This document shows positions 1 to 64,000 of a stretch of DNA of 64,000 nucleotides, in pieces. This DNA is from Callorhinchus milii. Its lineage: Eukaryota. The notes beneath the pieces were generated by a model. That model was not told the DNA's origin and did not search any database. It saw nothing but the letters and a program-made list of their open reading frames with translations. The stretch is from assembly GCF_018977255.1 (NCBI RefSeq), contig NW_024704742.1, positions 55,306,001-55,370,000 on the forward strand, given 5' to 3'. Position 1 is the stretch's first letter. Every line of letters begins with the position of its first letter. The position numbers and the translations under genes are program-made.

Positions 1-55
1 CTCTTGGAATTTGCATTTCTATCAAGGGTTTCAGGCATTTCAATAACAATTTGTT
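1..55 (-). CDS. GTF2E1-like, probable start of last coding exon (continues beyond window)
   Basis: Minus-strand pyrimidine tract plus TAG acceptor at 57-56; phase 1 matches the preceding exon; open frame (E)QIVIEMPETLDRNANSK. Little recognisable homology in this short stretch. Confidence 0.5.
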
Positions 56-631
56 CTAGAGTATGAAATCAAGAAACAAAATAGAATCAAAACACATTTC
101 ATTTCTTAACTTGCCAGTTGCTTTGAATGTTGACATTATGTAGGAGGATCAAAGTTTTCAGCCTTGTGTAAAAAATAGTTAAGATGTCTCAACATTTATT
201 GTTATAGTCATTCAGAAACATAATTTCCAATGTCAATATCTGAAGTGCCTTACATTACAAGTAGCACCTTACTACGACTATTACAACAAAGGAGACAAGG
301 GACTATTATATATAAATATGCACAGTAACACATTGGTATAGCAATTTTTGTAGGCCATTTGCACACAAACTCCTTTAAAAAACAATAACCAATTTAATTT
401 TGTTGGCCAGGAAATTGTGAGAAAGCCCTTTTTTAAAAAAATAAATGTGTCAATTGAACAACTCATCCAAAAGACATAGCTCAAATAATGCAGTGTCCTC
501 CATTTATTGTAACAAAGTAAGATTTAGCCTGAATATGGATCATTGCTCAAAAAATACATTTCAAATGAAATCACAATAATCTTTAAATTTGATATAGATT
601 TCTCAGACGACATGTCAGATATTGTACTCAC

Positions 632-852
632 CAGGCCAACTGCTCATTGCGCCCAAATTGTGTTCTTCAACAATATTTTCAGTCATCCATTTGAGCTGTT
701 CTTTAATAGGGTTTTTAATTTTTTTAGTTTCAGGGTCTTGGACATTGATGTCAACATTTTCCACATACATATCACCATAAATGGAGGCTTTGCTTGACCA
801 TTTTTCCACAGAGCCATTGAAATTTACAAAAGAGTATGACTTCTGATTCTGG
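632..852 (-). CDS. GTF2E1-like coding exon 3
   Basis: AG acceptor at 854-853, GTGAGT donor at 631; in frame; EKWSSKASIYGDMYVENVDINV...KEQLKWMTENIV resembles [22 protein letters not shown]...KERPIWLRESTV of human TFIIE-alpha (from memory). Confidence 0.85.
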
Positions 853-1276
853 CTGAAGGAAATGTGACCAACAATTTTTCATACATTAGTATTTTTCAGT
901 TATTCCTTACATAGATGTTTAAGGACAATTAGTCATATTTAATGAATAGAATAAAAACATTGTTTTTTCAGGGTCAACTAGTCTATGCCATATACCTTCA
1001 TTAACAAATAGTAAGCCGAGTTATGCCATACTGGTCATGTTAAGTGATCTTCGTAGATTCTGTATATTAGCATCACTGAATTCATGTGGGCAGGGATATT
1101 ACTGTGATATCAATCTGAAAGCACATGTTATCAGTTATCTTCCATGCTCCTGTGCTGAACTAAATTACTCATCTACTATTGGAATACAGAGAGAATGCAT
1201 TGTAGGAAAACATAGTAAAAAGACCAGGAAATATTTAGCTTAGGGTGTAGCTTTGGAATGCTCCAATATAAAATAC

Positions 1277-1469
1277 CTTAACTCTGGAATCTCCATTGGC
1301 TGTGGTTCCAGAAGCACATATGGAATTGTAATATTTTCCGTTTCATGCAGGAGTGCATAGATGGGTTCAATCTGTTCATTGAAAATTGCCAGAAGGGTTT
1401 GAGCATCTCGTTCAGTTAACACTGAGGATTCTTCCACTTCAGTCTGGCAGTAAGTGCAATTTAAGTTGC
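1277..1469 (-). CDS. GTF2E1-like coding exon 2
   Basis: CAG acceptor, GT donor; [13 protein letters not shown]...[24 protein letters not shown] carries the second CxxC of the TFIIE-alpha zinc ribbon. Confidence 0.92.
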
Positions 1470-1666
1470 CTGTAGACATTACAGAGACAGAAATGGACAA
1501 GGAGAAAATTTGTAGAACAAATCGTTAATTGCTACTTTACATAATGAGTACAGTTCAACAATTAAAACACATTTGTATAGCACCTTTCATGTCAGGATAA
1601 TGTCCCAAGATACTGGGTCAATAGATAAATGCATTTTTAATGGTCCAGTCCCAAAGTTCAACATAC

Positions 1667-2114
1667 CTGTGTAAGGATCAAACAAATGATTAACTTCCAA
1701 ATCGGAGAAGATGCTGCTACATGATGGACAATTGAAAGACAATCTAGTGGATGAATTCCTCTCATCAGCTTCAATCTTTCTGCGTATATGGTCTAGTTTG
1801 TACTTCACAACATCCACCAGCAGTTTGTAGTTGATATAGTAGTAATTGTGCCTGAAGCTTTTCCCATCAGCGCTCCTCTCAACTTGTGTGCGACTTTTGA
1901 TGAGCTTGTCGGATTTCAGCGTGTTCAGGATGGTTCGAAGCTGCTTCTTCTCAAACTTCAGGAGCAGCTGCAGATCCTCCTCCTTCACACAGGGGTAGCG
2001 AATGAGCAAGTCCAGGGTGAGAGAATACTCCACTCTGTAGAAGCCACGCACCACATATTTCGCCAAACGTTTCAATGCCACAGGAACCTCCGTAATTACT
2101 TCCTGGTCTCCCAT
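1667..2114 (-). CDS. GTF2E1: General transcription factor IIE subunit 1 (TFIIE-alpha)-like, coding exon 1 (448 nt)
   Basis: ATG at 2114; [26 protein letters not shown]...[18 protein letters not shown]...FNCPSCSS (winged helix plus first CxxC); acceptor at 2127-2126 implies an upstream non-coding exon; GTATGT donor at 1666. Probably a paralog rather than the ortholog. Confidence 0.93.
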
Positions 2115-3240
2115 GACACCTTTCACTAACCAACAACAAAATAGTTTTGCTGTTCAGTTAACTTTAGAAACTATTCAGTTTTGCACCACAAAATATACAG
2201 TCAATCCACTTTACAATATATCCTGTGAAGTGCTTTGAGACATCTCAATGTGATTAGGCATTATATCAAATGAAATTATTATTATTATAACTTGCGAAGG
2301 GTCCATTTTGGGAGGGAGGAAGATTGATGCAACCATCTCTTTACTGGTTACATCACTTTGCTGTCCTAAAAAAAAGGTACAAATGCAGCTTAAATTGTTC
2401 TTCAGGAATTATTAGATTTATCAATAATATTTATTATTATTTCTGGAGATCCTACTGACAGACAAGGTGACATAATGGAAGCAATGATTTAAGACCTCAG
2501 AATCGAACACTCATTCCAGACTTCAAAATAGCAGGAACCTTTCCCCATACGCCTATAATTTACTACTTTTGAGATATCCATCTAAGTCCCTTAGGAAAGT
2601 TGATATGGATTCAGCCTCAACCACCACTGCCACAAGGCATTCCATATCCCAAGCACTGGGTATGTTAAAACACTTCACCTATCCTCCCCACAGGCCAGTA
2701 GAGAAGTTCATAATGGTTAGTTGGATTGGAGCACTAAAGCAGCAAAATGGCAAACAACCCTCCAGTTAATTGGTTATTCACGTCAGTGAGCAGCAAAAAA
2801 AACAGCAGATATATTTTACCATGGTGATCAGATAATTGCATATTTGGAAAGGGTCACTACCAGAGGTGGATCAGAAGAAAAAATAAATATGTTGGTCAGG
2901 ACATCAGGTGCAACTCCCTTCATGGGATATCCAACATTCACCTGAACAAGCAGATGGGACCTTAGCTTTTTAAACATCTAACACCATGTAGCACTCTCCC
3001 AACACTGCTCTGGAGTGAAAAAATAAAATGCTTGAAAGTTTCCAACTAAAATTCAGATAAGAGATCAGAGTCAAATAAGCAATCAAGTTTAATCCAGTTT
3101 TCAATGTGCAGATAGGATTTGCAAAAAGTACTAAAATATATATATTTTTAAAAGTCTTACATAAATGAAAATTCAAATGAAGCCAGTTACTTTAGTAAAG
3201 GAAGTGAATATGACAGCAAGAGAGAGAGTACAAATCTTGT

Positions 3241-3610
3241 GGAGTCCTGTAGCTTCATGATTACAGCATTCGTCTCATAAGTGAAAGGACCCGGGTTTGA
3301 TTCCCAGCAGGGTAAAATGTTGGGCAAGTTTCCTTATTGCACACACTTCTGTTTACCTAGCAGTTATTAAGAACCCGTTTGTCAGTCGATTGGCTGATCG
3401 CTTTTCTGGGGGTAATAAAAATTAAATAAAATAATAATTTGGTCACTCAATCTGCAACTGTTTGTGGGATACTGCTGTTCACAATTGGCTGCTGTGTTTG
3501 ACCCATAAAATATTCAGTCAAATATATTTACTGTGCATTCTGTGAAGCACTTTGGGATGCTTCAAAGATGGGATAAGGCACTATATCAAATGCAAGGATA
3601 ATTATTATTA
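3241..3610 (+). mobile_element. tRNA-derived SINE, long variant, full length
   Basis: GGAGTCCTGTAGCT.. head with A/B-box-like motifs, internal GTTTACCTAGCAG segment, L2-like tail and (ATT)n end; many copies in the window. Confidence 0.85.
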
Positions 3611-5073
3611 CCTAAAAAATACATCAACATTGACTCAAGTCCTTCCTCTACCCTACACCGCACCACACTCCTCCACCTCACCGGTTTAAAATCAAGTCCA
3701 GAAAGATTCTAAATAGATATTACTTTAAAATTTTCAAATGAATTAATTAAATGTTAGAGTATTCATACAATTAAATCTGTCAGGAAATTCCTAAGTCTCC
3801 TCATTAAAAGGAGTTAATCCACAGCAATAGTGAATTTTGTTAGGGCATCTCCTCCATGCAGTCTTCAGGCTGGCTAATTCTAAACTTGTATTCATACTCT
3901 AGTTCTGTACTCACTAAACCAACTCAAGTCTTGCACCACAAAGATAAACAACATAAACTGCATGACAAATCCAAGTTCTTTTCCACTGCAATGTAAAGGA
4001 ATGGAAAAATTACATAAAAGCAAACAGCAGGTTAGTATTAAACCCACATTGAGGAGAGGAATGCAGTAAAATCAATACCTCAGAAGTAAATATACCAACG
4101 AGCTAAGGCAGGCAAGAGGGAGAGGACTAAATAGGAGACAAGAGTCTCAGGTGAAAGGAATAAGGAGGACATTGGTTTGATTCAATTAAATTAATTGTTG
4201 AGTAGTTGGCAAGATAATTTGCATAGCCTATGATCTTTGTTGATAGGTTATTTTATTCCTGATTTAATTGCTTCCTCCTGATGTGAAATTAAATTAATGT
4301 TTATCAGTTTGAGGAATTTGAATAGCACTTTAAGAGCTTTATTGGTATCAATGGACTGGCACCAGTGCAATGTTGTTCAATTTTTAAGTTGCCTCTCGTT
4401 TTCCAGTGGGGTTTCTTGCCTTCACATGTTTAATGGTTTTGTTAAACTTAGCCTGTGGGCCCTTGTGACCTGCACTAAGTCATGTCAGCTGGTTTTGCTG
4501 GTCACATTACTGCAAATGGAAATATGGTTCCTGGTACAAGAGAAGTTCAAAGGATAGCGATGAATGAAAGATGGCAATGTCAGGGTGTTTAACTAGGCAT
4601 CTAGCTGTGCCACAGCTATTTTGGGAGTGCTTCAGGCTGACATTGGTTGCCAGTGTAAAGTATTACATTCCCAGCTCTGATATTGCTCACGTTGCCAAAC
4701 ACAAACATCCAATTCTACTCCAGCTATTTAAAGTTATACATCATGATGTTAATTTGGATATTTTCAATGTTGCAATTCCAACTTCTCTTTTTAACAACTA
4801 TTCGTAACTTGTGTTCCAGTCTCACGACACTGTTGTGTACATACAACTTCGTAACAGGGTTGAAAATGGGGTATTTTTAACAGGTTAAAAATTAATTCTA
4901 ACAATCACTGGATGTGCATTATGGTGACTTGAGAGAACTCTGCTCTAATATGGCCAGAAAATCAGGTCAAAGTGGAGCTCCTGTTCGTCACTGTTGAGCT
5001 CCTATAGGTCAACTGCATTGATGTAGTATATTGGGTTATTTTAGGTGGTGAACTACAAAAGCATCCATCATGT

Positions 5074-5257
5074 CAGTGTGGTGATGGAGGTTAGTGTGGA
5101 GCTGGTGTAGACAGTCTGGAGGAGCTGGAGGCCAGTGTGGAGCTGGTGTAGACAGTGTGGAGGAGCTGGAGGCCAGTGTGGAGCTGGTGTAGACAGTGTG
5201 GAGGAGCTGGAGGCCAGTGTGGAGCTGGTGTAGACAGTGTGGAGGAGCTGGAGGTCA
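5074..5257. repeat. 41-bp minisatellite, about 4 copies
   Basis: Unit AGTGTGGAGCTGGTGTAGACAGTGTGGAGGAGCTGGAGGCC, recurring at 5093 and 5134 onward. Confidence 0.95.
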
Positions 5258-5399
5258 GCCCGATGCACATCTGGCTATTGGCAGGTTTCAATATTTAAAA
5301 TTCCTATTCGGATCCTAGTGTGAATTTTGCATTTTCAACCTCTGCATCTGCATCATTAAAATAAAATTTAAAATAATAATAATTTAATTAATCAATCCA

Positions 5400-5538
5400 C
5401 GACTGCTGTGCGCAATTTACCTGCCGAGATTCGCCCACAAAATACAGTCAATTCACTTTATGGTGTATTCTGCGAAGTGCTTTGAGACGTCTCAAAGACG
5501 TGATAAGGTGCTATATCAGGTGCAAGGATTATTATTAC
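5400..5538 (+). mobile_element. SINE 3' fragment
   Basis: Matches the shared SINE tail ..GAAGTGCTTTGAGACGTC..GCAAGGATTATTATT. Confidence 0.8.
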
Positions 5539-6414
5539 TAGTAACATTACCAATGTTTCAGACAATTGGAAAGTGATAGATTGAGACCATTTATAGGATA
5601 CGATGGATGCTTTTGTAGTTCGCCGTCGAAAAGAACCCAATATACTGTATGTGCGTCTACATCAAATGTAGCAATAGAGAAGAATTAAAAAAGATACAAT
5701 ATCAAAATATACTGAATGGGTGGTAGAGAATTACAGTATGCAATTATTTTTTGATATATTTAAATCTGGCAAGTCAATATAAAGTAAAAACGTGGTTATC
5801 CCAAATGTAACTCTGTACTTGTTACGGTGATGTGCAGCTGGACAGCTTATTATTGAATCCAAGAAACAAACAGAGATGGACGGTTGAAACTTGACTGCAG
5901 ATATAAGTTCGTTTTTCGCTATGTATTGTAGGGAATGAATCAAATTGCTCTTTGAAAGATAGGGTTTAAAATGGGGATTACGTTATATATAAAGGGTGGA
6001 TTGTTCTCCCTTAGGTCTAATGGTCCATCTGTCAAATGCAGGCCAAGGTAATGAAAACACCGAGAGAAAACACATATCTCAAAGGTTTGTCTTTGCAGTG
6101 GTCACGTGATAACCCCACTGTGGGTGTGAGACTACTTCCCATTGTCACCTTCCATATTCCCCCCACCTCAAACCCTGCAAGGCTGACATCTGATCCCAGG
6201 AATGAGTGATAACTAACCGTACTCACATAAAGGTTTTAGTCTGTTTGCCTATAGTATCCGTCAGGTGAAAAATACTATACACGATGGTATAATTATTGCC
6301 AGCACATTGATAAAAAGTGTGATGCAAACCAATCTCTAATGAGCAGATTTGGGGCTCTCTGAGCAAACATGTCTGACTTCAGTGCATTGCGATAAATTGC
6401 CCACCTGAATCCTC

Positions 6415-6895
6415 AGCCTGTGTCCTCTCCTGCACCAGGCTCTGCCAGCTCATCACTCACATGCTCACTCTGCTCCACCGGCTCCCCATTTCCCAACAGG
6501 TCAAATATAAGATCTTTGCCCTCACATTACTATCTGTGTGGGCTTGCCCCAGCCTACCACTGTGTCCTGCTATAACTCCACTGATCTGGCTACTTTTCTC
6601 TCAGTGAACGCCAGCCTGCTTCATGTCCCTCACCCAATCTGCCCCATCATTGGTGGGCAACCTTTTTAACCATTCCATCCCCTCTATGGAACTGCGTCTA
6701 GAATCCCTCTTCCTCATCTCCTGCCATTCCACTTGAAAGCCCCCCTTAAAACCTACCTTTTCAACTGTGCTTTTGATCATCTTTCCTTTCCCCCCCACCC
6801 CAATCCACCTCAGCTTTCCCCCACCCACATCAGGCTCCTAGTTAGCTCCTTGAGATGCTTTAAGATGTCCTCATGTGAAATTTATACATAATGGA
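6415..6895 (+). mobile_element. Old L2 LINE 3' fragment
   Basis: Diverged match to the other L2 3' ends in the window. Confidence 0.65.
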
Positions 6896-7779
6896 ATTTT
6901 ATTTACAAAGATAGAAAACAATATGCGAGTAATACATAATTTATTAAAGGTCTCCAGTTGATATGAAGTTACTATTTACTATAATAAACTTGAAGGTACA
7001 TTTCAAGAAGTTGTTTTTAAGCCCAAACAAGTTAATTCTGAATTTAGCATGGATCTTTGGTGAAACCATTCAGTGTTTGGATCTTACCTTCCAAAAGACA
7101 TGGATTTGGTAGCAGAGGAGAAACCAGTATGACTCATAGAACTCGAACTGAAAAAAAAACTCAAGTCTCTAAAACCATGAGGATTAGATATTACATTAAT
7201 AATCCTTGCAATTGTGAATGAGGACTATTTTACACTTTTACAAAGCACAGAATTATGTGCTACGTAAAAGTGAGCATTTTGTTACTTGTACAATGAAGAG
7301 ATTTACACTCAAGTGTTTGTGTCCTGCGTACCATCTAACAGGGGTCATTCCAATGCAGTACTGCACTAAGACTCAAGTCGTACATTGCCTGGCCACAACC
7401 ATAACCAGGTCTTCTCTGCCTCCCTGACCCCAGCAGTGCTTGATGGCAACAAATAAAAAAAATTGTGATTTCCAGAATCCTATGAACCCACAGCTCATTT
7501 GCTGTGTTATTAACATTCTCCCATTATATGAGTTAACTACTCAACACTTTTTGGCCAAAAATATTGCTTTTTTGGAAAGGAAGCTTTGTTCTGATAAGAC
7601 TAACAAAGTGTAGGAACGTTGGAAAACAACAAACTGTGTTTATATAACACCTTCACATTGGGAGGAAATTGGAAAGAACAGGAAAAGAGTAGGCTATTTA
7701 GCTCATTGAACTTAGTCCACAAGTTTACTCATTTTAATCCCCTTTCACGTCAGGAGAACATCAAACTTTTTAAAGATCA

Positions 7780-8230
7780 TAGACTTTGAACTAACAGTCT
7801 AGGCTGATAATCTACTGGAGTGCTGGGGCAGCATTCCAATGTACTGGAGTGCTGTCCTTCAGATGAAACGTGAAACGTTAAACTGAAATCCTGTCTGTCC
7901 GTTCAAGTGGATGTTAAAAATCCTACGGAACTCTTCAAAAATATATTAGTAGCAATTCACTTCATGGCTGTTTGTGGGACACTGCTGTGTGCAAATCGGC
8001 TGCTGCATTTGCAAAATATACATACCTACAAAATAGTCCCTATTATTGTGCGCAACTGGCTGCCACGTTTCGCCTACAAAATATTTTCCATTATATTCTG
8101 TGAAGCGCTTTGGGACGTCTCGAAGATACGATAAGGCGCTATATCAAATGCAAAGATTATTATCATCACATGAAGCGCTCTGAAACGTCCTCCTGGTGTG
8201 AAAGGCGATCTATCAAATACGATATTACTA
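7780..8230 (+). mobile_element. Deu-domain-like SINE with duplicated 3' tail pieces
   Basis: CTTCAGATGAAACG..TTAAACTGA..CTGTCTG..GTGGATGTTAAAAATCC core followed by the shared SINE tail. Confidence 0.6.
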
Positions 8231-8529
8231 CCCAAGTGCCCGTCTTTTGATCATCCTCATTGACCTGTGAAGCCTTTTGAGCCAAAGCAATCCATGTCTT
8301 TACAACTGTGTGTGATGAAATTGTTCAGATTGATCTGATTACTCTTATTGCCGACTGGATTTGAGGTGTAATGTAACTGAAAGACAGTGAAGTCACAGAC
8401 AGCAAATTGACAGTGCCCTCTTGTGTTAAGGAGCATGCGATGCAATAACAGACCATGGGGCATTGGAATAGTGTTTTACTGCAAACGATTGACCAGGTTT
8501 CAGTGCCAGAAAAAGCAGGAGGCATTACC

Positions 8530-8730
8530 TGGTTCTTGATGCCCTGAAACTCTGGAACTCTCCCTCAATCCCTTTGCCTTGTCCCTTCTATCCCCTTTTT
8601 CAAGTCCCGCCAGAAAAACCTTCCTCTCTGACCGTGCTTATGGCCCTTCCCCCCACCCTCACCCTGGAGTTCAGCTCCGCTAATGTTAAGCACTCTGAGA
8701 CTCGACCCTGGGTGGAGGGTGCTATTTAAG
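8530..8730 (+). mobile_element. L2 3' end fragment
   Basis: CTCTGGAACTCTCCCTCAATCC..TTAAGCACTCTGAGAC; similar to 56690-57050. Confidence 0.7.
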
Positions 8731-9022
8731 TAATAATAATACTCTCGCATTTGATATAGCGCTTTCCACGTCTTCTAGACGCCTCAAAGTGCTTCACAGC
8801 ATATTCTTTAACCAAATTGACTGTATATTTGTGGGCAAACGCGGCAGCCAATTGCGCACAGCAGTGTCCCACAAACAGTCGTGGATTGAAAATGGCCAAG
8901 TAATTATTGTTTTGTTTTTGGAGGGATTATTATTAGGCGTGTGGAGTAAGGAAACTTGCCCAAGGTTTCGCCCTCTGCCTGGAATTGAACCCAAGTGTCT
9001 CGCTTACAAGGCTACAGGACTC
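8731..9022 (-). mobile_element. tRNA-derived SINE, short variant
   Basis: Reverse complement of 18324-18635 with a small deletion in the head. Confidence 0.85.
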
Positions 9023-9087
9023 CACAAGTCCAAGTTGTTGTTGCTTTCCTGTGAAGCAGCAGATTGTAAATGGTTATAAATTCCAAA

Positions 9088-9093
9088 TTTATT
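9088..9093 (-). promoter_or_regulatory. Candidate ASAH1 polyadenylation signal (AATAAA)
   Basis: TTTATT on plus about 1.17 kb beyond the ASAH1 stop; alternatives near 9212 and 9571. Confidence 0.35.
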
Positions 9094-10255
9094 GCAATAT
9101 TTTACATTTACAACTTCTCTAAAGTGAAACCTTTTACATGGTAATATAACAGTAAACGTATTACATTCCACAGGTTGGGTGCAAGATAAACTTTAAAATG
9201 AAATTGAACAATTTATTCCCAGACTTCAAATTAAACAAGTTAACACCAAATAAAACAAATGCAGTATTCTTTTAAAGAGAAGCCAAAAATGCCCCAAAGC
9301 GTCACATTGTTGCTCTAAATTAGTAACGTCAAATCAAATAAAACAGAAATACGCCATCAGATTTTGAACATGCTACCACAAAAATGAACCAAATGATATA
9401 CTGTATGTGGTTTCAGGATTGGTTTAATGTCTGATTTGACCAACAGGAGCAATATTATACATACAGCAGAACACTGTGTTAGAACAACCACCCCATGAAT
9501 CAATGTGCAAATTAATATATTAGATTTAAATGTGCTTTTACGCTGGGCTACTTTATCTCCCCTTTGCAATTTTATTGTCCAATGACGAAGAGAACATTAA
9601 ATTCAAAAGTTAATAAAAGTTATTAACACCTCAATATAAATACAAACAAATTACTTCCACTGGTGAGATTAAATGGCGACACCATCCTTAAGTGCATTGT
9701 ACCAGATTAAAAGATAAAATATCAGTTAAAGATTTTGAAAAGTTTAGATACTGAACCAATGAAATTCACACGTTTGAATGTCAGAACATTAAAAGTGTAA
9801 GAGATTCTGATCAGACATACAAAGCAGCTCCATTATGTGTTTCATTATAGCACAAATTAGCTTTATATTACGGTTACACCGTTCAATACTCAACTGGAAG
9901 TGATGTTGATAGTTATCCAATTATCCAGACATCAGCCATTTCAGCTTCATCTGTTTAAAAAAAGTTTAACTTCTGGATATCAGGTTACCCCCATCATTTT
10001 CTGCTTTGTGCACGCAAACAAGACCTCAAATACCGCATTATAACAGGCTTCCAGTGCGTCTTATTACATCAGTGCCTTGGGACGTCCTTCCAATGTAAAA
10101 AGCGCTATATAAATGTAATTTTGTATTGTATTGCATTCTGTATTTCAAGGCCATTAGGAATGTGACATGGTATTCCAGTAATATGAGTTTGCAGCTCAAC
10201 TGGCTATTATTTGGAGACAGGCCAGTGAAATTCCTTGCTACATTAGGTGTCAGTT

Positions 10256-10345
10256 CTACCACGGTATGCAGGGGTCTGGACAGTCACGTAGATAGGCTTC
10301 AAATGTGCCTGACGACACTTCCATCAGCGTAGTATACGTGGTCAA
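10256..10345 (-). CDS. ASAH1: Acid ceramidase exon 14 (90 nt incl. stop)
   Basis: [32 protein letters not shown] acceptor; typical ASAH1 C-terminus. Confidence 0.96.
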
Positions 10346-11322
10346 CTGCGAAATGCAAAACAGGATCTTAATCACCATCTAAAACTCACTACTAAATTAA
10401 CTAAATCACATCCTTTTTTCATAATTGTACAAATGTTTACCTGGCCTCCAGTGATTGAGAAGCACCTGAAGAGAAATATCAGGGTCTCTCCCTCGCCTCC
10501 TCACTACTGGGAGGACTACTTTGGAAAATCCCAGTCGATGGGGTATTAAGATTAGATCCAAACCTTTCTTCCTGGTTATGGAAATTTGATTCATTACATA
10601 GTTTGCGTTTTTTAAAAAAATGAGGGGAATTGGCTGAAGGAAGGGATAGGGGAAATGATATTACACCTCCGTGGGACTTCTGTCAGGGGAAGTTCAAGCA
10701 TGAAATTATGGGTACAGTTATGTATCAGTGATGGATTATGTTTTGGATGAGAAACAGATAAATTAACAAGAAAAACACTGATGGTGGAAATTTGAGATTG
10801 TGTATTGTATTGAGATTGTGTCATGTAAGTGTGAGGGGAGTTGCCAAGGTTACAGATGGCCTCCAAATGGAAACATAGGAATCGCTCTCATCCCTGAGCT
10901 GCTGGTTATCAGACCCTCATCTGAATCAACTGAGGTTGTAAATAGGCAATTGGGTATCGTGCTCTCATGTCTTTCTTGCAATTTAACTTAATAGTTCTTT
11001 TACATGTGCTTTCCAAAATAAAATCACTTGGAAGATAAATTAGCCGGATTTGTCAAGCGCTTTGAGACGTTCTCCCAAGGTGAACGTAACGAGTGATTTC
11101 AATGGTCAAGACATTACAAACTAGGCATTTTTAAAGTGAGCTGAAGGAAGGGAGTCAGGAATACACCATCGCACTGCTGCTTTCATGAAGCCGAGAATGA
11201 TAGTGCAAACTGCCTTGTGTACTAGCAAGTAATTGATCATTGATTACCAAGCGCTGCAATTATTTTTTCAGGGGAGGAGAGAAGAGAGAAGCTTTAAAAC
11301 GTTGGCAGTCATTCTAACTCAC

Positions 11323-11379
11323 CTTGTTCAGAACAGGCTTTGTTGACAAAACATCATAAATGGCTGGTAAGGAAATTTT
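11323..11379 (-). CDS. ASAH1: Acid ceramidase exon 13 (57 nt)
   Basis: KISLPAIYDVLSTKPVLNK; AG acceptor, GTGAGT donor. Confidence 0.96.
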
Positions 11380-11424
11380 CTGGAAAAACAAATACACATA
11401 AAGCAACATGCAAAAACATCTCCA

Positions 11425-11578
11425 CATTAGATTTGAGCTCATAATCTATCCAGACATTCCAATGCAGTGATAGGGGAAGTCACTGCCTTGTTGGAGGGTC
11501 CGTCCTTTGGATGAGACATTACACTGAGGTCCCATCTGCCTGCTCAGGTGGACGTTAAAGATCCCATGGAACTACTCG
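11425..11578 (+). mobile_element. Deu-domain-like SINE, 5' part (interrupted by CR1; resumes about 13003-13050)
   Basis: CCTTTGGATGAGACATTACACTGAGGTCCCATCTGCCTGCTCAGGTGGACGTTAAAGATCCCATGG core. Confidence 0.7.
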
Positions 11579-13002
11579 TACAAAAAGGGACAGAAGGACA
11601 AACCTGGGAACTACAGGCCAGTCAGCCTAACATCAGTAGTGGGGAAACTCCTGGAGACTATAATCCGGGACAGAATAAATCTTCACTTAGAAGAATATGG
11701 GTTAATCAGGGACATCCAGCACAGATTTGTTAACGGCAAATCTTGTCTAACAAATCTAATAGAATTTTTCGATGAGGTAACGGAGATGGTGGATAAAGGT
11801 AGTGCAGTTGATGTAGTTTATATGGACTTTCAAAGGCATTTGACATAGTGCCACATGAAAGACTTGTAAGAAAGATAGAAGTCCAAGGTATAAAACGGAG
11901 AGTGGCAGCATGGATCCAGAACTGGCTGGGAGACAGAAAGCAGAGAGTTGTGGTGAACGGCTGCTTTTCTGACTGGAGGGAAGTGTACAGTGACGTCCCC
12001 CAGGGATCGGTATTAGGACCACTGCTCTTCTTAATATACATAAATGATCTGGACTTGGGTATAGCAAGTACCCTTTCCAAGTTTGCGGACGACACAAAGT
12101 TAGGTAGGGTAGTAAACAGTGAGAAGGATAGTAACCAACTGCAGGAAGACATAGGCAGAATGGTAAAATGGGCAGACACGTGGCAGATGAATTTCAATGT
12201 AGAGAAATGCGAAGTAATGCATTTTGGTAGAAAGAATGAGGGGAGGCAATATAGGCTGGTAATACAATCTTAAGGGGGGTGAAAGAACAGAGAGACCTGG
12301 GGGTGCAGGTAAATGAATCCTTGAAGGTGGCAGGATAGGTGTAAAGCTGTAAAGAGGGCAAATGGGATTCTAGGCTTTATAAATAGGGGCATAGAGTACA
12401 AGAGTCAGGAGGTTATGATTAACATATATAAAACACTGGTTAGGCCTTAGTTAGAATACTGCGCCCAGTTCTGGGCACCACACTATAGGAAGGATCTTAG
12501 AGCATTGGAAAGGGTGCAGAGGAGATTTACAAGGATGGTACCAGGAATGAGGGATCTTCATTATGAGAAAAGGTTGGAGAGACTAGGATTATTCTTATTG
12601 GAGCAGAGAAGGTTACGAGGAGACCTAATAGAGGTCTTCAAAATCATGAGGGGATTTGATAGGTTAGAAAGGGAAAAAATGTTTCCATTGATGGGTGTGT
12701 CGGTGACTCGAGATCACAGATTTAAAATCGTCTCTAAAAGAAGCAGAGGGGAGGTGAGAAGAAATTTTTTCACGCAGCGAGTTGTTCAAATCTGGAACGC
12801 ATTGCCTGAAAGGCTGGTCGAGGCCGATTCGATAACTACTTTTAAAAACGCGGTGGATGGGTATTTGAGGAGGACGGGTTTGCAGGGTTATGGGGAAAGG
12901 GCTGGGGAGTGGGATTGACATTAATTGCTCTATTCAAAGAGCTGGCACTAACTCGATGGGCCGAATGGCCTCTTTTTGTGCTGTACGATTCTACGATTCT
13001 AT
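11579..13002 (+). mobile_element. CR1-clade LINE, 5'-truncated, disrupted reverse transcriptase
   Basis: NYRPVSLTSVVGKLLE, KSCLTNLIEFF, VDVVYMDF, VPQGSVLGPLLFLIYINDL, KFADDTKLG, ERVQRRFTRM, RRLRGDLIEVFK; frameshifts and stops; (GATTCTAC)-type 3' tail. Confidence 0.95.
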
Positions 13003-13094
13003 TTGAATAGAGAAGGGAGTGTCTGCCAGTATCTGGGCCAACAATTCTCTTTTACTTTTAGTATTTATCCAAATTGCTCTTAATGCCTAAATAC

Positions 13095-13340
13095 ATTCAA
13101 CTTCAATGTAAGTCATTCTAAGACCCCCCTGTACAAAAATATTTCTAATTCCAATTTCCTGCCGAAAATCCTCAAATTGTTTCCTCTTGTTCTGGACTTG
13201 TTGATCAGTGGAAATAGGTTCTCTTTATTTACTCGACAATGACTGTTAATTCTTTTGAAGATCTCTATAGATTGTTCTTCAATATTCTCTGCTACAGAAA
13301 AATAGTCCCAACTTTTCAAGCCCTCATATAACTGATACAA
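13095..13340 (-). mobile_element. Old CR1 3' fragment
   Basis: Minus ORF IEIFKRINSHCRVNKENLFPLINKSRTRGNNLRI resembles the CR1 ORF2 C-terminus. Confidence 0.65.
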
Positions 13341-13399
13341 GAGAACCCAGTTATTGTGCCCTTTTCTATAGTATTGCCTTCAGGCAACTTGCTTACGGA

Positions 13400-13650
13400 C
13401 ATCAACAACAAGAAGAAGATTGCATTTATAGAGCGCCTTTCACTTCAGGAGGACGTCCCGAGGCGCTGGACAGTTGGGTTGGGACCCGAGCAGGGGTGTC
13501 AAGTCCTGGATGAGGGCAAATTTCCTACAGTTGAATGTGAACAAGACTGAGGCCCTCCTGATTGGCTCACGCCAGCGCCTCAGCACCTCAGGCTCTGGCA
13601 TCATCAACCTCCATGGTTGCTCACTTCCCTCACCTCCGTAACACCTCGGG
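13400..13650. mobile_element. Composite L2 fragment: minus-strand 3' tail fused to a plus-strand internal piece
   Basis: 13400-13495 is the reverse of an L2 tail; 13497-13645 is nearly identical to 48866-48992 and 32615-32742. Confidence 0.75.
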
Positions 13651-13693
13651 ATTAAAGTTCAGATTGCTGCTGCACACTAGAAAAGTAAGTTAC

Positions 13694-13817
13694 CTTTTGC
13701 GTTGTTTCGTTCAGGCACTTCATGGCAGGAGTTCTGCGATTATCCAGGAACAGCGGGTCCTTCCAACGATCATAGTTAGTTTCCAGTACATACCAGCTGC
13801 CATGTTTAAGATCAAGC
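13694..13817 (-). CDS. ASAH1: Acid ceramidase exon 12 (124 nt)
   Basis: [45 protein letters not shown] boundaries. Confidence 0.96.
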
Positions 13818-13948
13818 CTAGGAGGTGAGGAAAAATTAACTGAGGATTAAACTCCAGCACAAACACATTTAATGATAATCGATGTTCCACTTCATATAAG
13901 ACGGTGAAGGACAGTCGAAACTCAAGACTCTACTTTGATAAAACTTAC

Positions 13949-14080
13949 TCCCAGACATCCAGACAAGCTTTTCTCGAGCGTGTGATAACACAGCCTTCCC
14001 CTGACCGGTTGCCTCCGAGTATGAAGTACGCTGGTGCCAGCATTTTTGTATTAGTGAGTTGGTCCTTGGCTTGTGCGTAA
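13949..14080 (-). CDS. ASAH1: Acid ceramidase exon 11 (132 nt)
   Basis: [46 protein letters not shown] acceptor, GTAAGT donor. Confidence 0.96.
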
Positions 14081-14364
14081 CTACAAGATAAAACATTAAC
14101 ATTTGGTGACCCTATGGTTATCAAATTCAAGTCTTCAGGTTCACAATTTCTGGCTTAAAATGAAGACAGGTAGATATGTGAAACGTTTGTATCATAATAA
14201 TCCTTGCATTTGACTTTATCACGTCAAAATGTCTCAACGTGATACAAAGAGTGAAACAATTTTCACAACTACCGATGCAGGCTTAAAGGAAATTGCCATC
14301 ATGCCTCGTCACCTGGGCCTATAGAAAAGTGCGTCCGCTTCCTTTGCTACAAACATCCCCTTTG

Positions 14365-14974
14365 CTACACACCTGTACACAGTGAGCTCGGCCCCACTAC
14401 ACACCTGTACAGTGAGCTCGGCCCCACTACACACCTGTACAGTGAGCTCGGCCCCACTACACACCTGTACAGTGAGCTCGGCCTCACTACACACCTGTAC
14501 AGTGAGCTCGGCCCCACTACACACCTGTACACAGTGAGCTCGGCCCCACTACACACCTGTACAGTGAGCTCGGCCTCACTACACACCTGTACAGTGAGCT
14601 CGGCCTCACTACACACCTGTACAGTGAGCTCGGCCTCACTACACACCTGTACACAGTGAGCTCGGCCCCACTACACACCTGTACAGTGAGCTCGGCCCCA
14701 CTACACACCTGTACAGTGAGCTCGGCCCCACTACACACCTGTACAGTGAGCTCGGCCTCACTACACACCTGTACACAGTGAGCTCGGCCCCACTACACAC
14801 CTGTACACAGTGAGCGCGGCCCCACTACACACCTGTACAGTGAGCTCGGCCCCACTACACACCTGTACACAGTGAGCTCGGCCCCACTACACACCTGTAC
14901 AGTGAGCTCGGCCTCACTACACACCTGTACAGTGAGCTCGGCCTCACTACACACCTGTACAGTGAGCTCGGCCC
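14365..14974. repeat. 30/32-bp minisatellite, about 20 copies, in ASAH1 intron 10
   Basis: Unit CTACACACCTGTAC(AC)AGTGAGCTCGGCC(C/T)CA. Confidence 0.96.
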
Positions 14975-15826
14975 TGGGACTCTGCACGGTGTTTTCTCCA
15001 CACCATTACTGTGGGTGGCGTATGTGTGGGGTGGGGAGTATTGTGATGGCGGAAGCGTCGCAAGCGGGAAATCGACTGTGCCTGCCGCCCGACCTAAACT
15101 GTGGCGAATTCATAGTAATTGCTGTACTATTCAAAGTTAAATTTCTTTGTGAAAATACATCTTCACAAAATGTATGCCTATATTTTTAATTCGGGTTGTT
15201 TCACAAAATGTGTCTCTCGATAGCACCAATCAACCTTATGGAACTTTCCACAAAATCTATCAAATTTCTCTGTAATTTTCAGCAAAATTTGTCAAACTCC
15301 CCATAATTTTTGGCAAATTTTTCTACCGGTCATCACCTACAAATAGTCACTGCACTTCAAAATAAAAATCCTTTGAAGAGCTTTGAGATGTCTGGAATCA
15401 GCTTTGGTTGTTTTTGACTGATGACTAAAAAAAGTTTTTTTAATTCTCCTACAATTCATTTGATAAGTTACTATATCAAATTCAAGGATTAATATATTAC
15501 AGACTTAATATCTCAATCTCAACAATTTCATATCAACAAAAGCAGATTGGGATACATTGTACATGAACACATTTTCAGTGAATTTTGCCCTGAAAGGGAT
15601 CAATTCCAATTCCCAGTGAAAGTTCTACAAAGTGAAAATGAAGTATCCTCAAAATAACACTTACTCCATTTTCAAAGGGGTTAGTGATACAGGAACACTG
15701 GGATTCTGAATTCAGTGTGTGAAATGGTTGCCCTCTTACACACAAAATATTTGCTCGCAAATACACACAACATGATACGGTGCTAAATCAATGTAAGGAT
15801 TATTATTTCAGAACAGTATTCTATAC

Positions 15827-15908
15827 CTGGTAGCATTCTCCAGCACCGACCGAGTAAGAAAACTCATCCAGAAGCCATCTCTTTTACCCAGGATCCATTC
15901 AATGATAC
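15827..15908 (-). CDS. ASAH1: Acid ceramidase exon 10 (82 nt)
   Basis: [32 protein letters not shown] boundaries. Confidence 0.96.
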
Positions 15909-16319
15909 CTAAAGAATAACTTATTTAATTTTTTTTTACCAATAATAAAGACTATGCGTTTCAAAGTCACGTTAGACAGGCTCAAACAATCCACTGAATC
16001 AGCTTTGGTTGTTTTTGACCGATGATGATTAAAAAAAGTTATTTTAATTCTCCTACAATTCAGCCATGAGCTCCAGTGATGCTTTTCACTCCCCCCCAAA
16101 GTTCTTATACTCCAAAATCTGAACATATTGACATTTTAAAAACTTCAATCTTTCTATGTTGACATACAAAGTTCCTATATAAACTAGACAAAAAGGGGTA
16201 GAAATAGAAAATTGGGTTAGGGTGTTTCAACTTAATATTGTTTGTTCTGAATCAAATTAAAGGAGTTCCACTTGCACAATATTTCAAATACACCGCGATT
16301 GAATAGATGAGCTATTTAC

Positions 16320-16374
16320 CAATATATCCTCCATCAATGTTGAAACGCTCATTCATTGTGAGTGTGAATATCCC
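16320..16374 (-). CDS. ASAH1: Acid ceramidase exon 9 (55 nt)
   Basis: GIFTLTMNERFNIDGGYI; AG/GT boundaries. Confidence 0.96.
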
Positions 16375-17055
16375 CTGCAAATAAACAGATACTTATGTTA
16401 CAACAAAAACAACTTGCCTTGATATATTGACCTTCGTGTAGGATAACGTCTCAGAGTAATTTCCAGTGAATGGGTCAGACGCCAAACAGAAGGGAGGGGA
16501 CCAGTGCTACAACACTGTTATTTGTTACAACACTGAAGTATCACAAAGTAAAATACTGCTATGGTGGTCAAGCTATGGTGCTACAAGAACAATTTAGACT
16601 TATATAGCACCTTCCAGATCAGTAGGATGTCTCAAAGCGCTTCACCAAACTCACTGGGAACGAGGAGAGAGGGGAGAGAAAAATAATTGCCAGTTTGTTC
16701 GAAAAGATAGATCTTAAGGTGGGCTTTAAAGGCAGGAAGGTAGGGCTAAAGCAGGTTGCATAGGAACAATATTTTTAAAAACAAAACCAGAAGTCGCTGG
16801 GAATACTCAGCAGGTCAGGCAAAACAATATTTTTAGATGCTTATCCTCAAACAAATGCATCTAATTTATTCTGTCGGTTCTAAATACGGTCACTATACTT
16901 TACAGTATATCCTGTGAGGCATTTGGGGATGTCCTCCCGACATGGCAAATACAAGTATTATTATTATGAAAATACAATATACAGTATTATATGCAAAATA
17001 TAATATATATGCAAATGCATAGTCCCACACCATCTCAGAATTGTTTAGTACTTAC

Positions 17056-17200
17056 AGGCCTCATGCCAGTCAACATTCCAACATATCCAGCAAAATTAGT
17101 GGATTTAAATATGGTTTTGTTGTTCCTCTGGAAATCTAGATTAACTGTTAAAGGTCGAAGATATTCTGGAATCTCCCAACTATGTTTTTTTATATCCCAA
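17056..17200 (-). CDS. ASAH1: Acid ceramidase exon 8 (145 nt)
   Basis: [50 protein letters not shown] acceptor, GTAAGT donor. Confidence 0.96.
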
Positions 17201-18222
17201 CTGCAAAAGAAGAAAATGGAAGGACAATTTACTCACAAAAGTCCTTTTTGTTGGAGTTATAACAGATGAGGAAATTATTACATCTCCTCAAACTATTGGG
17301 TTAATGCTTTCACAATGTATTTGATTATTGTCCTTCCCTCCCTGCATTAGCTCAGCACCACTTACAAAAGGTGAACATTGATTATCCACCAATCTCAAGT
17401 ATCCACAGTCAGGCCTCTTCTGTTATGGGAGATAATCAAGGATTCAATGTTCGGGAGCCTTTTTAACAACATCTTAAACTGGGGGTTTCAATCTTTCAAA
17501 ATAAGCATCTTCATGTCTCACATTTTTGAAGATTCACTTAGGCATTTTCTGCAATTACAGTTATACAAGTATAAAGATCTTCAGTATAAAGTGGGTTTGC
17601 TTATATGATCCTCAACATTTACTTAACCCTGTCCCCCACACCCTAAAAAAAATACAAGCACCATGTGCACTGTCATAGGAAAGTTAAAAATTGTTGACTT
17701 CCATGTCATCAGGTCACTGCTGAAATGAGTGGTTTCGGTGATGATGATCTGAATGTCAGTCAATTTGACACTCTGTGTGCCTGCCTGGCTGGCTGCTGGG
17801 GTTTCATCCCTTTGCACTCAGGCACAACGACTGCTGAAGTGCTGATCAGCAATCGTGCCCCTTTACAGTGCTTGTTTGAGGATACATTTGTTTAAAGAGC
17901 CTAACTAAACAGGCTACAATTGTAGTTTTCATATAAAAATCACAATGCAACACTGTAAAAATACACTACAGTTGGAGTTCCTACACAAAAAGATTCATTC
18001 TTTCACAAAATTACAGAAGAGCACTTTTACTAAATGTAGATGTTTATGCTGATTACTGCTGGGATAGAAACCATTCCTGACAGTTGCCTCGCAGTGACAT
18101 TTATGAAGGTAATATCAAAATCAAAAATGCTTTTTAAACTATCTGAAATATGATAATACGACATGACCATATTTTAATCACTACCAATAAACCAACTCGT
18201 TTTGCATGGATCTTGTACTTAC

Positions 18223-18268
18223 CCAAGAAACAATCCAAAATCCAGATTTCTAGCGTGGTATAACTTGC
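18223..18268 (-). CDS. ASAH1: Acid ceramidase exon 7 (46 nt)
   Basis: GKLYHARNLDFGLFLG; AG acceptor, GTAAGT donor. Confidence 0.96.
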
Positions 18269-18323
18269 CTGGAAATAAACATAATTGTGTTCAATTCATG
18301 TACCATGTTGTCTCAACAACATT

Positions 18324-18635
18324 GGAGTCCTGTAGCTCAGTGGTTAGAGCACTCGCTTTGCAAGCGAGAGACCTGAGTTCAATTCCAGGCAGGGCGAAAC
18401 CTTAGGCAAGTTTCCTTACTCCACACGCCTAATAATAATCCCTCCAAAACCAAAAACAATAATAAATTGGTCATTTTCAATCTACGACTGTTTGTGGGAC
18501 ATTGCTGTGCGCAATTGGCTGCCGCGTTCGCCCACAAATATACAGTCAATTCACTTTACAGTGTGTTCTGTGAAGCGCTTTGGGACGTCCTCCCGACGTG
18601 AAAAGCGCTATATCAAATGCAAGGATTATTATTAT
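18324..18635 (+). mobile_element. Young tRNA(Ala-like)-derived SINE, short variant, with 9-bp TSD
   Basis: GGAGTCCTGTAGCTCAGTGGTTAGAGC..GAGTTCAATTCC (A/B boxes); flanked by AACAACATT at 18315-18323 and 18636-18644. Confidence 0.92.
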
Positions 18636-18777
18636 AACAACATTAGTCATGGAATTAGAGAACTCAGCATAGCTTACCTCAAAGATTCGTATATTATGAT
18701 GCATTAAAAAGTGACCCATATTGTTTTATATTATAGAAAGACCCACATTATATTAAAAAGTGACTTATGTTATATAT

Positions 18778-18982
18778 GTTTTTTCCCAGCGAGTTGTTAC
18801 AACCTGGAATGCACTGCCTGAAAGGGGGTGGGGGAAACAGATTTAACAGTAGATTTCAAAAGGGAATTGATAAGGGAAAAATTGCAAGGCTAAGGGGTAA
18901 GAGTGGGATAGTTGGGTAGCTCTTTCAAAGAGTCAGCACAGGCACAAGGGGATGGTTCTGTGCTGTAATATTCGATGATTGT
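18778..18982 (+). mobile_element. CR1 3' end fragment
   Basis: Similar to 12765-13000. Confidence 0.75.
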
Positions 18983-19201
18983 AAAGTGACCTATATTATT
19001 AGACAAAAAGTAAAAGCTGACGATTATTTCTGATCCATCTTCCTCTGAATGCTTTTAAATTTTAATTTTTAAGTTTTTTTTAATTTTGCAATATTTTAAC
19101 TAAAGGGCCGTTTTAGTTTTCTTTCCCCATATTTCTTCCTGCTCTCACCATAAATATTTACCAGGACACCCAGTTAAGAGACTTCATAATTGCAAACATA
19201 C

Positions 19202-19276
19202 CAGTTGTATCTTCAGCTACAAGTGATGTACACACTGTGAATATTTCATAGAAGACATTGAAGAACATAACTTCCC
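19202..19276 (-). CDS. ASAH1: Acid ceramidase exon 6 (75 nt), includes the catalytic Cys
   Basis: [27 protein letters not shown] is the Ntn-hydrolase autocleavage site and nucleophile. Confidence 0.97.
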
Positions 19277-20452
19277 CTGTAATTTAAACAAGAAACTGCA
19301 ATGGTTAAGAAATAAGAGCACTCAAACCTGCTATATGCATTACTTTAAACAGACTTACTATGTTAAGAAAAGCAGTCACAACATTCTCCAGCCTAGAAAT
19401 TTATTGAAGCCGTTTCACAAATGTTACAACTGAAGTGAAGAATTCCTGTGTTGGAAGTCAAATATTTCACACCTGGGCCAGTCAGCATCAGCACCAAGTA
19501 CTCTCAAGTAGGGTGTTGAGTAAAGCTCCTGTTACACAACTTTATAAAGCGTCTTAAGCGACTCTCTACCCCCTCCTCGCTCCCTCCTTTCCCTCCCCTC
19601 ACCCTGACCATTTCCCCCCTGCTTGGGTCCTGACGTAAAAGGCACCATACAAATGTAATCTTGTTGTTGTTGATTCTAGGCTTCCTTATGGCAAGATCAG
19701 CAATTTAGATGCAATTAGTAACTTTATGTTGTGGGCTCCTTAGAGGATGCCAAACATCAGTTTAACACAGACCAGGGTTTAAACCTGCAGTATTTGAGTC
19801 TATTCGGCGCAGTATTGCACCAGACATTGCCTTTATCTTATAAGGCCTTTGGGAGGATTTCCTTAACTTTTAAAAGTCTGATTAGCAATCAGATGCAGAT
19901 GTTTATAACACTATGCCCATTAACCCAACACTACGTGTTACAGATGTTATCTCTTAACAGCCACCACAAAAGGATGTTTCATGATGATTGGTTTCACAGC
20001 TATTTTACAACCCAACACTTTTAGATTATATATGCAGGATAGCTGTCTAGGAGAATTAATAAATAGAATTCTTACTGAGAGGTTACCCTCCCACTCCCCA
20101 CAAATTGTTGTTTATCATTCGGAAGTACTTTATTGCAACCAAAAATACAACATAAAGCTCTTAAGGAAAATTCATTTAGTTTGGGATCCAATTTACCAGT
20201 GTTGAGCATCATGAATTGTCCCAACAGCCAGTGAGCTCTGATACTGATAAGTAGAGACAACCCCACCAATGAATCAATTATTATGATAAGATCACTATAA
20301 TAAGGATGATTCAGATGAAGAAGGCCCTACGGTCCATTTTATCTAATCTTTCCAGAATACCCACCGCACTGTCCCACATCAAAATCGAGCGACAAACAGC
20401 TGACTAATAAGTAATAAACATTTGACACATATTATAACAATAATTGCAATAC

Positions 20453-20531
20453 CCAAGGGCAGTCCAGAAACATCTGCGATTCCCTTTATTTCTTCATTAA
20501 ATGGAAAAGGAAGTGTGTCTACCAGCGGAGC
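20453..20531 (-). CDS. ASAH1: Acid ceramidase exon 5 (79 nt)
   Basis: APLVDTLPFPFNEEIKGIADVSGLPL; AG/GT boundaries. Confidence 0.96.
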
Positions 20532-21240
20532 CTGGAAGAAGAGGAAAAGGGTGTGAAACAATGTTACAAGGATTTCTAAAAATGTTATTGAGGGACACAC
20601 TGCCAGAATTAATTCTTGAATTGGTACTCTCAAACAAGCACAGAGAGTTTAGCCCAAGAACAGGAAAAGATACCAATACCAACTTCTTACTTTCTTATCT
20701 TGTTCCATCTCTCGCTTCAGAAATATAGCTCTGCTGCAAGGCAGTAATGTAACATAACACCATGCAGCTCATACAATATGAAATCTAGTCAGTAGAAAAA
20801 ATGAACACATGATGTATAGCCACCCAAAGCACATTCAGCACTACTTTATTGAAAGTCAACATTACAGTTAACATGGAGGTTTTAGCAACAAAATCAGCAT
20901 TTTTGCAACATAGTCTCTCAATCGTGTTATAAGTACTATCGAATATCATCTTAACAATGAAACGTCTAGGTTATAGAACATACAATTCTATAAACTACTG
21001 CATAAAATGGGCCAGGATGAATCTGAGGCATACAAAGTGCCTCAGATTCATCCTGCTCCACTTTATGCAGTAGTTTATAGAATTCTTTACCTAAGGCATA
21101 AATACAGAGCAATGAAGGCAAGTAACCACTTGGGTTTCAAACTTTTGAGGACAATAGACAGGACAAAATACAACCATATGCAAGACAGTGCCTGGCCATG
21201 TTTAGAAGTAAATTAGAAATAAACTGAATTGCATTCTTAC

Positions 21241-21327
21241 CAGATGTTTGTCCACGAGCTCAATCAGTTTGCCACTCGGGAAGAAGTCGTTTGCTAAATT
21301 CTTGATTGCCTGGATTAAATTTGTCAC
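21241..21327 (-). CDS. ASAH1: Acid ceramidase exon 4 (87 nt)
   Basis: VTNLIQAIKNLANDFFPSGKLIELVDKHL; AG acceptor, GTAAGA donor. Confidence 0.95.
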
Positions 21328-21679
21328 CTGAAATCAATCAATAAAACATATGCTTTAGAAGTGTTGTTTTTAATGTAAATGTAAAATTTAATTGAACACC
21401 ATCTAATATCAAATTAAAAACAAGTCTTGTGTAGTCTTCCTCTCTCCCTGAAAATATTCACTTGTGTTGGGAGCATATTTCTGTAAGTGCCTGGTGCCCT
21501 ATACGTTGCCCAGAGAGCTTTTCTTTATGTATGAGTTTAGACATTAGATATCAGCAAACTATTTGACTGAGGGAAGAAAAAAACATTAGAGAGGAGTCGG
21601 ATCCTATCCTGACCCTACGTTGCCATTACGGATTCCTGGATGATCAAATCTGGAGAAGGAAACCTTGCTCGTCTCTTTA

Positions 21680-22350
21680 AGTACCTTTGAATCTGTCTCC
21701 CGTTCCTCTCTCACCATCACTAAAACCTACATGAAACCGACCACCTGCTCCCTCGAACCCATCCCTACCCCTCTTATCTCTCAGCTCCATCTCCTTGCTC
21801 CCCCTACTCACCGACATCATAAACCTCTCCCTGTCCACTGGCACTATTCCTACTCCTGTAACAATGTCAGTCAACACTCCTATCCTTAAAAAACCCTCCT
21901 TCAACTCATCCCTCTCTGAAATTGCCATCCCATCTCCAACCTCTCTTTCCTTTCCAAGGTCCTGGAACAAGTCATTGGTTCCCAGCTTCGCTCCTTCTTC
22001 TCCCGCACACCCTCCACAAACCCCTCCAATCGGGTTTTTGTGCCGCCCACAGCACAGAAACAGCCCTGGTCAAAGTGACAAAGGACATTCTGTCCATCTG
22101 CGACCAGGACTCCCTCTGCCTGCTTGACCTCTCTACTGCCTTTGACACTGTGGACCACTCTACCCTCCTCCACGTCTCCGCCTCGCCCATCCCATCATTG
22201 GCGGGCAGGCCTTCAGCCTCTCTGCCCCCAACTTGTGGAACTCCATCCCGCATTCCCACCGCCTCGTCCCATCCCTTGCCTCTTTCAAGACCCGTCTCAA
22301 GGCCATCCTCTTCGACCGTGCCTTCGGTCACCCTGCTTTCCCCCTGCCCG
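21680..22350 (+). mobile_element. L2 LINE fragment with internal deletion
   Basis: MKPTTCSLEPIPT, TPILKKP, LQSGFCAAHSTETALVKVT, LLDLSTAFDTVDH, then a jump at about 22170 to the ORF2 C-terminal region. Confidence 0.9.
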
Positions 22351-22894
22351 AAGAATTCTGAATATAGTGTTTTCAATATTTTTTCAAACATTGGTTTACA
22401 AATATTTCCTGTTTCAAAACATGATGTAAAAAATTGTTGGAAGTAAGACACAGCAGAATGAAACTGAGTGACAGTAACAGATAAGAAATGAGGTGCTCAA
22501 AGATTAAATCGGACCCAGATTTAATTTTCTTCCAGCTGTACATACCCTTTCTAAAATACGTCAATAAGCTTAGCATCTTGCCATAACAATATGCTTCAGT
22601 TGCCTTCTTCCTCATAACACTTGTGCAAATTTGTGCTTCTGACATTTGTGCATTAAGTACTCAACTGGAACATAGAAGTTGAAGCATGTTAAAGTAAGCT
22701 ATTTTCTAAATGTTTAAGGAGAACAAATTATCAGTCTTTTTATTCACAACGTTGAATAACATCTGCATTACACCTCATATCAGTTTTCAGAAATGTATAA
22801 AAAAGGAGCCATAATTATCTAGCTGCATTCTTGTTTACAAACTTCTGATTTAGTACAACTATAGGAAATGACATTACGTCAGTATCATGAACAA

Positions 22895-23240
22895 AAGAAT
22901 AATATTCCTTGCATTTGATATAGTGCCTTGTATTGTCAGCAAAGGATTTTACTGTTAAGTGTAGTGACTGTATATTTGTAGCGAACATGGCAGACAATTT
23001 GAGCACACTGGGAACAACTCACTTCTCTTCAAATAGTGCCATAGAATCTTTATCGTCCACCTGAACAGGCCTTAGGGAGGATCTAGGGTTTTATGCTTTA
23101 TCCGAAGGTTGACTGACACATATCGAAATTGTAGAGCTCCTCCAGCAGTGTAACGGAGTAGAAGCCGACACCACAATCTTGGGACTTGAATCCATAACAT
23201 TCTGACTCAAAGGTAAGAGTTTTATAAACTGAGCCAGGCT
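22895..23240 (-). mobile_element. Deu-domain-like SINE with shared tail, diverged
   Basis: Reverse of ..GTTCAGGTGGACGATAAAGATTCTATGGCACTATTTGAAGAGAAG.. plus tRNA-like head and tail. Confidence 0.65.
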
Positions 23241-23354
23241 GTGACTGAGCACTGAACCACGAGTGTCAATCACCATTCTTAAAATGGTTCAACGATATAA
23301 AAAAATCATTGGTTTCTACAGAAGATATGCCCACACAAGAGATTGATCACATAC

Positions 23355-23445
23355 CTCTACTTTCTTGTCACTGATCAGCTGGTTCCACCTTTTATGTGGT
23401 GCAGAATCAAGATTTATTGTGTACCAAGGAATTTTTCCTTTAAAT
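23355..23445 (-). CDS. ASAH1: Acid ceramidase exon 3 (91 nt)
   Basis: FKGKIPWYTINLDSAPHKRWNQLISDKKVE; AG acceptor, GTATGT donor. Confidence 0.96.
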
Positions 23446-23614
23446 CTGTGTATGCAAGAAATCAGGACATTAACACTAATTTATGTACAGTATTACATTG
23501 AAGCAGAAGCGTTTATTCTCACTATGCTGAGAAGCAGAGGTCATTACATGAACGTCACACAGTTCAGCTGTCACTTTTGCTGACTGAACAAAAGAGCAGT
23601 TGTACATTCTTATT

Positions 23615-23902
23615 CTTCCTTTAAATGAAGGTGTTAAACCAAGGTCCCATGTGCCTGTTTAGGTGGATATTAAAGATACCATAGCATTATTCGAAAAGAG
23701 AAGGGAATTTATCTCAGTGACAATCCCCCAAATAAAATTGCTCATTCACTTCATGGCTGTTTATGGATATTGCTGTGTACAAATTAGGTGCCTTATTCGC
23801 CTACAAAATACACAGTCACTAGATTTCATGGATTATCATTTGAAGAGTACTGAGATGTTTTCCTGATATAAAAGGTGCAAAATATAAGGATTATTATTAT
23901 TT
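23615..23902 (+). mobile_element. Deu-domain-like SINE, 5'-truncated
   Basis: GTTAAACCAAGGTCCCATGTGCCTGTTTAGGTGGATATTAAAGATACC plus shared tail. Confidence 0.65.
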
Positions 23903-24388
23903 AATAATTAAGTTAGAAAGTGATCTGAGTAGTAAAAATTATGGCAAATGACGACATACGTCACAAGGTGGACCTATAAAGTGATACATTATTATTAAAT
24001 TCTTGGTTATGTCATTGTGCTGGATCTTTTTTGTACAGAGCAGACTGTGAATGGCAAACATGTAAAAACCACATTAAGCCTTACTGTTATAAATATAATT
24101 GAACTGTAATATATTGCCAAAAAGTAAAACTAAGAGCCCCTACAAACATTTTGCATAACATTTTGAACAGTTCATGCAGCATTTTGTAAGAGTAGATTAA
24201 AGTTTTCTGGTAGAGCCTTTGTGAAGCTGTTAAAAACAATTATATTCTTGGTACAACCTCCTTACTCCAGTTCCCAGGTCATAAAAATACACATTAAGGC
24301 ACTGAACCAGATTATACTACAGTTAAAAGTTTCCTTTATACAACCTGTGCTTTCAATTCATTGCCATCTACAATATTTTACTTCTTAC

Positions 24389-24435
24389 GTTGGGCCATGT
24401 GGAGGGTAAGTGCCTTTTCTGCATTCTTCAGAATA
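24389..24435 (-). CDS. ASAH1: Acid ceramidase exon 2 (47 nt)
   Basis: YSEECRKGTYPPHGPT; AG acceptor, GTAAGA donor. Confidence 0.95.
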
Positions 24436-24765
24436 CTGTGTAAAGAAAAGAAACATATGAACATTAAAGAGGTTCACTCTCTATTACACATTAGCAGCAA
24501 TAGGGGGTTGTGCCGAGGCCGCCAGATATTCTGATATTTCCTGGCTTTTAGGAACAGAAAGGCTGACATTTAAGTAATTAAGTGTACCAAAGGTCGCTCC
24601 CGATTTTAGTATCAGAAATTCTCAGTTCCTTATTTTGGAGCATTTTCCTCAACACACTCGTTGAAAATTGGCATTTTCAAGCAAATAGATTTAGAATTCA
24701 TTCACTGATGATGTCTAAACGTCTCATCTGATCAGAGTACACTAACTCCACCTATCCAGTACAAG

Positions 24766-25068
24766 TAATATAATAATAATCCTTGCATTTAATACAGCGT
24801 TTTTCATGTTTTCTCGACATCTCAAAGCGCTTCACCGAATAGACTGTAAAGCGAATTGATTGTATATTTGTGGGCGAAACGCGGCAGCCAATTGCGCACA
24901 GCGGTGTCCCACAAACAGTCATGGATTGAAGTGACCAATTTATTCTTTTATTCTTGAGGATTATCAGGCGTGTGGAGTAAGGAAACTTGCCCATGGTTTT
25001 GCCCTCCCAGGAATCGAGCCCAGGTCCCTCACATGCAAGGCGAGCGCTATAACCACTGAGCGACAGGA
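24766..25068 (-). mobile_element. tRNA-derived SINE, short variant
   Basis: Reverse-complement match to 18324-18635. Confidence 0.88.
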
Positions 25069-25656
25069 TGCACCCCTCCTGGGAACGAGTGCGCATTCCA
25101 ACAAATATCTTGGGATGCGTAGAGCTCTCAGTTTGGTTTGGGTATTCCTAGGCACGGTGGTGGGTTTCCCGCGTGTGCGGGACGCCCGGCTGACCCGACA
25201 AAAAGCAATAAGCCGACACGTCTTTTTTTTTGTCACTCGCACAAGAAAAAGACACAATTCGAAAAAAGAGTTAAATTGCGCCTTTTTTTTTTGAGCCTCG
25301 AGCCACCCTCCTTCCCCCCTCCCACCTCCCCGATCGGGTCCGTGAACACCGACCGTCCGGCGCCTCGGGACGGCTGCCTGAGGCGAAGGGCCCGACGCCA
25401 ACGGACCGGCGCCGCTGCCGGGTCAAACCGACCCCAGAAAAAAAAGTTCGAGAGGCGAAGCCCTGTCCAATTTCCTAACGCGTTTACCGGTTTTTGAAAA
25501 AAAAAACCACACACACGCACACAAATGCCACTCCTCCGGCCGAAGGCAAAAAAACAACAACGACGACGACAAAAAGAGACTCGAAAAAACGCTGCGGGGC
25601 GGACCCGGGAGGGAGGCAGCGGGAGCGGTTCGCAAGGCCGCGGGCGCGAGAGCTGA

Positions 25657-26665
25657 GGTCCTCACTCAACCTCTCCTTACACATAAACTCCCCCACTCAC
25701 AGTCACCCACTCGATTTGGTGATCACCCGGGGCCTCAGTGTCTCGGATGTCACTATTACCGACAAGGCCATCTCTGACCACTACTTCATCTCCTTCACCA
25801 CCTCCACCAGACCCACCACCATCTTCTACCGCCCCTGGAAGAAGTTACCCCCACAATCCCTAACCGCTGCCTTGGAGTCCTCTGAACTCCTCTCCCTCTG
25901 ACCTTCAACCCTCACCGACCACACAACTGGCACCGCCTTCCATCACCTCCGGAACATCGCCAGACTATGGCACTACCTCACCCCTCACGCTGCTGAAACC
26001 CTGGTCCACGCCTTTATCACCTCAAGGCTGGACTATGGGAACTCTCTCCTCGCCGGCCTTCCCGCCACCTCCCTCCACACTGCAGGTCATTCAGAACTCT
26101 GCAGCTCGTGTACTGTCCCGCACCAGGACCACATCACTCCCACCCTCGCTCGCCTCCACTGGCTTCCCATCCCCCAGAGGATCGAATTCAAGATCCTCAT
26201 CCTAACCTACAAGGCCATTCACGGCCTTGCTCCCTCCTACCTCTCCAACCTACTATCCCCCTACCTACCTGCCCGTACCCTCCGTTCCTCTGGCTCCGGT
26301 CTGCTCCACATCCCCCGCCCCAACCGCCCTACCATCGGTGGTCGGGCCTTCAGCCTCTCAGCCCCGAGGCTCTGGAACTCTATCCCCCATTCGCCGCTTC
26401 CTCCCTTTCCTCCTTCAAGGCCGGTCTCAAGACCTTTCTCTTTGACTGTGCCTTCAGCTCCCCTCTCGACTCTCTACCCCCTCCTCGCTCCCTCCCTTCC
26501 CTCCCCTCCCCTGACCATTTCCCCCCTCCTCGCTCCCTCCCTTCCCTCCCCTCACCCTGACCATTTCCCCAATGCTCGGGTCATGACCCAACTGTACAGC
26601 GCCTTGGGACGTCCTCCTGACGTGAAAGGCGCTCTATAAATGGAATCTTGTTGTTGTTGTTGTTG
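25657..26665 (+). mobile_element. Young L2 LINE: endonuclease-end segment joined to 3' part
   Basis: HINSPTHSHPLDLVITRGL..KAISDHYFISF, then from about 25921 the ORF2 C-terminal region and (TTG)n tail; small tandem duplication at 26475-26570. Confidence 0.9.
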
Positions 26666-26877
26666 AGGTCTCCAACAGCCGTCGCGGCGGCGCCGTTCCT
26701 TTTCCGCCGGTCTCGCCCTTCGACCGCTTCCCCCCCACTCCCCGGCCCTCGGCCCCCACCCCCTCCGCCCAGACCCCCCCCCCTGGACCTTCCCCCAGAC
26801 CACCCCCCATGATTAACGAGGGGGTAACAGGGCTCCGGCTCCCACCGCCCTCCAAATAACCGGGGGGGGGGGGGGGG

Positions 26878-27030
26878 ATTGGCTGCCGCGCGCGCCGCCC
26901 ACCGACGCACGGTCACTACACACAGTCACTACACTTCGCGGTCTGCGCTCTGCGAAGCGCTTCGGGAGACGTCGAGGAGACGCGCTCTGTCAAACGCCAG
27001 GACTGTCGCTGCTGCTGTTATTGTTGTTGA
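26878..27030 (+). mobile_element. SINE 3' half, strongly GC-shifted
   Basis: Collinear with 18515-18635: TTGGCTGCCGCG..GCCCAC..TCTG(C)GAAGCGCTT..GCGCT(C)T(G)TCAAA(C)GC(C)AGGA. Confidence 0.8.
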
Positions 27031-27110
27031 TGCCGCCGACGCCTGGTGGTGGGGGCGGTGGTGGGGGCGGCGATTGTGGGAGAGACGTGTTGGGAAGCGG
27101 AGTCACTCAC

Positions 27111-27173
27111 GGGCGGTAGGTCCTGAGCCACAGAGGAGAGCGCCGGGAGGAGGAGGAGGAGGAGCGGCGCCAT
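27111..27173 (-). CDS. ASAH1: Acid ceramidase exon 1, coding part (signal peptide)
   Basis: GCGAAGATGG Kozak context; MAPLLLLLLPALSSVAQDLPP; GTGAGT donor in phase 0, matching exon 2. Total CDS 1173 nt = 390 aa. Confidence 0.9.
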
Positions 27174-27484
27174 CTTCGCTGTCACTGACTGTCACTGGCG
27201 GCGGCGGCGGCCCCGCGCAGGCGCACTCTGCCACAGGGGCCCGGGAGCCGTCACTGCGCGCGCACCGCGTGGGGGGGGGTCAGCACTCTCTGCTGCCGCC
27301 ACCACTGAGCGAAGGACTCGGTTTCCAGCAGCGACAGCGGCGCTGACGTGTACTGTGTGACGGCCGAGGAACCACAGGTCCGGGCGGCAAAACCCAGGCC
27401 AGGAAATTAGAAGTTGTGAATGAGAAGCACTCCCTCCCCCCCCCTCACCCCCCGTACACATGGGCTGTGCCGCCCAGCGAGCGG

Positions 27485-27560
27485 CACGTGACTTGAGCGC
27501 GTGACGCCGTTGTTCCAGTTTTAGTGGAATCAGGTGATAGCGCTCAGTCAGTCATGTGAC
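27485..27560. promoter_or_regulatory. CLEAR/M-box-like E-boxes upstream of ASAH1
   Basis: CACGTGAC at 27485-27492, CGCGTGAC at 27498-27505, GTCATGTGAC at 27551-27560; lysosomal hydrolase promoters typically carry MiT/TFE CLEAR motifs. Confidence 0.6.
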
Positions 27561-28320
27561 CAGAGGGGGGGGGGCATGTGACCAGAGGGGGCATGTGACC
27601 AGGGGGGGGGGGCATGTGACCAGAGGGGGGGGGGGGCATGTGACCAGAGGGGGGCATGTGACCAGGGGGGGCATGTGACCAGAGGGGGGGGGGCATGTGA
27701 CCAGAGGGGGCATGTGACCAGGGGGGGCATGTGACCAGAGGGGGGCATGTGACCAGGGGGGCATGTGACCAGAGGGGGGCATGTGACCAGAGGGGGCATG
27801 TGACCAGGGGGGGCATGTGACCAGAGGGGGCATGTGACCAGAGGGGGGGCATGTGACCAGAGGGGGGGGGGGCATGCGACCAGGGGGGCATGTGACCAGA
27901 GGGGGGGCATGTGACCAGAGGGGGGCATGTGACCAGAGGGGGCATGTGACCAGAGGGGGCCATGTGACCAGAGGGGGCATGTGACCAGAGGGGGCATGTG
28001 ACCAGAGGGGGCATGTGACCAGGGGGGGCATGTGACCAGGGGGGGCATGTGACCAGGGGGGGCATGTGACCAGAGGGGGATGTGACCAGAGGGGGGGGGG
28101 GGGGCAATGCGACCAGAGGGGGGGGGGAGCAATGTGACCAGAGGAGGGGGGGCAATGTGACCAGAGGGGGGGGGCAATGTGACCAGAGGGAGGGGGGGGC
28201 AATGTGACCAGAGGGAGGGGGGGGCAATGTGACCAGAGGGGGTGGTAGCAATGTGACCAGAGGGTGGGGGGGGCAATGTGACCAGAGGGGGGGGGGCAAT
28301 GTGACCAGAGGGGGGGGGGC
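27551..28320. repeat. G-rich minisatellite, about 35 units of about 18-26 bp
   Basis: Unit CATGTGACCAGAG(G)n; distal units become CAATGTGACCAGAG(G)n. Confidence 0.96.
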
Positions 28321-28842
28321 TGTATTGTAGAAAGTTGATATCAACTCAGGTTTCTCACATGCAGAGGATTTTATTTTGCATTTTAAAGTTACATTAGATA
28401 AGATGTAGGACACAGAGGATTTCACTTTATGTAAATCCAGTATGAAATAAGATCGTCAACAGTGAAACCACTTGCAGATATTTTACATACAACTACACAG
28501 GAAGGCGTTTGTGTGGATTTAGCATTGGGGCCAGAAGTCAGCTGTTACTTTTTCTTCCCTATTCCTCTAAGTATCTCCATTACAGAATGTCATATTCATT
28601 CAAGTAATATGTTGCACCTGAATATAAAATCTATTTATACAGCAGAAATTAAAAACAACATTAATTGTATATGCAAGCACACCAAAAGTCCTCAGAACTT
28701 TTTTTAAAAAAATGGGTTGTTTTAAGTTACATATATACAAACACTGAATGTTGCTGGCTCTGCAGCAATATCTGCTCACCAAGCACCACAGAAAAATAAA
28801 TCCTTAAAAGATTCAATTAAACAAAAAACATATTAATTCACT

Positions 28843-28879
28843 TCATTTGCAGTATCTATCAGCTTTCATCTTGGCTCTC
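28843..28879 (-). CDS. FRG1: FRG1 exon 9 (37 nt incl. stop)
   Basis: RAKMKADRYCK*; CAG acceptor; conserved FRG1 C-terminus. Confidence 0.96.
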
Positions 28880-29064
28880 CTGCAAACCAAAAAACAGAAG
28901 TTACATGTTTGAAAAAAAACTCATGAAGAATTTCTAGAATGTAAATAACAATAATCCTTATATTTGGTATAGTCGTTCATGTCAGGAGGAAGTCCTGAAG
29001 CGCTTCACAGGATATCCTATAAAGCGCAGTGCCTGTATGCTCTTAAAACCTTATTCGTACCTAC

Positions 29065-29175
29065 CTATCTAGTAAAGCCTCATGGAAAGTACCATCTTCC
29101 CTGGCTTTTTTCAGCATTTTACTGTCCTCCTCGTTTACTCTCAGTTTCCGATCTTGAAAACTCTGGAACTTTTTT
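29065..29175 (-). CDS. FRG1: FRG1 exon 8 (111 nt)
   Basis: [39 protein letters not shown] acceptor, GTAGGT donor. Confidence 0.97.
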
Positions 29176-29310
29176 CTGCAACAGAAGAATATATTACATG
29201 AAAATTCAAAAATTAATCTGTAAAACATGCCTACGGTATAATAATTCAACATAAAACAACCCCCAAATTTACGTTAGCTAGGAAGGCTTTTTAAATTTAA
29301 AAATCACAGT

Positions 29311-30365
29311 TTAAGGGCAATGATGATTTATGCATTACATAACTAGTAATGGATTGATTTATGATTATAAAACTAGTAAATGGATGAACAACAACAACAA
29401 CAACAACAACAAGATTACATTTATAAAGCGCCTTTCACGTCAGGAGGACGTCCCAAGGCGCTGCATAGTTGGGTCATGACCCGAGCAGGGGGGAAATGGT
29501 CGAGGGGAGGGAGCAAGGAGGGGGGAAATGGTCAGGGTGAGCGGAGGGAAGGAGGAGCGAGGAGGGGGAAGAGAGTCGAGAGGGGAGCTGAAGGCACGGT
29601 CAAAGAGAAAGGTTTTGAGACCGGCCTTGAAGGAGGAAAGGGAGGAGGCGGCGAAGGCACTTGGGGATGGAGTTCCAGAGCCTCGGGCTGAGAGGCTGAA
29701 GGCCCGACCACCGATGGTAGGGGTTGGGCGGGGGATGTGGAGCAGACCGGAGCCAGAGGAACGGAGGGTACGGGCAGGTAGGTAGGGGATAGTAGGTTGG
29801 AGAGGTAGGAGGGAGCAAGGCCGTGAATGGCCTTGTAGGTTAGGATGAGGATCTTGAATTCGATCCTCTGGGGGATGGGAAGGCAGTGGAGGCGAGCGAG
29901 GGGAGTGATGTGGTCGCGAAGCCTGGTGCGGGACAGTACACGAGCTGCAGAGTTCTGAATGACCTGCAGCTTGTGGAGGGAGGTGGCGGGAAGGCCGGCG
30001 AGGAGAGAGTTCCCATAGTCCAGCCTTGAGGTGACAAAGGCGTGAACCAGGGTTTCAGCAGCGTGAGGGGTGAGGTAATGCCGAAGTCTATTTGTCTCTA
30101 CAAACACCATGATTAGGTGAACTTTTAGTTGCAGAATTTGGAAAATATTGCATACATTTGAAGCTTTAATATAATTCAAGAATGCCTATCCGAACTACTT
30201 TTTCCAAACAGTTTTACAATCTTGGATTATATTAAAGCTTCAAATGTATGCAATACTTTACAAATTCTGTAACTAAGAGTTCACCTAATATTGATGTTTG
30301 TAGAGACAAATAAGACTTCAATCCATTTACTGGTTATATAATACATAAATCATCATTGCCCTTAA
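29311..30365. mobile_element. Palindromic MITE-like element flanked by TTAA, split by an L2 insertion
   Basis: TTAA-GGGCAATGATGATTTATG at 29311 and CATAAATCATCATTGCCC-TTAA ending 30365; 30087-30180 is the inverted copy of about 30220-30315. Confidence 0.75.
29388..30086 (-). mobile_element. Young L2 LINE, 3' about 700 bp
   Basis: [65 protein letters not shown]; (TTG)n tail. Confidence 0.93.
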
Positions 30366-31239
30366 AATTAGTTAGCTTCACTTTATAAAGTGAAAGGGGC
30401 AGAAAATATAGGCAGAGAAACCAACAGGAATAAGAATAGATGACAATGTTCAACAACATTAAGAGAGTACAGAATCCACAAAGGATCAGACCAGAATGAA
30501 ACTATAAAGTATACATTAGTCATTTAATAATTCATTTTGTTTCTTGTCAGTGGTGATTTATTGCTTAAATTCATTAAGAACTATAGAATCAAAAATCAAA
30601 TTAAAGCCACCAATAGAACCATGAAAATAGAGCTGTATTTTCTGTCACTTTGCTAATGCCCCAAAGTGTTATAAAGCACTTTGGTGTCAAAAACTTCTAT
30701 TGTCACAGTATAAAATTTGTAGATGGAGCTCAGTGAACCTGTCCTCTTCAATCAGTGAAACATTGCAGACAGTTAGAAAGGTAGTAAGAGAACTTTCCTT
30801 TAATTTTTGATTCTTTGGGTCAAGTTTGTGCAAGTCAGTTTCTTTCTAGTTTAGATGAGGTTTAAGAGTTTCTTTAGGATGTCACAACTCTAATTTTTGA
30901 ATATCAGCTCTCTATTGCAATATTCTTGCAGGTTGAAGCTCCGAGTAGTGTAAGAAGCTGAGAAAGACTGCCTTATCAGCCTAAAATTGGGGCAGTTTTC
31001 TACTGTCAACTTCTCCCCACCAGAAACTACCAAAAACTGCACAAAGTAATTTCTATTAGAAACTAGTCACCGACAATAGAAAGATACTCATGCCAGCTGG
31101 ACATGTGAGCCCACAACCAGATGATGATATGATGATATACTGCAGCCATTGACAACCGTTGTAATTCTTATTTCAAATAATCTTGAATTGTTAGATCTTA
31201 TTCTGATAGTCAGAAGTTAAGCACCAGTCTTGTACATAC

Positions 31240-31331
31240 ACATAGTTGATTTCACACTGCTTCACATTGCCCTTGTCTTCCTCTATAAGTTCATCTTTCT
31301 TCTTTCTTTCAATTTCAGCAGAGGAACGGAT
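31240..31331 (-). CDS. FRG1: FRG1 exon 7 (92 nt)
   Basis: [33 protein letters not shown] acceptor, GTATGT donor. Confidence 0.96.
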
Positions 31332-31419
31332 CTGTTTTAAAATAAATGTGTTGGTTACTGATACAAGGTAAAATATACATAGGAGCTGCAGCTACAACTT
31401 GCTACTTTGTATGAGATAT

Positions 31420-32195
31420 CAGTCTATCTCAGTTGGTAGCACTCTCTGAGTCAGAAGATTGTGGTTTCAAGTCCTATGATGGAGTTTGAGACACTCCAAT
31501 GCAGTGCTGGGAAGCACTCCATTGTCAGAGATGCATCCTTCAAATGAGATGTTAAACTGAGCTCCCATCTGCCTTTAATAATAATAATAATCCTTGCATT
31601 TGATATAGCACCTTATCTAGTCTTTGGGATGTTTCAAAGCGCTTCACAGAATACACTGTAAAGTGAATTCACTACATATTTTGTAGGCAAAACACGGCAG
31701 CCAATTGCACACAGCAGTGTCCCACAAACAGTCGTGGGTTGAGTGACCAATTTTTTTGTGAAGGAATTATTACCCCCGGAAAAGCGATCCGTCAATCGAC
31801 TAACAACCAGGTTCCTACTTACTACTAAGGAAACAGAGGCGTGTGGAGTAAGGAAACTAGCCAGCTTCGCCCTGCCGGGAAGGCGAGTCTGGCTGGGTGT
31901 GTGTTGGAGGGGAGATTTGTTGGCTGATCTGTGACTATCAAATCCAAAGTCTTCAAATAATTTATTTAAAGCTTCAAATGTGTGCAATATTTTCCAAATT
32001 CTGTAACTAAAAGTTCACTTAATTGTGGTGTTTGTAGAGACAAATAGACTTCATCCATTTACTAGTTATATAATCTGGAGAGGCAAATGCTCTAACCACT
32101 GAGCTACAGGACTCCACGAGTTTCAAGGTGAACGTTGGCATTGTTTGAAAAGAGAAGGGAGTTGCTCTTAGTGTCCTAGCCAACAATCCTCCAGA
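31420..32195. mobile_element. Nested cluster: Deu-like SINE (+) interrupted by a tRNA-SINE (-, 31577-32117) that is itself interrupted
   Basis: Deu core stops at about 31576 and resumes at about 32120; SINE body 31577-31885 and head 32075-32117 are separated by about 190 bp of locally copied DNA. Confidence 0.7.
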
Positions 32196-32368
32196 TAAAA
32201 ATGGGCTATCTACAGCATTTCACTAGCTTGCTGAGTACTTCAGAATGGTCATATGGCACTTGTGAATTTAGTAAAAAAAAGAAAGCTTTCATCTCTTGGC
32301 ATGAGCAAGTGAAACAACATCAACTCATCATTCCCAGATTTTATACAAAATAAATCCACGTGACTGAC

Positions 32369-32473
32369 CTTTATCATCTCTTCCTCTCCAGCGGTTTTTT
32401 GTTTTGCCACAATGTCACCTTCTTCATTACAGGAGATGAAGCGGCTGTTTGAAGCCATCAACGCCAACTTTCC
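32369..32473 (-). CDS. FRG1: FRG1 exon 6 (105 nt)
   Basis: [37 protein letters not shown] acceptor, GTCAGT donor. Confidence 0.96.
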
Positions 32474-32519
32474 CTGAAAGAAGGTAAAGTATGTAACAGA
32501 GATGCACCCTATACAAAGA

Positions 32520-33402
32520 ACTTCCATATGTATGTGGATGACACCCAACTCTATCTTTCTGCCTCCACCCTCAACTCCAGGACCACTGCTGTCCTGACAG
32601 ACTGTCTGTCAGACATCAAGTCCTGGATGAGGGCAAATTTCCTACAGTTGAATGTGAACAAGACTGAGGTCCTCCTGATTGGCTCTCGCCAGCGCCTCAG
32701 CACCTCAGGCTCTGGCAACATCAACCTCCATGGTTGCACACTACAACTCACAAAGCCAGTCAGGAACCTCGGTGTCTTGTTCGACCCTCAATTGTCTTTT
32801 CTTCCCCACATCCAAGCCATGACACGCTCTGCCTTCCCTCACCTCCATAACATCACCCGACTCCACTACTACCTCACCCCTCAGGCCACTGAAACTCTTG
32901 TTCGTTCTGTCATCACCTCTGCAGCCTGTGTCCTCTCCCGCACCCATCTCCCCCATTCTCACCCGACTCCATTGGCTCCCTATCCTTCAGAGGATCCAGT
33001 TCAAGATCCTGGTCTTCACCTACAAAGCCCTCCATGGTCTCGCCCCACCCTACCTCTACGACCTCCTAACCCCTTACCAACCTGCCCGCTCCCTCCGCTC
33101 AGCCGGCTCTGGCCTGCTCCACCTCTCCCGCCCACCCGGCCCACCATTGACGGGAGAGCCTTCAGCCACTCTGCCCCCAACCTCTGGAATTCCATCCCCC
33201 AGTCACTCTGCCTCGGCCCCTCCTTAACCTCCTTCAAGTCCCGCCTCAAAACCCTCCTCTTCGACCATGCCATTGGTCACCCCCCTTTCCCTCGCCTCTT
33301 GCCCCGATCCCAGCTCGGGGCTGAAATGCTGTACACTGTCCAGCGCCTTGGGATGTCCTCCCGAAGTGAAAGGCGCTATACAAATGTAATCTTGTTGTTG
33401 TT
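32520..33402 (+). mobile_element. L2 LINE, 3' about 880 bp
   Basis: [41 protein letters not shown]; (TTG)n tail; internal deletions. Confidence 0.93.
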
Positions 33403-33748
33403 AACAGAAAGTATTTCAAAAATTATGCGTTGCTGGTTGTAAAGGCATCACCATCCAATGTAGCAATAGTCCGTACAGGCCAGTAGGTACAGGCTTGAAT
33501 CCTCGTCTCTGCTGAGTTATCTGATCATAGTCAGGATATAGCTATCACTGATCTTAATAAATAAATAATTTAAAGACTTCGGATTTGATAGTCACAGATC
33601 AGCCAACAAATCTCTCCTCCAACACCACTGACTGGCAATTTTGCTGTTTGGGATACTTGAAGAAAATGTGACAAAATACTTTTTAGGATTATTCCTCTCA
33701 AAGAATAGACACGATGAAAAAAACAGCAAATAACCATAAGTAACTTAC

Positions 33749-33863
33749 TTCCTGGAAAACTGGCTCCCACTGCTCTCTTGACCCAATTGCATCTGATCGT
33801 CCAATAACTACTGCATCGGAATTTATTCCCAGATATTTTCCATAGCCAGACTTTAGTGCTATT
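33749..33863 (-). CDS. FRG1: FRG1 exon 5 (115 nt)
   Basis: [40 protein letters not shown] acceptor, GTAAGT donor. Confidence 0.97.
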
Positions 33864-34375
33864 CTGTTGGAAATAATGTCAAATATAACAAAGCTTTTAA
33901 ATGGCTTAGATTGAGAATTATATTTAAAAAAATGAAAACAAGAGTTCTTCCACTGTGTCACAGATTGTGCCAGTCTAGTAATCTAATTATTATCTAACTT
34001 CTGTCGAATTGGTTCATTAAACATCATCCTGTCATAAATTTGCCTAATGTACCATACAGTAGTGCCATCAAATACCTTCATACTAGAGTAAAAAAAGAAC
34101 ATTCGCTTTCCCTCTAATAACCCTGAGAAAATATAAAAAATAGAATTCATATCAATGTCATTGTGCAAATATGAAAATTTCACCAGAATCTGTCCCTTTT
34201 TAATCTTGCTGCCTTGACTTACCTGAAGGTATTGTGGCAGGTTTACCTTTTTTAAAAAAAACTAATTTAGCATCATATCCTTTTAAGGCCTCCTTTTTAG
34301 GCTTAAAAAGATTACCTTATCCAATCATTCCTTCCACATCCTCTCCTCACAACACTTATCAATTGCATTTCTCAC

Positions 34376-34433
34376 CTGCTGTCCGACAACTTAATTGCAG
34401 TGAATTGCTCCGGAGGATCTGGGCCTTCATCAT
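34376..34433 (-). CDS. FRG1: FRG1 exon 4 (58 nt)
   Basis: DDEGPDPPEQFTAIKLSDSR; AG acceptor, GTGAGA donor. Confidence 0.96.
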
Positions 34434-35249
34434 CTGTTATAAAATATCATAAATCAAATGTTTCACTAAACTTAAAAAAAATTGATTAGCCATGCAGCAA
34501 ATTTAGAGGATAAATGATCTTTAAAACAATGATTCACTACGAATGCAGTCATTTTCAAACCAAACCATCCGTCTGAAATTGCACAGAAAAGAATTATATT
34601 TAAAAAATGATCATAAGATCATAATGGAAATATAAAATTCAATAGTATTAATATCATATATAAAGTTCAATAGTATTAATGACCAGAAGAGTAGCTAATT
34701 CTAGAAATCACTAAGTTGCATTAACTAAAATTTGCCAATTAAGTTTTCTTCCAACTCATATTCAAAATCCAAACCATTTTGTTTGGTCAGCCTGGTGTCT
34801 GACACATGAGGAAAACTATCACCGTGCTTAAGGCTATTCAAATCAGACAGAGTTCCACATATGCACGCCACCTATGCATAGAAATTTCTGTGTGTTTGGA
34901 TGGATGCACTTAGCTTACCGAATTCTGCAAAGTATTAGGTTGCAGGTTACTGAGAGCCGAGGCTGAAACCACATAGTGGCCACTGGCAAGCATCTGACTG
35001 CTTCTCCAGCGAGGACCACCCTACCCGTTAGGGCTTCAGTTTGCCATGATATCGCTGCAAGAATCCCTTCGCCAGTTGACTTATGAACCCATTGGCTGGT
35101 CTGTCATTACTTGTGCTTTGGAGGTCCTCAGACTGAATCAGATGACCCACTCCCGACGAGTACGATTCTATTTGAAATTCTCAGACAATAGCATTAGGTT
35201 TAAAAGCATTAACTATCACAGACAAAGAATTACAAATCATGTGACAAAC

Positions 35250-35372
35250 CTTTATGTGGTGCTCCAAGAGAAAAAAGACCATTGTCAAGGGCATGGATGA
35301 AGGTCCCTTTGCCCATCTCTATCGCCACAGTTCCTGTGATTGATCCAAAACCCTGGACTGCCCACCATCCTC
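35250..35372 (-). CDS. FRG1: FRG1 exon 3 (123 nt)
   Basis: [43 protein letters not shown] acceptor, GTTTGT donor. Confidence 0.96.
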
Positions 35373-35864
35373 CTATACAGATAAATCATTCATGTAACTT
35401 TGTGTAAGAGGTACTGTACCAAAGAGGACTTGGACAAGAACACAATGCGTAATACAGGGTGACTCCAGCATAAAATGCCTCGCTAGAGTGCGAGTGCCCT
35501 AAAATGCAGGTGCGCTGTGGTCTCTATGGATTAGCCGGCTTCCTGCACAATGCATGGAGCAGTCCATTTGGTCAGCTGAGCATTTTCCATCTCACAAGAG
35601 TAAACTTCCTGTGCAAACTAACCAATATCCTGCACAATCGGTGTGATCAGATGTGACCAATTTCATGATGGAAACGCTCAGCTTACCAACTGAAATGCTC
35701 TGTGCGTGTGCAGGAAGCCAGCTGGTTCATGCTCCAGGAGTATCATCAGTGGCAACCTGCTGACCCAGAAGAGGACTGGAGGTCATTTTCTCCCTGGATC
35801 TGTTATAAATGGTATTTAATTCTATCAACTGAGAACACTATTCCGCAAACCAATCAGCCCCGTT

Positions 35865-36380
35865 CTTGCCTGGCTTCATTGGCTCCCTATCCCTCAGAGA
35901 ATCGAGTGCAAAACCCTCGTTCTCACCTTCAAAGTCCTCCACAGTCTTGCTCCACCCTACCTCTCCGACCTCCTAACCCCATATCAGCCTCTCTGCTCCC
36001 TCCGCTCGGCGGACACCGGCTTCCTCCAGGTCCCCTGCACCATTCCACCATTGCCAGTCGAGCATTCAGCATGTCCCCGCACTCTGGAGCCCCCACACTC
36101 TGGAGCTCTATCTTGCAATCTCTCCGCCACCCTCTCTTGCCTCTTTCAACAATAACAAAATTAAATTTCTATAGCGCCTTTATAGGGGACGTCCCAAGGC
36201 ACTGGAGGTCAAGTCCCGTCTAAAGTCCTTACTCTTCGGCCACCTTCCCACTCCCAACTCCCCTGCCCTCCATCCCTCCTGACCCCAACTCCAACCTCAG
36301 GTCCAAACCCCTGACTGTCCAGCGCTCTGGGACGTCTTTCTGACGTGAAGGGCACTATACAAGTGTAATTTGTTGTTGTA
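35865..36380 (+). mobile_element. L2 3' fragment containing a short inverted tail piece (about 36148-36205)
   Basis: Matches L2 3' ends in the window. Confidence 0.8.
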
Positions 36381-36458
36381 TGTTATAGTGGGTTTCCTTG
36401 TAGCTTTCACTAAGCTTTTAAACATTGTGGTTCAATTATGTATTTGTAAGCCACTTAC

Positions 36459-36526
36459 CAACAATGTCAACTGCGTCCTCCTCATCCGCTTCTCGTTTCC
36501 TTTTGCCTTTATTTTTCTTCTTTTTG
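36459..36526 (-). CDS. FRG1: FRG1 exon 2 (68 nt)
   Basis: KKKKNKGKRKREADEEDAVDIV (basic NLS region); AG acceptor, GTAAGT donor. Confidence 0.94.
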
Positions 36527-36759
36527 CTAAAATAAAAATAATTATGGTCAGAAAGGTGAAAGGAATACAAGAGTGAGAACTGCAGAAACTATTGTACAAC
36601 CTTAAGTTGGAAATAATTCTCGGGCCAGAAAAAATCAACCACCACGGGCCCCCCTAATGTAAGTGAATGCCGTTGACAGGACTGACTGAAACCAAACTGC
36701 ACACAGTCACCCCAAGCTAAACACAGTCACAGTAACACCATCGCCTCGCACCAAAAAAT

Positions 36760-37255
36760 ACTACAATTTACATTTCTATGGCGCCTTTCAGTTTGGGAAG
36801 ACATCTAAAACTGTTCGACACTGCTGGCTGTGTACTGGGCCTGGGGGCTGAAGGGGATGGGGAAGAGAAATATGACCGAAAGAGTGATTAAAGAGCAATG
36901 TCTTGAGACGGGCCTTGAATGAGGAGAGAGAGGGAGTGTGTTGGAGAGATGAAATTCAAGGGAGCGAAGGAAAAATGACAGAATGTGGGGCGGATGAAAT
37001 GGAAAGCATGAAGCAGGGCCAGTGTTAGCTGAGCGAAGGGAGTGAGTGACTCTGTCAATAGACTGAAGGAGATCTGAGGTGGAGCGAGGCCACCGTAGGG
37101 ATTAAGAGGTGAGAACGAGGATCTTAAATCCGATCCGTTGGAGGAGAGTGCACAGTGCAGCGAAGCTAAGACGATAGGCTTGTGAAGTCAAGTATGGGAG
37201 AGAACATGGGGGGCAGAGTTCTGGATAGTCCAGCGAGCAGGGAGAGAGCGTAGCC
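36760..37255 (-). mobile_element. Old L2 3' fragment
   Basis: Diverged reverse match to L2 3' ends. Confidence 0.6.
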
Positions 37256-37263
37256 AAGCCTTG

Positions 37264-37637
37264 GGAGTCCTGTACCATATTGGGTAGAGCACTCGCCTTG
37301 CAAGCGAGAGGACGGGTTTGACTCCCGGGCAGGACGAAACTTTAGGCAAGTTTCCTTACTCCCCACGCCTGTTTACTTGGCAGTAAATAGGAACCTAGTT
37401 GTTGGTCGATTGACGGATCGCTTTTTCGGGGGTAATAATCCCCTCAAACATAAATAAATTATAATTTCTTCGCCCAATCCAGGAGTGTCTGTGGGACACC
37501 GCTGTGCACAATTGGCTGCCGGGTTTCACACACAAAATACACAGTCAATTCACTTTACAGTATATTCTGTGAAGCGCTTTGAGACGTCTCGAAGACGTTA
37601 GACTCTAATTCAAATGCAAGGATTATTATTATTATTA
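37264..37637 (+). mobile_element. tRNA-derived SINE, long variant
   Basis: Collinear with 3241-3610; directly abuts the large minisatellite. Confidence 0.88.
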
Positions 37638-37644
37638 TACATCC

Positions 37645-40600
37645 ACAAACTACACACAGTCCTCCCCCCAAAACTACACACAGTCCTCCCCCCAAAACTA
37701 CACACAGTCCTCCCCCAAAACTACACACAGTCCTCCCCCCAAAACTACACACAGTCCCCCCCAACTACACAATCCCCCAACTACACACAGTCCCCCCAAC
37801 TACACACAGTCCCCCCCAACTACACACAGTCCCCCCAACTACACACAGTCCCTCCAACTACACACAGTCCCCTCCCAAAGACTACACACAGTCCCCCCCA
37901 AAGCTACACAGTCCCCCCCAAAGCTACACACAGTCCCCCCCAAAGCTACACACAGTCCCCCCCCAACTACACACAGTCCCCCCCAAACTATACACAGTCC
38001 CCCACAAACTACACACAGTCCCCCCCAACTACACACAGTCCCCCCCAACTACACACAGTCCCCCCCAACTACACACAGTCCCCCAACTACACACAGTCCC
38101 CCCCAACTACACACAGTCCCCCCCCAACTACACACAGTCCCCCCCAACTACACACAGTCCCCCCCAACTACACACAGTCCCCCCCAAAGCTACACACAGT
38201 CCCCCCCAACTACACACAGTCCCCCCCAAAGCTACACACAGTCCCCCCCCAAACTACACACAGTCCCCCCCAAGCTACACACAGTCCCCCCAAACCTACA
38301 CACACCCCCCAACTACACACAGTCCCCCCCAACTACACACAGTCCCCCCCAACTACACACAGTCCCCCAACTACACACAGTCCCCCACAACTACACACAG
38401 TCCCCGCCAACTACACACAGTCCCCCCCAACTACACACAGTCCCCCCCCAACTACACACAGTCCCCCCCAACTACACACAGTCCCCCCCAACTACACACA
38501 GTCCCTCCCAACTAAACACAGTCCCCTCCAACTACACACAGTCCCCCCAACTACACACAGTCCCCCAACTACACACAGTCCCCCCAACTACACACAGTCC
38601 CCCCAACTACACACAGTCCCCCCCAACTACACACAGTCCCCCCCAACTACACACAGTCCCCCCCAACTACACACAGTCCCTCCCAAACTAAACACAGTCC
38701 CCCCCAACTACACACAGTCCCCCAACTACACACAGTCCCCCCAACTACACACAGTCCCCCCCCCAAACTACACAGTCCCCCCCAACTACACACAGTCCCC
38801 CCCAACTACACACAGTCCCCCCCAAAGCTACACACAGTCCCCCCCAAAGCTACACACAGTCCCCCCCCAAAGCTACACACAGTCCCCCCCCAACTACACA
38901 CAGTCCCCCCCAAAGCTACACACAGTCCCCCCCAACTACACACAGTCCCCCCAACTACACACAGTCCCCCCAACTACACACAGTCCCCCACAACTACACA
39001 CAGTCCCCCACAACTACACACAGTCCCCCCCAACTACACACAGTCCCCCAACTACACAGTCCCCCCCAACTACACACAGTCCCTCCCAACTACACACAGT
39101 CCCTCCAACTACACACAGTCCCCCAACTACACACAGTCCCCCCCAACTACACACAGTCCCCCCCCAAACTACACAGTCCCCCCCAACTACACACAGTCCC
39201 TCCAACTACACACAGTCCCCCCAACTACACACAGTCCCCCAACTACACACAGTCCCCCCCCAAACTACACAGTCCCCCCCAACTACACACAGTCCCCCAA
39301 CTACACAGTCCCCCCCAACTACACACAGTCCCCCAACTACACAGTCCCCCCCAACTACACACAGTCCCTCCCAACTACACACAGTCCCTCCAACTACACA
39401 CAGTCCCCCCCAACGACACACAGTCCCCCCCCAACTACACACAGTCCCTCCAACTACACACAGTCCCTCCAACTACACACAGTCCTCCCCCAAAACTACA
39501 CACAGTCCCCCCAACTACACACAGTCCCCCCCAACTACACACAGTCCCCCCCAACTACACACAGTCCCCCCCAACTACACACAGTCCCTCCAACTACACA
39601 CAGTCCCCCCAACTACACACAGTCCCCCCAACTACACACAGTCCCCCCAACTACACACAGTCCCCCAACTACACACAGTCCCCCCCAACTACACCAGTCC
39701 CCCCCAAACTACACACAGTCCCCCCAACTACACACAGTCCCCCCCAACTACACACAGTCCCCCCAACTACACACAGTCCCCCCAACTACACACAGTCCCC
39801 CCCAACTACACACAGTCCCCCCCAACTACACACAGTCCCCCCAACTACACACAGTCCCCCAACTACACACAGTCCCCCCCAACTACACACAGTCCCCCCC
39901 CAAACTACACAGTCCCCCCCAACTACACACAGTCCCTCCAACTACACACAGTCCCCCCAACTACACACAGTCCCCCAACTACACACAGTCCCCCCCCAAA
40001 CTACACCAGTCCCCCCCAACTACACACAGTCCCCCGAACTACACAGTCCCCCCAACTACACACAGTCCCCCAACTACACAGTCCCCCCCAACTACACACA
40101 GTCCCTCCCAACTACACACAGTCCCTCCAACTACACACAGTCCCCTCCAACTACACACAGTCCCTCCAACTACACACAGTCCCTCCAACTACACACAGTC
40201 CCTCCAACTACACACAGTCCCTCCAACTACACACAGTCCCCCCCAACTACACACAGTCCCCCCAACTACACACAGTCCCCCCCCAACTACACACAGTCCC
40301 CCCCAACTACACACAGTCCCCCCAACTACACACAGTCCCCCCAACTACACACAGTCCCCCCAACTACACACAGTCCCCCCAACTACACACAGTCCCCCCA
40401 ACTACACACAGTCCCCCCCAACTACACACAGTCCCCCCAACTACACACAGTCCCCCCCAACTACACACAGTCCCCCCAACTACACACAGTCCCCCCCAAC
40501 TACACACAGTCCCCCCCAACTACACACAGTCCCCCCCAACTACACACAGTCCCCCAACTACACACAGTCCCCCCAACTACACACAGTCCCCCCCAACTAC

Positions 40601-40990
40601 ACACAGTCCCCCCCAACTACACACAGTCCCCCACAACTACACACAGTCCCCCAACTACACACAGTCCCTCCAACTACACACAGTCCCCCCAACTACACAC
40701 AGTCCCCCCCAACTACACACAGTCCCCCCCAACTACACACAGTCCCCCCCAACTACACACAGTCCCCCAACTACACACAGTCCCCCCCCAACTACACAGT
40801 CCCCCCCAAAGCTACACACAGTCCCCCCCAACTACACACAGTCCCCCCAACTACACACAGTCCCTCCAACTACACACAGTCCCCCCCCAACTACACACAG
40901 TCCCCCCCAACTACACACAGTCCCTCCAACTACACACAGTCCCCCCCAACTACACACAGTCCCCCCCAACTACACACAGTCCCCCCTCCC
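37645..40990. repeat. About 3.3 kb minisatellite in FRG1 intron 1
   Basis: Unit AACTACACACAGT(C)5-8, about 18-21 bp, roughly 170 copies; extreme C/G strand skew. Confidence 0.97.
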
Positions 40991-41078
40991 CTCACTGACT
41001 GTCCTGTCTGTGCTGGAGGCCGGGCCGGGTCAGGCCCGCGGGCCGCTCCTCCTCTGATGAACAGTTCAAACCGCAAAC

Positions 41079-41134
41079 CTTTTCACTCCTTTCAGCACCA
41101 GCTTCGTGCTCTTCACCCGCGAGTACTCCGCCAT
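41079..41134 (-). CDS. FRG1: FRG1 exon 1, coding part (56 nt)
   Basis: MAEYSRVKSTKLVLKGVK(S); GTTTGC donor in phase 2, matching exon 2. Total CDS 765 nt = 254 aa. Confidence 0.95.
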
Positions 41135-41149
41135 TACCCCAACCCTCCC

Positions 41150-42060
41150 TCAGCACAACACAGTCACTACACCCACCCCGGTCCCCGCCTCAGCACAACA
41201 CAGTCACTACACCCTCACAGCGCCCTCTGTGGTCACACCCACTCACTACACTCACACAGGGCCCTCTGTGGTCACACACCCTCACTGCACCCCCACAGCG
41301 CCCTCTGTGGTCACACACCCTCACTGCACCCCCACAGCGCCCTCTGTGGTCACACACCCTCACTGCACCCTCACAGCGCCCTCTGTGGCCACACACCCCC
41401 ACAGCGCCCTCACAGCGCCCTCTGTGGTCACACACCCTCACAGCGCCCTCTGTGGTCACACCCACTCACTGCACCCTCACAGCGCCCTCTGTGGTCACAC
41501 ACCCTCACAGCGCCCTCTGTGGTCACACACCCTCACAGCGCCCTCTGTGGTCACACCCACTCACTGCACTCACACAGGGCCCTCTGTGGTCACACACCCT
41601 CACAGCGCCCTCTGTGGTCACACCCACTCACTGCACTCACACAGGGCCCTCTGTGGTCACACACCCTCACAGCGCCCTCTGTGGTCACACACCCTCACTG
41701 CACCCTCACAGCGCCCTCTGTGGTCACACACCCTCACAGCGCCCTCTGTGGTCACACCCACTCACTACACCCACACAGGGCCCTCTGTGGTCACACACCC
41801 TCACAGCGCCCTCTGTGGTCACACCCACTCACTACACCCACACAGCGCCCTCTGTGGTCACACCCACTCACTACACCCACACAGGGCCCTCTGTGGTCAC
41901 ACACCCTCACAGCGCCCTCACAGCGCCCTCTGTGGTCACACCCACTCACTACACCCACACAGCGCCCTCTGTGGTCACACACCCTCACAGCGCCCCCTCA
42001 CCGGCCACAGAGTGACTGCACCCTCTCAGTACACTTTCTGGTCAAGACAGTCACTACACG
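41150..42060. repeat. Compound minisatellite immediately upstream of the FRG1 ATG
   Basis: Core CACAGCGCCCTCTGTGGTCACAC repeated over 20 times with alternating short and long linkers. Confidence 0.95.
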
Positions 42061-42277
42061 AGCGGTTTGGGAGATTCATTCAGATTGGCTGCAGTTTCGA
42101 CATTCAATTCCTGTATTTCCAGAGACACACCGTCATCATTCACTCCCCGGAAGTGATCAGTGTCACTCTCACACTCTGTGAAAAAAAATTCACTCTCTTA
42201 AGTTCAAAACCATTTAACTCTTTCGGGGTAAATTCACTAAATATTAAATCCTATATCCTATACCAAATAAAATTGGT

Positions 42278-42492
42278 CAATAATTCCTCCAAAAAAAAAA
42301 CCAATAATAAATTGGTCATTTTCAATCTACGACTGTTTGTGGGACATTGCTGTGCGCAATTGGCTGCCGCGTTCGCCCACAAATATACAGTCAATTCACT
42401 TTACAGTGTGTTCTGTGAAGCGCTTTGGGACGTCCTCTCGACGTGAAAAGCGCTATATCAAATGCAAGGATTATTATTATTATTATTATTAT
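42278..42492 (+). mobile_element. SINE short variant, 5'-truncated, young
   Basis: Near-identical to 18432-18635. Confidence 0.9.
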
Positions 42493-43099
42493 TTGCTTCA
42501 CGGCTATTTGCCAGACTTTGCTGTGTGTAAATTGGCCTACAAATTATACAGTCACTACACCTTACAGTATATCATGTGAATCACTGTGAGATGTCCTCTT
42601 GATGTGAAAAGCACTACAGTATATCAAATACAAGGCTTACTTTCCGAGCACAGTTGAATTTGTAAATTTTACCCAATAAACATGAAAAACACAAGGTAAG
42701 TAATAGCATTGAATTGAAATACATTAATTTGATATAAATAAAAGTCATACAGTCTCATATTCCAAACACAAGGGTGCACTTCCTGGTGGATGCATTTTTA
42801 CTGAAGGTAAATATATTAATATGTTTGCCCTCTTAGGGGGATAGCAGAGAAACTAAAATTAGGAACAGTGTTGACAACTTTCCTTCATACCATTAGTAGA
42901 GGTGAAAACTACACATGAAACAAAACTGAAACTTCATAAGTCTTATACTAATAACAATTATTTGTGTTCGTGTTATTCCTTTTAATGTGGTGTTCAGTGC
43001 CAGGGTTTACACATCTGAAACATCTTTGCTTGAAATTTTGACTTTGCATTTTTCTAAATAGTGATGAACTGTTTGCATTTGATACCATGCAAACTCACT

Positions 43100-43636
43100 G
43101 CATCCCCAACTCCTCCCTCCACAGGCTGCAGATCACCCAGAACTCTGCAGCCCGTGTTCTCTCCCGCATCAGGCTCCGTGACCCTATCTCCCCCATCCTT
43201 GCCCAACTCCACTGGCTTCCCATCGCACAGAGGATACAGTTCAAGATTCTGGTCCTCACCTCAAAGCCCTCCAGGGTTTTGCTCCCTCCTACCTCTCCGA
43301 CCTGCTAATTCCCTACCTAGTTTGTTCCCTCCGCTAAGTGGGCTCTGGCCTGCTTCACGTCCCCGCCTTGCTCACCCCACTATCGGTGGGCGGACCTTCC
43401 TCCACTCTGCACTCGCCCTCTGGAACTCCATCCCGCAGTCCCTCCATCTCACCTCCTCCCTCGCCACCTTCAAGACCCACCTCTTCGACCGTTCTTTTGA
43501 TCTCCCTGCTTGCCCCTCTGCCCTCCACTCTCCCTCACCCCGACCCTCAGCTCGGATCTGTAACTCTGCCTGTCCAGCGCCTTGGGACGTCCTCCCGACA
43601 TGAAAGATGCTATACAAATGTAATTTTGTTGTTGTT
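43100..43636 (+). mobile_element. L2 3' fragment
   Basis: [31 protein letters not shown]; tail present. Confidence 0.9.
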
Positions 43637-44104
43637 TTCCTGTGCAATTTCATTGCTTGTCATTTTTCTAAACAGAAACAATTTTCTGTTTATTTTTCTC
43701 CAGAAATAGTAAGTACTGCGCATATGAATGATACAGATCAGAATGTGCATATAAAAAATTTCACAATGTTTTTATGGAATGTAGTTAATCAAAACATGGA
43801 TATCCAGACAAATTATCCTTCACTTTAGTGCCCAAAACATAAAATTGATTTCTACTATTCGAGATCGAAAACACAAACCAAGTTTGTGGCGTGAACTGCA
43901 ATGGTTAGTTTGCAAATATCACTGTGTTACATTTTTGACTGATAAATCATTAATGGCGAGCTGCCAAAGTCCAAAGTAGTCATTTCCCATATGCTTTCCT
44001 TTTATTTGACTTTTCTAGCTTGGAATTTCCAATTTGTCACTGCAAATTTCACAACTTCATATTACCAAACTACAAGCCAAAATTAATGCAGTTTAGGTTA
44101 GTAG

Positions 44105-44535
44105 TAAATAATAATCCTTGCATTTGATACAGCAACATATCAAGACCTCTCAAAGCGCTTCACAGGATATACTTTAAAGTGGTGTGATTATATATATTTT
44201 GAAGGCAAACACAACAGCCAATATGTGCAAAGCAATGTCCCACACACAGCCTTAGAGTAAGTGACCAATGTTTTATTTGGGGAATTGCTGACCAGACACT
44301 AGGAGAAACTCCCTTCTCTTTTCGAATCATGCCATGAGAACTTTGACCTGAACAGGCAGACAAGACCTCGGTTTAACATCTGATCCTAAGGATGGCACCT
44401 CCGACAATGCAACACCCCCAGCATTGCTTTGGAGAGTCAGCTTAGACTATATGTATTTCAAGTCCTAACATGTGTCTTGAACTCACAAACATCTGACTCG
44501 AAGTGAGAGTGCTAGCAACTGAGCCAAGCTGACAA
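44105..44535 (-). mobile_element. Deu-domain-like SINE, near full length
   Basis: tRNA-like head at 44535, Deu core (GATGTTAAACCGAGGTCTTGTCTGCCTGTTCAGG), shared tail. Confidence 0.75.
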
Positions 44536-45469
44536 ATGAATACTATTTTAGATCCCTCCCTTCTCCCATTATTGGTGAGGAATGAAATGAAATATTACAT
44601 TAGGAAAAATCGACAGTTATTGAAAGATGAACTGTTCAGCTGCTTAAAGTTTAAATTATTATCAATTGATGCCTGGACGGTTGATCCTACAGAATGTTTG
44701 CTGGCAGAAATTAGAAGGAAATTTCTAGCGACAGAAAAAATTATCTCAACTTATGCCTAATAATGTTCTTTTCAAAAAAGGAGAAAACAATGTTACAGCT
44801 TTCATAGGAAAATTACAAACACGTGGATTTACATAATTAAGAAGATCCTAATAGAAAACGAAATGCCCAGATAGAACTCTGGATGAAGCTCAACATGCAA
44901 AACATGAAAATTTTAAAGATGCCTTGTTGCAGAAGTCTCAGCGAAATTTAGAATAAACATTAAACAGCAGGTGAATCTGCTTGGATGGATAAAAAGTACA
45001 CCTTAGATTAAAAATGGTCCACAGCAGAGAAATGAACCATGCTACACTCGTAGATGTAAATTTATACACATAGCTCCTCAACTGATCATTTTCTTTTTAC
45101 CATTGATCACTTTCTGTGTTGTCTCCTTAACTAATACCTTTCTGTAGCAATCCCCTATTTTACCCTTGATTCTCTCCGCAGTAGCTAATTCTAGTTCAGT
45201 ATGTAACTGTAACCCAAGCTCTTTTATTCAATTCTTAAATTAGGGCTACAATATCTGCTTCAAGTCCATATATCAACATTTGCAGTTTACACACGTCTTC
45301 AATTACATTCCCAAATTTTAACATTTGAAAGTGGAAATTTGATCTTTCAGGCTAAGAGTTTGTGAAAAAATATCCACCTTCAGCATTTACTTTCTATTCC
45401 TATTACTTACCCACTATACAGAGACCCTCATTTCTCAGAAGGCAACTTGGAAACCATTTCAACTGTCTG

Positions 45470-45822
45470 ACCCGCTGACCCCCTATCAACCTGTTCGCTC
45501 CCTTCGTTCAGCGGGCTCTGACCTGCTCCATGTCTCCCGCACGACCCGCCCTATCATCGGTGGCCGGGCTTTCAGCCTCTCTACTCTCACGCTTTGGAAC
45601 TCCATCCCACAATCCCTTCGCTTGCTCCTTCCTTTGCCTCCTTCAAGGCACAACTCTAGACCCTCCTTTTCGACCATGCTTTCAGCCGCCCTCCTACCCC
45701 TCTGCCCTCCCCCATCCCAACCCTGCCACCACGCTCGGGTCCTGATCCCTGACTGTTCAGCACCTTGGGACATCTTCCTGACGTGAAAGACACTTTACAA
45801 ATATAATTTTGTTGTTGTTGTC
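45470..45822 (+). mobile_element. L2 3' fragment
   Basis: Matches the L2 3' end and (TTG)n tail. Confidence 0.85.
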
Positions 45823-47045
45823 ATCATAATATTAAATAAATATTTACATTCATATAGCGCCTTTCATGTTTGGAGGACATTTCAAAATAATTCGCACAGT
45901 TTTATATTAATTTCCCATCCAGCAATATTCCAAGTTACAAAGAATAGAATGATATATGTTGAATTCCTCCCTCTTTCCTGTTTCCTCGCAACTTCAGCAG
46001 TCTCTAGATATGACTCATGAAAAATGTAATAGGAGCTTTCATCACCCAGGTTTGTTACCTCTCGACAGTACACTATTACTACCCCATCTGCTCTTGTATT
46101 TCTTTCCTAGGCTTTTGCAATTTATTGGTTATACATAACTTATAGACTACAAGAAATGATTGAAAATCTGCTCCTCCTGTTATATAAAGATTTTAGCCTC
46201 CATCCTTTTTTGTACAGCAATATTTTTAGAAACAGTTAAAATAATCTTTGCGTTTGACATAGCACCTCTCACGTCAGGAGAAAGTCTCAAAGCTTCACAG
46301 GATACATTATAAAGTGTAGTGAATGTGTATTTTGTCTTGAAGGAAGAGAACGAATGGGCCAAAAGGCCCTCTTCATTGAAGCTAATCCTGTGATCTTGTG
46401 ATAGTGCCTCATACGTTGAAACTTTGTAAAGTGTTACTGTCTCACTGTCACTGTCTCAGAATGTGGCTCAATCAATAACTTGAAAGCAGTTTGCTGGAAT
46501 ATTTAATGTTTAACTTACTGAGCAGCATTAACTAAGTAATAATGGAAGCAGCAGCATGAATGTACTCTTTAGTTAACTAAATGATTAGGAATTATACAGT
46601 TGATTTCGTTTTTGTCATTTGTTAAAGTCAATTAAGGGATGCCAAAACGAGTTTAAATTAATTTGAACAATATTTTCAATGGAAACTGCGGACCCATTAT
46701 ATATGAACTCATATGGGTATAATTTAAAGTGTTTCTTAACCCATTCTTTGTCTTATTTAACACAAGGAATGTATTAATTATGACAATCAGCAACCACCGC
46801 CCCACCATCGGAAGGTGAGGTTTCGACCAGTCTGCCCCCACTCTCTGGAACTCCATCCGACTATTCCTCCATGTCAACCTCGTACCCATCCCTTCGAAGG
46901 ACTTACATATTTGATGTTGAACAACAGATGTATTTTGAAACCTAGAGTATTGGAATCAAAGTTTTATTACAAAGTATAGTTGATCAATCTACATAAATTG
47001 TCTACACTAATTACTGTAGCTGGTCAGTAATTCGCATGGCCTTCT

Positions 47046-47363
47046 AATAATAATAATAATCCTTGCATTTGATATAGCGCTTTTCACGTCGGGAGGACGT
47101 CCCAAAGCGCTTCACAGAACACACTGTAAAGTGAATTGACTGTATATTTGTGGGCGAACGCGGCAGCCAATTGCGCACAGCAATGTCCCACAAACAGTCG
47201 TAGATTGAAAATGACCAATTTATTATTGTTTTTGGTTTTGGAGGGATTATTATTAGGCGTGTGGAGTAAGAAAACTTGCCCAAGGTTTCGCCCTGTGCCT
47301 GGAATTGAACTCAGGTCTCTCGCTTGCAAAGCGAGTGCTCTAACCACTGAGCTACAGGACTCC
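47046..47363 (-). mobile_element. Young tRNA-derived SINE, short variant, full length
   Basis: Near-identical reverse complement of 18324-18635. Confidence 0.92.
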
Positions 47364-47949
47364 ACTCCCCGTAACTTACTCTAGTTAAGTATTGCAGTGC
47401 TGACACATTTGACAACTCGCAATCTCTCTCTCTCTGCTCTCCCCCTCTCTGTGAATAATTCTCTCTCCCTCTTTCACAGTCTCAATCTCTCTCACTCAAT
47501 CACTCTCTCTTGCGATGGTTCTCACCTCTGTTGCAACATGGAAATTGGCCTCTGTTTCAGTTCTATCTCTGTAAGTACAAGTCCCTACACTTGTGGAAAC
47601 TTCACCAATTAGAGAAACAAGCCAGTAGGTATTCTCAATTGGCTTACTGCTCTTGCAATTGAAATGCCTTTGTTATAGGCTTGCCGCACTACCAGGCCTA
47701 TAACTCCAGCAACTACCTGTTTATATGTAAATCCCTGCCTCCCTGTGTAGAATATTACACAGTATTATACTCCACAAGATAAAACAAGACAGTGCAACTA
47801 GATAGCCTAAACACTAAACGGTAATACCAGCAGCACTTAAACTAAAGTTAGTAAAAACAAAGACAACTCTCAAAACCATACTCGATCCAATTGTATTCCC
47901 ACAGAGATCGACATGTACCAGATGTTGACCCAAAAGCGAGCAACCATGA

Positions 47950-48320
47950 GGTAGGTCGAGAGGGAGAGCAGAAGTGATGGTAAGCACGAGGAAAATGTAA
48001 ACTATTTAAGCAGGATTTTAACGTGGGGAGGGAGGGGGCAAGGCAGAGGGTATCGAGGCAAAGAGTTTCAGAGCTTTAGAGCATAGTGGCTAAAGGCATG
48101 GCCACCAATGGTGGAGCGGAGGGCACGAGGGACAATTAGAAGGTCGGAGCCAGCTGAGCAGAGGCAGTGGGTGGTGGAGTGGGGGTTAAGCAGGTTGGAC
48201 AGGTAGGGAGGTGCGAGGAAATTAAGTGATTTGAAAACGAGTGAAAGGATGTTAGAAGTCAATCCGTTTGGTGATTAGGAACCAGTAGAGTCTGGCAAGG
48301 ACTGGTGTGATGGGGTACGA
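47950..48320 (-). mobile_element. Old L2 fragment
   Basis: ILSLVFKSLNFLAPPYLSNLL..STIGGHAFSH. Confidence 0.75.
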
Positions 48321-48384
48321 AGTTTCAGGTGGGTGAGTAACAGTTCAAACTGCAAGTCTGACTTCATCTTATGAGGACTGTATC

Positions 48385-48535
48385 TAGCTAGCAAAGTTTA
48401 AGAAGTCATTTAGAGATGCTGAAATGGTAAAAAATCATGCAGCCAAAATGGCTCGTGCATTTGATGATGTAAAAATGGCCAAATTTTTTAAAAGTGTGCC
48501 ACTGTCTCACCAAACTGTGAAAAGAAGAATAAGTT
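48385..48535 (+). mobile_element. hAT (Buster/SPIN/GTF2IRD2-like) transposase relic
   Basis: LAKFKKSFRDAEMVKNHAAKMARAFDDVKMAKFFKSVPLSHQTVKRRIS resembles the K.F.DGE.VK...F..I.LS..TV.RRI block of Buster-type transposases (from memory). Confidence 0.6.
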
Positions 48536-48714
48536 GTTATGTTCTCAACAAACAATGTGTAGCACACTCTTTATTTCAGATCACCAGATACAAAATCAAA
48601 CAGTCCAACTAAAAACCCTCCACTCAGTTTTCCCTGCTTGCTGCTTTTCTACCTCCTGATCCAATCAATTGGTCCTTATTGCCTTAATGAGTATTCAAAA
48701 TCTTCCCCTTTAAT

Positions 48715-49258
48715 CTTTTTAATATCTACATACTCCCCCTTGGTGACATCATCCGCAGACATGGGGTCAACTTCCATATGTATGCGGATGACACCCAACT
48801 CTATCTTTCTGCCTCCACCCTCAACTCCAGGACCGCTGCTGTCCTGACAGACTGTCTGTCGGACATCAAGTCCTGGATGAGGGCAAATTTCCTACAGTTG
48901 AATGTGAACAAGACTGAGGCCCTCCTGATTGGCTCACACCAGCGCCTCAGCACCTCAGGCTCTGGCAACATCAACCTCCATGGTTGCTCACTACAACTCA
49001 CCAAGCCAGTCAGGAACCGAGGCGTCTTGTTCGACCCTCAACCGTCTTTTCTTCCCCACATCCAAGCCATGACCCGCTCTGCCTTCCCTCACCTCCGTAA
49101 CATCGCCCGACTCCACCACTACCTCACCCCTCAGGCCACTGAAACTCTTGTTCATGCCTTCATCAGCTCCAGCCTCGACTATGCAAATGCCCTGCTTGTC
49201 GGCCTTCCCAACTCCTCCCTCCACAGGCTGCAGATAATCCAGAACTCTGTAGCCCATG
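48715..49258 (+). mobile_element. L2 internal RT fragment
   Basis: [24 protein letters not shown]; nearly identical to 32520-32900. Confidence 0.92.
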
Positions 49259-51719
49259 TCAATAAATACGGTGGATTTAATCATGACAGATGGTGCAAAA
49301 TCAAAATCAAAGACCGGCTGTAGAAATAGTTTGCTGAAACAAAATGGAATTGAATATACTACCTTCCAATGCATAATACACTAGTTGTTCCTTTGTGGAA
49401 TAAAAGTGACAATTAATTATAATATATTCAAAATTATAATGTATTCAAAAATTCAAAAGAATATATATGTTCCTCTGATAGTTTTACAATTATGAATTAA
49501 TCTTTTGGGGTTTTGTTCATCATTCTCTATTGGCAACTCCACGAGTTGATATCTTGTGTTTTGACTTTAATATATGAAAAAAAATTGTTTTGCATTTATT
49601 TCCATTTGAGGTGATCATTATTGCAATACAGTCAGTCACACCATTTAAAACATAGGATTTCTATATGGTTCTTTGTTTCTGGAAGGGAAAAACAAAAATA
49701 CTGCTTATGTGGTCCGTGGTCGTCTCTCACATGTGAAATCCGGCCTTGGACAACCATGATGTGGACCATGAGAAGTTGTTTTATCGTGTACAGAACAGTC
49801 AAACCAGTAGTCGTAAGTGAGTGAGTGGGTGCAGTGAGTGAGTAGTAATCTTATGGATCAGGCTCCCAAACAAGAAAGCAGAAAATGTCACACAACAGCA
49901 ATGTCAAGTGCATGCCAGGATGATCTACCCAGCTGGCCAGCCCGTGTGGTCATGCTGCACAGCACCCCCATGTCTGTCCGACAGCGCCCCCCACCTCCCT
50001 CCTGTGGTCAAGACAATAAGTGCACCCTCACAGCACCACCCTCTGGCATGCATTGTGTACTACAAACCACATTTGTAGAGCAGTACCTTCAGTCGAGATT
50101 TCTCTTGAACTCATCCCTCCAACCCCGAGGATCAGCCTTATTGCTCCTTGTATTGTCCAGAACTGTTTGCAGTAGAATACTAAAGATGCTTGATCAGCAT
50201 CGAGCATTGACTCAAATGAGAAAACATGTGTAGAATCAGAGTGAACTATAAACGGTATGTCCGGAATTGCTTTTGGATATAATTCTTATATCAATACATT
50301 CACCAAATATTTTTTTCATAATCTTTTGTTTTTTGAAGTTATGTGAAAATCCTATCTTATAATCTTGTAACCTGGTTAGTTAACATTATGCTTCTAGCTT
50401 ATTCTTCTTGGGTGCTTTGCCTGCAAAATATATAGTCAATTCGCTTTACAGTATATTCTGTGAAGCGCTTTAGACATCTTGAAGACGTGATAAGGTGTTT
50501 TGTTTGTCATTGCAAGTTTATACTCCATTTGAAAACTAGTTAGCTGACGAATATGCATTTCATCTAACAAATACATATTTCATCTGAGTTTTTAATCAAA
50601 TAATCTTAAATAATAATCTTATTGGGATTAATACTCTGGTAAAATCACAGCCAGTGAATGTTATCCAAAAGATGCAGAAATGAAAGTAATCCAACATGTG
50701 CACAGGTAAATTATGATATACCCACTCTAGTGCGATATATATTGTATTGCATAAAAAGTTAGATGAAACTATCTTGTATGTAAGATATAATAGTTGTTAG
50801 CTACCAGTTATTCCTGTTATCTGTCTTTCATACAAAACTTTAACCTGCCCAGGTGGATTTCCAAGAACATATGGCACTATTGGAAAAGAAAAGAGAGTTT
50901 CTCCCAGTGTCCTGGGAAACAATCCTCCGGTTTCAAAAAAATTGGTCCTTCCCTTCATGGGACATTGTTGTGTGCAAATTGATTGGTGTATTTGCTTACA
51001 AATACACAATCAATACACTTTACAGTAAATACTGAGAAGGCATTTGAGACAAAGATCACTGCTTCTTTATCTGGTTTGTGTACATAATACAACTTTTCGC
51101 CCACAAAAATACAGTCAATCCACTTTACAGTATATCATGTGAATCATTTTGGGATGTCTAGATGATGTGATAAGATGCCACATCAAATACCAGAATTATT
51201 ATCATTAAGTTATTCCTCCTCGTGCTATGTATGACACTGCACATTTAAACTCTGTTTCTCAACTAGTTAGCTCAATAATCTTTTCAGTTAATAAAGGAGC
51301 ATTATTGATTTTTACTTATCTATCAGTCCAGGACATTGTAGCAATAATGAGCAAGAAGGCAGATGCCTATCAGGATTTTACTTTTATTGTTGCTTTGATT
51401 GTTTCAGCATTTGGCTTCGCCTCATGTCAAGACAATGACAAGTTGTTGGATCCTCGACATATGTATTGTTATCTCCTTGTTCTCTGTGCCTAATTAATAA
51501 TATTGGACTCTAATCGGCTCACTGTCATAGCCACTATTAATTCCTGGCAAAGACACTGGGATTGATGGCCCGGCCTCAATAGGAATGGGGCTGATAGAGG
51601 CTGATAAGTTGGATAAGACTAAAGTGGATTGTTTTAACTGCACACTTTCCAGTGATGAATAATTCTTCTAACTAGGGAGAGAGGGAGAAACATAATTGTC
51701 CTAAAAATGAACTATACAT

Positions 51720-52245
51720 TACAATTGACATTTATGTAGTGCCTTTCATACCGGAGGATGTCTCAAAGCGCTTTACACAGCTGGCTGAGCACCTGAGCTG
51801 GGGAAGGGAAAAGCTGCAGAGGATGAGGAGAAAAGATGATCTAATGCGCAGTCAATGAGACTGCCAAATAAACTGGACATTTAGATGTTTGTATTCTTTA
51901 ATTGTTATTCATTTTAGGTTCAGTCTGCCTTGTCATTCAGGGATGTATGCCCCACCATTGATAGGTGAGTTTTCACCATTCTGTCCCCAGTCTCTGGATC
52001 TCCGTCTTGGAGTCCCTCCGCCTCGCACCCTCCCTCTTCGAGTCTCTCCAACTCACTCACTCTCTCTCCACTCTCAAAACCAGCCTCAAGAATGACCTCT
52101 TTTTCTGTGCTTTCAATCATCTTTCCTTTCTCCACCGTTCTCAGCTCCCATTCCCGTTCTCAGGTTCCCAGCCAGCAGAGTGAAGTTATTTGAGATGTCC
52201 TTCTGCCATGAAAGATGCTATATAAATGTTAATTATATTGTATTT
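51720..52245. mobile_element. Two old L2 3' fragments in opposite orientation
   Basis: Minus tail at about 51720-51860; plus fragment at about 51940-52245. Confidence 0.6.
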
Positions 52246-52777
52246 GTTTTTACATGGTAGGTGCTATAGAAATGCAAGTTATTATTATTATATACATACT
52301 GATTCTAAGTGTTGTGTAAGGTACTTCCATTAAGACATGTGAGTACTCACCATGCTTTACTAACTGTTAGTAACAGCAAAGTTACTAGCTTACTTTAAAT
52401 GCTCAAAGACACTACCTGTGGGAAGGGCAATATTGTTGTTTTAAATTGATGTTGTAACTACTTTATATTCACAAAGACTGCACTTCATAAACACAATAGA
52501 ATGAGATACAGTTGATTGTCTCTTCTCATGAACTGTTGACTTTATGTATCATCACACTTTTAGTTAGTCTGCAAGTTGAAGTCTTTTTCCCCAGTAAAGA
52601 AAGCATGTATTGATCATTGAAAATAAATGAGCCGATTGACTAAGAGATGAGGTATAATATATAATGCACAGCCTTCATATTCTTAAAAGCAATGCAGCAA
52701 ATCGATATACAGCATTGATCTAGTTTATACAGGACAGTATTGGCAGAGACGATTGGTGTCTGTCCTACTACAGATTT

Positions 52778-53640
52778 AACAACAAGACAACAACAACAAC
52801 AACAACAAGATTTCATTTATAGAGCGCCTTTCATGTCGGGAGGACTTCCCAAGGCGCTGGGCAGTTGGGTCGGGACGCGAGCATTGGGGGGAAATGGTCA
52901 GGGTGAGGGGAGGGAAGGGAGGGAGCGAGGAGGGGGTAGAGAGTCGAGAGGGGAGCTGAAGGCACGGTCGAAGAGAAAGGTCTTGAGACCAGCCTTGAAG
53001 GAGGAAAGGAAGGAGGCGGCGAAGGCACTGGGGGATAGAGTTCCAGAGCCTCGGGGCTGAGAGGCTGAAGGCCCAACCACCGATGGGAGGGCGGTTGGGG
53101 CGGGGGATGTGGAGCAGACCGGAGCCAGAGGAACGGAGGGTACGGGCAGGTAGGTAGGGGATAGTAGGTTGGAGAGGTAGGAGGGACCGAGGCCGTGAAT
53201 GGCCTTGTAGGTGAGGATGAGGATCTTGAATTCGATCCTCTGGGGATGGGGAGCCAGTGGAGGCGAGCGAGGGTGGGAGTGATGTGGTCCTGGTGCGGGA
53301 CAGTACACGAGCTGCAGAGTTCTGAATGACCTGCAGTGTGGAGGGAGGTGCCGGGAAGGCCGGCGAGGAGAGAGTTCCCGTAGTCCAGCCTTGAGGTGAT
53401 AAAGGCGTAGACCAGGGTTTCAGCAGCGTGAGGGGTGAGGTAGTGCCATAGTCTGGCGATATTCCGGAGGTGATGGAAGGCGGTGCCAGTTGTGACGCGG
53501 ATATGAGGAAGAAAGGACATCTCAGGGTCGAACAGAACCCGAGGTTCCTGACGGCTTTGAGAGGTGGAGAGTGCAGCCTTGGATGTTGATGCTGTCAGCG
53601 CCTGAGGTGCGGAGGCGCTGACGCGAGCCAATTAAGTACC
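52778..53640 (-). mobile_element. Young L2 3' fragment
   Basis: Near-identical to 25921-26665, with (TTG)n tail. Confidence 0.93.
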
Positions 53641-54001
53641 TGATCCAGTTTTATTTATGCATCTAATTTATTTCTCCACCATCATTTCTCCTCTCAATGC
53701 TACCATTACTTTCCCCCTCTCTCTCCTTTTAACTTCCCTGCCATTTTTCACTTCTACTTCTCAGTTTATTTGTGTCTCCTATCTGCAACTTTCTCATTCG
53801 CCAGCAGAGAGGTATGAGTCGCAGACAGCAAAGCTATTTCTTACCTGGCCTCCCGACATGAAAGGCATTAACCGAACATAAGGATTATCATTGTTTGATT
53901 ATTATCTCTTTTTATTTACCGCTCATCTAATCATATGATCCCATCTTATGTCAACTCCAATAATTAGGAGTTGCACTCTAAACCTTCTTCTCCAAATAAG
54001 A

Positions 54002-54251
54002 AATAATAATAATAATAATAATAATCCTTGCATTTGATATAGCGCTTTTCACGTCGGGAGGACGTCCCAAAGCGCTTCACAGAACACACTGTAAAGTGAA
54101 TTGACTGTATATTTGTGGGCGAACGCAGCAGCCAATTGTGCACAGCAATGTCCCACAAACAGTCATATGGATTGAAAATGACCAATTTATTATTGTTTTG
54201 TTTTTTTGGAGGGATTATTATTAGGCGTGTGGAGTAAGGAAACTTGCCCAA
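54002..54251 (-). mobile_element. SINE short variant lacking head
   Basis: Matches 47046-47285. Confidence 0.9.
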
Positions 54252-54261
54252 GTAACATCTC

Positions 54262-54640
54262 ATCAACAACAACTTGACTTATATAGAGCCCTTCACACAG
54301 GGTAGCGTCTCAGAGCACTTAACAGTGGCGGAGCCTGACTTCGAGCTGGGGGGGTGGGGGGGTGGTTGGGGTGGGGGGGCGCGGAGGTGGATGTAAGCAC
54401 AGTCAAAGAGGAAAGTTTTCAGGCGGGACTTGAAAGAGGGGAAGGGGGCAAGGCGGAGGGATCGAGGGAGGGTGTTCCAGAGTTTGGGGCTGTAATGGCT
54501 GAAAGCACGATCTCCGATGATGGGGAGGAGGGTGCGAGGGATGAGCAGCAGGCTGGTGCCATTGAGCGGAGGCGCCGGTTAGCGGATTTGGGAGTGGAAG
54601 GTTGGAGAGGTAGGGAGGTGCCAGAGAGTGAAGGGATCTG
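54262..54640 (-). mobile_element. L2 3' fragment (second tail type)
   Basis: Tail GTTAAGTGCTCTGAGACGCTACCCTGTGTG, as at 56980-57050 and 58185-58260. Confidence 0.85.
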
Positions 54641-55894
54641 CAGATAAATGACAGAGACACAGTGTATCAAATATCTGGAATAGCTGGAAGAGCAAACAAG
54701 TGTCAACACGTGCAGGAGATAGCAAACATATTAACTAGCTATCTCCTGGAGGTATTTTTTTTAATAGCTAAGACACTAAAAACAAGTTGTAAGGGGATTG
54801 CCTTAAGAAAACACTGATTATGTTCCAGGTGCTGTTGTCAGTAGCCATATGGTGGTGATACTATTAAAGAATGTTTTAGACTCCACTCACTGTCCTAACA
54901 AAACCATTCAGAATATTGAAGACCTCTATTACTTTCTTAACCTTGTCTTTTCCAGAGAAAACAGATCCAATAATTTGAGCCTATACCCGTAGCTTTAAGC
55001 TACCATCCATGTGAACATACATGTTCTACAGAACGGATGCCTTTTCTATAAGTTCCCTGTCAAGAGTAAGAGAATAACTAATGCTATTTCATATTATTTT
55101 GTCTGAGCACTATCTGTTCAAAAAACAGTCCACCAGTAGCTCCAGACAGTTATTTGACATGTTGTGGCTGATAAAGATCAATTCAAATCTAAATGGTGGT
55201 AGGATCACGAATTGCACAGAGGTACGGGTCTGATATCTGCAGCAGTTTTAAATTATTCCTGTGCTACATTTTGAATAGAGTGTTTTCGCACTTGACTGTT
55301 TTTTTTATTCATGAACAATATAGAATACTAATAAGGGAAGGCTGAATGAAAGTTCATGTCCAGGTTTGACAGTAATTGTTATGAAAGTTACAGTGGTCGT
55401 CATGTAGTAATACTTTACAGACAGATAGCTCCACAAAAATGACAAGATAATGTTTGCTGCAACTGTACCATAATTGCACAAGCTCCCTGTGATCTACTAT
55501 TACTTTGCTGGATTTTGTGAAGCTACAAGTCTCCAAATGCAAGCTTGTAAAAGCTTTCTATGAGCAAAGATGCTTGAAGATCTGAAAATAGAGAGAGCAG
55601 ATGGTGAACCGGGAGTGCTGTACAAATACAATTTGTTGTTGTGGTTGTTTCTTTACTCTCTGGAGGTCAGCTGTAAAATAGACTAATTTTGGTACATTTT
55701 ACAACAAATCAGTTCAATCTTGCAGTAATACTTTGGTGAGGTTAACCCAGATGAACCCTTTCGCTACCAGTTCTAAGACCATAAATTAACATTACCAAGA
55801 CTACTTACTATTATTATTGATAATAATAATCACAAGAAATCCTTGCAGCGTGCAATCTCTGTGAATACGGAGAAAACAGATTTCACTAAAAAAG

Positions 55895-56320
55895 ATACAG
55901 TTCAAGATCCTGGTCCTCATCTTCAAAGTCCTCCGTGGCCTCACTCCTCCCTACCTCTGCGGCCTCCTAACCCCTACCATTCTGCCTGCTATCTCTGCTC
56001 AGTGGGCTCCAACCTGCTTCACATACCTGCCTCGTCTGCCCCACCATTGGCGGGCGGGCCTTCAGTCACTCTGCCTCCACCCTCTGGAACTCCATCCCCC
56101 AGTCCCTCCGCCTCGCTCCCTCCCTTGCCTCCTTCAAGACCCATCTCAAGACCCTCCTCTTTGACCGTACTTTCGATCACCCTCCTTCCCCCCACCCTGC
56201 CCTCCTCCCTCCCCAATGCTGACCCCCCCAGCTTGGGTCCGAAACACTGACTTTCCAGTGCCTTGGGATGTTCTCCCGACATGAAAGGCGTTATACAAAT
56301 GTAATTTTGTTGTTGTAGTT
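55895..56320 (+). mobile_element. L2 3' fragment
   Basis: Matches the L2 3' end. Confidence 0.87.
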
Positions 56321-56346
56321 GATCGCTTGAAACTTCTTCACACTCA

Positions 56347-56683
56347 TAATAATAATCCTTGCATTTGATATTGTGTTTTTCACATCTTCGAGACGTCTCA
56401 AAGCGCTTCACAGAATATACTGTAAAGTCAATTAACTGTACATTTGTGGGCGAAAAGCGGAAGCCAACTGTACACAGCAGTGTCCCACAAACAGTCGTGG
56501 ATTGAAGTAACTGATTTATTATTTTTTTCACTTGAGGGATTATTATCAGGCGCGTGGAGTAAGGAAACTTGCCCAAGGTTTCGCCCTGTCAGGAATTTAT
56601 GTTATATAAATTAACATTTATATAGCACCTGCCAGGTCTCTTGCTTGCCAGGTGAGTGCTCTAGCCACTGAGCTGGAGGACTC
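56347..56683 (-). mobile_element. tRNA-derived SINE, short variant, with an AT-rich insert near the head
   Basis: Body 56347-56595, head 56630-56683. Confidence 0.82.
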
Positions 56684-56689
56684 AATGTC

Positions 56690-57050
56690 AAATCCCTTCA
56701 CTCCCTGGCACCTCCCTACCTCTCTGACCTCCTCACTGCCCAATCCACCACCTGGCACCTCCACTCGACTGGCACCGGCCTCCTGACCGTCCCTCGCGCC
56801 CTCCGCCCAACCATCAGTGGTTGCGGTTTCAGCCACTATGCCCCATAACTCTGGAACACTCTCCCTCAATCCCTCCGCCTTGCCTCTCTCTCCCCTCTTT
56901 CAAGTCCTGCCTGAAAACGTTCCTCTTTGACCGTGCGTACGGCCACCTCCTCCCTTCCCCCAGCTCGGAGTCAGGCTCTGCCATTGTTAAGCGTTCTGAG
57001 ACACTACCCTGTGTGGAGGGTGCTATAAAAGTGCAAGTTGTTGTTGTTGA
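56690..57050 (+). mobile_element. L2 3' fragment
   Basis: Reverse match to 58185-58540. Confidence 0.85.
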
Positions 57051-57394
57051 AACAATAGTAGCTTATTTTGAAGAAATTTACTATTTGGCGAGGGATAAGC
57101 ATGAATCAATAACTAAGAGTTCAATATTTGCCTTCAAGCAGAAAAACCCATTGCACCATTGCAGTAAATCTTTTTGCTTTGCGGTAAGACTTTAATGTGA
57201 TTGGGAGCGCAGATTGTTCAAATGTAAATAAATGTTTTTGTCAGTGACTGGAATAATAATATTTTGAGTCCTGAGTCTATAGTCATTTCCTTTTTGTTTG
57301 TCTACGAATACACAGTAACTACATATTACAAAGGGATCCTTTAAAACCCTTTGATACATCTCAATGATGTGATAAAGTACTATATCAATAATAG

Positions 57395-57745
57395 TATAAT
57401 AATAAACCTTTCTTTTGATGTAGTGCCTTATCACGTCGTTGAGACATCTCAAAACGCTTCACATACTGTAAAGTGGAGCGACTGTGTATTTTGTGGGTGA
57501 AATGTGGCAGCCAGTTGCATACAGCAATGTCCCACAGTCAAAATTTTATTTGGGAGTTTGTTGGTCAGAACACCGGGAGAAACTCCTTTCTGTTTTCAAA
57601 TAGTGCCATGGGATCTTTAACATCCACCTGAACAGGCAGATGGGATTTCGGTTTAATGTCTCATCTGAAAGACGGCTCTTCCGACAATGCAGCAGACCCC
57701 AGCACTCTATTCGAGTGTCATCTTAGACTGATGGTAGCCAAGTTT
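57395..57745 (-). mobile_element. Deu-domain-like SINE with shared tail
   Basis: Reverse of CTTTCAGATGAGACATTAAACCGAAATCCCATCTGCCTGTTCAGGTGGATGTTAAAGATCCCATGGCACTATTTG. Confidence 0.75.
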
Positions 57746-58184
57746 TGGGTCGGCCAACCATATATTTTTTCTTTATTGAATGTTTCTTCATTTATGGTCA
57801 TGTCATGTATATTGCGATCCAGTAGCTACTGGTAAGGCATTGATTTGGCAAAATACAAGGATTATTATTGTTATTATTACTGTATAAAGTTATGATAGCA
57901 GTATAGTGTTAACAGTCTTGCATTTCATTGTTAAGGCAGATCCTATGAGTTTGACCACAGATGTTGGCCTCGCTCAGTTGATAGCATTCTCACAGCACCA
58001 ACCAGAGTCAGTCCCAAATTGGGACTTTAAACTCATATAGATTGTAGTTTAGACTTAAACTCCAATGGAGAACTAGGGTGAGTGCTGCAATGATGCTACC
58101 CTTCAGCTGCAATATTATACTAAGTTCCCATCTGCCTTTCAGCTGGGTATTAATAGATCTCATTGAACTATTCAAAAGGAGAAA

Positions 58185-59990
58185 TAAATTGCACTTATAT
58201 AATGTCCTCCATGCAAGGTATCGTCTCAGAGAGCTTAACAGTGGCAGAGCCTGACTCTGAGCTGGTGGGAGGGGGGAGGTGGCCGTAAGCACGGTCAAAG
58301 AGGAAAGTTGTTAGGTGGGACTTGAAAGAGGGGAGAGAGGGAGCAAGGTGGAGGGATTGAGGGAGAATGTTCCAGAGTTTTAGGGTGTAGTGGCTGAAAG
58401 CACAACCTCCATTGGTGGGGCGGAGGGTGCGAGGGATGAGCAGGAGGTCAGTGCCAGTCGAGCGGAGGAACTAGGTGGTGGATTGGGGAGTGAGGAGGTC
58501 GGAGAGGTAGGGAGGTGCCAGGGATTGAATGGATTTGAAAGTGAGTGTGAGGATCTTGAAGTCGATCTGTTCGGTGATGGGGAGCCAGTGGAGCCTGGCC
58601 AGAACTGGTGAGATGTGGGTAGAGAGTTTGGTCCTGGTAAGTGTGCGGGCAGCAGAGTTTAGAATGAGCTGGATCTTTTGAATTGTGGAACCGGCAAGGA
58701 GTGCGTTGGAGTAATCCAGGCGGGAGGTGACAAATGCAGTACAAGGGCTTCGGCTGCATTTGGCGTAAGGTATGATCGGAGGTGGGCAATGTGGCAGAGG
58801 TGGAAGAAGGCGTTCCGGTCAGGGACCGGATGTGGGGGAGGAAGGACAGCTGGGGGGTCGAAATGGATGCCTAGATTGCGCATTGGTTCGGTGATTTTGA
58901 GGGAGAGCCCAGGGAGGTTGAGGAGTTTAGATCCACAGGACTGAAGATGTTGACGGGAGCCAAGGAGTATGGCTTCCGTCTTGTCCACATTCAGCTGCAG
59001 GAAGTTTACGCTCATCCAAATCTTGATGTCTGCCAGACAAGCTGATAGAACATTGGCAGACCTGGAGTTGGTTTTGGAGGAGGCAAAGTAGATTTGTGTG
59101 TCATCAGCATACATGTGGAAGTTTACCCTGTGTCTGCAGACGACATCGCCCAGAAGGAGCATATAGCTAAGGTAAAGAAGAGGTCCAACAATGGAGCCCT
59201 GGGGTATCCTGCAAGTGATTAGGTGGGAGGAGAAGCCATTTGCTGAGATGAAATGGAGGCGGCTGGTTAAATACGACTCAAACCATGCGAGTGCGGTCTC
59301 ACTAAGGTAGATGAGGGAGGAGAGCCAGTGGAGGAGGATGGCGTGGTTGACTGTGTCAAATGCAGCAGAGAGATCCAGTAAACGAGGAGGCAGAGGGAGT
59401 CCTGGTCACAGATAGAGCAAATGTCGTTTGTGACTTTGACAAGCGCTGGCTCTGTGCAGTGGGCAGGGTGATAACCAGACTGCAGGGGCTCAGGGAGGGA
59501 GTGGAGGGAGAGGTGTAAGCGAAGGTGACTTGCAACAATGCGTTCCAGGACTTTGGCAAGGAAGGGTAGGTTGGAGCTGGGACAGTAGTGTGAGAGATTA
59601 GAGGGATCGAGGATGGGTTTTTTGAGGACGGGTGTGATAACAACGGTTTTCAGGGAGAGAGAAACAGAGCCTGAGGTGAGAGACGTGTTGACCATGTTGG
59701 CCAGCAAGGGGAGAGGAGAGGGAGTTAAGTGACCAACAGCTGGGTGGGCAGGCGGTTGAGGCAGCAGGTGGTGAACTTCATGTGGGTGATTGTGGTTGAG
59801 AGGGAGAAATGGGGGCAAAGGAGTATAAGGAGGGGGGACTGGCAGGAGCCGGGGCGGAGGGAGAAGGTGGTGTGGATCGTCTGGGTGTGTTCGAATGGGT
59901 CATGGGTAGGGAGGATGATGCAGCCAAGCGAATGTTTTCAATTTTTGAGGTGAAGAAGTCTAGGACCTCTTGGCTGTTGTGTTTGTCCAC
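58185..59990 (-). mobile_element. L2 LINE, about 1.8 kb, disrupted RT
   Basis: FFTSKIENIR, ITPVLKKPILDP, NLPFLAKVLERIV, LQSGY, MYADDTQIY, NFLQLNVDKTEAI; multiple frameshifts. Confidence 0.93.
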
Positions 59991-61274
59991 AAACGGTCAC
60001 TACACATTGATATTGTCTGATGAACTCTGATATGTTTCAGTATTAATTGGACTATATCAGATGTAAAAAAATATTATTTATGTAGGCCACAAAAGAACTA
60101 TCCTGAAGTGAGAGGAGGCATTGTTCAACACTGTAATGGTCAGAATGCTTCAAGCTTTCAGATTCACTGTTCAGATCACACACAGAGCATTTTTTAATAC
60201 TCTTTATAAAAGGATTTTGTTCTTTCCCATGCTGAGAGCAACCCAATACCACAGTGATGGAGCAATTCCTTTGATTTTTAAGTGACTGTGAGAAAGAATA
60301 TGCCTCAAAAGTTCCAGTGATTTCACACAAAATCAATAAACTAACACATATAGGCCACTCGCTCTACCACCAGGGAGGGGAAAAGAGCTGGAACATTTTA
60401 TTGCAATTGTGTCACATGTAAGTGACGTGAGGATGGTTTTGAAATGCTCCTTTTGATACTTTTCTCATCATTACTTTGCGTGTTTGGTAAACAAACAGAA
60501 ACGGTTTGATAAACACTTGCTAATAAAAGCAGTGCTCCTTTAAAGTTACCTCAAGTTTCACAGCTCAACTTGCTGCAAATTTGAAGCCAGCTCCAGTGTT
60601 TGGGTTAGTTTAGTGCTCTGGCGTGTTTATCATTGTTTCCACATGATTGTTGTTTCAGCTTCACACGAATCAATCCAGCACTCCAGAAGCTTTATAAACA
60701 CCATGCACTTCTCAGTCGACCAGGCTTTTGTTTGAACCCCACCTAAAGTAACCTCTCACGTATTAAACCTGGAACCTGAAGCCTAACAATAGGAAGTAAA
60801 TCCTCAAAACAGAAATACAATCTGCTATTGCTACAGAAACTGAATAATCTGAGGACCAGGAATAGTTCCAGCAGCCCACACAGGGTGAGAAGGTAGCAAG
60901 AGAAGCTAACACATGGATGTTACTCCGCAAGTTGGTTAGTCAGTGCACTTCTCAGTTTGACAAACATGGATTGGAATTTGTTCTCACTGGGTGTCAGATA
61001 GAATTTTCTTTCTCAGAAATAATCCAGTGTTGATTACAGTCACGAGAATCCCGACTATGAGAGCAACTATTCAACCCCGCTTCACCACACACTCTCCTCA
61101 AATTAAAGTTGCAAGTTAAAGTTCAAAGTTAAGAGGATGCACTGGCCTGGATTCAGCAATCTCGCTAAAGCACAGTTTTGAACGGTGGATGGAGAGAGTC
61201 TGCAGACGTCAGGGGCGTGGGAATACATAATCCCAAACCTGTCATTAAGGACAGGGTTTTAAGGGACACAAAAC

Positions 61275-61432
61275 AATTCCTTCAAAAAAAATTGGTCACT
61301 CACAACTGGCTGCTGCGTTTCCCCCACAAAAATATGCAGTCAATTCACTTTACGGTACATTCTGTGAAGTGCTTTGAGATGTCTTGAAGACGTGATAAGG
61401 CGCTATATCAAATGCAAGGATTATTATTATTA
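61275..61432 (+). mobile_element. SINE 3' fragment
   Basis: Shared tail and (ATT)n end. Confidence 0.82.
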
Positions 61433-62584
61433 TAACCACATTTTCTGACCTTGTGATAATGATAATCAGAGTTAGTTAACACATTACATGATGCAATTTC
61501 CCTCATCATCCACTTCTGTCCACATGAGGCAGAAAAAACATACCCCACAATATTTCCAAATCTCCAGAGTCTGCACCCTCTCTTCCTTTTCAATTTCATC
61601 ACTTTAATTCATAGCCTAACTGGTTTGGACACAGGTCTGATGAGCTGGGGTAATGATAAGGTATCATGCTATATTCTAACACTATTTTGTAACCATACAC
61701 ATTGATTTAGAAGCTAATTTTGCACTAAGGTTATTCATGGCTTGCTCTATTTACAAGGTTATGAAAGAAATGTAAAGTTTATAATTTGTTGTTGTTTTGT
61801 TGAATTTAACGATTTTAATTTAAAATTAGTTTAACTAATTCTTCACTTGTTTGCATTTGTTATTTTCATCGAATTGTATTACCTCATAAAGGTAGTTGGT
61901 GATGTGGAACCAAATATCAATTCCCAACCGGGTCATCATCATAAGTTATTTAGCAATATTCATTCAGTCATTGTTAGCTTGGTAACAATAATACTGTAAT
62001 ACATTTTAGCTGCATTGTTATTTGATTTGTACTTTAAACAAAGAAAATTTGGTGTTAAAATTTTATTCAAAATAGAGCCATCTAGACGTTGCACCCCAAA
62101 GAAGAGTTAATTATTGATACTGATTCAAAAAGTATTTGAGTCATTATTTACATTTATGTTTAGCTGTGAATCCAAATGATGATTTATTATGGTTTAGCAC
62201 AAAGAAAAAAAAGTTAATTTTAGATCAGTTTACATATTCCTAGCAATAACAGAGCATTGATTCACATGCGTTTGTCTCTTGTACTTCATCATAATTTGCT
62301 GGATTTAATGTTCTTTTGTCCAAGGTGAACATGATCCCTTATCCAGCAGCAAGGTCATGTAAGACAACAGACAAAATGTGGCGAACTTTCTGAGAGCTAA
62401 AATGCATTGCATCTCTAAAACAGTCAAAGACCATAAATTAACAGGCAAAGAATGAACATACATTTTATAGTGCCTCACATGTCAATACAGCTCAGTGATT
62501 ATTGTCACAGGAAGTGATTTTGTTTTGTAGAAAACAGGATAACCATTTGGCAGAAAATAAGGTCCCATAAAAAGCCAAGAGGTG

Positions 62585-62940
62585 AATAATAATAATAATA
62601 ATCCTTGCATTTGATATAATGCCTTATCACGTCATTTGAGAGTATACTGTAAAGTGAATTGACTGTATATTTTGTGGGTGAAATGCGGCAGCCAATTACG
62701 CACAGCAATATCTCACAAACAGTTGTGGATTAGAGTGACCAATTATTCTTTTTTTTGAAGGAATTATTACCCCCAGAAAAGCGATCCACCAATCGACTAA
62801 CAACTGGATTTCTTTTTACTGCCAGGTGAAGAGAGGCGTGTGGAGCAAGGAAACTTGCCTAACATTTCACTCTGCCTGGGAATCAAACCTGGACTCTTGC
62901 TTGCGAGGCGAATGCTCCAACCGCTAAGCTATAGGACTCC
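62585..62940 (-). mobile_element. tRNA-derived SINE, long variant
   Basis: Reverse match to 37264-37637. Confidence 0.88.
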
Positions 62941-63559
62941 ACAAGGGAAGAAATCCTTTTCAACGTATCCAGAGAATTGTTGACCAGGTCACTTGGAGAA
63001 CCTCTGTTCTTTTTCCAAATAGTGTCATAGGATTTTTAATATTCACCCGAGGACAGGCAGAAAGAATGAGGATCTTTTGATAGCCTAGAATTCCTCATTA
63101 TATAACTTTCAGATCTAAAAGATAAACATGTTCTTTGTTACCGTACTTTTGATTGTGCATCCCTCCCCAGCTTCCCCATCCCTAGCTCCGTCTAGGACTT
63201 TGTGATGTGCTCCCAATGTGTGTATGAATGTAAAATTGTTGTAACATTTTGTTTCAGTCCAACACTATATATGGGATAATATTTGTAGTATTCCTTAAGG
63301 AATGTGTTAAGGAACATTACAAATTTTACCCCAATATTCCTTATAATCCTTCTCTCGGGGTACTGACTTTTTAGTTTTGTCCTAATTGCAGTTGGCAATG
63401 GTTCAAATATAATTGTAGACAACAGACATCATTGCCTTTTCTCTCTTCCCAATCTAACAATGCTATTTCAATGTGACTGATGTTAATAGAATTGTGAACA
63501 ATAGTCTTTCTTAAAAATAATGTTTGAACTAAGATTACATTTCTCCAAGCTTGCTGAGT

Positions 63560-63812
63560 AGTTCAGCCACTCTGCCCCCAACCTCTGGAAATCCATCCCC
63601 CAATCACTCCACCTCACCCCCTCTTTAGCCTCCTTCAAGTCCCGCCTCAAGACCCTCCTCTTCGACCATGCCATTGGCCACCCCCCTTCCCCTCCCCTCC
63701 CTTCACCCCCCCCAACCCCAGCTTGGGTCTGAAATGCTGTACTCTGTCCAGCGCCTTGGGATGTCCTCCCGACATGAAAGGGGCTATACAAATGTAATCT
63801 TGTTGTTGTTGT
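63560..63812 (+). mobile_element. L2 3' end
   Basis: Near-identical to 33160-33402. Confidence 0.88.
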
Positions 63813-64000
63813 AGTTACCCCCACTCACTGAAGACCTTTTCTAAACTTTATGGAATCACGAGTGTCGGGTGACAAATGTGTAACGCATTCAAAACATTTA
63901 CAGAGTGTGAAGAGGACATCATGCCTTTCACAAATCCCAGCTATCTCTCATTAATAATATTTGAGAAAACCTTCTGGCCATAATCCTGTAGTCCTCATTC

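Follow-up and report, generated by a model that had tools for sequence, protein, structure and literature searches.

The acid ceramidase gene of Callorhinchus milii is preceded by a G-rich tandem array whose units carry CATGTG boxes, and the question that this locus raises is whether binding sites of the MiT/TFE and USF factors have been multiplied there as a regulatory device, or whether a minisatellite has grown from a promoter piece that happened to hold one such site. The whole stretch of DNA that was analysed, hereafter the window, is 64 kb long. That the array is present directly upstream of ASAH1, at 27551-28320, is confirmed, and its G-rich strand is the plus strand.

The identification of the gene as ASAH1 in the preliminary description proved correct, as exon identity and whole-protein mapping agree. 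A 44-residue exon (13948-14079) matches solved acid ceramidase with an E value of 1.5e-16 and is 100% identical to C. milii acid ceramidase records. The C. milii protein was placed by tblastn on 13 exons from 24435 to 10259, and translation from the minus-strand ATG at 27173 yields its N-terminus, so that ASAH1 has 14 exons with a coding span of 10259-27173 and an exon 1 donor at 27110. Among five proteins tested against Pfam, the ASAH1 exon at 17056-17199 gave no match. Downstream of ASAH1, a coding exon of TFIIE alpha (GTF2E1-type) lies at 1660-2153 on the minus strand (Pfam E value 8.9e-28). The upstream neighbour, in tandem on the minus strand, is FRG1 (28843-41134), of which three of three tested exons match Pfam FRG1; its ATG (41134) and its last exon, with the stop codon at 28845-28843, were placed by eye according to what we take to be the ends of the FRG1 protein. 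A predicted sturgeon protein fuses FRG1 with ASAH1, which suggests that the tandem order is probably old and present in ray-finned fish too. A CpG island (26670-27550; GC 0.68, CpG observed/expected 0.86) covers ASAH1 exon 1, and the array adjoins its upstream edge with an observed/expected ratio of 0.03 and two CpG in all. Rfam gave no match in 24500-29500.

In the window sequence, which comes from one assembly, the array comprises 39 units arranged head-to-tail over 770 bp, rather than the approximately 35 first claimed. The units are built as ATG(T/C)GACC, then AG or AGAG, then a G-run of 5-14 (at least seven G in 22 of 39 units); the linkers had been given as G5-G15, and the long G-runs hold up but the upper length does not. 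Units are spaced by 16-27 bp, most often by 17 (14 of 38 intervals), and Tandem Repeats Finder splits the array into two blocks with periods of 17 and 25. A 16-base unit pattern, allowing at most two mismatches, has 38 matches in the window, every one within the array, against an expectation of 0.06 and none of 100 shuffles comparable. The CATGTG core occurs in 28 units, with one TCATGTGA (unit 1), 26 GCATGTGA and one CCATGTGA, and is broken in the other 11, which comprise one GCATGCGA, one GGATGTGA, eight CAATGTGA and one CAATGCGA.

These classes are distributed in order along the array. Unit 1 (27551-27574, plus strand) is GTCATGTGAC, the full form with one mismatch to CLEAR, followed by AGAG10; it does open the minisatellite, as had been described, runs on into unique promoter sequence and is the sole unit with a full flank. 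In the proximal block, units 2-29 (27575-28079, plus strand), 27 of 28 units carry CATGTGAC, with the 5' T replaced by G (26) or C (1), and the remaining unit reads CATGCG. The distal block, units 30-39 (28080-28320, plus strand), lacks the CATGTG core in all ten units; one has GATGTG, and nine have CAATG, the change rightly said to break the box. Its linkers are longer and more diverged than elsewhere in the array, and the last unit ends in AGAG10 as unit 1 does, beyond which the sequence is unique.

Contigs of four sequencing runs, among 24 listed, were aligned to 26670-27600, a range that includes 50 bp at the start of the array, the RNA or DNA nature of each run being judged by guess. In both DNA-like runs the long contigs stop at 27487-27489, and 27551-27600 is covered by a contig in only one of the four runs, a DNA-like one, at a depth of about 2; a gap in contig cover by itself is no proof of absence. 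Cover of the first units in one of two DNA-like runs is what would be expected if a shorter repeat had been expanded in assembly or its G-runs miscalled; a spread of G-run lengths from 5 to 14 is typical of homopolymer error as well, and both TGCGACC variants come after long G-runs. However, collapse or random error would not produce two sub-families in order or higher-order patterns that recur (units 1-3 and 7-9), 394 of the 524 distinct 31-mers of the array are unique, and the low-depth contig, from an independent-looking run, carries units 1-3 at at least 90% likeness. We consider it very unlikely that the length or unit detail of the array is an assembly artefact.

Short repeats near the array vary among the runs, which marks the region as indel-prone, while leaving the length of the array itself unaddressed. 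A 12-base tandem repeat at 27045 is one copy shorter (12 bases out) in two of four runs; the leucine stretch in the ASAH1 signal peptide (27145-27165) has one or two extra codons, that is 3 or 6 bases inserted at 27145, in three of four; and a 10-base insertion with a G-run occurs at 27273 in one of four.

The RNA-like evidence places part of the promoter within the transcript. An RNA-like run has a contig of 435 bases that spans 27111-27509 and continues at its free end into the beginning of exon 2, which identifies it as spliced ASAH1 RNA; exon 1, as far as this contig extends, is therefore 27111-27509 on the minus strand. The CACGTGAC box, which had been put about 310 bp 5' of the ASAH1 ATG and was found at 27485-27492, 312 bp away, hence lies in the transcribed leader of some transcripts at least, and the array starts at most 42 bp beyond the furthest spliced RNA base. 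The RNA end at 27509 is no evidence for a start site, because DNA cover stops here too. The 336-base leader contains one upstream ATG (27461), whose 89-codon frame ends shortly before the main ATG, and the long ASAH1 leader may be a minor form or one with damped translation.

Motifs were scored literally as given in papers, with the CLEAR element and motif definitions from the available parts of PMC7815692 and PMC6954422, and TCA(T/C)GTGN as the MITF ChIP motif from the Fig. 1 legend of PMC7427332. Only three sites in the 64 kb are within one mismatch of GTCACGTGAC; two are the single-copy site at 27483-27492 (GTCACGTGCC on the gene strand, minus, one mismatch, within the transcribed leader) and unit 1, leaving one for the remaining 63 kb. 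Between the ATG and the last base of unit 1, a span of 401 bp, there are thus two near-CLEAR sites, a number reached by none of 3000 dinucleotide shuffles (mean 0.023). Within 27170-28330, TCA(T/C)GTGN occurs only at 27491 and in unit 1, and two weaker CLEAR-like elements, with three mismatches each, lie between the two strong sites (27496-27538, minus strand). Human ASAH1 is under MITF control according to the consulted part of a review (PMC6672050); ASAH1 is unmentioned in the available main text of PMC11436898. Based on the excess of sites over shuffles and the control of the human gene, the ASAH1 promoter is likely to be genuinely of the MiT/USF type, and this control would likely depend on the two strong single sites. 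A perfect CLEAR element that underwent deamination could be the origin of unit 1.

Whether the amplified copies share this quality decides much of the remaining argument, since the array had been described as a series of CLEAR/M-box-type boxes. The site at 27483 and unit 1 qualify as CLEAR elements, with one mismatch each near the start of a lysosomal gene. None of the 38 later copies comes within one mismatch, 27 being at two and 11 further away; the 5' T of the MITF motif is kept in none of the 38, which leaves TCA(T/C)GTGN in unit 1 only (1 of 39), and the core is lost in 11 of the 38. What survives of the description is a looser M-box, a core with a 5' T and/or a 3' A, as 28 of 39 units have the core with a 3' A and one of 39 has both flanks. 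The GTCAC half-site is kept in 28 of 39 units, with the GGTCAC half-site intact. A duplication boundary falling just inside the motif would account for the G that stands in place of the 5' GT in the copies.

Published binding data point to weakness of such copies, with some qualification. According to the available part of PMC10539308, MITF binds CATGTG less well than CACGTG, loss of a flank costs CATGTG more, and a one-flank M-box was more than tenfold weaker than a CLEAR box, although the box so measured lacked the 3' A and not the 5' T, and is the other variant. Since the 3' A is present in all 28 core units, and MITF is said to favour a 5' T, a 3' A or both (PMC6672050, consulted in part), the copies may bind after all. 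MITF peaks over double sites are more than additive in the accessible text of PMC7427332. For USF1, ChIP at the heterozygous SNP3 preferred CACGTGACC over CATGTGACC, and the latter may bind less often (PMC2709586, available portion). We infer that the copies are weak, USF-leaning E-boxes. USF2 can repress at CLEAR motifs in competition with TFEB (PMC12087643), a competition also described in the available part of PMC11436898, and an effect of the copies could therefore have either sign. As the array has two CpG only, its boxes cannot be closed by methylation, and for the same reason a methylation test of the array would tell little.

These properties bear on the idea of a copy-number dial, in which the 28 CATGTGAC units would act together as a homotypic cluster of low affinity, and the length of this cluster would set the occupancy by USF2 versus TFEB and, with it, the starvation output of ASAH1. 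The array begins within 42 bp of the furthest spliced RNA base, 28 of 39 units retain the 3' A and the GTCAC half-site, and USF2 and TFEB compete at CLEAR motifs; MITF control of human ASAH1 and the precedent of the TYMS VNTR (PMC4184792, available part) speak for the idea as well. However, no copy among 38 has TCA(T/C)GTGN, the array is known as a minisatellite from a single assembly while a dial requires polymorphism and a dose response, and in hTERT VNTR2-2 reporters, as far as the consulted part of PMC2915984 goes, the repeat number had no clear relation to expression. The chance capture of a box is also not rare, at 3.7-7.9% as given below. Such a dial appears doubtful to us.

The position of the array between two genes suggests another role, in which its length and G-strings would part the FRG1 3'-end from the ASAH1 promoter, perhaps recruiting USF together with a VEZF1-like dG-string binder. 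A predicted FRG1 poly(A) signal, AATAAA at 28370-28375 (minus strand), the only one on the gene strand within 28300-29100, lies 50 bp from the distal array end, and the array makes up 770 of the 861 bp between this signal and the furthest ASAH1 RNA base (27509); minus the extra copies, the gap would be about 115 bp instead of about 860 bp. Runs of at least seven G, the length that VEZF1 needs at the beta-A globin site, are found in 22 of 39 units, and chicken HS4 pairs VEZF1 and USF sites (PMC2795164 for both, available part). ASAH1 and FRG1 alike have the G-rich strand as their template, so that a predicted G-quadruplex would form on the template. The poly(A) signal is, however, a prediction only, and human close tandem genes are enriched in G-rich motifs on the transcribed strand and depleted in (G)9 (PMC8972054, available text), whereas here that strand is C-rich. 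Most units also differ from a 14-letter CTCF consensus at three positions. On this balance, we regard a role as spacer or boundary as rather improbable.

Two related candidates were rejected. A CTCF-site array would need better matches than the 14-letter consensus finds here, with no window at 0-1 mismatch, one at two and 49 at three; and a MAZ-type G-rich pause or terminator disagrees with the C-rich transcribed strand, by the strand rule in the available part of PMC8972054. As for the earlier suggestion that the linkers fold into G-quadruplexes, a potential for folding is indicated, as the G4Hunter mean is 1.41 over the array and 71% of 25-base windows score at least 1.2, but the canonical short-loop pattern (four tracts of at least three G, loops of 1-7 nt) has no match inside the array. 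Loops of 10-13 nt separate most of the G-runs, and matches appear when loops of up to 12-15 are allowed; ViennaRNA folding with the G4 option predicted a quadruplex in three of three pieces, under a model not tuned for DNA.

The array has company in the window, where five arrays longer than 100 bp cover 8.9% of the 64 kb. Exon 1 of FRG1 sits between two minisatellites, one at 41204-41996, 70 bp upstream of the FRG1 ATG, and one of 3.3 kb at 37648-40986, beginning about 90 bp into intron 1. As the first exon of the non-lysosomal FRG1 is flanked by long arrays too, the position of an array next to a first exon is nothing unusual at this locus; in the human genome, too, VNTRs are more frequent close to promoters and CpG islands (PMC8096271, available part). 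The FRG1 upstream unit and the ASAH1 unit share TGTGACCA plus AGAGGG, a likeness equalled in 6 of 2000 shuffles, although the comparison was made post hoc. A 30-bp minisatellite of about 20 copies occupies 14365-14974 in an ASAH1 intron. The word at 26904-26934 in ASAH1 intron 1 is covered by contigs of depth 80-135, a depth which indicates that it is multi-copy in the genome, and 13 of its letters form the core of the array in FRG1 intron 1, with 140 occurrences there; some minisatellite units here may derive from a dispersed motif.

How easily an array of this kind would come to carry E-boxes was estimated by drawing random promoter pieces of 17-25 bp and circularising them (50000 draws each). 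A 7-mer of this kind was present in 3.7% of pieces from the island and 7.9% from the leader, compared with 0.5% elsewhere in the window, and box capture therefore needs no selection. The array counts as one event, not 39. Unit 1 joins unique promoter sequence and AGAG10 also closes the last unit, so that the two borders are as tandem duplication of a roughly 22-bp segment would leave them. That a promoter E-box has been amplified, as the preliminary description held, is the simplest origin, unit 1 being near-CLEAR, but the likeness of the unit to the FRG1-promoter array weighs against a seed that is purely local.

Based on these findings, we propose, with a probability of about 0.55, that the minisatellite arose by local duplication of one near-CLEAR site and that its copies are weak, with a modest effect at most. 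Unit 1, a near-perfect CLEAR/M-box followed by a ten-G run, would have been the seed; slippage at the G10 run beside this real E-box would have grown the array from a segment of about 22 bp whose boundary lay just within the motif. The copies would have partial occupancy by USF1/2, joined by TFEB/TFE3/MITF only when these are abundant in the nucleus, with a small net effect on ASAH1 that would amount to modest modulation at most. In that case, the array would be one outcome of the way in which this genome generally tends to multiply short local segments beside first exons. Besides the kept 3' A and the more than additive peaks over double sites, two observations count against this reading: selection could explain why boxes are kept gene-proximally and lost distally, and the unit likeness to the FRG1-promoter array hints at a shared progenitor, which argues against a purely local seed.

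Known systems help to place the array, which would work, if at all, like the E-box repeats of TYMS or hTERT. Like the human TYMS 28-bp 5' UTR VNTR, a 5'-end tandem repeat of USF-type E-box units, some of them broken (PMC4184792, available part), the ASAH1 array is a promoter tandem array with a factor-site motif in its unit. In the same text the TYMS repeat has 2-3 units, polymorphism and a reported effect, whereas the ASAH1 array has 39 units of MiT/USF-type CATGTGAC at a lysosomal gene and is known from sequence alone. The hTERT VNTR2-1 resembles it as a long minisatellite, many repeats of which contain an E-box also found in the promoter of the gene, but is intronic, polymorphic and of the MYC-type CACGTG (PMC2915984, available part), while the ASAH1 array is directly upstream, with CATGTG, few CpG and long G-runs. 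The original work on the TYMS VNTR is reportedly that of Mandola et al. in 2003.

With MiT/TFE target promoters, as characterised in the consulted parts of PMC7815692, PMC6672050 and PMC7427332, the locus has in common that the 5'-end of a lysosomal hydrolase gene holds, within 70 bp, two sites with a single mismatch to GTCACGTGAC; it differs from them in the 38 later copies, which have two or more mismatches to CLEAR and no 5' T, and in that its sites are predictions. The chicken HS4 barrier shares with it an E-box that adjoins G homopolymers where a CpG island ends, but is a single-copy CpG island with a CTCF site and shown barrier activity (PMC2795164, available part), whereas the ASAH1 array is CpG-poor, repeated, devoid of a good CTCF match and read from the letters of one genome. 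In the open-licence literature, no paper was found that describes a minisatellite of CLEAR elements or M-boxes at a lysosomal gene, nor any on minisatellites of this species.

The minisatellite is thus real and the MiT/USF promoter real-looking, while the link between the two is putative. The boldest reading joins the regulatory ideas, in that a length-variable, low-affinity, methylation-proof E-box array would let competition among USF2, TFEB and TFE3 set the starvation slope of acid ceramidase and would also block FRG1 read-through, as a rheostat of the CLEAR network; we hold this to be improbable. In people, loss of ASAH1 leads to Farber disease. If the copies bind and vary in number, the locus would be a natural test of how the number and affinity of CLEAR-type sites set the output of a lysosomal gene. 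More likely, it is another case of a genome multiplying short local motifs beside first exons, and the array is then mainly a caution that a motif match in a repeat unit need not mean function. The two strong single sites, for their part, suggest that MiT/USF control of ASAH1 dates back to cartilaginous fishes.
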